Source: Tubiluchus corallicola
Lineage: Eukaryota; Animalia; Priapulida
Length of the DNA: 38,902 nucleotides
Direction: 5' to 3'
NCBI GenBank assembly: GCA_030141605.1
Contig: JAQGDQ010002433.1
Location: forward strand, 1 to 38,902
The notes under the pieces: generated by a model
Databases searched by the model: none
Seen by the model: only the letters and a program-made list of their open reading frames with translations
What the model was told of the DNA's origin: nothing
Shown: positions 1 through 38,902 of the stretch, one piece after another
Numbering within the stretch: position 1 is the first letter of the stretch
Layout of the letters: the number at the start of each line of letters is the position of its first letter
Program-made: the position numbers and the translations under genes

Positions 1-48
1 CAAAGTAAAATATTTATCTTTTTATTTTCAATTATTTTTCAATAAAAA

Positions 49-2139
49 TTATTTTTTCTCCGATCTTTTACTCTCTTCAAAGTTTTTTTTGCCTGTGTCT
101 AAAAACTTAATAAACTCTATAATATCAAGATTATGCCCTCTTGGTTTTGCTAATAGTTTTTGATTGTTGGGGTTCAATAGCACATAGTAGGGTTGGGCGT
201 TTACTTCAAAATTTGTGATTTGAAAGTCTGCCCATTTTTTCCCTAATATCTTTTTTACTTTTCCATCAAATGTAGATCTTACCCATTCTTGCTCGTCCAG
301 CTCTGTTTTATCATCTACATACAAAGCTATTATTACGTAATCTTCTTGCAACCTTTTTAGTACTTCTGGGTCGCTCCAAACTCTTGTTTCCATTTCTCTA
401 CAATTCACACAACCATGCCCTGTAAAATCTATAAATATAGGTTTGTTTAATTTTTTGGCAGCCTCTAACCCTTGTTCAAAATCGAAGTATCCTTTCAACC
501 CGTGTGGCAGGTGCAAAAAGGAACTATACTTTATTTTTTCTCCTTTTATAAATGTAACCTCTTCTTCTGAGGAGGCAATGCTATGGTCTCTTATTATTTT
601 AGCAATATCAAACTCTTGTGTGGTTTGTGGGGGTAAATAGCCAGATAGAACTTTTAGTGGTGCTCCAAAAAGCCCTGGAATTAAGTATACCGAAAAAGAA
701 AATGACAAGATAGCAAGAATTAATTGAGGGACGCTAATATATTTTATGTTGCTATCGTGAGCAAATTTTAACTTTCCTAATAAATAAAAGCCCATTAGTG
801 TAAAAATAACTATCCATAGTGCTAAGTAAATTTCTCTATCAAGTATTCCCCAATGATATGTTAGGTCTACAATGCTCAAAAACTTTAATCCAAGAGCAAG
901 TTCCAAGAAGCCTAAAACAACTTTTACAGAATTTAACCACCCACCAGAACGGGGTAATTTGTTTAGCATGAATGGAAAAGTAGCTGTAATGACGAATGGA
1001 ATGGCTAGTGCAAGTGAAAAACCAAGCATGCCTACAATGGGTTTTATTACGGCTCCACGTGTAGATTCTACTAATACCCAGCCGACTAATGGTCCTGTAC
1101 AAGAAAATGAAACTACTACTAATGTAAAAGCCATAAAGAAAGGGGCTAAAAACCCTCGTTTATCTGCTCGTTTATCTAATTTATTGGCTAACGATGCTGG
1201 TAACACAATTTCAAACATGCCTAAAAAGGATGCTGCGAATATCATGAAAATAGCGAAAAATAGAATGTTTGGCAGCCAATGTGTGCTTAGGAAATTTGCA
1301 AAGTCTGCTCCTAATGTTACGGATACGATAGTGCCTAATGTGGCGTATATTAATATGATAGAAATACCAAATTTTAGTGCTTGTATCTTTCCTCCAATTT
1401 TACTACTGCTTTGCTGTTTTAAGAAAAAACTGATGGTTATGGGCAGCATTGGAAAAACACAGGGTGTAAGCACTGCTGCAAATCCTCCAAGCATTGCAAG
1501 TAAAAAAAATGTCCATAGGGTCTCTTCTGTTTCTTTTTCTTGCCAAGAATTTTCGGAATGTGCTAATGTTTTGCTCTGTTCTATGCTGCTAGTGGTGTTT
1601 GATTTATCATTTGCTTTTTGTACTATATTTGTATTAGATTGTTGTTGAGAAGTGAAGGCATTGTGCTTTTCGTTTATATTAAACTCAAAATCAACATCAT
1701 CAGGAGGAAGGCACTGTTTATCGTCACAGGTCATAAAGCTAACATAGCCTTTAATTGTAGTGGGCTTCTCTTTTATAATTATTTGTTGAGATAATGTGGC
1801 GCTTTTTTTGAAGTACGATACTTTCATATCAAATATTTCATCATGCTTAACAAGTGCCTTAGTGACTTCTTTGAATTCTCCTGTGGGAATATATTTATCG
1901 CTTTTCTCCAAAGTGATGGATGTAGGCACAGGACCTCCCTCATCAATATTTACTCCATACAATAGCCATCCTGCGTCTATTTTTGCATTGGCGATAACTT
2001 CAACTCTATCATCTGACATGTGCTTTAAGCTAAATACCCATTGCACAGGGGTTAAAATTTGGGCAAAGGAAATATTGACAATAGCAGAGATGCATAGTAA
2101 TAGTAGAGATAAGGTGAGTACTTTTTTTATTTTTTGCAT
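49..2139 (-). CDS. dsbD: Thiol:disulfide interchange protein, DsbD family
   Basis: Signal peptide; N-domain CDDKQC; transmembrane Cys motifs LTPCVFP and SFSCTGP; C-terminal thioredoxin motif FTGHGCVNC. Confidence 0.9.
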   Translation of the reverse strand: MQKIKKVLTLSLLLLCISAIVNISFAQILTPVQWVFSLKHMSDDRVEVIANAKIDAGWLLYGVNIDEGGPVPTSITLEKSDKYIPTGEFKEVTKALVKHDEIFDMKVSYFKKSATLSQQIIIKEKPTTIKGYVSFMTCDDKQCLPPDDVDFEFNINEKHNAFTSQQQSNTNIVQKANDKSNTTSSIEQSKTLAHSENSWQEKETEETLWTFFLLAMLGGFAAVLTPCVFPMLPITISFFLKQQSSSKIGGKIQALKFGISIILIYATLGTIVSVTLGADFANFLSTHWLPNILFFAIFMIFAASFLGMFEIVLPASLANKLDKRADKRGFLAPFFMAFTLVVVSFSCTGPLVGWVLVESTRGAVIKPIVGMLGFSLALAIPFVITATFPFMLNKLPRSGGWLNSVKVVLGFLELALGLKFLSIVDLTYHWGILDREIYLALWIVIFTLMGFYLLGKLKFAHDSNIKYISVPQLILAILSFSFSVYLIPGLFGAPLKVLSGYLPPQTTQEFDIAKIIRDHSIASSEEEVTFIKGEKIKYSSFLHLPHGLKGYFDFEQGLEAAKKLNKPIFIDFTGHGCVNCREMETRVWSDPEVLKRLQEDYVIIALYVDDKTELDEQEWVRSTFDGKVKKILGKKWADFQITNFEVNAQPYYVLLNPNNQKLLAKPRGHNLDIIEFIKFLDTGKKNFEESKRSEKK

Positions 2140-2151
2140 GTTAGTTTAATA

Positions 2152-2793
2152 TTACTCTTTTTGAATTTTGTCCTCAAATAGTTTTTTGAATTTTTCTATT
2201 TTAGGGATTATCACTGTTTTACAATAGGGGTTTTTGTCTTTATTTAAGTTAAAGTAGTTGACGTGCTCCTTTTCTGCGGGATAAAAATTGGTGAAAGCAG
2301 TAATTTCTGTTACAATTGGCTTGTCGAATATATTGGCTTTGTCCAGCTTTTCTTTATACATTTCTGCCAGCTCTTTTTGTTGTTTATTGTAATAGAAAAT
2401 TACAGAGCGATATTGTGTCCCTACATCTTCTCCTTGCCGATTTAATGTAGTGGGGTCGTGTGTTTTCCAGAAAACCTCTAATAACTCCTTAAAAGAAATT
2501 ATAGAAGGATTATAAGATATCTGACATACTTCTGCGTGCCCTGTTGAGCCTATACAAACTTGTTTATAAGTAGGGTTTTCAACATCACCTCCAGCATATC
2601 CAGGTGTCACTGTTATTACTCCATTAAGTTGTTGAAAAATGGCTTCTACGCACCAGAAACAACCTGCTCCAAATGTGATTTTTTCCATTTTATTTTGTGC
2701 TAATAAATTATTAATAAATAACCAACTAACTGCTATAGTAGCAATTAGCAAGAATCCAAATACAAACTTAACATTTTTATTCCTTTTTTTCAT
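2152..2793 (-). CDS. msrA: Peptide-methionine (S)-S-oxide reductase with an N-terminal export signal
   Basis: GAGCFWC, GHAEV and DVGTQYRS motifs; hydrophobic N-terminus ending LLA|Q. Confidence 0.95.
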   Translation of the reverse strand: MKKRNKNVKFVFGFLLIATIAVSWLFINNLLAQNKMEKITFGAGCFWCVEAIFQQLNGVITVTPGYAGGDVENPTYKQVCIGSTGHAEVCQISYNPSIISFKELLEVFWKTHDPTTLNRQGEDVGTQYRSVIFYYNKQQKELAEMYKEKLDKANIFDKPIVTEITAFTNFYPAEKEHVNYFNLNKDKNPYCKTVIIPKIEKFKKLFEDKIQKE

Positions 2794-2861
2794 ATTTGTA
2801 AATTTTGGTTATAAATCAAACTACAATTGAAATAGTTGTATATTTATTTCAAGCATAAGAA

Positions 2862-2869
2862 CAAATATA
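2862..2869 (-). promoter_or_regulatory. Bacteroidota -7 promoter element for msrA-dsbD
   Basis: CAAATATA on + reads TATATTTG on -, matching TAnnTTTG, about 70 nt upstream of msrA. Confidence 0.5.
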
Positions 2870-2945
2870 AGTAAAAAACAGACAATATATGTTTCATTAT
2901 AAAAAATAGAAGTTAAAAATATTTATCTAAAACTGCTATTTTGTA

Positions 2946-2953
2946 TACCTTTG
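2946..2953 (+). promoter_or_regulatory. Bacteroidota -7 promoter element for holB
   Basis: TACCTTTG 25 nt upstream of the ATG. Confidence 0.6.
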
Positions 2954-2978
2954 TAAAACTAACAATGATAGGTCGTAT

Positions 2979-4106
2979 ATGTTATTTAAAAATATACCAG
3001 GATTACAAGCAGTCAAAACAGTATTAATTAATTCTGTGAAGAATAATCAAATAGCTCACTCCCAACTTTTTTTAGGTCAAGAGGGGGGAGGCAATTTAGC
3101 TATGGCATTGGCATATTCTACCTATTTAAATTGTAGTAACCAACAAGGTGATGATGCTTGTGGAGAGTGTCCTTCCTGCAAACAGAATGCAAAATTTATT
3201 CATCCGGATGTACATTTTATTTTTCCGACAAGTAGTACAAAAAAAGTAAAAGGGAAAGATGTGATGAGTGTAAATTTTTTAGATGAATGGAGGTCTTTTT
3301 TGTCTTCACACGCTTTTGCCTCCATCAATGATTGGAAAAGTGCTTTTAGCGAAGATGCTAAGCAATTTAGTATCTCACGTGGAGAGAGTAGAAATATTTT
3401 AAAAATCTTGGGGTTGCGGTCTTTTACAGGAAATCATAAAATTATGATAGTGTGGCATCCCGAGTATTTTCACCCATCAGCTGCTAATGCTTTATTGAAA
3501 ATAATTGAAGAGCCTACAGATAACACAGTGTTTTTATTTATTACCGATAGTGTGGAACAATTAATGCCTACTATGCGTTCAAGAATGCAGATATTCCACA
3601 TTCCTTTTTTTACAGACACAGAAGTAGTGGAGTATTTGCAAACAAAGACGGTTCTTTCAAAAGAAAAATTACAGCAAATTGCTCAAATTACCAAAGGTGA
3701 TTTAAGCAGAGCTATGAAAATGATAGACGTTCAATCTACGAATGATGAAGACTATCAAGAGATGTTTAAAAGATGGATGCGTCTCTGTTTTCAAAAAAAA
3801 ACGAGTGACTTAGTAATGCTATCAGAGGAGTATCACAGGTTAGGCAATGTTTTACAAAGCAGTTTAATTAGATACGGCTTACATATATTAAGGGAGGCGT
3901 TGGTACACATTAATGGTTTGTCCTCTGCTAGTATGACTTTTGAGGCAGAAACAGAGTTTGTTTCCAACTTTTCAAAAACATTGACGCAATCTAAAATAGA
4001 GCAGTTTTATGCTATTTTCAACAAGGCGCTTTATCACTTAGAACGCAACGCCAACCCAAGAATCCTATTTTTGGATATGTCTCTGACTATAGCAAGCATT
4101 TTTTAA
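2979..4106 (+). CDS. holB: DNA polymerase III subunit delta'
   Basis: Zn module C..ACGECPSC, HPDVH, AANALLKIIEEP and TMRSR motifs. Confidence 0.92.
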   Translation: MLFKNIPGLQAVKTVLINSVKNNQIAHSQLFLGQEGGGNLAMALAYSTYLNCSNQQGDDACGECPSCKQNAKFIHPDVHFIFPTSSTKKVKGKDVMSVNFLDEWRSFLSSHAFASINDWKSAFSEDAKQFSISRGESRNILKILGLRSFTGNHKIMIVWHPEYFHPSAANALLKIIEEPTDNTVFLFITDSVEQLMPTMRSRMQIFHIPFFTDTEVVEYLQTKTVLSKEKLQQIAQITKGDLSRAMKMIDVQSTNDEDYQEMFKRWMRLCFQKKTSDLVMLSEEYHRLGNVLQSSLIRYGLHILREALVHINGLSSASMTFEAETEFVSNFSKTLTQSKIEQFYAIFNKALYHLERNANPRILFLDMSLTIASIF

Positions 4107-4111
4107 TTCTC

Positions 4112-4299
4112 ATGAATTATTTTGTTATTGGAAATAATTTGCTTATCTTGCTGAATAAATGAATTATTTTGTTATTGGAAATAATTTGCTTATCTTGCTG
4201 AATAAATGAATTATTTTGTTATTGGAAATAATTTGCTTATCTTGCTGAATAAATGAATTATTTTGTTATTGGAAATAATTTGCTTATCTTGCTGAATAA
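4112..4299 (+). repeat. Four perfect tandem copies of a 47-bp unit, each carrying a promoter-like TTTG-N19-TATCTTGC
   Basis: Unit ATGAATTATTTTGTTATTGGAAATAATTTGCTTATCTTGCTGAATAA starts at 4112, 4159, 4206 and 4253; no spacers. Confidence 0.95.
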
Positions 4300-4360
4300 T
4301 TTAATAAAGGCTTAGAAGCTTTTAAAACATTAACTAATTGTTTTGCTTAAATTTTATGTT

Positions 4361-7273
4361 ATGATTAAAAAAGTTCTCTTTTTTTGCTTGTTTTTGTTGT
4401 CACTAAAAACATCTTTTGCCCAACAATCTGTCACCATAACAGGTAAAGTTACAGATAACAACAATGAACCCTTGCCAGGAGTAAACATTGTAATTAAAGG
4501 CACCCAAAAGGGCACAGTTACTGATATGGACGGTATTTATAGCATTACAGCAACCCCCGAAAACACCTTAATATTTTCTTGTATAGGTACGATGGATGCA
4601 GAGGAAGTTGTTGGATCAAGAAATACAATAAATGTAGTAATGCATGAAGATGCTACAGAAATAGACGAAGTGGTGGTGGTGGCTTATGGAATGCAAAAAA
4701 AGTCAAACTTAACGGCTTCTGTGTCATCAGTATCAAATGAAGAATTGCAAGGCGTTACCGTACCTAATGTATCAAGTCTGCTTCAAAGTAAAGCATCAGG
4801 AGTCTATGTATCTAATAGTAGCGGGCAGCCAGGAGGAGCGCCAACCATTCGTATTAGAGGAAAAACCTCTATTTCGGCAGGAGTAGACCCTCTATGGGTA
4901 GTAGATGGAATTATTACAGGAAATCAAGACCCTGGAATTAATCCCAATGAAATAGAATCTATTTCTGTACTTAAAGACGCCTCAGCCACAGCATTATATG
5001 GGTCTAGAGCGGCAAATGGAGTAATTCTTGTAACTACAAAAAAAGGAACCCGCGATGTTTCTAAATTTGAATTTACGGGCAGAACAGGAGTAAGTATGTT
5101 TACACTTGGCAATTTTTCTGTTATGAACTCTCAAGAGTTATATGACTACCAAAAAACTTGGAATAGTGATGCTTCTTATTTTAGTGAAGATCTGTTGAGT
5201 CGTGATACTGATTGGGTAGATATTGCCACAAAAACAGGGATAACACAAGACTATAACTTGTCCTATACAGGAGGAAAAGATAATATTAGATTTTTTATAT
5301 TAGGAGGGTATTATAATGAAGATGGAACATTAGACAACTATACCTACGATCGTTTTACGATAAGAACAAATATAGATTATCAAGTAAACGAAAAACTTAC
5401 ATTAACTTCGCGCTATTTTTCCTCTTATGTAAACACTCATGACAATCAATTGTCGCTATACGGAGCTTACACTAATTTACCATGGGATGTTCCTACAAAT
5501 CCTGATGGGTCTATGAAGACAGGAAGAGAGGAAGGTTGGATAGGAAGAGATAACAACAATATGCTTCATGACCAACAGTTCAACTATAATGCAGGACGCC
5601 TTAACACAACAAATTTTGATTTGAAATTAGAGTATATTCCTTGGGATTGGTTGGTGTTATCTACTAACAACAGAGTTTCTTATTCTAATGGCAGAAGAGA
5701 AGAGATTGTAGATGAGCGAAGCATTGCAGGGCAAGCAGATAAAGGAACTCTTTATAATCTTTATACACAGTCAAAATATTTGACTACTTCTAATTTGGCA
5801 AGTATACAAAAAAACGTTAACAAGCATGATATAAACGCATTGATAGGACAAGAATACACAACAACAGAAAGCGATTCTGTGGGAGCAAGAGGAAAAGGAA
5901 TTTTGAGCGGTTTAGAAATATTAAATGCAGCATCTGATATGATGCAAATTCTTGGAGGAAAAGAAGAGACTGCTTTTTTGTCTTTTTTCTCCAACGTAAA
6001 TTATGTTTATAACCACCGATATTTTGCTCAATTCTCTTTTAGGTCAGATGGTTCTTCTATTTTTGGAAAAAACAATCGATTTGGTCATTTTGCCACCATA
6101 AGTCTAGGGTGGGCAATTCATGAAGAAGACTTTATGCAGGGGATAAAATTTTTAGACGAATTGAAGCTGCGAACAAGCTACGGAACGGTCGGAAATGCAT
6201 TCATAAGTAATAGTTACTTAGCATTAGAACTATATGAAGGAACGGGGCAATATAATAAAGACCCTGGAGTTTATCCAAGACGGCTTGCCAATCCAGATTT
6301 AACGTGGGAAAAAACAGGAGCTTTTAATATGGCAGTAGACATTAGAGTGTTTAACAAGGTGAGCATGACGTTAGATTTTTATCAAAAAAACACAACTAAT
6401 TTAATATGGAATGTTCCTTTGCCCTCCACAACAGGTTATTATTGGTTTACTGATAATATAGGATCGGTGCAAAATAGAGGCTTTGAAGTAGATATTAATG
6501 TTGATATTATTGAAACTCCTGTTTGGGCATGGAACTTAGGGTTTAATATTGGAGTTAACCGAAATGAAGTTAAAAAACTTTATGAAGATAAATATATAAA
6601 GGGTTTGAAAATATTGCAAGAAGGAGAAGACATAGACACATGGTATATGAGAAAATGGCTAGGCGTGGACAGAGATAATGGAGACCCATTGTGGGAAGAA
6701 TTGACTTTTGATGAAGAAGGGAATGTTGTAGCAAGAGAAGCAACAAATGACTACTCCCGTGCAGCATTGCAAAAGACAGGAAGAAGTACACCAAACTTTT
6801 TTGGAGGGATTAATACTTCTGTTGTGTATAAAAACATTTCTTTATCTGCCAATTTTGTCTTTGTGGGTGGTGTTGATATTTACCACTACTCCAGAGAACT
6901 CTTTGACAATGATGGCGCATATCCCACTTACAATGCTATGAATTTGGCAAATGGGTGGAACAGATGGGCAAACCCAGGAGATATAGCAACTCATCCTAAG
7001 CCCGTAACTAATGGAAATCTGCTTTCAAATAAATCGTCCTCTCGCTACATAGAAGATGGAAGCTTTATACGTCTACAAAATGTGACATTAACATATCAAG
7101 TACCAAAATTGACAGACAAAATAAGCAATATTAACTTATTTGTGTCAGGAGATAACCTTCTCACATTTACAGGATTCTCAGGAACAGACCCCGAAGTAGG
7201 GGAAAATGGGATGGCGGATATGCCTTATCCTATAACGCGGAAAATAATGGGAGGAATTACAGTTACATTTTAA
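4361..7273 (+). CDS. susC: SusC/RagA family TonB-dependent transporter
   Basis: Carboxypeptidase-regulatory-like N-domain; LKDASATALYGSRAANGVILVTTKKG; NPDLTWEKT; C-terminal Phe. ATG 4361 preferred over TTG 4343. Confidence 0.95.
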   Translation: MIKKVLFFCLFLLSLKTSFAQQSVTITGKVTDNNNEPLPGVNIVIKGTQKGTVTDMDGIYSITATPENTLIFSCIGTMDAEEVVGSRNTINVVMHEDATEIDEVVVVAYGMQKKSNLTASVSSVSNEELQGVTVPNVSSLLQSKASGVYVSNSSGQPGGAPTIRIRGKTSISAGVDPLWVVDGIITGNQDPGINPNEIESISVLKDASATALYGSRAANGVILVTTKKGTRDVSKFEFTGRTGVSMFTLGNFSVMNSQELYDYQKTWNSDASYFSEDLLSRDTDWVDIATKTGITQDYNLSYTGGKDNIRFFILGGYYNEDGTLDNYTYDRFTIRTNIDYQVNEKLTLTSRYFSSYVNTHDNQLSLYGAYTNLPWDVPTNPDGSMKTGREEGWIGRDNNNMLHDQQFNYNAGRLNTTNFDLKLEYIPWDWLVLSTNNRVSYSNGRREEIVDERSIAGQADKGTLYNLYTQSKYLTTSNLASIQKNVNKHDINALIGQEYTTTESDSVGARGKGILSGLEILNAASDMMQILGGKEETAFLSFFSNVNYVYNHRYFAQFSFRSDGSSIFGKNNRFGHFATISLGWAIHEEDFMQGIKFLDELKLRTSYGTVGNAFISNSYLALELYEGTGQYNKDPGVYPRRLANPDLTWEKTGAFNMAVDIRVFNKVSMTLDFYQKNTTNLIWNVPLPSTTGYYWFTDNIGSVQNRGFEVDINVDIIETPVWAWNLGFNIGVNRNEVKKLYEDKYIKGLKILQEGEDIDTWYMRKWLGVDRDNGDPLWEELTFDEEGNVVAREATNDYSRAALQKTGRSTPNFFGGINTSVVYKNISLSANFVFVGGVDIYHYSRELFDNDGAYPTYNAMNLANGWNRWANPGDIATHPKPVTNGNLLSNKSSSRYIEDGSFIRLQNVTLTYQVPKLTDKISNINLFVSGDNLLTFTGFSGTDPEVGENGMADMPYPITRKIMGGITVTF

Positions 7274-7298
7274 TCAAAAACATAAAATATACAATATA

Positions 7299-8924
7299 AT
7301 GAAACTAATAAAGCACATATTTTTATTATTTATAATATCTCTCCTTACAAGTTGTGATTTGGAGCGAATTCCTTATGATGGTGTTATTGAAGAAAATGCA
7401 GAAATAGAACCAATGACGATAGGAAACTATGCTTTTTTTAAGGATGCCTACATTCAGAGAACGTGGCACTTTTTTGGAGAATATGCAGGTGATAATGTGT
7501 CTTTAAGTGGAACGACTACTGACGCATTATTTAACACATATAACTATCAACACTTTCCCACGATGTATCCACCAGAACAAATATGGAGAAAAGCATATCA
7601 ACTAATACTTGGAACAAATAAAGTTATAGAGAAATATAAAGAAGGTGAAAGTGATAGAAATGACCAATTGATAGGAGAAAACTATTTCCTTAGAGCCTTG
7701 ACCTCTTTTATGCTTGTAAATGTTTTTGGAAGACCCTACATCCAAAATCCCGAAGAAAACTTAGGCGTGCCTATAAAACTGTCTACAGATATAACAAATA
7801 CTCCACCAAGAGCAACAGTCCAAGAGAATTATGCTCAAATAATAGTAGACCTTTTGAAGGCAGCAGAACTAATGAAAAGCGAAAAGAGTGCGGCGTATGC
7901 AAGTAAAGAAGCAGCATACGCCTTATTGTCTCGTGTATACTTATATACAGCCAATCACGATAAGGTGATAGAATATGCCAACTTGGTAATAAACTCTGGA
8001 AGGTATAGGCTATTGCAGGGCGATGCTTACAAAAAATATTTTACTATAACTCCAGAAGATAATGAAGAGACAATATTTGCAGCTAAACATGTACTGCAAG
8101 ATGATAGAGAATGGGGATCTATTGGTTCTATGTACAACCAAGTACAAAATCGTGGATATGGAGAGATGTACGCCTCATTACCCTTCCGCAATATTTTAGA
8201 TAAATACCCCCATGATTATCGCCATGCGTTTATTGAAAAACAACTATTTGTCCCTAATCAAACCAAGCCTGATGTGCTTTCGGTTGTTTATGTTGATAAT
8301 GATAAATTAAGATTTGTTATTTATGATGCCAGAGAGAAAGATGCTGGAGGCTATGAATATACGAAAGAAGAAGAGACAAACGATGTAATAGAAAGAGATG
8401 GCAACTATTTTATTATGGAAGAAGGAACAGAAGTAGAAGTAACTATAAAAGATAAATTGCAAAACAGAAATGGATTTCCAAAGTACTTTATTAATAAATT
8501 TTCTAATCAAGAACAAATCCCAACATTAAGCTCTCCTGTGTTTTTGAGGTTGGCAGAAGTGTACCTAAATAGGGCAGAAGCCCATACAAAAAAAGGAAAT
8601 GATAATGACGCCTTAAGCGATGTGAATCTTATTAGAGCAAGAGCTGGGCTTCTAGAAGATGACATGTACACAATAGGAGACCTGAAAGGTCACGCTACTG
8701 TATTAGACGCAGTATTAGAGGAAAGAAGATTGGAGTTAGCCTTTGAAGCACATCGAAAATTTGATGTGTTTAGGAACAATCACAATTTGGATAGAAACTA
8801 TCCAGGAACACACTACAATAGCGAAAATGATTTTAGAGAAATCCCATTTACACACAATAGAGTAGTGCATTATCTTCCTGAAAGTGAAATATTAAATCAA
8901 AATAATTTAGTGCAAAATCCATAG
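7299..8924 (+). CDS. susD: SusD/RagB family lipoprotein
   Basis: Lipobox LTSC; RLAEVYLNRAEA, ERRLELAFE and terminal QNP motifs; directly after susC. Confidence 0.95.
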   Translation: MKLIKHIFLLFIISLLTSCDLERIPYDGVIEENAEIEPMTIGNYAFFKDAYIQRTWHFFGEYAGDNVSLSGTTTDALFNTYNYQHFPTMYPPEQIWRKAYQLILGTNKVIEKYKEGESDRNDQLIGENYFLRALTSFMLVNVFGRPYIQNPEENLGVPIKLSTDITNTPPRATVQENYAQIIVDLLKAAELMKSEKSAAYASKEAAYALLSRVYLYTANHDKVIEYANLVINSGRYRLLQGDAYKKYFTITPEDNEETIFAAKHVLQDDREWGSIGSMYNQVQNRGYGEMYASLPFRNILDKYPHDYRHAFIEKQLFVPNQTKPDVLSVVYVDNDKLRFVIYDAREKDAGGYEYTKEEETNDVIERDGNYFIMEEGTEVEVTIKDKLQNRNGFPKYFINKFSNQEQIPTLSSPVFLRLAEVYLNRAEAHTKKGNDNDALSDVNLIRARAGLLEDDMYTIGDLKGHATVLDAVLEERRLELAFEAHRKFDVFRNNHNLDRNYPGTHYNSENDFREIPFTHNRVVHYLPESEILNQNNLVQNP

Positions 8925-9005
8925 ATACATGCTGTAACAGAAACCAAGTTTTTTTCAACTGGTAATGTTTTTTTGATTTTCAAGCGTAATATTTGAAAAA
9001 AATAT

Positions 9006-9013
9006 TATATTTG
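9006..9013 (+). promoter_or_regulatory. Bacteroidota -7 promoter element for the GH20 gene
   Basis: TATATTTG 34 nt upstream of ATG 9048. Confidence 0.45.
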
Positions 9014-9047
9014 AAAATTACTGTTTTTTTACAAAAAAATTTAAATC

Positions 9048-11703
9048 ATGAAAAAACTTGCCAATTTATTATTCACAATTTCTATTTATAGTGCAACGCT
9101 ATTATTGCTTGTCAATTGCCAAAGCAAAACATTGTCGGCTGATGACATAGAAATCACTTGGGAACTTGTCAACAATGACGTTTCAACTAAGGACCATTGC
9201 TTTGCTAAATTTAAATTTAAAAACAATGGCAGTGTTACTTGGCGTAGTGAAGGTTGGGCATTATACTTCAACCAGCGCCCTATCTTATGTTCTCCTGACA
9301 CAACTAAAATCGCTTCTGTTGAATACATTAGCGGTGATTGGTATCGCTTGTTTCCTAACAAAGGCTTTTCATTAGCTCCCGGAAAGACCATATCTATTCC
9401 CTACACTTGTAAGGAAAATTTGATTAAAAACTCTGATGTGCCAATGGGCTTGTACTTTGTTTTTGAACAAAAAAATGGAGAGGAGAAAATTGAGGAGGTG
9501 AAAAACTTTACATTTGCTCCATTTAACCGTTCAGAGCAAATTAATAGAACAAAAGAAGATACCATTATCCCTATTCCTACTCCAGTATTAGAGTACGAGC
9601 AAAACAAAAATTTGACACTATTAAATAAAAATAAGGTGCCAAAAATTTTGCCTACTCCTGTGCAACTAATACCTAAAAAAGAAAAGATGTCAATTGACAA
9701 TAGTTTTAAAATTTGCTATGAAAAAGAATTTGAAAATGAAGCAAAATATTTAGTAAACACATTAGAAGAAATGTTGGTTTGTCACTAACGATCGAAAAAC
9801 GACAACACCACCAAAAGACAACGTCATATTTTTGAAAAAGGGAAATGTTGTTGTAAAAGACATTGACAAAGAGGCGTATCATTTGAATGTTTTTCCTACA
9901 AGCATTGAAATTATAGGAAGTGACAAAGCAGGAGTTTTTTATGGAATTCAAAGCTTGATGATGCTGCTACCTGTAGAAGTGTTTGCTAACAAGCAAGCTG
10001 AAGTTTTAGAATTAGAATGTGTTGAAATAAAAGACGCTCCTCGTTTTCACTATCGAGGATTACACATAGATGTAAGTAGAAATTTTCAACAAAAAGAGAC
10101 TTTGTTAAAAGAATTAGATATAATGGCATTCTATAAACTCAATACTCTACTTCTTTATTTGACAGAAGACGAAGGGTGGAGAATAGAAATAAAAGCGTTG
10201 CCAGAACTTACAGAAATAGGAGGGCAAAGAGGACATACAACCAAGGATGCCAACGCATTACACCCAGCATACGGATCAGGCCCATTTCCTTATTCCAAAG
10301 AAAATTTTGGCTGTGGGTATTATACGCAAGAATGTTTTATAGAGATATTAAAATACGCCAATGAAAGGCACATACGCATAATTCCAGAAGTAAACTTTCC
10401 GGCACACGCAAGGGCAGCTATTAAATCTATGAAAGCCAGATATGAGCGATTAATGAAAGAAGGCAAGCCAGAAGAAGCAAATATGTACCGATTGGATGAC
10501 CCTAATGACACTTCCCTTTATACTTCTGCTCAGCACTTTACAGATAATGTGGTTTGTATAGCATTGCCATCTGTTTATAAGTTTTATGAAACAGTTGTTG
10601 ATGAAATTGTTGCCATGTACAAGCAAGCCAATGCCCCATTAGAATACTTCCATATAGGAGGAGATGAAGTACCTGCAGGAGCATGGGCAGGCTCTCCATT
10701 AGCTCAAAAATTATTAAACAGCTTGCATGAAGGATCGTATGACAGTAGTGATGTAAAAAACCTTCATAGTTACTTTATAGGTAAAGCAATAACTATTTTA
10801 GATAAATATAATTTGGAAGCTATTGGGTGGGAAGAAATTACGCAGAAATATGTAGAGAAACGCACTGATGAAAAGGGTTACAAAATTAATAAGAGTTTTG
10901 TTAGTTCGGGTGTTGTCTCTCAGATATGGAATAATTTGTGGGGCGAACAAGATCTAGGCTATAGGGTGGCTAATGCGGGATACAAAGTTGTGTTGTGTAA
11001 TGTATCTAATACCTATTTAGACCTGGCATACAATAAAGCCCCTGAAGAACCAGGGTTATATTGGCCTGGTTTTTTGAACACAAAAGCAACATATGAATTT
11101 GCTCCTTTTGATGCCTTTAAGACAACACAATTTGATGGTCCTATGGGAGAGTATTTTGACAAAAAAAAGGCTTATATAACAAAAGAAGTGCTTAAACCTG
11201 AGGCAAGAAAAAATGTTATTGGGATACAAGCACAGCTTTGGAGCGAAACTATTAAGGGGGAAATTGATTTGGAATATCGGATGTTTCCGCGGTTGCTAGG
11301 TTTTGCAGAAACTGCTTGGTCTGAGAGAGTTTGGGAACGAATTCCTTATGGAGAGAAATATGAACAAGCATTAGAAAAAGAGTGGAATAAGTTTGTAAAC
11401 ACTGTAGGACAAAGAGAAATGCCAAGGTTGAATTATATTTTTGAAGGATACAATTATCGGATTCCCACGCCTGGGATTATACAAAAAGGTGGTATGTGCA
11501 GAGCCAATGTAGAATTTCCAGGATTGACTATACGGTACACAACAGATGGTTCTGAGCCTAATCATCAATCTCGTGTATATGATGAAAGAGGTGTTAAGCT
11601 GCAAGATGGTCAAAAAAGGATAGTTAATGTTGTAAAAATGAAAGCATTCGATAGTATGGGAATGTCTGGAGAGACAGCAGTTTTTCAATTAGAAACAGAG
11701 TAA
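9048..11703 (+). pseudogene. Lipoprotein beta-N-acetylhexosaminidase (GH20, chitobiase-like), split by a frameshift near 9775-9800 (real or sequencing error)
   Basis: ORF 9048-9788 has lipobox LVNC and the N-terminal domain. ORF 9832-11703 has DAPRFHYRG, HIGGDEV, LWSE and YTTDGSEP. Adding one G (GG->GGG) and one A (A5->A6) gives continuous ...EEMLGLSLTIEKTTTPPKDNVIFLKKG. Confidence 0.85.
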
Positions 11704-11750
11704 TAGTTTTGCTATATATTGATGTACTATAAATTTAATTTTGAAACAAA

Positions 11751-12404
11751 ATGAAAAAAACAATTATTGCAATTATACTCCTTACTGTTTTTGGAGTGTT
11801 GCCAAGTAAGGCAAGAATAATAACGTTTGGTCTTAAAGCAGGGGTGAATAGTAGTTCTCTTAAGTATTCTACAACAGAAACGTCGTCGCTTTTCTCCTAC
11901 GAGAGTCAATTTTCTGCACATGGAGGAGTGTATGCAAGGTTGAAAGTTCCTCTTTTGGGACTATTTGTACAACCAGAATTGTTGTACTTGAATGCAAAAA
12001 GCAATGTGAACATTAGCCTTTTAACAGAGCAGTTGACTATAAAATATAATGTGCAAAGAGTTGATCTTCCTATCTTATTAGGTTACAGGTTGGGGCTTGG
12101 TGAGACGGTAGGAATTAGAATTTATGGAGGTCCTGTTTTTGTGTTTCCTTCTGCTGATAAAACCTCATTTGATGTTGGTAATAATAGTATAAAAAACGAA
12201 TTAGAAGGTGCATGGCCAGAAGCAGAAAAGAGAACTGACATTGCAGGAGGTGTTGGTATTGATTTGATGAAATTTTCTGTTGATGTAAGAATTCAATATA
12301 GTTTGAAACAAGTTCATGATGATATAAACCTTAACAACATTCCAACCTTTGGAAAGCCTCAAGAAATGGGAGTTTTTATCACGGCGGGGTATAAGATATT
12401 TTAA
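11751..12404 (+). CDS. Outer-membrane beta-barrel (porin/PorT-like) protein
   Basis: Signal peptide; FGLKAGVN, FVQPELLY and DLPILLGY; C-terminal GYKIF. Confidence 0.8.
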   Translation: MKKTIIAIILLTVFGVLPSKARIITFGLKAGVNSSSLKYSTTETSSLFSYESQFSAHGGVYARLKVPLLGLFVQPELLYLNAKSNVNISLLTEQLTIKYNVQRVDLPILLGYRLGLGETVGIRIYGGPVFVFPSADKTSFDVGNNSIKNELEGAWPEAEKRTDIAGGVGIDLMKFSVDVRIQYSLKQVHDDINLNNIPTFGKPQEMGVFITAGYKIF

Positions 12405-12458
12405 TGTTGCATTTGCAAAATAATGAAGGTTGCGAGTAACAAAAAAATTACTAAAACT

Positions 12459-13816
12459 ATGAAAGGAAAAATACTAATAACTCTTTTCTCTTTCATTACT
12501 TGTAAGCTGCCAAGAGCAAGAAAAAGAGCCAACATCGGATAATAACTCTAATACAACATTAGAAAAGCAAGAATTTGTTTTTGATGTAATGCAATCATTT
12601 TACTTGTGGGAAAATAATGTGAGCTTATTGCAAAACTATAAAGATGATGTTGATTTTAGTCTATACAAGAATGAAGAAGACCTATTTGATGACATCATTT
12701 ATGAAGAGAAAGATAGATGGTCGTTTATGATGTCTACCTCTGATGCAGAAGCATATTTTAATCAAGGCATCAACCCTGCAAGTTTTGGAGTTAGATTTGG
12801 GTTAAACTATCAAACGGGAGATGTGTATGTGATTATTATTTATTCTGATTCTCCATTTTATGCTGAGGGAATCAACAATAGGGGCTGGAAAGTAGTATCT
12901 ATTGATGGAGTAAGTGTGCGGGTAACTAATGACACAGAAAAGAACAATTTTCTTACGATGTTAGGAGAAGACAAAGTAGGAGTAACCAAAACATTTGAGT
13001 TAGCTTTTGAAGGTACTACTAAAACTATTACTGTTACCAAGAAAGATATTCATCTTAATTCTGTGTTAATGAAAAAAGTATTTGAAAGAGACAACAAGAA
13101 AATAGGCTACCTATTATATGATGCTTTTTTAAGCACCTCTAACGTTGAGTTAGATGAGGCATCAATATTTTGCAAGTGAAGATATCACAAAACTAATATT
13201 AGATTTACGCTATAATGGAGGAGGAAGCGTTGATATTGCCATTGATTTGTGTGGAAAAATCACAGGAAATACCAAAGTAGGAGAGGTCTTGATTAATTAC
13301 ACTTATAATAAGTATTTAACTGGTGCAGAGGGGTACCCAGAAAATAAGAAACTTTTTTCTGTTAATAATCCAGTGATGGGGATAGATGAGTTAATAGTTA
13401 TTGCAAAATCATCTACTGCTTCTGCTAGCGAACTAGTGATTGATGGTTTGCGGGAAGAATTGTTGTTTCCTGTAAAAGTAGTTGGCAAAAAAACAGAAGG
13501 CAAATATGTAGGGTCTTATTTGTTGCACTCTAAACTTTTTAAGCACTATTATGATTGGGATGATTTGAACATAACCCTATCTCCAATAACGTTTAAGTAT
13601 GGTGATTTTGAGGGTGGAATAGATGAGGATATAACTGTGGAGGATGATTTTTCTGAGCCATTTGGAGAAGCTACAGAAAGCATGTTGGCTGTTGCATTGG
13701 AGTATATAAAGACGGGATCTATACCTGTTGCACGCATGGGAAAAGTCACACAAAAAGAAGCGATATTGCTTAATGATAAAAAAGGATTAAGAGGCGCAAA
13801 CGGTGGTATTTATTAA
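12459..13816 (+). pseudogene. S41 (C-terminal processing) peptidase lipoprotein with PDZ domain, interrupted by two frameshifts
   Basis: ATG 12459 shifts near 12485-12495 into lipobox LLVSC, continuing into ORF 12589. A second shift near 13162 leads to LDLRYNGGG, TASASE and TEGK motifs. Confidence 0.85.
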
Positions 13817-13823
13817 CACATCA

Positions 13824-15248
13824 CTATGTCGGGATTATAGACTTTATAGCGCACTGCTTTTCTAGTGCTTTTAAGTTATATTTCACCTTTTGGGTGTGTT
13901 CATGCTCTTCTCCTAATAACATATCAAGGATAGGAATTGACTTTTTGAAAAATTTGATAGATTTTTTTACGTCAGATGCGGCTAAATATGTAGCTCCTAA
14001 TCCGTTGTATAATTCTAATAAGTTTTGATGTAGCTCTGTTTTATAAATAGATAGAGCGCTTTTTAGTGCTTTTGTGTAGTGTTCTATTGCATCTGTATAT
14101 TCTTTTGCCTCTTGATATGCATCGCCTAAATGGTGCAATGTTGTTATTATAGCGGGATGGGTATTGCCGTGTAATTGTATATTGATGCTTAGGGCGCTTT
14201 TGAAGTTTTGAATGGCTTTGCCATACTCACCCTTTTCTTTCATGATACCTCCTATATGGAAATAGCAATCTGCTATCTTTTCTGCGTCTTTGTCTTTCTC
14301 TACTGCTGTGGAATAATTTTTCAATGCTTTGGAATAAAACTTCATAGCAGTGATATAGTCTTTGTCTGCATAGCACGCCTTGCCCAAATCCATATAATAG
14401 CCCACCACTTGAACTTTGTTCTCTTTGTGTGTTTTTGTACAGATACTTAGGGCTTTTTGATAGCTTGATATAGATTTTTTATATTTTTTGTCCCTGTAAA
14501 ACGCCTCTCCTATTATGCTGTGTGTGCATGCTATTTTTATGTGCTCCGCTCCAAATTGTTTTACCCCTATCTCTAACATTTCGTTAGCGGTTTCAATAGC
14601 ATTGTTATACTCTTTCTTCTCTATTAATAGGTGGCTAAAATTTTCTAAGCAAGCAAAATCTTTTTCTTTATTGATACCAATAGCCTCTTGATAATATTTT
14701 TTTGCATTTTTAAAATCCAGAAAAAGGTTAAATATCTCAGCCTTTATAAATGACGTTTCATATTTATTGGCAAAGTTATCATTGTATCGCTCCTCAAAAT
14801 CCTCTATCAACACCTTAGATTTTTTATAATTGAAGTTAAAAAGATCTCTTCGTACAGTGGTTAATCGCTTTTTTAAGGCAGGGTTCTGAACAGATCGTTT
14901 TATCTTATTGATAAGTTGGCATAGGCGGTTTAAATGCTGTAGCGAGTAGCCTGCTTTTTCCCATACCTCGTCCCACAAATGTTCATTCGCTTGTTCCATT
15001 TCGGTAATGCTCTTTCCATATATTGTACGTATTAGCTTAACAAAATGACTATTTTGCTTTGCTAAGTGCCAGTTTTTTCCACTAATAAGACCGCTTAAGT
15101 CAATGATATTTTGCTTGACTTGCTTTTTGCACGGCAATGCAAAGACAAGACCAACTATAGAGATGACAATAATTGTTATGATTAAAATTACAATTATTAA
15201 GGTATTATTATCCATTTCTGCCATAACGGGGATTAATTTAAGTTTCAT
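13824..15248 (-). CDS. Membrane-anchored TPR protein with long, kinesin-light-chain-like repeats
   Basis: N-terminal hydrophobic helix; repeats such as GAEHIKIACTHSIIG and GNTHPAIITTLHHLG. Confidence 0.8.
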   Translation of the reverse strand: MKLKLIPVMAEMDNNTLIIVILIITIIVISIVGLVFALPCKKQVKQNIIDLSGLISGKNWHLAKQNSHFVKLIRTIYGKSITEMEQANEHLWDEVWEKAGYSLQHLNRLCQLINKIKRSVQNPALKKRLTTVRRDLFNFNYKKSKVLIEDFEERYNDNFANKYETSFIKAEIFNLFLDFKNAKKYYQEAIGINKEKDFACLENFSHLLIEKKEYNNAIETANEMLEIGVKQFGAEHIKIACTHSIIGEAFYRDKKYKKSISSYQKALSICTKTHKENKVQVVGYYMDLGKACYADKDYITAMKFYSKALKNYSTAVEKDKDAEKIADCYFHIGGIMKEKGEYGKAIQNFKSALSINIQLHGNTHPAIITTLHHLGDAYQEAKEYTDAIEHYTKALKSALSIYKTELHQNLLELYNGLGATYLAASDVKKSIKFFKKSIPILDMLLGEEHEHTQKVKYNLKALEKQCAIKSIIPT

Positions 15249-15379
15249 TTACAAAAATAGAAAAATGATATGATTTGCAAAATAATTTTAATAAAATTAA
15301 CTAAAACTAACAGTGCAAAAAACGTATTAAACCAAAAAAAATAAAAATGATTTAATGATATGCAAAAAGTGAAAAAAGC

Positions 15380-15387
15380 TATCTTTG
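15380..15387 (+). promoter_or_regulatory. Bacteroidota -7 promoter element for folE
   Basis: TATCTTTG just upstream of the start codon. Confidence 0.6.
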
Positions 15388-15400
15388 TGTTGTTTTTAAA

Positions 15401-16075
15401 ATGAATGCAATGAAAGATAAAAAAGAAAAAAGTGCAAAATCGCCACAGAAAACATGGAACTGCGAAACGCCATTACGCAAGGATGCCTTTGATTTGGATG
15501 ATAAAACCAAAATATCGAAGATAAAGAAGCATTTTGAAGAAATAATGTTGCTGTTGGGATTAGACCTTGAAAATGACAGTTTGAAAGGCACACCGCATAG
15601 GGTGGCTAAAATGTATGTAAAAGAAGTGTTTAAGGGACTCAATCCCAAATACAAACCCCAAATAAAACTTTTTGACAATCACTTTGAATATGGTAAAGAT
15701 GGTGAAGTTTTAGTCCAAAAAAATATTACTTTTTACTCCTATTGTGAGCATCATTTTGTGCCAATTATTGGCAAAGCTTCTGTTGGTTATATCTCTTCGG
15801 GAAAGATAATAGGCTTGTCAAAAATCAATCGCATTGTGCAATATTACGCCAAGCGACCGCAAGTTCAAGAGCGTTTAACTTTACAGATAACCAAGGCGTT
15901 ACAGGAAGCATTGAACACCGAAAGTATCGCTGTTTTTATTGAAGCAGAACATTTATGTGTCTCTTCTCGTGGGGTGCAAGATGCACATAGTGTTACTACT
16001 ACAGCATATTATGGCGGGGAGTTTAAGAATAAAGAAACAAAAGAAGAGTTTATTAACTTGTTAACCTCTTTGTAG
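15401..16075 (+). CDS. folE: GTP cyclohydrolase I
   Basis: TPHRVAKMY, CEHHF, GLSK, RPQVQERLT and HLC..RG motifs. Confidence 0.97.
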   Translation: MNAMKDKKEKSAKSPQKTWNCETPLRKDAFDLDDKTKISKIKKHFEEIMLLLGLDLENDSLKGTPHRVAKMYVKEVFKGLNPKYKPQIKLFDNHFEYGKDGEVLVQKNITFYSYCEHHFVPIIGKASVGYISSGKIIGLSKINRIVQYYAKRPQVQERLTLQITKALQEALNTESIAVFIEAEHLCVSSRGVQDAHSVTTTAYYGGEFKNKETKEEFINLLTSL

Positions 16076-16085
16076 GTGAAAAAGA

Positions 16086-16138
16086 CCTAAGAAAGAGGGG
16101 GCAGAAAAAGAGCTAACTTAAAACCACCCCCTTTCAGG
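16086..16138. terminator. Imperfect GC-rich hairpin between convergent folE and the TPR gene
   Basis: On - strand GAAAGGGGGTGG can pair with CTGCCCCCTCTTTC; large loop. Confidence 0.35.
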
Positions 16139-16241
16139 GCTTGCTATGACACCATACAAAACCACAGCAAGTTACTAATTACAGTTATGCTTGTACTTAC
16201 CCAACGGCTTATTCATACTTCCTAAAGTTTTCATGCGTTCT

Positions 16242-17282
16242 TTAAACTCTTGTAGCTTTTTTTTTGTATTTTGTGTTTTTCTTTTTTATTACTTGCCTTA
16301 TTTCATTCTCTTTGGCAATCACATTGCAAATTTCCGCATGTCTTTCAGCGGCTTCACTATTGCCCATTGCTTTATATGTCCAAGAGGCTGTTTCATTGTA
16401 ACTTAACTTCTCTTCTGTTCGCAAAACATCACTTTCAGATAGTGCCAATGTTAAGTACTTTTCTGCTCTTTCATAATCTTGCTTAGCAAAGTAGAGCCTG
16501 CCAAATTCACCATTTATTATTGCCACCAAATACCTATCTTTTAACCCACTGGCAATTATCAACGCCTTGCTGAGGTGTTCTTTTCCCTCTTCCAGTTCTT
16601 CTTTGCCAACAAACGTTCGTTTAGTGTTGTTGTTGATGGCTATTTTTCCTAAGTTAATGTTAATAACGACCTGATGATGGTATTCATCTTGCTCTTTTGC
16701 CTCAACCATAGCCTTTTTAAACCTTCGCTTTGCAACGCTCAAATCACCTTGCAGTTCATGCAGTACAGCTATGCCTATTTGAGTTGCAAGCATGCTTTTT
16801 TTGTCTTGGTTTTTTTGTGCCAGCTTAAATGCTTGCTTATAATGCTCCATCGCTTCATAATAGAGCCCCAAATCTTTAAACAACAAGCCTAAATTATGTG
16901 ATGCTTTGTGCATTAACGCAATATTGCTATGTTTTTCTGCCAACCGTAGGGCTTCGGAAAATGTAATAAAAGCGTCATCATACCTAAATGCTAGATATTG
17001 TGTACCCCCTATGGAATTGAGTATTTTTGCACTGAATATCTCTTTTCTGTTTTCCCCAAGAGAAACATCTTCTAAGACTACCGATGCTTTGTTAAATGTT
17101 GACAGAGCACTGTCAAACTTTTTCTGCTTTCTTAGAAACTTGCCTTCTTTTATCAATTCTTCAATTTCTTCTAATCTTTCCTGAACATAAGGCGTATCTA
17201 CACCTTTTACCCCTCTTGTGTTGCAATGTATCAACAGAACTGATAGGACTATTATTAGTGAAAGAAAGATTAGTTTTTTCAC
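16242..17282 (-). CDS. TPR lipoprotein (MalT/Rap-like TPR array); 3' end possibly frameshifted at an A9 run
   Basis: GTG start; signal peptide ending LIHC; repeats such as KILNSIG, KASHNLG and ININLG. Confidence 0.8.
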   Translation of the reverse strand: MKKLIFLSLIIVLSVLLIHCNTRGVKGVDTPYVQERLEEIEELIKEGKFLRKQKKFDSALSTFNKASVVLEDVSLGENRKEIFSAKILNSIGGTQYLAFRYDDAFITFSEALRLAEKHSNIALMHKASHNLGLLFKDLGLYYEAMEHYKQAFKLAQKNQDKKSMLATQIGIAVLHELQGDLSVAKRRFKKAMVEAKEQDEYHHQVVININLGKIAINNNTKRTFVGKEELEEGKEHLSKALIIASGLKDRYLVAIINGEFGRLYFAKQDYERAEKYLTLALSESDVLRTEEKLSYNETASWTYKAMGNSEAAERHAEICNVIAKENEIRQVIKKKNTKYKKKATRV

Positions 17283-17354
17283 GAGTTTATTAGTTTTTCA
17301 TTTCAATTAGCTTATCGTTAGTTAATAGTAGCAAAGAGGAACCCCCAAAGAGAG

Positions 17355-17483
17355 CTACCCTTCAATATTTTCTCCATCGCCAGTGGCGAGTTCATTTACT
17401 TCTTTATGAGTGGTACCTTGTTGGCACTGCACTAACAGAGCTAATAAAATTATAGCAATTGAAAGTATGGCTATTCTTTTCAT
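17355..17483 (-). CDS. Unannotated 42-aa secreted lipopeptide MKRIAILSIAIILLALLVQC-QQGTTHKEVNELATGDGENIEG
   Basis: Hand-translated: ATG 17483 to TAG 17355; basic-hydrophobic-Cys signal; 72 nt upstream of the co-oriented TPR gene. Confidence 0.75.
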   Translation of the reverse strand: MKRIAILSIAIILLALLVQCQQGTTHKEVNELATGDGENIEG

Positions 17484-17698
17484 CCTTTTGTTTTGTTAAA
17501 GGGTTAAAGATTTTTATTGATGTTTTTTTACTGCTTTTAAAGTAGTTTAATATGTTTTTAACTACAAAAATCGCAAAACAATGAACTCCACCTATAATGA
17601 CTTGATTATAACAATAATATGAGTAAAAATGTTTTGATAAAATAAAAGTTTATGACAATAAATCACAATTTTGTTTTTAAGTTTTGGTTTTATCGATA

Positions 17699-17714
17699 CA
17701 AAAGTATAAATTTG
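17699..17714. promoter_or_regulatory. Abutting divergent -7 elements
   Basis: TACTTTTG on - (17699-17706) and TAAATTTG on + (17707-17714). Confidence 0.5.
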
Positions 17715-17776
17715 TGTGGTGCTATTGATTTTGTGGCACTATTGTAAATTATGCGTGGCTAGAAGATTATTTGTGA

Positions 17777-17833
17777 GGAGAGGTGGGTGAGTGGCTTAAA
17801 CCAGCAGTTTGCTAAACTGTCGTACCCTACTCG

Positions 17834-17864
<31 letters not shown>
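17777..17864 (+). tRNA. tRNA-Ser (GCT), CCA not encoded
   Basis: GGAGAGG/CCTCTCC acceptor stem; loop TTGCTAA; long variable arm GTACCC..GGGTAC; GGTTCGAATCC T-arm. Confidence 0.97.
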
Positions 17865-17865
<1 letters not shown>

Positions 17866-17899
17866 AGAAATTGCACTATTTAAATTTAAGCAAGCATAA

Positions 17900-18832
17900 A
17901 TGAAAAAAACTATTTATTTATTAGCTTTCCTTTTAACAGCATTTTCAATTGTCAGTAATGCTCAGAGTAGAATTATACAAATGAAATTTAAAGAAGCTTT
18001 TGCTGCCTACACTGGTGAGGATCACAAAAAAGCAATAGCAATTTTTAGCGAAATTATATCCATAGATAGCACCTATCATGTGGCATACTATTATCGTGGC
18101 CTTTCAAAGCATGCTTTAAGCAGCCTTAAAGCCGCAGAAAGAGATTACTCTTTGGCAATAAAAACAAAACCAAAATATGCAGAGGCGCTCTATCAAAGAG
18201 CAAGAATAAAGCATGAATTGGGCAATTATAAGTCTGCAATACAAGATTACGGAAAGGCAATAAAACTCAAACCCATAGGCATTGCTGCCATCTATAATGA
18301 TAGAGGATCTGCCTATTTTGCATCAGAACAATATGACAAAGCCATAAATGATTATAGCAAGGCGGTTTCATTAGACCCAAGATATGCGGAAGCCTATTTG
18401 AATAGGGGAGTGACACTATTTTATATCAAGGGAAAACTGTTAGAGGCAAAATCAGACTTTGAAAAAATGATAGAACTGCGCCCTATGGATGCAAGGGCAT
18501 ACTACTATCTTGGTAACGTTCAGGCAATAAAATTGGACAATAGACGGGCGTTGAGTAGTTTTAATTCAGCAATAAGGCTTAATCCCGAATATGCAGAAGC
18601 ATATTATGATAGAGGAATGACTAGGCTTATGTTATTGAAGCCAGAGGAAGGATGTAATGATTTTAAAAAAGCAGGCGAACTTGGCTATATAAAAGAAGAG
18701 GTGAGCTTGGCGTTGTCTCAATATTGCACAAAAGCAGCATTGAAAAAGAATGCTTCACCGCCTTCTACTTCTTTTCGTAGACCAGCAGCAACTCCAAATA
18801 GAACGGCTCCTATGGTACCTAACCCTAAATAA
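17900..18832 (+). CDS. Exported TPR protein
   Basis: Signal peptide SNA|Q; canonical 34-aa AYYxRG...P repeats; C-terminal C..F.KA.ELG. Confidence 0.88.
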   Translation: MKKTIYLLAFLLTAFSIVSNAQSRIIQMKFKEAFAAYTGEDHKKAIAIFSEIISIDSTYHVAYYYRGLSKHALSSLKAAERDYSLAIKTKPKYAEALYQRARIKHELGNYKSAIQDYGKAIKLKPIGIAAIYNDRGSAYFASEQYDKAINDYSKAVSLDPRYAEAYLNRGVTLFYIKGKLLEAKSDFEKMIELRPMDARAYYYLGNVQAIKLDNRRALSSFNSAIRLNPEYAEAYYDRGMTRLMLLKPEEGCNDFKKAGELGYIKEEVSLALSQYCTKAALKKNASPPSTSFRRPAATPNRTAPMVPNPK

Positions 18833-18890
18833 GTAGTGCACAAAAAAATAAAATATTTTTTCTTTAATGATTTTTTTAATAAAAAGTATT

Positions 18891-18898
18891 TACTTTTG
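18891..18898 (+). promoter_or_regulatory. Bacteroidota -7 promoter element for greA-HIT-peroxiredoxin
   Basis: TACTTTTG 53 nt upstream of greA. Confidence 0.55.
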
Positions 18899-18951
18899 TC
18901 GTTTCTTATACAAAAAATTAAATTTAGAAATATAGATATAAAATTATACTA

Positions 18952-19422
18952 ATGAGAGAAGTATCCTATTTTACAAAGGAAGGCTTGGAGAAGCTAAAAA
19001 ATGATTTGAGCGAACTAAAAACAAAAGGGAGGTCAGACATAGCCAAGCAAATATCAGAAGCAAGGGATAAAGGAGATTTGAGCGAAAACGCAGAGTATGA
19101 TGCAGCAAAAGAGGCTCAAGGTCATTTGGAGCTTAAAATATCTAAACTTGAAAAAAAGATAGCCACCGCAAGGATTATTGACGTTTCAAGGTTAGACCGT
19201 TCCAAAGTGTCTATCCTATCGAAAGTAAAAATAAAAAATTTACAAAATAACGCATCGTTTGAGTATACGCTCATGCCTGAAGAAGAGGCAGACTTAAAAC
19301 AGAGTAAACTATCTATTCAATCGCCAATAGGCAAGGGGCTTTTGAGCAAAAAAGTAGGAGATAAGGTAGAAATACAGACACCTGGAGGCAAAGTGATGTT
19401 TGAGATATTGGCAATAAATTAA
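18952..19422 (+). CDS. greA: Transcription elongation factor GreA
   Basis: ARDKGDLSENAEYDAAK and SPIGKGLL motifs. Confidence 0.97.
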   Translation: MREVSYFTKEGLEKLKNDLSELKTKGRSDIAKQISEARDKGDLSENAEYDAAKEAQGHLELKISKLEKKIATARIIDVSRLDRSKVSILSKVKIKNLQNNASFEYTLMPEEEADLKQSKLSIQSPIGKGLLSKKVGDKVEIQTPGGKVMFEILAIN

Positions 19423-19428
19423 ACAAAT

Positions 19429-19833
19429 ATGGCGACAATTTTTACTAAAATTATCAACAAAGAGATACCTGCTTATGTTGTGGCAGAGGATGAAAATAAT
19501 ATTGCCTTTCTTGACATAAATCCACTTGTAAAGGGACATACTTTGGTAGTGCCAAAAAAGGAGATAGATTATTTGTTTGATATTGATGAAAAAAGATATA
19601 TATCACTTCAACTTTTTGCCAAAAAAGTTTCTTATGCAATTGCAAAGGAGATGCCTTGCGTTAGGGTAGGAGTGGCAGTGATAGGCTTGGAGGTACCGCA
19701 TGCCCATATCCATCTAATACCTTTGAAAACAATGGATGATATGAATTTTAGCAGACCGAAATTGCAACTATCTCCAGAAGAGCTAAAAGAAACAATGAAG
19801 AAGATAAAATCATCATTTGAATTAAATTTGTAG
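19429..19833 (+). CDS. HIT family nucleotide hydrolase
   Basis: IFTKII, AFLDINP..GHTLVVPK and HAHIHLIP motifs. Confidence 0.93.
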   Translation: MATIFTKIINKEIPAYVVAEDENNIAFLDINPLVKGHTLVVPKKEIDYLFDIDEKRYISLQLFAKKVSYAIAKEMPCVRVGVAVIGLEVPHAHIHLIPLKTMDDMNFSRPKLQLSPEELKETMKKIKSSFELNL

Positions 19834-19865
19834 AACAATTAAATTATATTAAAAAAACAAAAATT

Positions 19866-20495
19866 ATGTCATTAATAGGAAAAAAAGCCCCATTATTTAC
19901 AGCCCCAGCAGTAATTAATGGAAACGAAATAGTAGCAAATTTCTCATTATCTGATTATATTGGGAAAAAAGAAGTAGTGTTGTTTTTCTATCCTAAGGAT
20001 TTTACATTTGTTTGCCCAACGGAGATTTTAGAATTTCAAAACAAATTATCTGCTTTTAAAGAAAGAAATGTAGAAGTAATAGGGATTTCAACAGACACAG
20101 AAGAGACACATCTTGCGTGGATATCAACTCCTAAAAATAATGGAGGAATAGAGGGTGTAACCTACCCACTGGTAGCAGATACAGCAAAAACTATAGCAGT
20201 CAATTATGGCGTTTTAGGAGGGGATTGGCAGTATGACGACAACGATGAGTTTTTATTTCAAGGTGACCCAATAGCTTATAGAGGAACGTTTTTCATAGAC
20301 AAAACAGGGGTTATAAGACACGAGTATATTAACTTTTTTCCCATAGGAAGAAATATAGATGATACATTGAGGATAGTAGATGCGTGGCAATGTTTTGAAA
20401 AACGAGGAGAAGTATGTCCTGCTAACTGGATAAAGGGTAAGGACACAATGGTAGCAACAAAAGAAGGGGTGGCAGACTACCTCTCAAAGCATTAA
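19866..20495 (+). CDS. Typical 2-Cys peroxiredoxin (AhpC/TSA family)
   Basis: FYPKDFTFVCPTE and GEVCPANW motifs. Confidence 0.95.
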   Translation: MSLIGKKAPLFTAPAVINGNEIVANFSLSDYIGKKEVVLFFYPKDFTFVCPTEILEFQNKLSAFKERNVEVIGISTDTEETHLAWISTPKNNGGIEGVTYPLVADTAKTIAVNYGVLGGDWQYDDNDEFLFQGDPIAYRGTFFIDKTGVIRHEYINFFPIGRNIDDTLRIVDAWQCFEKRGEVCPANWIKGKDTMVATKEGVADYLSKH

Positions 20496-20520
20496 TGTAA
20501 AGCATAAAATGCTCAAAAGG

Positions 20521-20598
20521 TATAATCGGCGAAACGAAAAATGAAATTTGAGGTTACGAATAAAAATGCACATTTCATTTTGACCGTCTGGCATTATA
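20521..20598. mobile_element. Putative MITE or IS-end remnant, 78 bp, bounded by TA
   Basis: Ends TATAATCGGCGAAACGAAAAATGAAAT and (reverse complement) TATAATGCCAGACGGTCAAAATGAAAT match at 18 of 27 positions; the left end recurs at 26945. Confidence 0.45.
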
Positions 20599-20644
20599 AC
20601 ATATAAAAGCCCCTTAAAAAAGGGGCTTTTATATGTTATAATGC
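20591..20644. terminator. Bidirectional intrinsic terminator, perfect 25-bp inverted repeat
   Basis: GCATTATAACATATAAAAGCCCCTT-AAAA-AAGGGGCTTTTATATGTTATAATGC between convergent peroxiredoxin and guaA. Confidence 0.85.
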
Positions 20645-20749
20645 TTTCTATATCATTCTATTTATAATCTCTATTGATCCTAACCAACAGCAAATCCATT
20701 TCATTGTCTGTGCACCCGTATTTTTCCAATTCGTTACGGATTCCTTTTT

Positions 20750-22279
20750 TTATTCCCATTCTATGGTGGCAGGAGGTTTTGAACTTATATCATATACCAC
20801 GCGATTAACATGTTCAACGTTATTGATGATTTTGTTAGAAATTTCTGCTAAAAAGTCATAAGGTAAGCGAACCCAGTCCGCTGTCATCCCATCTAGGCTT
20901 TCCACTGCTCGCAAAGCTACAGTATAGTTATATGTTCGATTATCTCCCATAACGCCAACAGTTTTGGAAGATGTAAGTATCGCACCAGCTTGCCATATTT
21001 CTTCGTATAATTGGTGCTGTTTCAATCCAGAGATATAAATTTCATCTACATCTTGTAAAATTTCTACCTTTTCAGGAGTGACTTCACCAATTATTCTTAT
21101 GGCTAACCCGGGTCCAGGAAAAGGGTGTCTTTTAGAGATATTTTCAGGAACCCCAACTACTGTTGCTGTTCTGCGTACCTCGTCTTTGAATAGCATTTTT
21201 AGAGGCTCAACAACTTTTAAACGTACTTTTTCAGGCAACCCCCCCACATTATGATGTGACTTGATGGTTGCCGAAGGACCTCTCACAGATACAGACTCTA
21301 TAATGTCAGGATATATAGTGCCTTGTGCCAGCCATTTAACATCTCCAATTTTGTGGGCTTCTCTATCAAAGACCTCTATGAAAGTCCTTCCTATTGCTTT
21401 GCGTTTCGCCTCTGGATCTTTTATTCCTTTCAAGCTATTATAAAATTCTTGCTTGGCATCTACACCTATCACATTCAACCCCATGTCTTTGTAAGAATTC
21501 AATACCTCTTCAAATTCATTTTTTCTTAACAACCCGTTATCTATAAAAACGCAATATAAGTTTTTTCCAATAGCATTATGAATGAGCATAGCGGCGACAG
21601 AAGAATCTACTCCACCCGAAAGCCCCAAAATAACTTTATCACTGTTAAGTTGCTGTTTGAGTTCTGCTATAGCAGTATTGGCAAAAGAGTCTGGAGTCCA
21701 ATTTGGTTTGCAATTGCAAATATCAATAACAAAATTTTTCAGTATAGTAACTCCTTCTGATGAGTGCGTTACTTCTGGATGAAACTGTATACCATAGACA
21801 TTGGTGTTTTTTTGCTTAAAGGCAGCAATTCTTACTTTATCCGTTTGTGCTATTGCCGAAAAGTCATTGGAAATACTTGTTATGGTGTCTCCATGTGACA
21901 TCCACACTTGTGTGTGTAAGGAAACCGTGTCAAACAGAGTGTCTTTGTCATCAAAAGAGGTTAAGTTCGCTCTTCCGTATTCTCTTGTAGTAGAGCTTTC
22001 TATTTTTCCACTATTTTTCCACGCTATTAGTTGGGCACCGTAACAAATACCTAATATAGGTATTTGCTCACGCCATTGTGAAATGTTTATATTGGGAGCA
22101 TCTTGCTCATACACCGAACAAGGTCCACCAGACAAGATTATGCCTTTTACTCCTTTGGTGTCTTTTGGCAAATGATTAAATGGATGTATTTCACAATAAA
22201 CGTTTAATTCCCTTACCCGTCGACCTATCAGTTGTGTATATTGTGACCCAAAATCTACAATTAGAATTTTTTCTTGCAT
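20750..22279 (-). CDS. guaA: GMP synthase (glutamine-hydrolysing)
   Basis: [27 protein letters not shown] and KPPATIEWE motifs. Confidence 0.98.
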
Positions 22280-22303
22280 TAGTAAAATCTTCAGAGAATA
22301 CTA

Positions 22304-22311
22304 CAAAGATA
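22304..22311 (-). promoter_or_regulatory. Bacteroidota -7 promoter element for guaA
   Basis: CAAAGATA on + reads TATCTTTG on -, 24 nt upstream of the ATG. Confidence 0.65.
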
Positions 22312-22446
22312 CAAAAAAACAATTATTTATAGCGATAAAAATTTTTTTTATAAAAAAGCTGTTTAGAAATAAATAAGCAAATAAATAAAAAGTTTTTATC
22401 AAACGATTAAAAAAAAAATGTAATTGTTTTTGAAAATAAACAAAGA

Positions 22447-22536
22447 AATAGTTGCATTATTGAATTAATAGTTGCATATTTATTTTTCAGCAAAAAACAC
22501 ATTAAAACACCAATCAAAAATACACCAATCAAAAAT
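22447..22536 (+). repeat. Short direct repeats upstream of the exported-protein operon
   Basis: AATAGTTGCAT at 22447 and 22467 (20-bp period); tandem ACACCAATCAAAAAT at 22507 and 22522. Confidence 0.6.
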
Positions 22537-22545
22537 AAAAGAGTT

Positions 22546-23211
22546 ATGAAAACAAAAAAAATCTCATTAATACTTTCTCTCCTCACACTATTATTATGTT
22601 TTGCTGGAGAGGGTTATGCTCAAAAAAGCGAAAGACAATACAAAAGAGCAAAGTCCAAAATGTACAAAAAGAAATTTAAAGAATTGAAGCGAGAAGGCTG
22701 GAAGTTGGACGGCAGCTCTTTGTCTTTGGAAGTTGCTTTAATGAAGCACTACAAAAAAATGGATGAAAAAGAGTCTGTTCAAGAGTTAGTATCTTCCGTT
22801 TCTATGTGCAAATCTAAAAATGTGTGTAGAGCTAATGCATTAAACAATGCCTTGATTGAGTATGCTAGTAAGGCGGGGTCTTACGTAAAAGGTAGAGTGA
22901 CGTCAGATATTTTTAATGACGCCTCAGGAGAAGTTCCGCAAGAGTTTGACAAGTTTTATGCTGCATATGAGCGTTTGGTGCAGCAAGAAATTAAAGGGGA
23001 GTTGCAAGAGAGTTTTTCCTTAATAAAAGAGGGTAAAGATGGCAATTCATATCAAATATTTTACATTATAGACGAAGATGAAGCACACAAAGCTAGGTTG
23101 AGAGCATTGGAACGAGCTCAAAAAGAAACAGAAATAGCGACACAATATGGACGGCAAGTTTCTGACTTCGTAAATGAAGGATTTGAGTTTTCAGGAACTG
23201 TTTCTAAATAG
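22546..23211 (+). CDS. Exported hypothetical protein (possibly LPP20-like fold)
   Basis: Signal peptide GYA|Q; LKREGW motif; A..NAL..YA..AGS.VKG. Confidence 0.7.
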   Translation: MKTKKISLILSLLTLLLCFAGEGYAQKSERQYKRAKSKMYKKKFKELKREGWKLDGSSLSLEVALMKHYKKMDEKESVQELVSSVSMCKSKNVCRANALNNALIEYASKAGSYVKGRVTSDIFNDASGEVPQEFDKFYAAYERLVQQEIKGELQESFSLIKEGKDGNSYQIFYIIDEDEAHKARLRALERAQKETEIATQYGRQVSDFVNEGFEFSGTVSK

Positions 23212-23237
23212 TTCCATAAAGATAGTGTTGAATATTT

Positions 23238-23270
23238 TGCAATACAGAGCTTGTAAAGCTCTGTATTGCA
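23238..23270 (+). other. Intercistronic hairpin with a 15-bp perfect stem and no U-tract
   Basis: TGCAATACAGAGCTT-GTA-AAGCTCTGTATTGCA. Confidence 0.7.
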
Positions 23271-23288
23271 TAGACTAAATTTTACAAA

Positions 23289-24541
23289 GTGATGAAGTTA
23301 ATACAACGACATGTGTTGGTTATAATCTTTCAATTTCCTGTAATATTGGGACTTTCTCAACAAACAATCCAGGAAGGCGAAAATAGAATAGCTATATTTA
23401 CTCCTGTGGGACAAGCAGGAGTAACAGAAAACATAACAAGCATCATAGAAGAGGAATTATCAAGCGGCTTTGTAGAGTCTTCTAAATATACGGTTTTGGA
23501 AAGAAGCTTGATAAGCAAAATAATGGAGGAAGAAAAGTTTCAACTATCAGGGGTAGTTGATGATTCTCAAGTTAGTGAGCTGGGGAAAAAATTAGGAGCT
23601 AACTATGTTTGCGTTTCAACTGTAAGTATATTGGGAAGGAACTATTACATCTCTACAAAGATATTGGACGTTAAAACAGCGAAAGTAGAAAAGCAAGCGA
23701 CTGGAGTAACAAAAAATGGTTTAAATGATCTGTTTTCCACTATTGGTAATATTAAAAGAAGTATAATAGAAGGTAGAGCTCCAGAAACAGAGGTTAAAAA
23801 ACAGGTGAAAAAATCAACACGGATAACAGATCAGCCACCTGCTCCGAAGCCAAAAGTACAGATAGAAGAAAAAGCAATAGAAGAAACAAGTACTTACAAA
23901 AAACCAGAATCAGTAGTAGATCAACGTGTAAGAGAGAAGTATGGTGATGTGCCAGCGCACGCAGCTGAGAAAAACCATCAGCTAAATGGCTAATTGCAGT
24001 AAGAGGAGGATGGAATATTTCATCGTTTAATGACGAGTGGTTTATAGGCAATAAAGAGGTAATGTCAAAAGAGTCTAACAGTGTTTCAGGATTTTACCTT
24101 TCATTTCTTATAGGTCCTCAATTTCTTGATAACTGGGCGTTATATGCAGAGTTACAATACTCTATGCAAGGAGCGAACTATCCTTTTCTGGAGCTTAGCA
24201 CTTTCTCACATGTGTTACCGCATAGGGTATCTAATCACTACTTGAATGTTCCCATTATGCTAAAAATTCCAATAGGTGGTAGCATCAGTATTGAAGTGGG
24301 GGGGCAAGGATCATTTTTTCTGTCTGGAAAAAGAGGAGAGAAAAAGTATAATGGAGGAACGGAATTTGCTATAAATGCTGGTTTTGAAATGCTCTTATAT
24401 AGGAACATTGCTTTTTCTGGAAGATTGAGCCTTGGAGTATTGGGAGGAAGTGATCATCAGTATGATAGCACAGGGAGTGCTGACTATCGTGTTAGAGAAC
24501 GCAATGATGTAGTAAGTTTTGGGATAAACTATATATTCTAA
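23289..24541 (+). pseudogene. CsgG/HfaB-like domain + Pro/Lys linker + outer-membrane beta-barrel; one gene split at an A5 run (23970-23974)
   Basis: VLERS.I..I..E..FQLSG.VD...ELGKKLGA motif. One extra A reads ...EKKPSAKWLIAVRGGWNISSF into ORF 24062, which has AELQYSMQG and YLNVP and ends GINYIF. Confidence 0.75.
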
Positions 24542-24544
24542 AAA

Positions 24545-25681
24545 ATGACAAATGTTATGGATAAATATAAAACTAATGTAGTGTTTATTATACTAAGGGC
24601 TGTAGTTCTTTCTTCTATATTGCTTTTCTCGTGCGATGACGAAGATATGCTATCTGATGACAACGAATTGGGATCTTTTGTATTTAAAGCAGCTTCCACG
24701 CCGGGGCTATCGCAAGATGTGCCTGCCTATATAAGAGATGGAGAGGACGGTCACTCAGGAGAAGTAACAGCAACACTGCCAAAAGGTGTTGATACTGATA
24801 ATTTGTTTATTGAACATTACCACGAAGGGAAATTTGCTGGTATATTGCCTGTAGGTCAAAAGAAATTTCCATCAAATTTGAATATAATACGTGAAGGAAG
24901 AGATTACGTAAGGGTCGAGAGTCCATATGCAACGTTGGACTTTGATGAATATGAGGTGTTGGATGAGAATAGGTATGAAATAACATACTTTGTTATGGCA
25001 GAGAATGGAGAGATAAGGTACTATCACATGCACATACAAGTAGGAGAAGCATTTGAGGGTAATTTTCGTCAAATACCAGATAAGAACTTTTTAAAATACT
25101 TAAAAGAAATTCTTCCTTTTGATGCATTTGATACCAAAGATTATTTGAACACCATCCACCCAAATGTTACAAGTTTGGAGGCTATAGACATAAGTAAAAG
25201 CAATGAGGTGGAGGATAGTGAAAAGGTAGCATCGTTGGATGGCATTCAATACTTTCTTAGCCTCAAATCATTATACTGCAAAAATAATGATTTACAGAGT
25301 TTGGACATGAGCAAAAATCTTGCTTTAACTCATTTGAGTTGTGAAGATAATGACTTAAAGACTTTGGATGTGAGTGAAAACGTTGCTCTAGTTCGTTTAG
25401 ATTGCAGGGATAATGATATATCTGCCTTAAATATACAAAACAGCACCAAGATAACTGCGTTGCTTTGTTATGATAACCCATTGATAGCTCTGATTTTACC
25501 GTCTACTGGTTTTGCTAGTGCAAGCACAAATGATGGTTTGTGGATTCCAGAAAGATTTCAGTGTCAATCAACTGTAAAAGAGTTGAAGCGGGACAACTCT
25601 GGATTACGTATACGAATTTATAGAAATGACAGTGGTGAATTAATAAATGGCGATTTCAATCCACTTACTTCTTGTCTGTAG
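24545..25681 (+). CDS. Leucine-rich-repeat lipoprotein
   Basis: Lipobox LFSC followed by acidic DDED; IPDKNF; SLDGIQYF; LxCxxNxLxxLDxSxN repeats. Confidence 0.8.
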   Translation: MTNVMDKYKTNVVFIILRAVVLSSILLFSCDDEDMLSDDNELGSFVFKAASTPGLSQDVPAYIRDGEDGHSGEVTATLPKGVDTDNLFIEHYHEGKFAGILPVGQKKFPSNLNIIREGRDYVRVESPYATLDFDEYEVLDENRYEITYFVMAENGEIRYYHMHIQVGEAFEGNFRQIPDKNFLKYLKEILPFDAFDTKDYLNTIHPNVTSLEAIDISKSNEVEDSEKVASLDGIQYFLSLKSLYCKNNDLQSLDMSKNLALTHLSCEDNDLKTLDVSENVALVRLDCRDNDISALNIQNSTKITALLCYDNPLIALILPSTGFASASTNDGLWIPERFQCQSTVKELKRDNSGLRIRIYRNDSGELINGDFNPLTSCL

Positions 25682-25741
25682 TCTTGTTTTGTAATAAAAA
25701 CAATGTGGTGCCATTATGCATAATAGACATATTAAGTAAAA

Positions 25742-26812
25742 ATGTATAAAAGAATATTACTACTTATAGCCCTTTCTATTATTTGTTGGGATGGAGTTGC
25801 CCAAAAAAGAAAATCGCGCTCCCCTATGTGGTTAGATGCCGAATATCGGATATCAAAATATCCATCAGGTATATATTTTACAGGCTTTGCTGAGGACGTA
25901 AATAGGAATGATTTAGGAGTGTCTGATTTCATGAATGGACAATTACATTTTGCTCAAAATGACTTAACAAGTAAGATAAGAACAGAAATAAAGGCAAGTA
26001 CACAGACAAATATTAGTACTATCTATTCAGATGGCAATTACAAAGAATTACAAGAAACAGATATGAATATTCATACATTGTCGGAAATAGAGTTAGTCAA
26101 TAGCAATAACCTCAAATACTATGACTCCAAAAAGAAGAGAGGCTATGTGTTTGTCTTTGTGCAAAAAAATGATTTGGTTAATTACTACAATGCAGAGATT
26201 CTCAACAACCTTACCTCTATTCAAGCCATGATAGATAATGCTGCGTTATATATGCAACAAAAAGAAAAATTAGCTGCTAAAAGTGTATACCAACAGAGTC
26301 TTCAAAAGCTTAAAGAAACAGAATGGCTACATAGAATACTTAGAGCATTGGAAGGAGATAAAGTCAGTGGGGAGACCTATAATGAAATATTGAACTTGCG
26401 AACTACGATTCATGAAGCGTTAAAGTCTTCTAACATTCAAATGTACGTGGCAACAACAGAAACCAACTTAAATGATACATTGTCATCGAAAATAATACTG
26501 CCAAAAGTAAAAGAGTGGCTGTCTGATAGTGGTTATATAATTACAGAAAACAGAGAATTGGCAGATTTTTGTGTTAAAGTTAATAGCTATACAACAATGC
26601 TAGACAAAGGAATAGAGGGGATTTATTTTGCATATTTTAGCGGGGTAATTTCTGTAAATGATAATAATAATGGCAATGAAGTATTTAATACAACCATAGA
26701 TAGAGTAAAAGGAGCAGGGCTAAGTTTCGAACAAGCTGGGATAGCAGCGTATCTCAAAGCACAGCAAAAAATTGCAGAGGCATTAGAAAAATATATTACT
26801 ACCCAGAACTAG
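25742..26812 (+). CDS. Exported protein with LPP20-like N-terminal domain
   Basis: Signal peptide GVA|Q; P.W....YP...YFTG; A..DL...I...I; C-terminal KGAG.SFEQAG..AY. Confidence 0.65.
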   Translation: MYKRILLLIALSIICWDGVAQKRKSRSPMWLDAEYRISKYPSGIYFTGFAEDVNRNDLGVSDFMNGQLHFAQNDLTSKIRTEIKASTQTNISTIYSDGNYKELQETDMNIHTLSEIELVNSNNLKYYDSKKKRGYVFVFVQKNDLVNYYNAEILNNLTSIQAMIDNAALYMQQKEKLAAKSVYQQSLQKLKETEWLHRILRALEGDKVSGETYNEILNLRTTIHEALKSSNIQMYVATTETNLNDTLSSKIILPKVKEWLSDSGYIITENRELADFCVKVNSYTTMLDKGIEGIYFAYFSGVISVNDNNNGNEVFNTTIDRVKGAGLSFEQAGIAAYLKAQQKIAEALEKYITTQN

Positions 26813-27015
26813 CGCTTTGCTTTTGTTATTTTTGCTTCAATCCTTATAGTAAGAATATAGCATCTATTGAAATAATTTTTTTGTCTGAATTATGCAGTAT
26901 TCTAACGAAATAGCTCTGAGAATATGATGCTTTATGTTTTAGAGTATAATCGGCAAAACCAAATGAACATTTTTTTGTGAACAAAAATCACAATTTTTTC
27001 ATAAACAAAATTCAC

Positions 27016-27045
27016 AAAAAAGCCCTGCAACTTGCGGGGCTTTTT
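27016..27045. terminator. Bidirectional intrinsic terminator closing the leftward tail operon
   Basis: AAAAAAGCCCTGCAA-C-TTGCGGGGCTTTTT, 8 nt past the stop of ORF 27054. Confidence 0.85.
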
Positions 27046-27053
27046 ATACCATT

Positions 27054-27284
27054 TTATAATGTCGCTATTACAACACCGTTAAGTGCTTTAACCCTTCTTT
27101 TATTAACAAAATCGCTTTCTGTGTTCACGACAACAGAAATGCCTGTTATCTCTTGCTGTGTTACTTCTGTAAGGTTATCATTGGCAAATAATATTTCAGG
27201 CAATGCTGCAATATTGCCATACTCTTGATTCGCAACATCTAATAGGCTTTGCCGTTGTTGGATTATAATTGTTTTATCACTCAT
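27054..27284 (-). CDS. LysM-like baseplate protein (P2 gpX-like)
   Basis: QRQSLLDVANQEYGN.....ILFAN pattern; position after the wedge gene. Confidence 0.7.
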   Translation of the reverse strand: MSDKTIIIQQRQSLLDVANQEYGNIAALPEILFANDNLTEVTQQEITGISVVVNTESDFVNKRRVKALNGVVIATL

Positions 27285-27564
27285 AATATGCCTCTGTTAG
27301 TATCTTACCATCGACTAACTGTACGCTTTGTACCGTCATCCCATCCCTTCTAAATTCGTTTTTGATTGAAGTTATCACACTCCCGGGCTTGTCATCATTT
27401 AGCCAATTAGGCAATCCTACCCCTGCAGTAGGCTCATGTTTAAACGTGCCCTTTTCAGCCAATAGCAATAGCTTTTGATGCTGTTGGGTGCTTTCGCTTT
27501 TTTGAAAATCATTATCTCCAATTTGTAAATCTAAATTGTCATTTAGTAGAATGTCATATCTCAT
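27277..27564 (-). CDS. Baseplate wedge / sheath initiator (gp25/gpW-like)
   Basis: DILL...DL.I..DF..EST.QHQ..LL...KG.FK..PT.GVG; size and gene order. Confidence 0.7.
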   Translation of the reverse strand: MRYDILLNDNLDLQIGDNDFQKSESTQQHQKLLLLAEKGTFKHEPTAGVGLPNWLNDDKPGSVITSIKNEFRRDGMTVQSVQLVDGKILTEAYYE

Positions 27565-27568
27565 GTTG

Positions 27569-28135
27569 TTAGTGCGTTATAGTTGTATCTTCATAATCTG
27601 TTTTGTCAAAAACAGTAGCGTCATTAGCAGGTTGATTAGGTGGACCGGTTTTGGATGTCGGTGTTATATTGTGTTTGTGTGAATTCAATACATCTTTAAT
27701 ATCATTCACCTCACTCACCAACGCATTTAACTTATCCGTTAGCTCATTGATTTTTATTAAGCCGTAATTACCTCCCCCATTAAATACTATCTCTCCATCA
27801 TAGAAAGAGAGTGTAGAAGTTCCTATTTTCAGTTCGACGCTTTTCAGCTCGCTATACTTGACAGCCACATATTGCGAGCTGTCACCGAATGATTTTATTA
27901 GCACGGTACTACCAATTTTTGGAAACAGTATTAAAGCCTCACTAACACGGTCTATATTACTTTTTAAACGGACGTTAAATATCTCATTATCGCTGCTGTC
28001 TATTACATCGCAAGTTTGGTTTATAGTGTCGACCGATTGTACAGTTGCAGGGATTATGCCAATGCCTGCAATGCTTTTTATCATATTCTCGAGTCCGTTT
28101 CTTAATTGCTCTGCTCTATCATTTTGTTTTGCCAT
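27569..28135 (-). CDS. Central spike (P2 gpV / Mu gp45-like)
   Basis: OB-fold-like N-terminus (ATV.SVD...TCDV, P.IGS.V); C-terminal HxH metal-binding tip motif NSHKH. Confidence 0.8.
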   Translation of the reverse strand: MAKQNDRAEQLRNGLENMIKSIAGIGIIPATVQSVDTINQTCDVIDSSDNEIFNVRLKSNIDRVSEALILFPKIGSTVLIKSFGDSSQYVAVKYSELKSVELKIGTSTLSFYDGEIVFNGGGNYGLIKINELTDKLNALVSEVNDIKDVLNSHKHNITPTSKTGPPNQPANDATVFDKTDYEDTTITH

Positions 28136-28136
28136 A

Positions 28137-29123
28137 TCAAGATAATTTAATGCCTAGTTCCACGTTACGCCTTCCACCGTTAAGTCCGTAGGTAGTGGTA
28201 ACCTTATCCACATAATAGGTTCCTTCCCTTTTGGGGTAATTAGTGTCACTTATTTTTGCGGTATTTGTTGGCTGGTTAAAAGGTATTAAAAAGGTTTTCA
28301 AACTCCCTTTATAACCTGTAAATTTGAGTTTTTCAATTTCTCTTTTTGCCCTTTGTTTTATCGTCTCTCTATCCGAAATGTTATAAAAAAACAACGTTCT
28401 TAATTCCCCGTCGCTATCTCCTTCATCCTCCTCTATTTTAGTGTTGTCCTTTTGAATGGCTATTGCCTTCACTTTTATTTTAGTATCATCTTCACGGACA
28501 AACTCAAGGCTATTATCATCAATAGTATTTACCCCCATATTATAAATAACATTACTGCCAACCTGTGCATTTGGCAACCCAATAAAAAGCGTGTTATTGT
28601 CCTTAAAATACATCTGTAATCCATAATCGTTTTTAAGTTTATTAAGTGCAAAAGCAGCGGTTACATCTTGTATATAAAACTCACTAAACTGTATATCTAT
28701 ATCCTCTTCTGTCTCTTTGGCTATCTCTGTGTCTTTTAAAATAAAATCTATTATTGTGTTAAAATTGGTGTTTTTAAAAGCCTTTTTAATATTCTTTTTA
28801 CGTAAAATAAAGGAGGCGTCCTCACATTCAATTTCAAGCGGAGTATTTGGTTTTATTGCAGAAATGTAGCCTTCAAATTCTTTTTTTAGTTCTTCATTAT
28901 ATCCCAATTCTATGATTATTTTGTCTCCCACATTGAACGCCTTGGCGGGTTCTTTTTCTGCTAACAAATCACCTTCTTTTTTCAATCTGGCAGAGGTGGG
29001 CAATAAAATCTTTGCCGTGTCTGTAAGTGCCTTTACGGATTTTTCTATTTTAACTTCGTTGACTCTGGTTAGAGTGTAAGTCTCTTTTCCCGTTATTGTT
29101 ATTTTTGCTCCTAAAACATACAT
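28137..29123 (-). CDS. Baseplate hub (P2 gpD / Mu gp44-like)
   Basis: LTDTA.I.LP, I.LGY....EF.GYI, IECED and G.YYV..V.T.YG..G.R motifs. Confidence 0.8.
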   Translation of the reverse strand: MYVLGAKITITGKETYTLTRVNEVKIEKSVKALTDTAKILLPTSARLKKEGDLLAEKEPAKAFNVGDKIIIELGYNEELKKEFEGYISAIKPNTPLEIECEDASFILRKKNIKKAFKNTNFNTIIDFILKDTEIAKETEEDIDIQFSEFYIQDVTAAFALNKLKNDYGLQMYFKDNNTLFIGLPNAQVGSNVIYNMGVNTIDDNSLEFVREDDTKIKVKAIAIQKDNTKIEEDEGDSDGELRTLFFYNISDRETIKQRAKREIEKLKFTGYKGSLKTFLIPFNQPTNTAKISDTNYPKREGTYYVDKVTTTYGLNGGRRNVELGIKLS

Positions 29124-29124
29124 T

Positions 29125-29751
29125 TTACTCTAATTCTAAAATAAAGTCTTCATCACTTGTGCATAAGAATTCATAAGCTTGTGCATGTTGAATACCTACC
29201 ATTTCTGGTAAACGAAAATCTTTTATCACAAGCCTCTCAACACCCAAGATATTTGTTAGCAATTCGTTATTCACAGGCAAGCTTTCATTTAACAAAAACA
29301 GCTCCTTTAATTGTTCCACTTGTTCGCTAGGATATTTGTACATGTTGTTAAAATCTATTACAATGCCACGTATATTTATATTATAATCAGTCGTGTTTAT
29401 TAGTTCCTTGACGGTTCCTTTTCTACTACTACCTGTCAAGGGTGTTTCTACAATGTTTTTCTTTATGTCAACTTGTAAAATGGGTTCATTGGGCAGTTGA
29501 ATTCCATTAATAGATATTGGCATAAATAACGGTGTGCCAAGAGGAGTTGAACGGTTTAACCCATCAGTAAAAGTGGGTTGTTTTGTGTTTTGTATTTGCT
29601 GGTTAGGGTCAAACCCTTCAGCAGTTGTAACATCTGTTTCAATTGGAGGTTGCAAAAAGGGCAATCCCTTATAACCAAAAGCAAGTTCAAATAGTTGAGG
29701 TAAATTGAACTCTGCCGGTCTTTGTCGTGTTATTATGCCACCTGTTACCAT
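29125..29751 (-). CDS. Tail tube initiator (DUF6046-like, gpU position)
   Basis: KNIVET.L.G..RKGTVKELI...DY.I.IRG; terminal C.SDEDF.LE; immediately after the tape measure gene. Confidence 0.7.
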   Translation of the reverse strand: MVTGGIITRQRPAEFNLPQLFELAFGYKGLPFLQPPIETDVTTAEGFDPNQQIQNTKQPTFTDGLNRSTPLGTPLFMPISINGIQLPNEPILQVDIKKNIVETPLTGSSRKGTVKELINTTDYNINIRGIVIDFNNMYKYPSEQVEQLKELFLLNESLPVNNELLTNILGVERLVIKDFRLPEMVGIQHAQAYEFLCTSDEDFILELE

Positions 29752-29753
29752 TG

Positions 29754-31391
29754 TTATTGTGTTTGTATTTGGTTAAATCCATTGACGGCATTTATAACAG
29801 ATTCCAGTATTCTTTCGCCAGCTGCTTCGGCACCATCTGCTATTTCTTTTGTGTTTATGTTTATGCCATCCATAAATTTACCTATGGTTATATTAATGTT
29901 TTTCACCTGCTTTCCTCCTGTGGTTATTGCAGTTGTGCCTTGTGTCACATCTGTGGGAGGAGCGGTTGTTTCTTTTGGAGAAATGGCTCCCTGCATTGCT
30001 TGTGTCATATCTGTGGGAGGAGCGGTTGTTTCTTTTGGAGAAATGGCTCCCTGCATTGCTTGTGTTACATCTGTGGGGGGTGTTATTCCTGCCGCCGCCA
30101 CTGATGGAGCTGTTCCTCCTGCCCCTGCAGCAGAAGGGGTTAAATCGCCTGCTTTGCTTAATTGTTTCTTGCTTTCGCCAATGTAATTGGACGCAAAATT
30201 CTGTCCAAAGGTTTTTCCTGCTTGAGCTCCTGCCTTACCGATAGCTACGATTGGCGTAGTGTCAAGTATCCCTTTACCCAAACTGCTAAATCCCTCCTTT
30301 GCCGCTTCAGCAGCCTCTTTAAATTCACCCTCGAACAATTTGCTAATTGCTGTGCCTAATAACCCAAGCCCTTTTAAAACGTTTTTTATCCCCTCCAGAA
30401 AAGTACCAAACAAAGTAGATGTAAATGTTTTCAATGCTTCCCAAGTGGTAATTATTACAGCCCTAAATCTCGCAAATTTCTGCCATGCAAAAACAACTGC
30501 AGAAGTTAATGCCACTATTGCCGTAATTATCAAACCCCATCCACTGGCCTTCATGGCAACATTTAATAGCCATTGTGCCGCCGTCCAAAGTTTTGTTGCT
30601 ATAGATACGGTATTCGTTGCCACATTTAACAGCCATTGTGCCGCCGTCCAAAATTTTGTTTGTTGGATAATGAACAGCAATGAGTCTCCAGTATCAGATA
30701 ATTCAGTTTGTAGTCCGCTAGTGGCTGATTTTAGCAGAGTCATGCCTGCTGCTAAACTGCCCAGTTGTTTTGCTGCTACATTTTTGGCTGTACTACCGAC
30801 ACTGCCAAATTCTTGAATTAATTCTCTTATGCTATCAGTTCCGCCTTGTACTAAGCCAGTCAGCTTACTCCCTGCAATTTGTCCAAAAATGTCTAACACA
30901 CTTGCCCCAGTATTCCCTGCTTCATTTAAGTCATTAATTGTACCAATAAGTGAATGAATCGTCCCATTGCTTTCTAAATGATTTAATGCGTTTTGTGCGT
31001 CTATAGTTGGTTTTTGTAATTTCGCAAAAGAGGAAGCGAGGGCGGTACCTGCCAAGCTTCCTTGCATCCCAATGTTACCAAATTTCTCTATAAGTGTCAG
31101 CGTATCAGAAATGCTTTGATTTGCTGCTGTAGCGGCTGGTGCTGTTAGATTTAATGACTTGCCTAGCTGCTCTAAATTAACGCTAGCGCTTGTGGTTGTT
31201 AGTGCCAGTTTGTCGTTAAGTTCGGCTGTTTTGTTTGTTTCTAATCTAAAAGCAGCGAGGGTGTTGCTGGTGGCTTTTTGTTGCTTGTCAAATTTAGCAA
31301 CAGAAGTACTTAGTTTATTTATAGAATTTATTAATTTGTCTACACTACTACTTTTACCTTGTACTTCTATGGGTATTTGATACGTTGCCAC
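29754..31391 (-). CDS. Tail tape measure protein (short, 545 aa)
   Basis: GTG start; Ala/Gly-rich helical sequence; G..GS.AGTAL TP901-like segment; TAAQWLLNVA repeats; C-terminal GGKQVKNINITI. Confidence 0.9.
   Translation of the reverse strand: MATYQIPIEVQGKSSSVDKLINSINKLSTSVAKFDKQQKATSNTLAAFRLETNKTAELNDKLALTTTSASVNLEQLGKSLNLTAPAATAANQSISDTLTLIEKFGNIGMQGSLAGTALASSFAKLQKPTIDAQNALNHLESNGTIHSLIGTINDLNEAGNTGASVLDIFGQIAGSKLTGLVQGGTDSIRELIQEFGSVGSTAKNVAAKQLGSLAAGMTLLKSATSGLQTELSDTGDSLLFIIQQTKFWTAAQWLLNVATNTVSIATKLWTAAQWLLNVAMKASGWGLIITAIVALTSAVVFAWQKFARFRAVIITTWEALKTFTSTLFGTFLEGIKNVLKGLGLLGTAISKLFEGEFKEAAEAAKEGFSSLGKGILDTTPIVAIGKAGAQAGKTFGQNFASNYIGESKKQLSKAGDLTPSAAGAGGTAPSVAAAGITPPTDVTQAMQGAISPKETTAPPTDMTQAMQGAISPKETTAPPTDVTQGTTAITTGGKQVKNINITIGKFMDGININTKEIADGAEAAGERILESVINAVNGFNQIQTQ
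29939..30080 (-). repeat. About 2.3 copies of a 60-bp in-frame repeat (PPTD[VM]TQAMQGAISPKETTA) in the tape measure gene
   Basis: 29941-30000 and 30001-30060 differ at one base; partial third copy. Confidence 0.92.
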
Positions 31392-31566
31392 CGCCTGCTT
31401 CTTTTTTTCTTATGTCAATTAAATTTTTAAAATTCATTACCCACTCTTCGTTGCTCATTTCCCTTAATTCGTTACGAGAAATGCCTAAATAGTACATTAA
31501 CATTGTGTTAATGTATCCGATATAATTGCTATTAACTCCTCCATTGCAGGAGTTTATAACTTTTTT
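31354..31566 (-). CDS. -1 frameshift extension of the tail assembly chaperone (gpGT-like)
   Basis: Slippery A AAA AAG at 31566-31560. The -1 frame stays open: VINSCNGGVNSNYIGYINTMLMYYLGISRNELREMSNEEWVMNFKNLIDIRKKEAGGGNVSNTHRSTR*. Confidence 0.75.
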   Translation of the reverse strand, partial: KKVINSCNGGVNSNYIGYINTMLMYYLGISRNELREMSNEEWVMNFKNLIDIRKKEAGGGNVSNTHRSTR

Positions 31567-31853
31567 ATCTCTGCATTTCCTATTTTGAGGATTTTATCCA
31601 ATGTTGCAATAGTGCTTATTTGCATCTCCCATTTTGTTTTGAATTGCTCATCGCCCGCCACAAAGCAATTGTTTATAATAGTTGATGCGTAGTCAAGGGT
31701 TTTATTTTGTGACATATACATGAGTGCCATGTTTACAGTCTCTCTATCTGGTGCTTTCAGATAACATTTCTTTTGTTCACCTTCAAACGTTATTGTTATT
31801 TCGTAAACGTCTTTGTATTTTTTTTTTAGCTCTTCAATATTGGCTTTGCTCAT
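31554..31853 (-). CDS. Tail assembly chaperone (gpG-like)
   Basis: I.ELKKKY, CYLK.PDR and NCFV.GDE motifs; ends EIKKL; precedes the tape measure gene. Confidence 0.8.
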   Translation of the reverse strand: MSKANIEELKKKYKDVYEITITFEGEQKKCYLKAPDRETVNMALMYMSQNKTLDYASTIINNCFVAGDEQFKTKWEMQISTIATLDKILKIGNAEIKKL

Positions 31854-31890
31854 TTTATTAGTTTTTAATTATATGTTTTATAATAAAATA

Positions 31891-32079
31891 TTAATTCTGA
31901 TCTTTGATATCTTGTTTATTATTGAACTCTCCTTTGTTATTTTTGCCTTTTATTTTTTGCTTTTTCACTTCTTGAACAAAAGTGGGCTTGTCTAAAAATT
32001 TAGCATAAAACCATGTCCCACTACCAAATCCAATGACAAACCCTAAAAGGATATGGATAATATATTTTTTGATTCCCAT
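31891..32079 (-). CDS. Small N-terminally anchored Lys-rich protein (possible i-spanin or lysis accessory)
   Basis: Start re-called at ATG 32079 (MGIKKY); one hydrophobic helix then a charged tail; last gene of the lysis cassette. Confidence 0.5.
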   Translation of the reverse strand: MGIKKYIIHILLGFVIGFGSGTWFYAKFLDKPTFVQEVKKQKIKGKNNKGEFNNKQDIKDQN

Positions 32080-32081
32080 AG

Positions 32082-32300
32082 CTATGAGTTTTTTCTTTCT
32101 ACTCTTTTTTCTTGCACAGCAACTCCCCACAACATGACTGCCAATCCTTGTAATATTGAAAGAAAAGCTATGTCATTGGTTTGTAATCCATCTCCAATAA
32201 ACATTCGCACCAGACCTACTAACAAAACTATATATGTGATGATATTGGCTGCTAACAGCTTTCCATTATATCGTCCGTTATTTTTTATCATATCTTTCAT
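32082..32300 (-). CDS. Putative holin (two transmembrane helices)
   Basis: 72 aa; two hydrophobic segments; charged C-terminus; start overlaps the amidase stop. Confidence 0.6.
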   Translation of the reverse strand: MKDMIKNNGRYNGKLLAANIITYIVLLVGLVRMFIGDGLQTNDIAFLSILQGLAVMLWGVAVQEKRVERKNS

Positions 32301-32683
32301 AATGCTTCTTTTACATTAAAACAAGGGCATTTTTTATTTGCAAACTCACAATGTCCATGTGTTGTTGCACGAGGGTATTTATACTGTAGCTCGCCTACTA
32401 AGTCTTTCAATGCCACTTTCTGCTCTGGTGTTCGGTTGTCCTCTCCGTCTTTTCCTCCTACCCAGCAGACACCTATACTCCCTTTATTTTTGCCCATGCA
32501 GTGGGCTCCAACCTCTTTATCCTCCCGTCCTTTTTCTATTTCTCCATTGCGTTTTATTACATAGTGATAACCTATTTTTTCCCACCCCTTTTGTTTATGC
32601 CAGCTATCTATTTCTTTTGCTCCAATATCCATACCCGTAGGTGTGTCAGAACAGTGAATTATTAGTTTAGTTATCTTTCTCAT
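32297..32683 (-). CDS. Endolysin, N-acetylmuramoyl-L-alanine amidase (T7 lysozyme-like)
   Basis: IIHCS, GW..IGYH, GAH, SIGVC.VGG, GH and K.CP motifs; start re-called at ATG 32683. Confidence 0.92.
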   Translation of the reverse strand: MRKITKLIIHCSDTPTGMDIGAKEIDSWHKQKGWEKIGYHYVIKRNGEIEKGREDKEVGAHCMGKNKGSIGVCWVGGKDGEDNRTPEQKVALKDLVGELQYKYPRATTHGHCEFANKKCPCFNVKEAL

Positions 32684-32688
32684 TTTCT

Positions 32689-32943
32689 TTATAACGCTCG
32701 CACAAAAAAGTATACGATCATTGCGGAAACAACACTGCATATTATTGCCGTAACTCCACCCCATATCATGGCTTGATTTTTCATTTTTGTCTCTAATATC
32801 GCCACCTTGACTTTTTGTTCTTCATGCTCTTTCAAAAGCGTTTCTACTTTTGCTTGAATGTCTTTAAAGGAGTAGAAAAGTTTTAGTAATAATTCTTTTT
32901 GAGTTAATTTATCCGGTTGGATATATTGCTCCTTATTGCTCAT
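32689..32943 (-). CDS. Coiled-coil protein with a C-terminal transmembrane helix (holin/XhlA-like)
   Basis: Heptad-rich region then hydrophobic MIWGGVTAIICSVVSAMIVYFFV; directly upstream of the endolysin. Confidence 0.55.
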   Translation of the reverse strand: MSNKEQYIQPDKLTQKELLLKLFYSFKDIQAKVETLLKEHEEQKVKVAILETKMKNQAMIWGGVTAIICSVVSAMIVYFFVRAL

Positions 32944-32948
32944 TCTCT

Positions 32949-33374
32949 CTATACATTATACTTTATGTTCAATGCCACAAATGGCAATTCTATTTGCGAA
33001 TTCAAATCACCTTGAGACATTGCAGTGTCAAATTCAGTTACTTGTACGTTTTCAATGTTATCTCTGGTTATTTTGGGGTTCGTCACATCTCCACTATATG
33101 ACACTGAAATGTTAAATGTTATCTCTGTCAGGTCTTTTGCCCCTACCTCTCTTGCGGCTTTATTAAGAGCTATCACTTCACTTTGTAGCAATGTAATAGA
33201 CCCTTCGTAAGCTTTATTGCCATTTTGAATCGCCAACGGAGCGCTACCTCTGCCATAGAGGGGTTCGTGTACTCGGGAGGTTCTGTAACTTATTCCTATA
33301 AACCCGACTAATGGACGTCCCAAAATACTAATTTCTATGTTTTCCCAAGCATATTGCTTTGCGTTTACTGCCAT
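32949..33374 (-). CDS. Contractile tail tube protein
   Basis: N.KQYAW, YGRG..P..IQ.GN..YEGSITLLQSE and QGD...IELPF motifs; follows the sheath gene. Confidence 0.85.
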   Translation of the reverse strand: MAVNAKQYAWENIEISILGRPLVGFIGISYRTSRVHEPLYGRGSAPLAIQNGNKAYEGSITLLQSEVIALNKAAREVGAKDLTEITFNISVSYSGDVTNPKITRDNIENVQVTEFDTAMSQGDLNSQIELPFVALNIKYNV

Positions 33375-33379
33375 GTTAA

Positions 33380-34573
33380 CTAATTTAATGCAGGGTTCAC
33401 AAACCCTATTTCTACAATTATTTTTTTTGCATAACCTACAGGTGTAATCTCTAATATTATCTTTATTTCACCTGTAGATAAAATGTTTTGTTCAGGGTCT
33501 ATAAATGCACTTACACTGCTTATTTCCCCCCCGCTTGTCATTTGCTGGTCTATTACTGTTTCAATATTTGTCTGTAAGTTGCCAGCAATTGAAGGTAATA
33601 TGTTGCCATTTTCTGTTACACCTATTTCATCCAATAACTCATTTACATAAGTAATGTACGTAAGTAAATATGCCTTATCTATTACCCTACCATTCGCCAA
33701 AGTTTTGTAATCGTCAGTATCAGCAGTTGCCATTGGGTCGTCAGAAAGGAAGTATCCTGCGCGTCCTTGATAGAAACGCAATAACATATATCCTTTGTCA
33801 TGAACAGCATCCAGTTGCAATTCTTGGCCTTCTACTGTCACGCCGTTAGATAAATAAGCGTCTGTTATTGGAAGAGACCCGTCTTTTACCCTTCCTACAT
33901 TTCTTTGCACTGGAATATTTGATATTTTGCCTAATAATAGGCCAACGGAAGAGCTGCCGTCCGTTAATGTACTACCTATAAATATTGCACTTCGGTTTTT
34001 ATCATCGGTTTTTAGGTCTGTTAAGTCGCCAGGTGTTCCTGTATAACTTCTACCCTCTAAAATTATTCTAAATGGCTTATACCTATCATTATATGTTTCG
34101 GCTAATATCTGCCCTGTAATTAAGGCGTCAAAAGCCTCCTGGTCAATTCCATTCGTTACATCTGGAGTATAACCTACATCTGGAGAGCGTGTAACTCCTA
34201 ACACTTTGACTCTACCATTAGCGGCGTCTAATAGATTTACAGCATAATTTCCCTCGTTAATATCAACGAGACTATCCATTGCAATGGTTTGGGATGTTAC
34301 TAATATCCACAATTCTGCTCCTGTTCCTGCAGCATCATAAAACTCTTTCAAATGCCTGTATACGTTTACAGAGTTGGCTATATCGTAATTCTCGTCTATT
34401 TTCAATTCATCAACAGCTTGTTTTAAGGAAAATATTTGGTACGGTGTGTTCAACTCCACGCCACTAGCAACTGCCACACCTTGGAGTATCAAACCCATTA
34501 TTCCATCATCCACCGAAGGCGTACTACCGAGGCCTCCCTGTTGTAATTGTATGTCTATTTTTGGTAATGGCAT
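33380..34573 (-). CDS. Contractile tail sheath protein (DUF2586-like)
   Basis: EFY..AG.G.ELW, PVQRNVGRVKDG, LHDKGY-like, RVIDKA and P.GYA..I.V.IGF motifs; 397 aa. Confidence 0.88.
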   Translation of the reverse strand: MPLPKIDIQLQQGGLGSTPSVDDGIMGLILQGVAVASGVELNTPYQIFSLKQAVDELKIDENYDIANSVNVYRHLKEFYDAAGTGAELWILVTSQTIAMDSLVDINEGNYAVNLLDAANGRVKVLGVTRSPDVGYTPDVTNGIDQEAFDALITGQILAETYNDRYKPFRIILEGRSYTGTPGDLTDLKTDDKNRSAIFIGSTLTDGSSSVGLLLGKISNIPVQRNVGRVKDGSLPITDAYLSNGVTVEGQELQLDAVHDKGYMLLRFYQGRAGYFLSDDPMATADTDDYKTLANGRVIDKAYLLTYITYVNELLDEIGVTENGNILPSIAGNLQTNIETVIDQQMTSGGEISSVSAFIDPEQNILSTGEIKIILEITPVGYAKKIIVEIGFVNPALN

Positions 34574-34576
34574 AGT

Positions 34577-34957
34577 TTATCTTTTTTTGTTTTTTTGTGA
34601 AATTTTTCGATTATCTGCCGAAGGTTCTTTTCCCTCTGTGGTGTCGTTGTCTTTCTGTTCTTGTCCTTTTTTTGTCACAGCCTGTGCTTCTACTACTTCT
34701 TTTGTTTTTGCCTCTGCTTTTTTCTTTTCCTTTTCTCTTTTCTCTTTTTCTCTTTTTTGCTGTTCCTTGTGTGCCAGTTTTTCTGCTTCTGTTTTGGTTA
34801 TTATTTGCACCTTACCTTTCCCATCTGGTTTTGCTTTTCTATTTAGCGAAACTTGATGCTCATTTGCCAACAACTCCTTTCCAAAAGGAGTCCCATCAGT
34901 TGTAATGTATATCTCCTTGAAATTTGGATTCGCTTTAAATATTTTGTTGTAATTCAT
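34577..34957 (-). CDS. Small phage structural-region protein with a Lys/Glu-rich tail
   Basis: IF..NP...EIY.T.DG.PF...A..H domain; first intact gene of the leftward operon, between the capsid scrap and the sheath. Confidence 0.6.
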   Translation of the reverse strand: MNYNKIFKANPNFKEIYITTDGTPFGKELLANEHQVSLNRKAKPDGKGKVQIITKTEAEKLAHKEQQKREKEKREKEKKKAEAKTKEVVEAQAVTKKGQEQKDNDTTEGKEPSADNRKISQKNKKR

Positions 34958-34975
34958 TTCTTATTTTGTTTGTTT

Positions 34976-35059
34976 TTATATATCGCTTACAATTGATCCT
35001 ATATACTTATTCCTTTTTGGTAAAGCTATAAAACGGTGTTGAAGTCCTATTGTATCCTT
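34976..35059 (-). pseudogene. Probable C-terminal remnant of a major capsid protein
   Basis: Start-less frame KDTIGLQHRFIALPKRNKYIGSIVSDI*, resembling from recall the G.RH.FIALP....IGAI.S ends of Bacteroidota prophage capsids; expected position. Confidence 0.55.
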
Positions 35060-35124
35060 ATTAGAAATGTTTGTTTCACGCCTCCAAAAGTTTTAAAACA
35101 AAGGAATGAAAGCTAAAAGACAAC

Positions 35125-35161
35125 TGCAAAAAGAGTTGCAATCCTTGCAACTCTTTTTGCA
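35125..35161. promoter_or_regulatory. Perfect 17-bp inverted repeat in the divergent control region
   Basis: TGCAAAAAGAGTTGCAA-TCC-TTGCAACTCTTTTTGCA; near-consensus -7 boxes on each side (AACTTTTG on - at 35085-35092, TTCATTTG on + at 35180-35187). Confidence 0.7.
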
Positions 35162-35191
35162 AAAAAGTTAGTAGACACGTTCATTTGTAGC

Positions 35192-35290
35192 ATGAAAAGA
35201 GAAGATAAAAAGGGGCTTGGCAAAGCGCTCTTTTTACAAACGAATTACAGCCGAAAAAAATATCAGGACGATTAGGTGTGCCTCTTGAGA
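35192..35290 (+). pseudogene. Probable N-terminal remnant of a small terminase / HTH protein
   Basis: MKREDKKGLGKALFLQTNYSRK, then across an A7 run ISGRLGV: an HTH start that breaks off. Confidence 0.55.
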
Positions 35291-35334
35291 GCGGTTATGC
35301 ACTTGAAAAGTACAACCGCTCTAAGCCGACAAGT

Positions 35335-35497
35335 AAAGATAAAACAGTTGAAATCTATTGAGCCTAGTTTGCCGACACACAATGAGGATCCTGATGCAAT
35401 AGAGGGTACTGTTTGGGTGATAAACAGTAAATTGCACCAATACAACAAAAACCAACTTACGACTGGAAGAATGAAAGGCCATACAAAGCGGTTTTAA
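35335..35497 (+). pseudogene. Probable C-terminal remnant of the large terminase
   Basis: QLKSIEPSLPTHNEDPDAIEGTVWVIN resembles a degenerate HDD.PDA.EG nuclease motif; no upstream ATPase domain. Confidence 0.6.
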
Positions 35498-35626
35498 GGA
35501 ATGAAAAAACAAAAGTAGCAATAGAGTGCATGAAAAACAAAATAGGCAAAATTAAACAGCTTTAAACAGGTTTTAAACAGCGTGTTGAGTGCCTTGTATG
35601 GTAAGCAAAACTAAAACAGTAAAAAT

Positions 35627-35740
35627 ATGAAATTAAAAGCAATTAATGACGTGGTTTCTTCTTCTGTAAGCGGTGGCGACGCAACAGCAGCAAATCAAAC
35701 CACGCAAATTAATATGACTTTTGAAATACAATACTTATAA
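35627..35740 (+). CDS. 37-aa ORF, probably a deletion chimera of phage genes
   Basis: MKLKAINDVVSSSVSGGDATAANQTTQINMTFEIQYL*; stop lies 2 nt before baseplate J. Confidence 0.4.
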   Translation: MKLKAINDVVSSSVSGGDATAANQTTQINMTFEIQYL

Positions 35741-35742
35741 TT

Positions 35743-36558
35743 ATGAGAACCTTTGAAGAAATTAGAGATGAAATATTAGATAATGTGGAAACAAACTTTC
35801 CATCGTTTGATAGAAATACCGCAAGCAAAACCGCTATCTGGCTACTTTGGGTAAATATAACCGCAATGGCAATATATGTTTTTGAGCAGATTTTTTATAA
35901 GGAGAGAGAGGGTTTGTTGTCGGTATTTGAAGAGAATAAATATGGTACGTTGACATGGTACAGGCAAATTGTTCTCGCGTTTCAGTTTGGCTACGAATTG
36001 GAAGAACAAGAGGATCGAACATTTCAATATCCAACAATTGACGAGGAGGCAAAAATTATCGCACAAGCAGCAATAGTGGAAAATACAGTAACAAGCCTAC
36101 TTACTATAAAAGTGGCAAAAGAGAGCGGAGGAACATTAGCACCACTTGAAAATGAAGAACTTGAAGCTTTCACACAATATATACAATTGGTAAAAGTTGC
36201 TGGTACGTTGTTAAACATTATCAGCTTTCCGCCAGATGTGTTTAATGTAGTTGCAGAGGTGGATTATGACCCACAAGTAACGGAGGAGGTAACAATAGAG
36301 AATATTAAGGCTTCATTGGAGAGTTATCAATTTAATTTCACATTCAACGGTGTCATTAATCGTAACGACGTAATAGATGTATTGCAAGCAACGACAGGCG
36401 TCAAGGATGTGAAAATAACTACATTGGATGTAACGCCTGATGGAGGTGGCACTTTGGCAATAGACAAGGAGGAACTAACGGAGGCGGGCTATTTTGTCTA
36501 CGATGGAGGAGTGCAGGCGATAGTCGATGCATTTACTTATATTCCTAAAACGACATAA
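35743..36558 (+). CDS. Baseplate wedge protein (gpJ-like)
   Basis: MRT.EEI, SKTAIW.LW, GTL.WY....LAFQ.G, IKVAK and VKVAGT...IIS..PD motifs. Confidence 0.8.
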   Translation: MRTFEEIRDEILDNVETNFPSFDRNTASKTAIWLLWVNITAMAIYVFEQIFYKEREGLLSVFEENKYGTLTWYRQIVLAFQFGYELEEQEDRTFQYPTIDEEAKIIAQAAIVENTVTSLLTIKVAKESGGTLAPLENEELEAFTQYIQLVKVAGTLLNIISFPPDVFNVVAEVDYDPQVTEEVTIENIKASLESYQFNFTFNGVINRNDVIDVLQATTGVKDVKITTLDVTPDGGGTLAIDKEELTEAGYFVYDGGVQAIVDAFTYIPKTT

Positions 36559-36561
36559 AAG

Positions 36562-37083
36562 ATGAATTTTTTAGGGTTTGACATAAACAAATTTATAGCG
36601 CAATATTTGGGAGCGTTATTTAACAAAGACAAACAAAGAGGTTGGATAGAGTCCCTTTTGTCGCCATTGGTAACCTTGTGGGGGGAGTATGTCGTTGATA
36701 GGCAGAACATATTAGAGATTGCCAATATAAAGCCTTCTAAAATAAGTCTTGAAAGGCATTTGAACAAATTATATGATGCAACATTAGAGAGGATATTTCT
36801 TACAGAGAAAAAGGATTTGATATTTTTTGTTTTTACAGAGGGAGAGGCTCAACCTGCGATTTATATATATTTTGAGGTGGAGGCAATGACTCCGTTTTAC
36901 TCGTTTTTGGAAGGAGAAAATACGGTGGTATCGATAAACTTTTTTATAGTAGTGATACCCGATGACTTGGCAGTTGCCACGCCAGAGATAAAAGAGACAG
37001 TAAGGGCGGAGGTGCAAAAATATAAATCAGGAGGATTCTTCTTTGAAATTTTGTTTGATAGTGAATTTGCAACAATAACATAA
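36562..37083 (+). CDS. Baseplate wedge protein (gpI-like)
   Basis: W..SLL.P, SLE..LN..YD....RI, F.VVIP and V.KYK..G..F.I motifs; follows the J-like gene. Confidence 0.7.
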   Translation: MNFLGFDINKFIAQYLGALFNKDKQRGWIESLLSPLVTLWGEYVVDRQNILEIANIKPSKISLERHLNKLYDATLERIFLTEKKDLIFFVFTEGEAQPAIYIYFEVEAMTPFYSFLEGENTVVSINFFIVVIPDDLAVATPEIKETVRAEVQKYKSGGFFFEILFDSEFATIT

Positions 37084-37087
37084 AACC

Positions 37088-37258
37088 ATGAATATAAACC
37101 AACAGTGCCCTAATTGTAGAGAAACAGATATAAAAATAACCACGCTTGCAGAGCAAGAGTATTATGGGTGTAGAGCGTGTGGCATGGCTTACAAGTTAAT
37201 TATGGGCTTGCCTTATACAAAGAGAAAAAATAGAAAGAGAGCTTTATATAACGATTAA
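37088..37258 (+). CDS. Unannotated 56-aa zinc-ribbon protein
   Basis: Hand-translated MNINQQCPNCRETDIKITTLAEQEYYGCRACGMAYKLIMGLPYTKRKNRKRALYND*; CxxC-x17-CxxC plus a basic tail; fills the gap with 4-nt and 11-nt spacings. Confidence 0.7.
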   Translation: MNINQQCPNCRETDIKITTLAEQEYYGCRACGMAYKLIMGLPYTKRKNRKRALYND

Positions 37259-37269
37259 AAAATAATATT

Positions 37270-38532
37270 ATGAGTATAACAATAGAACAGAGAAAGAGAG
37301 TGGTAAATGAAACTGGTGGTCGTCCGTTTTTTGCAGCAGACCAACAGCGTATTAACGCAATATATGATGTGTTGGATAGATTTTTAAAAAGTGCCAACAC
37401 CAAGCCTGACGGCGATTTGGAGGGGTTTATATTAGATGGATTTGATTTTGCAGATTTAGGAGGAGACCTATACGATATTAGCAATGGGTATGCTGTGATA
37501 GATGGCGAGCTGGTATTTTTTCAGGGGGACAACAATGTAGACCTATCCACTCCGAAGTATTTAATCAAGCAAAAAACATTTACACAAAAGCCGTATCAAA
37601 CGGGAGGTAACAAAAACTTTTCTGAGCTCTACGAAGGTGTGATAAGTGCAACAGACCCCGCGCCAGCCGATAGGGTGATAATAACTGCTCCAAGCGGTGG
37701 AGAAAGCACTTTAAGAACATGGGAGCTGGCATTGCAGCAGCGAATTGTAGCCAATGGCGTAACGGACAAAAAAATACCTATATGGAGTGAAACAAAAAAC
37801 GCGTTTAAAGATAGCAACATAATCCAAGAAGACAATGGCGATGTGAGAATAGATGGGGATAATTTTAGATACGGAGACAAAAAAAAATATACGGGTGCTT
37901 TTTTTAGCTCCACTGAGTTTATGGTGGCGGCAAGAGTTACTATTAATAAGGGGAATGATGGAAGTTTTAAGGCTAAAATATATAACAACAACACCATTTT
38001 TGGAAATAGTCGGAATTTGTGGGGAGAAGCAGTGGTACTGTGTCCAAGTAATAGAGATCAGGGCAAGGGACCTAGATGGCAGGCAGAGTGGTACGCAACC
38101 AATAGTACCGCGAAAATACAAGTAGTGGAAATTGCAACAAACATATATGAGGTGCAGGTTAAGACGTATGAACATAGTGGAAGTTGGCACTTTATAGAAT
38201 TGGAATTTTTTAGAGGGCGTTTTCCATCGAGTGTTGAATTTAACCAAGGAGCAGCAACCAATACCACTCCTATTGCAAGCCAATATCACAAATATTATAA
38301 CGGAAGAGTTATCAGCAACAAAGTAGTACAAGGGACTTCTGGAGGATCTCCCAACACTCATAAAACAATAAATCATGGACTAAATAGCACCAACGTGCTG
38401 GTTCTATGTAGTTCTCAGAGAACTGCTTCAGGGTACACAACAACCATTAATTATAAGATTGTAGATGCCAACAATATCCAATTTAAATTAGGCGGAGGTG
38501 GCAACTATACTAGAAACTTTTCGTATAGATAG
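37270..38532 (+). CDS. Tail fibre / receptor-binding protein
   Basis: N-terminal attachment-like region (GG.PF, IS.GY.VIDGELV.F.G); beta-rich C-terminal part with a TI.HGL motif; last gene of the rightward operon. Confidence 0.7.
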   Translation: MSITIEQRKRVVNETGGRPFFAADQQRINAIYDVLDRFLKSANTKPDGDLEGFILDGFDFADLGGDLYDISNGYAVIDGELVFFQGDNNVDLSTPKYLIKQKTFTQKPYQTGGNKNFSELYEGVISATDPAPADRVIITAPSGGESTLRTWELALQQRIVANGVTDKKIPIWSETKNAFKDSNIIQEDNGDVRIDGDNFRYGDKKKYTGAFFSSTEFMVAARVTINKGNDGSFKAKIYNNNTIFGNSRNLWGEAVVLCPSNRDQGKGPRWQAEWYATNSTAKIQVVEIATNIYEVQVKTYEHSGSWHFIELEFFRGRFPSSVEFNQGAATNTTPIASQYHKYYNGRVISNKVVQGTSGGSPNTHKTINHGLNSTNVLVLCSSQRTASGYTTTINYKIVDANNIQFKLGGGGNYTRNFSYR

Positions 38533-38548
38533 AACGTCTGAATGAAGT

Positions 38549-38574
38549 AAAAGGGAGCTCTTAAGCTCCTTTTT
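38549..38574. terminator. Bidirectional intrinsic terminator closing the rightward tail operon
   Basis: AAAAGGGAGCT-CTTA-AGCTCCTTTTT. Confidence 0.8.
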
Positions 38575-38598
38575 GTGGTTATGTTATTCTTGGCAGCT

Positions 38599-38902
38599 TT
38601 AGCTGCTCCAAAATAGCATCTCTTTTTTCTTCTGGAGACGTGTTAGCATAAAAATCAGCAAATGTTCCGTTGATTCAGCATTCATCTGTAATAGGAAAAT
38701 TTCGTCTAAGAGCTCCTCTGGCGTATAATATTTGTTTATAAGCTCTGTAGCTTTACATTCCCACCCCGCTAACTCAACTCCCCTACGAATCCATAAAAAA
38801 TAAATATCTGTAAACTCTAAGCTTTTTATGAAGTTGAGTTTTTCCTGCGTATCAACTTCACACTCACCCTCCAGCGTTCCTACGTTGATAGTCACTTCAA
38901 AA
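38599..38902 (-). CDS. Hypothetical protein, probably truncated by the window edge
   Basis: Frame open to the window end; converges on the terminator; no recognised motif. Confidence 0.45.
   Translation of the reverse strand, partial: FEVTINVGTLEGECEVDTQEKLNFIKSLEFTDIYFLWIRRGVELAGWECKATELINKYYTPEELLDEIFLLQMNAESTEHLLIFMLTRLQKKKEMLFWSS

What the first reader, a model, noticed from the sequence alone, without database searches (positions are those of the whole stretch)
27054..38574. Candidate new Bacteroidota tailocin: complete contractile tail and lysis genes, head removed
Seen: sheath, tube, chaperone, tape measure, initiator, hub, spike, gp25-like, LysM-like, J-like, I-like, fibre, amidase and holin-like genes are all uninterrupted and tightly coupled. 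They sit in two divergent operons, each closed by a terminator. No intact capsid, portal, protease or terminase is present. Known: R-type pyocins and other tailocins arose this way from P2- or Mu-like phages. Described Bacteroidota contractile systems (BIS, AlgoCIS, Amoebophilus T6SS-iv) are Afp/eCIS-type, whereas these genes are phage-type with a DUF2586-like sheath. Inference: an independently domesticated phage-tail weapon released by lysis. I cannot verify from here that it is undescribed.
Basis: partly seen in the sequence, partly recalled or inferred. Interest (0 to 1): 0.9.

Follow-up and report, generated by a model that had tools for sequence, protein, structure and literature searches.

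The report
Headless phage tail missing its collar
This stretch is a Mu-like prophage that has lost its head, DNA-packaging and tail-collar genes but kept its other tail and lysis genes, so it is likely a leftover that cannot fire on its own, whereas related head-less clusters in Chitinophaga keep the collar, are conserved by selection and are likely undescribed bacterial weapons (tailocins).

Summary
The tail, baseplate, fibre and lysis genes are there and open, in two divergent operons with terminators. Only scraps of capsid and both terminase genes remain. The element derives from a Mu-like, Winoviridae-related prophage.

The tail is not complete. The tail terminator/collar gene is absent from the window; a profile finds it in the closest phage relative. 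In solved tailocins the collar ties tube to sheath. It is kept in 37 of 40 head-less relatives (7 lineages). The tape measure lacks about 160-180 N-terminal residues and the LysM-like gene its C-terminus.

No close relative exists (sheath at most 53% identical), no genome is held, and the contig ends 0.3 kb past the cluster. Domestication of this locus is therefore unshown. Best reading: a recent head-deleted remnant (0.55). A working tailocin with its collar elsewhere remains possible (0.3).

Among 103 Chitinophaga-genus genomes, 21 carry head-less, collar-keeping clusters in two separate clades (dN/dS about 0.1), and 20 of the 21 show no cognate capsid or terminase. One clade keeps Mu repressor and transposase. 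Nine literature searches found no description.

The parts
27016..27045 (-). Terminator-like hairpin closing the left (sheath) operon
   Evidence: 4 of 200 shuffles as stable; not listed by the strict scan
27054..27284 (-). LysM-like baseplate gene, C-terminally short (76 aa; family median 101)
27277..27564 (-). gp25-like baseplate wedge/sheath initiator
   Evidence: phrog_120 E 2e-4; family profile
27569..28135 (-). Spike-like protein (label inferred from position and a C-terminal HxH motif)
28137..29123 (-). Baseplate hub
   Evidence: phrog_4930 E 5e-77
29125..29751 (-). DUF6046 tube-initiator-like protein
29754..31391 (-). Tape measure protein, TP901 type, in frame, 545 aa; about 160-180 N-terminal residues shorter than its 4 same-type relatives (781-817 aa)
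31354..31503 (-). Small chaperone-extension-like ORF; reads into the tape measure start
   Evidence: family c26, E 8e-13
31554..31853 (-). Tail assembly chaperone-like gene
   Evidence: phrog_19076
31891..32079 (-). 62-aa lysis-region gene with a hydrophobic N-terminus; one prophage homologue
32082..32300 (-). Holin-like protein, 2 predicted membrane helices
   Evidence: hydropathy scan; function inferred
32297..32683 (-). N-acetylmuramoyl-L-alanine amidase (endolysin)
   Evidence: PF01510, phrog_822
32689..32943 (-). 84-aa protein with a C-terminal membrane helix, shared with related prophages
32949..33374 (-). Tail tube
   Evidence: phrog_4579
33380..34573 (-). Tail sheath, DUF2586
   Evidence: PF10758 E 2e-52, phrog_907; 55 of 60 conserved columns kept
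34577..34957 (-). 126-aa gene that lies between capsid and sheath in relatives; not a collar
34982..35059 (-). Scrap: C-terminal ~26 residues of the major capsid protein
35124..35162 (.). 17-bp perfect inverted repeat in the phage-derived divergent promoter region; contains TTGCAAA, enriched about 6-fold at this place in 121 headed relatives
   Evidence: role inferred
35192..35289 (+). Scrap: N-terminus of small terminase, with a 1-nt frameshift in an A-run
35330..35497 (+). Scrap: C-terminal ~54 residues of large terminase
35627..35740 (+). 37-codon ORF coupled to J; unidentified, no match to the collar profile
35743..36558 (+). Baseplate J-like wedge protein
36562..37083 (+). Baseplate I-like protein (6 of 10 conserved columns kept)
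37088..37258 (+). 56-aa zinc-ribbon ORF of unknown role
   Evidence: weak hits only
37270..38532 (+). Tail fibre: N-terminal anchor shared with relatives, C-terminal part without homologues; several versions of the tip in one sample
38547..38576 (+). Terminator closing the right operon
38599..38902 (-). Unidentified ORF cut by the window end; several similar contigs in the sample

Best explanation
The cluster is the remnant of a Mu-like, Winoviridae-related prophage that has lost its head, packaging and collar genes while keeping its other tail and lysis genes, and it is likely unable to make a firing tail by itself. Shown: at least three deletions at the divergent late promoter removed protease plus most of the capsid gene, most of both terminase genes, and the adaptor-portal-neck-terminator block. 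Inferred: the last deletion took the tail terminator/collar with it. If the phage late promoter were switched on (its likely activator is not in the window), the cell would assemble baseplate, a shortened tube (about 85 nm, scaled from phage Peternella) and sheath, then lyse. Without a collar, sheath contraction would not push the tube into a target. The deletions are likely recent, so open reading frames do not yet show selection.
For: Collar absent: the profile (93 sequences) folds like the Mu terminator and the pyocin R2 and diffocin collars. It finds the gene in the closest phage relative (E 1e-43) and in 93 of 93 held-out members (minimum 37.6 bits), but scores -1.8 bits in the window. 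The collar tethers tube to sheath and transduces force (PMC11329794, passages). It is kept in 37 of 40 head-less relatives, in 7 lineages, and seen in 62 of 65 headed ones with room to show it. Two of the 3 exceptions lie in genomes that also hold a full prophage and are otherwise damaged. The small predicted regulator is in 34 of 37 of those loci (partly by construction) and not in the window. Head scraps score at the 15th, 34th and 48th percentile of intact homologues. The tape measure scores lowest of 121, LysM-like in the bottom 2%. The sheath nests among headed prophages. No fetched locus shares the layout or, apart from a repeat-domain hit, the flanking genes.
Against: All 17 tail and lysis ORFs are open over 10.3 kb that include ten A/T runs of 7 or more, while the short TerS scrap already carries a frameshift. 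Conserved columns are well kept in sheath, tube, hub, initiator, spike, gp25 and J. The tape measure deletion is in frame. Terminators sit directly behind both last genes. Contigs of the same sample differ from the window at 26 listed fibre codons (19 non-synonymous, 7 synonymous) but at only 2 listed sites elsewhere in the cluster, as expected for a fibre in use. The window ends 0.3 kb past the cluster, and a second copy of the left end exists in the sample, so a collar or activator could lie elsewhere. The scraps are short, so their age estimate is weak.
Confidence: 0.55

Rival explanations
1. A young R-type tailocin: the host keeps the tail and lysis genes, the collar and activator lie beyond the contig end or in a second related element, and lysis releases tails that puncture related cells, with fibre-tip exchange setting the target range.
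For: Open, well-conserved tail genes; deletions concentrated on head genes; terminators; fibre-tip variation. The same phage family lost heads and kept tails in at least 7 other lineages, under purifying selection in Chitinophaga. Fibre exchange is known in carotovoricin (PMC13195805, abstract).
Against: In those lineages the collar stays inside the cluster. Here it was removed with the neck block. No second strain or species carries the cluster.
Confidence: 0.3
2. A satellite-like tail cassette: the remnant supplies tail parts or alternative fibre tips to a related, intact Mu-like helper prophage in the same cell or population, by complementation or recombination.
For: A 686-bp contig at about double depth (26945-27630) with a second left flank seen in two runs, and at least three fibre-tip versions.
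Against: No contig related at 80% or more extends over sheath, hub or J in run X1; depth there is that of a single contig. Contig depth is not copy number.
Confidence: 0.1
3. Assembly artefact: an intact prophage was collapsed or mis-joined, which hides the head and collar genes.
For: The window ends in a repeat, and several versions of the fibre tip coexist.
Against: One 7,810-nt contig spans the whole deletion gap with no listed difference there, and no joints were listed. Three separate in-order scraps are hard to get by mis-joining.
Confidence: 0.05

Closest known systems
Winoviridae (Winogradskyella phage Peternella_1, Flavobacterium phage lotta8-1)
   Same: DUF2586 sheath, same tail gene order, small terminase divergent from protease/capsid in Peternella. 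Peternella is a Mu-like myovirus with a 106-nm tail (PMC8776804, passages).
   Different: Sheath only 24-27% identical. Head, portal, neck, adaptor and terminator are deleted; no transposase or repressor in the window; J-I-fibre sit on the terminase side (only 1 of 146 related loci with J has it displaced, in another way).
R-type tailocins (pyocin R2, diffocin, syringacin, carotovoricin)
   Same: Head-less contractile tail with lysis genes; independent co-option from a prophage is known (PMC4542187, abstract).
   Different: Pyocin R2 and diffocin have a collar; the window has none. Syringacin and carotovoricin are conserved across species (abstracts); this cluster is known from one sample.
Head-less DUF2586 clusters of Chitinophaga, types A and B (found here, not described in the papers searched)
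   Same: Same phage family, head genes gone, tail and usually lysis genes kept.
   Different: They keep the collar and a small predicted regulator, form two well-supported clades (0.998, 0.986), show dN/dS about 0.1 and span many species. The window is outside both clades.
Bacteroidota eCIS (Afp-type; AlgoCIS, BIS and T6SS-iv recalled)
   Same: Contractile tail machinery in Bacteroidota; 89% of sequenced Chitinophaga carry eCIS (PMC8213781, passages).
   Different: That survey required Afp12/13/14/16 and excluded R-type pyocins. Pfam, PHROGs and NCBIfam scans gave no Afp-type ATPase or effector-type hit in the window's cluster.

Membership tests
R-type tailocin | Sheath, tube, tape measure, baseplate and fibre genes | tested here: met
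   tape measure and LysM-like gene shortened
R-type tailocin | Collar/terminator that tethers tube to sheath | tested here: not met
   absent from the window (positive control); could lie outside the window
R-type tailocin | No capsid, portal or terminase at the locus | tested here: met
   only scraps
R-type tailocin | No cognate head genes elsewhere in the genome | not testable with these tools
   no genome held
R-type tailocin | Lysis cassette | tested here: met
   amidase and holin-like gene; no lipoprotein spanin-like gene recognised, but many headed relatives also show none
R-type tailocin | Dedicated regulator at the locus | tested here: not met
   no match to the small predicted regulator family or repressor in the window
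R-type tailocin | Conserved across strains or species under purifying selection | tested here: inconclusive
   no close relative: sheath at most 53%, host guaA at most 69% in 401 genomes
R-type tailocin | Particles on induction that kill related cells | not testable with these tools
   needs culture
Winoviridae-like Mu-type prophage (origin) | Homologous sheath, hub, capsid, terminase and tail gene order | tested here: met
Winoviridae-like Mu-type prophage (intact) | Protease, neck, capsid, portal core genes; transposase | tested here: not met
   deleted or not in the window
Afp-type eCIS | Afp-specific core genes and ATPase | tested here: not met
   no such hit in Pfam, PHROGs or NCBIfam scans of the cluster ORFs; no dedicated eCIS profiles were run
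R-type tailocin (Chitinophaga types A and B) | Full tail with collar, no cognate head genes, purifying selection | tested here: met
   21 of 21 keep the collar; no TerL or MCP found in 20 of 21 genomes; dN/dS 0.115 and 0.087; killing not tested

The most novel reading that the evidence does not exclude
Mu-like Winoviridae-related prophages have been turned into R-type tailocins many times in Bacteroidota: at least seven head-less, collar-keeping lineages, two of them spread through Chitinophaga under strong purifying selection. One is a transposable tailocin that keeps Mu repressor and transposase, sits at several chromosomal sites and carries 5-7 tandem paralogous genes behind the fibre. The window is a further, very recent head loss caught at the start of this route.
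Probability: 0.6. Interest if true: 0.8.

Novelty: new variant of a known kind. Interest (0 to 1): 0.6.

Why it matters
The window alone is probably an ordinary prophage remnant. It led, however, to a testable family: I found no phage-type R tailocin described for Bacteroidota, and named Chitinophaga species (for example C. tropicalis, C. varians, C. silvisoli) carry complete, selected, head-less clusters that can be induced and assayed now. Chitinophaga live in soil and with fungi, so such weapons would shape those communities. The repeated pattern (lose the head, keep the collar) gives a simple rule for telling domesticated tails from decaying prophages. The transposase-keeping type would link tailocins to replicative transposition.

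Tried and rejected
Own-genome and relatives searches: no genome held. Exact look-up of 10 window proteins: 0 of 10 in the collection. No RNA holder listed. Single-sequence fold of the fibre failed (pLDDT 35.5). Atlas searches for the fibre tip and the end ORF gave only leads under 0.9. The fibre search against 1.84 billion proteins gave 6 hits, all anchored in the N-terminal part. The 37-codon ORF and the 126-aa gene as hidden collars: rejected. A weak portal-profile hit in the gap overlaps the TerL scrap and crosses stops; not counted. No Rfam match. No repeat pair near the fibre suggesting an invertible segment or retroelement template. Short loose ends at 31310-31436, 33358, 33550 and 35106 were not interpreted; they may come from other organisms. 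A 2-nt gap in an A-run of the chaperone gene in one low-depth contig of X2 is treated as probable error. Codon composition is close to the host's (GC3 0.32 vs 0.30) and uninformative. The regulator label of family A5 rests on weak HTH hits in a few of 34 members. The collar search missed a divergent member in genome G509 that the same profile scores at 24 bits, so genome-wide absences are 'not found'. Three look-ups of earlier scan findings gave nothing that bears on this. Literature searches found no description of these clusters; subscription papers are not covered, and the supplements of the PhageTAILor preprint (416 Bacteroidota training genomes; passages seen) could not be seen and may list such loci.
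Full report
OBSERVATION. The window ends in a block of phage genes between host genes on the left and an unidentified, cut ORF on the right. Seventeen tail, baseplate, fibre and lysis ORFs are open (10,290 nt). Pfam, PHROGs and NCBIfam identify the DUF2586 sheath, tube, hub, DUF6046 initiator, TP901-type tape measure and amidase, with weak hits for gp25-like and J-like genes. The two operons diverge and each ends in a terminator-like hairpin. The host is a Bacteroidota without close sequenced relatives: its GMP synthase is at most 69% identical among 401 genomes of the order that holds a Microscilla genome, and 60% to a Chitinophaga. No genome is held for the window.

ORIGIN. The best of 858 sheath homologues is 53% identical. 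Sheath-based scans fetched loci from viral, genome and metagenome collections. Most show the layout of the Mu-like myovirus Peternella_1 (Winoviridae; PMC8776804, passages): terminator, neck, portal, adaptor and both terminase genes on one strand, diverging from protease, capsid, sheath, tube, chaperone, tape measure, initiator, hub, spike, gp25, LysM-like, J, I and fibre. In the 786-nt gap between the window's operons lie, in ancestral order and orientation, the last ~26 residues of the capsid protein, the first ~30 of small terminase (with a 1-nt frameshift) and the last ~54 of large terminase. Each beats all shuffles (0 of 200, 0 of 500, 0 of 200). At least three deletions are therefore needed. 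One 7,810-nt contig of run X1 spans the gap without a listed difference there; X1 may be the source sample. In a sheath tree of 226 sequences the window is sister to headed prophage L126 (support 0.93) and nested among headed prophages. J-I-fibre lie on the terminase side here. Only 1 of 146 related loci with J has it displaced, but the closest relative has its LysM-like gene behind the terminator in that operon, so the shuffle may predate the deletions.

THE MISSING COLLAR. Related loci carry a ~160-aa 'tail completion' gene. Its predicted structure (pLDDT 89) matches best the Mu terminator, the pyocin R2 collar and the diffocin collar (E 2e-7 to 2e-6). In diffocin the collar tethers tube to sheath and acts as force transducer, and the tape measure N-termini contact it (PMC11329794, passages). 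A 93-sequence profile finds the gene in the closest relative (E 1e-43) and in 93 of 93 held-out members (from a joint alignment), but gives -1.8 bits at best in the window's six frames. Of 269 loci, 233 were left after removing identical sheaths: 170 headed, 37 head-less with collar, 3 head-less without, 23 too short to tell. The 37 fall into 7 lineages, so they are not 37 independent cases. Of the 3 exceptions, L007 and L032 lie in genomes that also hold a full prophage and lack an initiator ORF or have a short sheath; L224 probably has a divergent head. In a separate sample, 37 of the 48 matches were fetched: 32 headed, 2 head-less with collar, 1 head-less without collar in 4.3 kb of upstream DNA, 2 too short; none shares the window's layout. 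A small predicted DNA-binding gene next to the collar is in 34 of the 37 (the profile was built partly from them) and absent from the window.

SIGNS FOR AND AGAINST SELECTION IN THE WINDOW. Against: the head scraps score at the 15th, 34th and 48th percentile of intact homologues, so little time has passed, though the scraps are short. The tape measure scores lowest of 121 and its matching segment starts about 160-180 residues earlier than in the 4 same-type relatives. The LysM-like gene lacks its last 18 core columns, though the closest relative shows that its place after gp25 is not fixed. The I-like gene keeps 6 of 10 conserved columns. For: no stop or frameshift inside the tail genes despite ten long A/T runs, whereas the TerS scrap has one; sheath 55 of 60, hub 30 of 32, initiator 12 of 12, tube 9 of 9, gp25 11 of 11 conserved columns kept; the tape measure deletion is in frame. 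Contigs of the one sample that holds the stretch differ from the window at 26 listed fibre codons (19 non-synonymous, 7 synonymous; the listing was cut) and at 2 listed sites elsewhere. Runs X1 and X2 carry different mixes, and both have an extra base near the stop that lengthens the protein by a few residues. This could be a fibre under diversifying selection, neutral variation, or a second locus. A second copy of 26907-27699 in another context is also present. None of this settles the matter.

MECHANISM. Shown: gene content, deletions, absence of collar, regulator, repressor and transposase in the window. Inferred: the phage late promoter region survives (17-bp palindrome with a motif enriched at this place in 121 headed relatives). 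If activated in trans, the cell would build an uncapped tail of about 85 nm (0.158 nm per residue from Peternella) and lyse through holin and amidase. Without a collar the tube would not be driven. I give 0.55 to a non-firing remnant, 0.3 to a young tailocin completed from outside the window, 0.1 to a cassette serving a helper phage, 0.05 to artefact.

THE RELATIVES. In the genus of G001 (record title Chitinophaga tropicalis), 24 of 103 genomes hold 27 DUF2586 sheath loci. Fifteen are type A: regulator-like gene, collar, holin-like gene, usually amidase, full tail, no head. Six are type B: the same plus Mu-type transposase A and B, an HTH repressor and 5-7 tandem paralogues of about 330 aa behind the fibre, in at least four different flanking contexts. 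Four are full prophages and two are another phage type. Cognate large terminase and capsid were each found in 4 of 103 genomes, the four with full prophages; so 20 of 21 genomes with a head-less cluster show neither, with the caveats that some genomes are incomplete and one (G485) has a divergent headed element. Types A and B are separate clades (0.998, 0.986). Over ten tail genes, median dN/dS is 0.115 for 32 of 105 type A pairs and 0.087 for 4 of 15 type B pairs, the rest having dS outside 0.02-1.5. Further head-less, collar-keeping loci occur in Flavobacteriales, Candidatus Azobacteroides and Microscilla records and unnamed contigs. These meet every sequence criterion for R-type tailocins; particles and killing are untested.

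COMPARISON AND NOVELTY. The closest known systems are R-type tailocins, which arose more than once from prophages (PMC4542187, abstract) and exchange fibres (PMC13195805, abstract). Chitinophaga is known for Afp-type eCIS, in a survey that excluded R-type pyocins (PMC8213781, passages). Nine searches found no paper on these clusters and none mentioning DUF2586. The PhageTAILor preprint does not mention Chitinophaga in its main text (passages); its supplements could not be seen. The names BIS, AlgoCIS and T6SS-iv are recalled, not tested.

VERDICT. Observation partly confirmed. The window is most likely a recent head- and collar-deleted prophage remnant (about 0.3 interest alone). The family it belongs to has very likely produced undescribed tailocins in cultured Bacteroidota, which lifts the overall interest to 0.6.

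Noticed in passing
L203-L215, L227, L228 (Chitinophaga genus, type A): Conserved head-less contractile-tail cluster with collar, lysis genes and a predicted regulator in 15 genomes; dN/dS about 0.12; cognate head genes found in only 1 of the 15. Strong tailocin candidate; flanking genes differ between subgroups.
   Followed up: yes
L216-L218, L220-L222, L353-L364 (Chitinophaga genus, type B): Head-less tail cluster that keeps an HTH repressor and Mu transposase A and B, lies in at least four flanking contexts and ends in 5-7 tandem paralogues of about 330 aa with no Pfam match. Candidate transposable tailocin.
   Followed up: partly
L110, L111, L113, L139; L027; L071; L270; L309; L339; L341: Further head-less, collar-keeping DUF2586 clusters in other Bacteroidota; L111 and L113 also keep transposase genes.
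   Followed up: partly
window 37773-38621: At least three versions of the fibre tip in one sample, while the rest of the cluster is nearly invariant.
   Followed up: partly
window 26907-27699: A second copy of the left end (terminator, LysM-like, gp25, spike end) occurs in another context in runs X1 and X2.
   Followed up: partly
window 35124-35162: Perfect 17-bp palindrome in the divergent promoter; head-less locus L071 has a similar 13-bp palindrome at the same place.
   Followed up: partly
window 38599-38902: Unidentified ORF with several similar contigs in the sample; probably why the contig ends.
   Followed up: partly
window 12589-13816: An S41 peptidase is split into two overlapping ORFs (N-terminal/PDZ part and catalytic part), possibly a frameshifted gene.
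   Followed up: no
window 9048-11703: A GH20 beta-hexosaminidase appears split into a carbohydrate-binding ORF and a catalytic ORF behind a SusC/SusD pair.
   Followed up: no
L313:1501-2748: In the closest phage relative the tail terminator is fused to an extra ~250-aa domain.
   Followed up: no
L348: Two tandem DUF2586 sheath genes in a locus with no head or collar gene in the 4.3 kb upstream.
   Followed up: no

Follow-up and report, generated by a model that had tools for sequence, protein, structure and literature searches.

Repeated independent origins of tailocins are established, according to the accessible text of PMC12090994. The R-type syringacin of Pseudomonas syringae is a Mu-derived tailocin in which, as far as the available portion of PMC4542187 describes it, only tail and regulatory genes have been kept. 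The element presented here resembles syringacin as portrayed there in retaining a Mu-type contractile tail and lysis genes, in having lost head, packaging and replication functions, and in carrying a variable receptor-binding fibre. It differs from that portrayal in belonging to another phylum, in its DUF2586 sheath, head-gene scraps and inverted J-wedge-fibre block, in having no terminator or regulator within the window (the whole 38,902-nt stretch of DNA analysed), and in being known from its genes alone. With R-type pyocin and diffocin it shares the architecture of a headless contractile tail with a lysis cassette, but both of those systems have a collar and a collar-fold gene is missing here. 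Because the collar is absent within the window and the element is documented solely as genes, we do not file it as an R-type tailocin.

Other relatives are closer in sequence family. Intact DUF2586 Mu-like prophages (L006, L017, L024) contain the same gene families, and their layout of divergent terminase and protease-capsid-tail operons can still be read in the scraps; in contrast, the present element has ~91% less head block, no early genes in the window, a flipped baseplate-fibre unit and a zinc-ribbon insertion. The Flavobacterium phages lotta8 and pippi8 are distant relatives. Two clades of headless clusters, one of them Chitinophaga-associated, share the tail family, the loss of the head and an intact tail operon with our element, but they are of separate origin, free of scraps, and have a retained terminator and the standard gene order. 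Cryptic or defective prophages, which Bobay et al. in 2014 reportedly found to be under deletion bias, likewise combine large deletions with surviving gene blocks. The hallmarks of eCIS (Afp/PVC-like) are an AAA ATPase, a duplicated sheath or tube, and effector cargo, none of which was found in the element. A gene transfer agent was rejected, as capsid, portal and terminase are not retained. Our searches found no paper that names DUF2586, and no Mu-derived tailocin from Bacteroidota or Chitinophaga was found in the openly accessible literature covered; the cleaner Chitinophaga clusters described below may therefore be the more tractable discovery.

The element lies at the end of the window, in a Bacteroidota-type host stretch with a SusC/SusD pair, GuaA and GreA. 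It is a phage-tail cluster of 11.6 kb (~27.0-38.6 kb), with 370 bp remaining beyond the fibre gene, and consists of two operons, one on the minus strand from 34957 down to 27054 and the other on the plus strand from 35743, separated by a 0.77-kb scar (Table 1). A DUF2586 sheath, a DUF6046 protein and divergent terminase and capsid operons mark its Mu-like DUF2586 ancestry, and the element is a headless, rearranged Mu-like prophage of Bacteroidota. It displays head-gene scraps, missing blocks, open tail frames and a strand switch of J, wedge and fibre, and no terminator, tail-completion or early genes are present in the window. We put the probability at about 0.5 that the element is maintained as a young cassette of the R-type-tailocin kind, its tail cap being supplied from elsewhere in the genome. 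Headless clades within its own family provide precedents, as do Mu-derived tailocins with like gene loss, to the extent that these are covered in the available portion of PMC4542187.

Table 1. Features of the DUF2586 element and its scar (positions in the window)
Feature	Position	Strand	Remarks
Terminator-like hairpin	27016..27047		Left element end; z -2.8
LysM-like (tail X-like) baseplate protein	27054..27284	-	76 aa, short end of family; E 1.4e-11
gp25-like baseplate wedge	27277..27564	-	
Spike / gpV-like	27569..28135	-	
Baseplate hub	28137..29123	-	phrog_4930 E 5e-77
DUF6046 hub / tube-initiator protein	29125..29751	-	PF19512
Tape measure	29754..31391	-	545 aa (551-686 in relatives)
Tail assembly chaperone pair	31357..31853	-	E 2e-13
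Lysis block	31891..32943	-	Two small membrane ORFs, amidase and holin-like ORF; phrog_822
Amidase	32297-32680	-	PF01510
Holin-like ORF	32689-32943	-	Weak match; putative holin
Tail tube	32949..33374	-	phrog_4579
Tail sheath DUF2586	33380..34573	-	PF10758 E 2e-52, phrog_907
Lys/Glu-rich protein	34577..34957	-	126 aa; E 1e-16; comes after the capsid gene in intact relatives
Capsid C-terminal scrap	34976..35077	-	No start codon
Perfect 17-bp inverted repeat	35125..35161		Two back-to-back TCTTTTTGCA boxes; also terminator-shaped
Small-terminase (HTH) N-terminal scrap	35192..35280	+	Frameshift at A run
Possible portal C-terminal scrap	35269..35352	+	Out of ancestral order
Large-terminase C-terminal scrap	35330..35497	+	Nuclease motif altered, native stop
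37-aa ORF	35627..35740	+	No family; at rearrangement junction
Baseplate J	35743..36558	+	
Baseplate wedge	36562..37083	+	
Zinc-ribbon ORF (CxxC/CxxC)	37088..37258	+	56 aa
Tail fibre	37270..38532	+	420 aa; E 1e-13; distal part varies among strains
Bidirectional terminator-like hairpin	38547..38576		Right element end

The head scraps are not recognized by Pfam, PHROGs or NCBIfam, and family profiles built from related loci were therefore needed. Sheath searches fetched 165 loci, of which two (L004, L005) were unrelated and were dropped; a single-sheath scan of the genome collection yielded 3 loci, one a true relative. The 3,878 ORFs from the fetched loci, those of the window's element included, were clustered, and cluster representatives were named with PHROGs and Pfam. 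In the usual intact order, terminator, tail completion, MuF, portal, adaptor, and large and small terminase are arranged in one direction, and protease, capsid, sheath, tube through LysM, J, wedge and fibre in the other. One clade of intact phages places the terminator and gp25 otherwise, with gp25 in the packaging operon. No ortholog of the element was found, nor were close host relatives, and since the nearest sheath is only 53% identical, breakpoints cannot be mapped to the base.

Three of the fragments that the initial annotation had reported between the operons were recovered with these profiles. The capsid-like C-terminus on the minus strand, which has no start codon and ends in a stop at 34976-78, matches one of three capsid subfamilies, obtained by clustering with the query left out, at columns 306-338 of 340 (E 1.2e-5), the top score among 1,795 window segments. 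Against the remaining two subfamilies there was no match, and a pooled capsid profile is weak on this segment (E 0.14, with 11 of 200 shuffles equally good). By blastp against the 3,878 proteins, the top 12 matches are 11 capsids and one unclustered capsid-end fragment, all aligned at the extreme C-terminus (best E 1.4e-4). The HTH start opens with an ATG at 35192, and small-terminase N-termini make up 11 of its 12 top matches; its PSSM score of 28.2 bits was reached by none of 200 shuffles and none of 34 host tiles, and the match resumes in another frame at 35254-35280, past a run of 7 A residues. The degenerate terminase motif HNEDPDAIEG falls inside a large-terminase match to columns 450-499 of 502 (E 2e-8), and an Asp that is invariant in 42 of 42 relatives has become Glu. 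The portal-like stretch beats 200 of 200 shuffles, but its HMM E values are 0.2-1.2 and portal was one of 14 families tested; judged by these scores it is a possible portal scrap, which would lie out of ancestral order. No protease, adaptor, MuF, tail-completion or terminator scraps were found in the scar.

The 37-aa ORF is present as proposed, and its supposed chimerism was borne out in part, through a patch shared with the tape-measure gene at 21 of 23 nt (none of 100 shuffles reached 20); this patch is its one non-random link, and no family match was found. The two copies form an inverted repeat pair (31112-31134 in the tape measure, 35680-35702 in the ORF) that is in frame in both genes and could, by its arrangement, enable a 4.5-kb flip, although no joint from such a flip was seen. 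Comparison of the ORF with 12 tail families gave no significant match. Its identification as a LysM tail was rejected, as 37 of 1,337 segments score equally, and a terminator end is unsupported, the best window ranking 5 of 1,038 with six other windows weak.

In 45 of 47 relatives, 7.8-8.9 kb separate the distal end of the packaging operon from the capsid stop, as opposed to 0.77 kb here, and ~91% of a head block that measures ~8.5 kb in relatives is gone. At least three separate deletions had been suggested. Three missing blocks do lie between the kept scraps (protease and most of capsid; most of both terminases; adaptor, portal, MuF, tail completion and terminator), but the third junction includes a change of strand and is not a plain deletion. 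Two internal deletions, of ~2 kb and ~1.7 kb, would have trimmed the head block back to the divergent promoter island; the trimming ends at functional edges, namely this island and the region where the first gene of the tail operon starts. Profile searches of the window found scraps only and no functional head, packaging or replication genes. The set typical of an intact prophage (whole capsid, protease, terminases, Mu portal, adaptor) is absent from the window, as is the early half of the phage.

The scar is genuine. A collapsed assembly is refuted by one public 7,810-nt contig of run X1, which spans 30036-37845 without a joint, and among the listed differences between the window and X1 none falls within 34760-37058. 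Runs X1-X3 are one sample, possibly the window's own source sample, and for that reason the bridging does not count as independent support.

That the one-sided loss is hard to explain by random decay proved to be overstated. The probability that three or four lesions would all fall in the head block is 0.09 or 0.04 by length alone. Loss of conserved sites in the scraps relative to the tail genes (2/6 vs 19/159; 5/13 vs 82/391) is not significant (p 0.16-0.17), and the statistics do not demonstrate selection on the tail. The same one-sided bias would arise if costly head and replication genes were selected against. These figures lend weight to a reading that we find doubtful but take seriously, namely that the element is a dead-end cryptic prophage: deletions took costly replication and packaging genes together with the terminator, the particle cannot work, and the remaining tail genes are intact through too little time or through silence. 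Against this, ~91% of the head block has been lost, yet the tail and lysis genes are free of lesions. All 17 tail and lysis ORFs tested (3,414 codons) have open frames and are closely spaced, with lengths in or near the family range, and a neutral divergence of 0.02 would yield ~10 stops over that number of codons. Sheath, tube, tape measure, hub, spike, wedge and fibre genes are intact, a lysis cassette is present (amidase PF01510, with holin-like ORFs that are weak matches), and hairpins close both ends of the element. Within the tape-measure gene there are near-perfect 60-nt tandem repeats and a 63-nt-spaced repeat (29939-30080 and 30550-30660), a pattern that suggests a recent change in length.

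The central control region had been described as spared, and was instead found to be rebuilt. The divergent gap is ~100 bp, compared with 65-284 bp, mostly 130-200 bp, in 43 relatives. Several relatives have TAnnTTTG boxes 19-39 nt before each start, and a relaxed box occurs in both directions in 16 of the 43 (shuffled mean 2.9). TAnnTTTG is the consensus of the Bacteroidota -7 element, which the TCTTTTTGCA boxes resemble. No strict TAnnTTTG box was found in the central region, a point on the side of a dead end. What occupies the gap is the 17-bp inverted repeat, the maximum among shuffles being 12 and arms of this length occurring in 2 of 70 relatives. It places TCTTTTTGCA on both strands, with the plus-strand copy 32 nt before the small-terminase ATG. 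By its symmetry the palindrome fits a mirror-built, two-way promoter or operator, and by its shape it also fits a bidirectional terminator. Under a tailocin-like reading it would be a compact late promoter or operator acting in both directions. The minus strand has three strict TAnnTTTG boxes at 35517-35613, but these were not significant, with 65 of 1,000 shuffles doing as well.

J, wedge and fibre are on the strand opposite to the sheath, whereas J is on the sheath strand in 98 of 98 relatives (the fetched sheath loci that include J) and in six further loci. A rearrangement therefore accompanied the deletions. We infer that one inversion of a segment comprising packaging and tail genes, broken between LysM and J, would yield the present layout. 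Together with loss of the adaptor-to-terminator and early regions, it would have brought J, wedge and fibre under the old small-terminase promoter. LysM and J were both left open by the rearrangement, which speaks against a dead end. Alternatively, the order could be ancestral, with J-wedge-fibre ending the packaging operon and deletions the only change, or it could be partly an assembly product with the host flank mis-joined. The move of gp25 into the packaging operon in one intact clade lends some colour to the first version, and the left host-to-element join, which is not bridged among the X1 contigs listed, to the second. We nevertheless consider this pair of explanations highly improbable, given the uniform orientation of J in relatives and the single X1 contig that bridges the scar-to-J join. 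On the plus strand, the zinc-ribbon ORF fills a wedge-fibre gap of 186 bp, and none of 81 measured relatives has a gap there of >58 bp; it is a possible regulator.

The initial annotation also held that the downstream tail genes were all spared. This does not hold for the terminator/collar and tail-completion genes, which were not found in the window; in profile searches a tail terminator was not detectable there, with a best E of 2.6. The terminator family is recognized in relatives at the end of the packaging operon, and its predicted fold (pLDDT 88) matches the T5 terminator, R2 pyocin collar, Mu terminator, diffocin collar and lambda gpU. It is kept in 17 of 18 other headless clusters of the DUF2586 family, the 18th having a weak candidate; these 18 are the clusters with readable upstream DNA, and some of the loci are near-duplicates. 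A small gene adjoining the terminator, without family or structure match, is kept in 13 of 14 scanned headless loci and absent from the window. This small gene may be an activator in the headless clusters. Neither a repressor nor this conserved partner gene was found in the window. In Mu and SPO1, terminator mutants have longer tails, and tubes protrude from the head end on contraction, as reported in the accessible part of PMC11784142. A working particle from the present locus therefore needs a gene from elsewhere, and the absence of terminator, tail-completion and partner genes from the window is among the points that favour a dead end.

The missing functions could also be provided by a second related prophage in the same cell, which the cassette would serve as a helper or satellite tail set. 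That prophage would supply the terminator, a regulator and possibly heads, and the cassette would act as a spare module for tail or fibre and not as a weapon in its own right. X1 depth roughly doubles over 26945-27975, and 15 of 32 X1 records are 90-99% alike, with loose ends at 26907, 31310, 33358, 33550 and 35106; the raised depth and loose ends, in X1 and X2, and the imperfectly alike records point to a second related, interrupted element or strain. An X1 host contig stops fitting at 26944, and at 26907 the left flank of another contig is different. We regard a helper role as unlikely: contig depth is no copy number, and the X1 pieces have an interrupted appearance and could come from a different strain or species. 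In this sample, related pieces break off at the start of the tube and the end of the sheath (33358 and 33550), which is in keeping with a dead end.

Variation within the element is concentrated in the fibre, which runs counter to a dead end. The window and X1 show 66 differences; 29 of the 40 listed fall in fibre codons 168-413, with 8 just downstream of these codons and 3 in the preceding 7.7 kb. X2 has a third fibre pattern, and the distal half of the fibre and the right flank (37773-38842) differ among the window, X1 and X2, which makes three or more fibre patterns in an otherwise nearly identical cluster. Among 25 changed fibre codons, read by eye, 19 alter the residue, 6 are silent and none is a stop, a ratio that is also expected under relaxed constraint. 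The pattern of a diversity-generating retroelement was dropped as an explanation, since A is the starting base in 13 of 29 changes, close to its share of the base composition. For Pectobacterium tailocins, fibre recombination is reported in the available text of PMC13195805.

If the cassette is indeed maintained as a tailocin-like weapon, induction would lead the cell to build headless contractile tails, lysis would proceed via the amidase and holin-like genes, and the released tails would kill related bacteria recognized by the variable fibre. The phage-to-tailocin domestication that had been envisaged is, on this evidence, a plausible reading.

To place the element in its family, a sheath tree was built by a quick method from 78 rows after 80% redundancy filtering. 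The window falls among intact phages, apart from two headless clades, one of 10 rows (support 100, Chitinophaga-associated) and one of 3 rows (support 99). Members of the 10-row clade have sheaths 89% and 95% identical to those of C. tropicalis and C. varians, respectively. Twelve loci (L019, L026, L036, L047, L071, L074, L081, L086-L088, L095, L096) are Chitinophaga-associated headless clusters with sheaths 64-100% alike. In the sheath and ~2 kb upstream, these clusters keep the terminator and the small partner gene, and they are candidates for an undescribed Bacteroidota tailocin. In the second clade (L067, L079, L135), the DNA upstream of the sheath retains genes for a repressor-like protein, the terminator, gp25 and an amidase. 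Neither set of clusters contains head scraps at E<0.05.

DUF2586 is carried by 5 of 61 genomes in the family of the nearest sampled genome. In genome G285, the terminator adjoins the sheath in a headless cluster. Genome G266 has headless clusters with two tandem sheaths (L181:1161-7468, L182:5746-16304, L183:1279-6988). Besides a terminator-like gene in divergent orientation, these carry AAA ATPases, an LRR protein and a 1,443-aa protein with a nuclease domain, a gene content that makes them look injector-like and probably derived from a Mu-type tail. With the two headless clades, the G266 and G285 clusters indicate that head loss is recurrent in the DUF2586 family, and the other DUF2586 lineages lost their heads independently. 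A further five loci (L113, L114, L120, L132, L150) keep protease and capsid with the tail and have no terminase or portal in the upstream DNA examined; their packaging genes may have been lost or moved.

A broader and more tentative proposal, for which we would claim less than even odds as a whole, is that DUF2586 Mu-like tails have been repeatedly domesticated in Bacteroidota, the present locus being the youngest case and a working tailocin with its collar in trans. The conserved tail-only clusters of Chitinophaga and the second clade would be part of the same process, as would the injector-like G266 clusters with their double sheath, AAA ATPase and nuclease; at the present locus it would comprise the inversion onto the terminase promoter and the rebuilding of the two-way promoter as a mirror repeat. 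If true, this would add an undescribed Bacteroidota tailocin family and capture the stages by which a phage becomes a weapon. Known tailocins are usually without head-gene traces, and the order of domestication events has therefore been deduced rather than seen. Here scraps, inversion and rebuilt promoter can still be read, and they can be compared with finished headless clusters from the same family of phages. Those finished clusters keep the terminator, and so the present locus either obtains its collar from elsewhere and has a tail that works, or is a failed attempt.

Some features lie outside the element proper. An open-ended 100-aa frame without family on the minus strand (38599-38901) shows indels and substitutions in X1 and may be decayed or variable. 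In the host portion, a chitobiase/hexosaminidase (9048-11703) and an S41 peptidase (12589-13816) are each apparently split over two ORFs, which reflects either true breaks or sequence errors. GuaA (20750-22279) gave no close host relative at E 1e-250 among 8,000 scored proteins. Its best identity is 67% among 251 sampled Bacteroidota genomes, and the host looks like a poorly sampled lineage.
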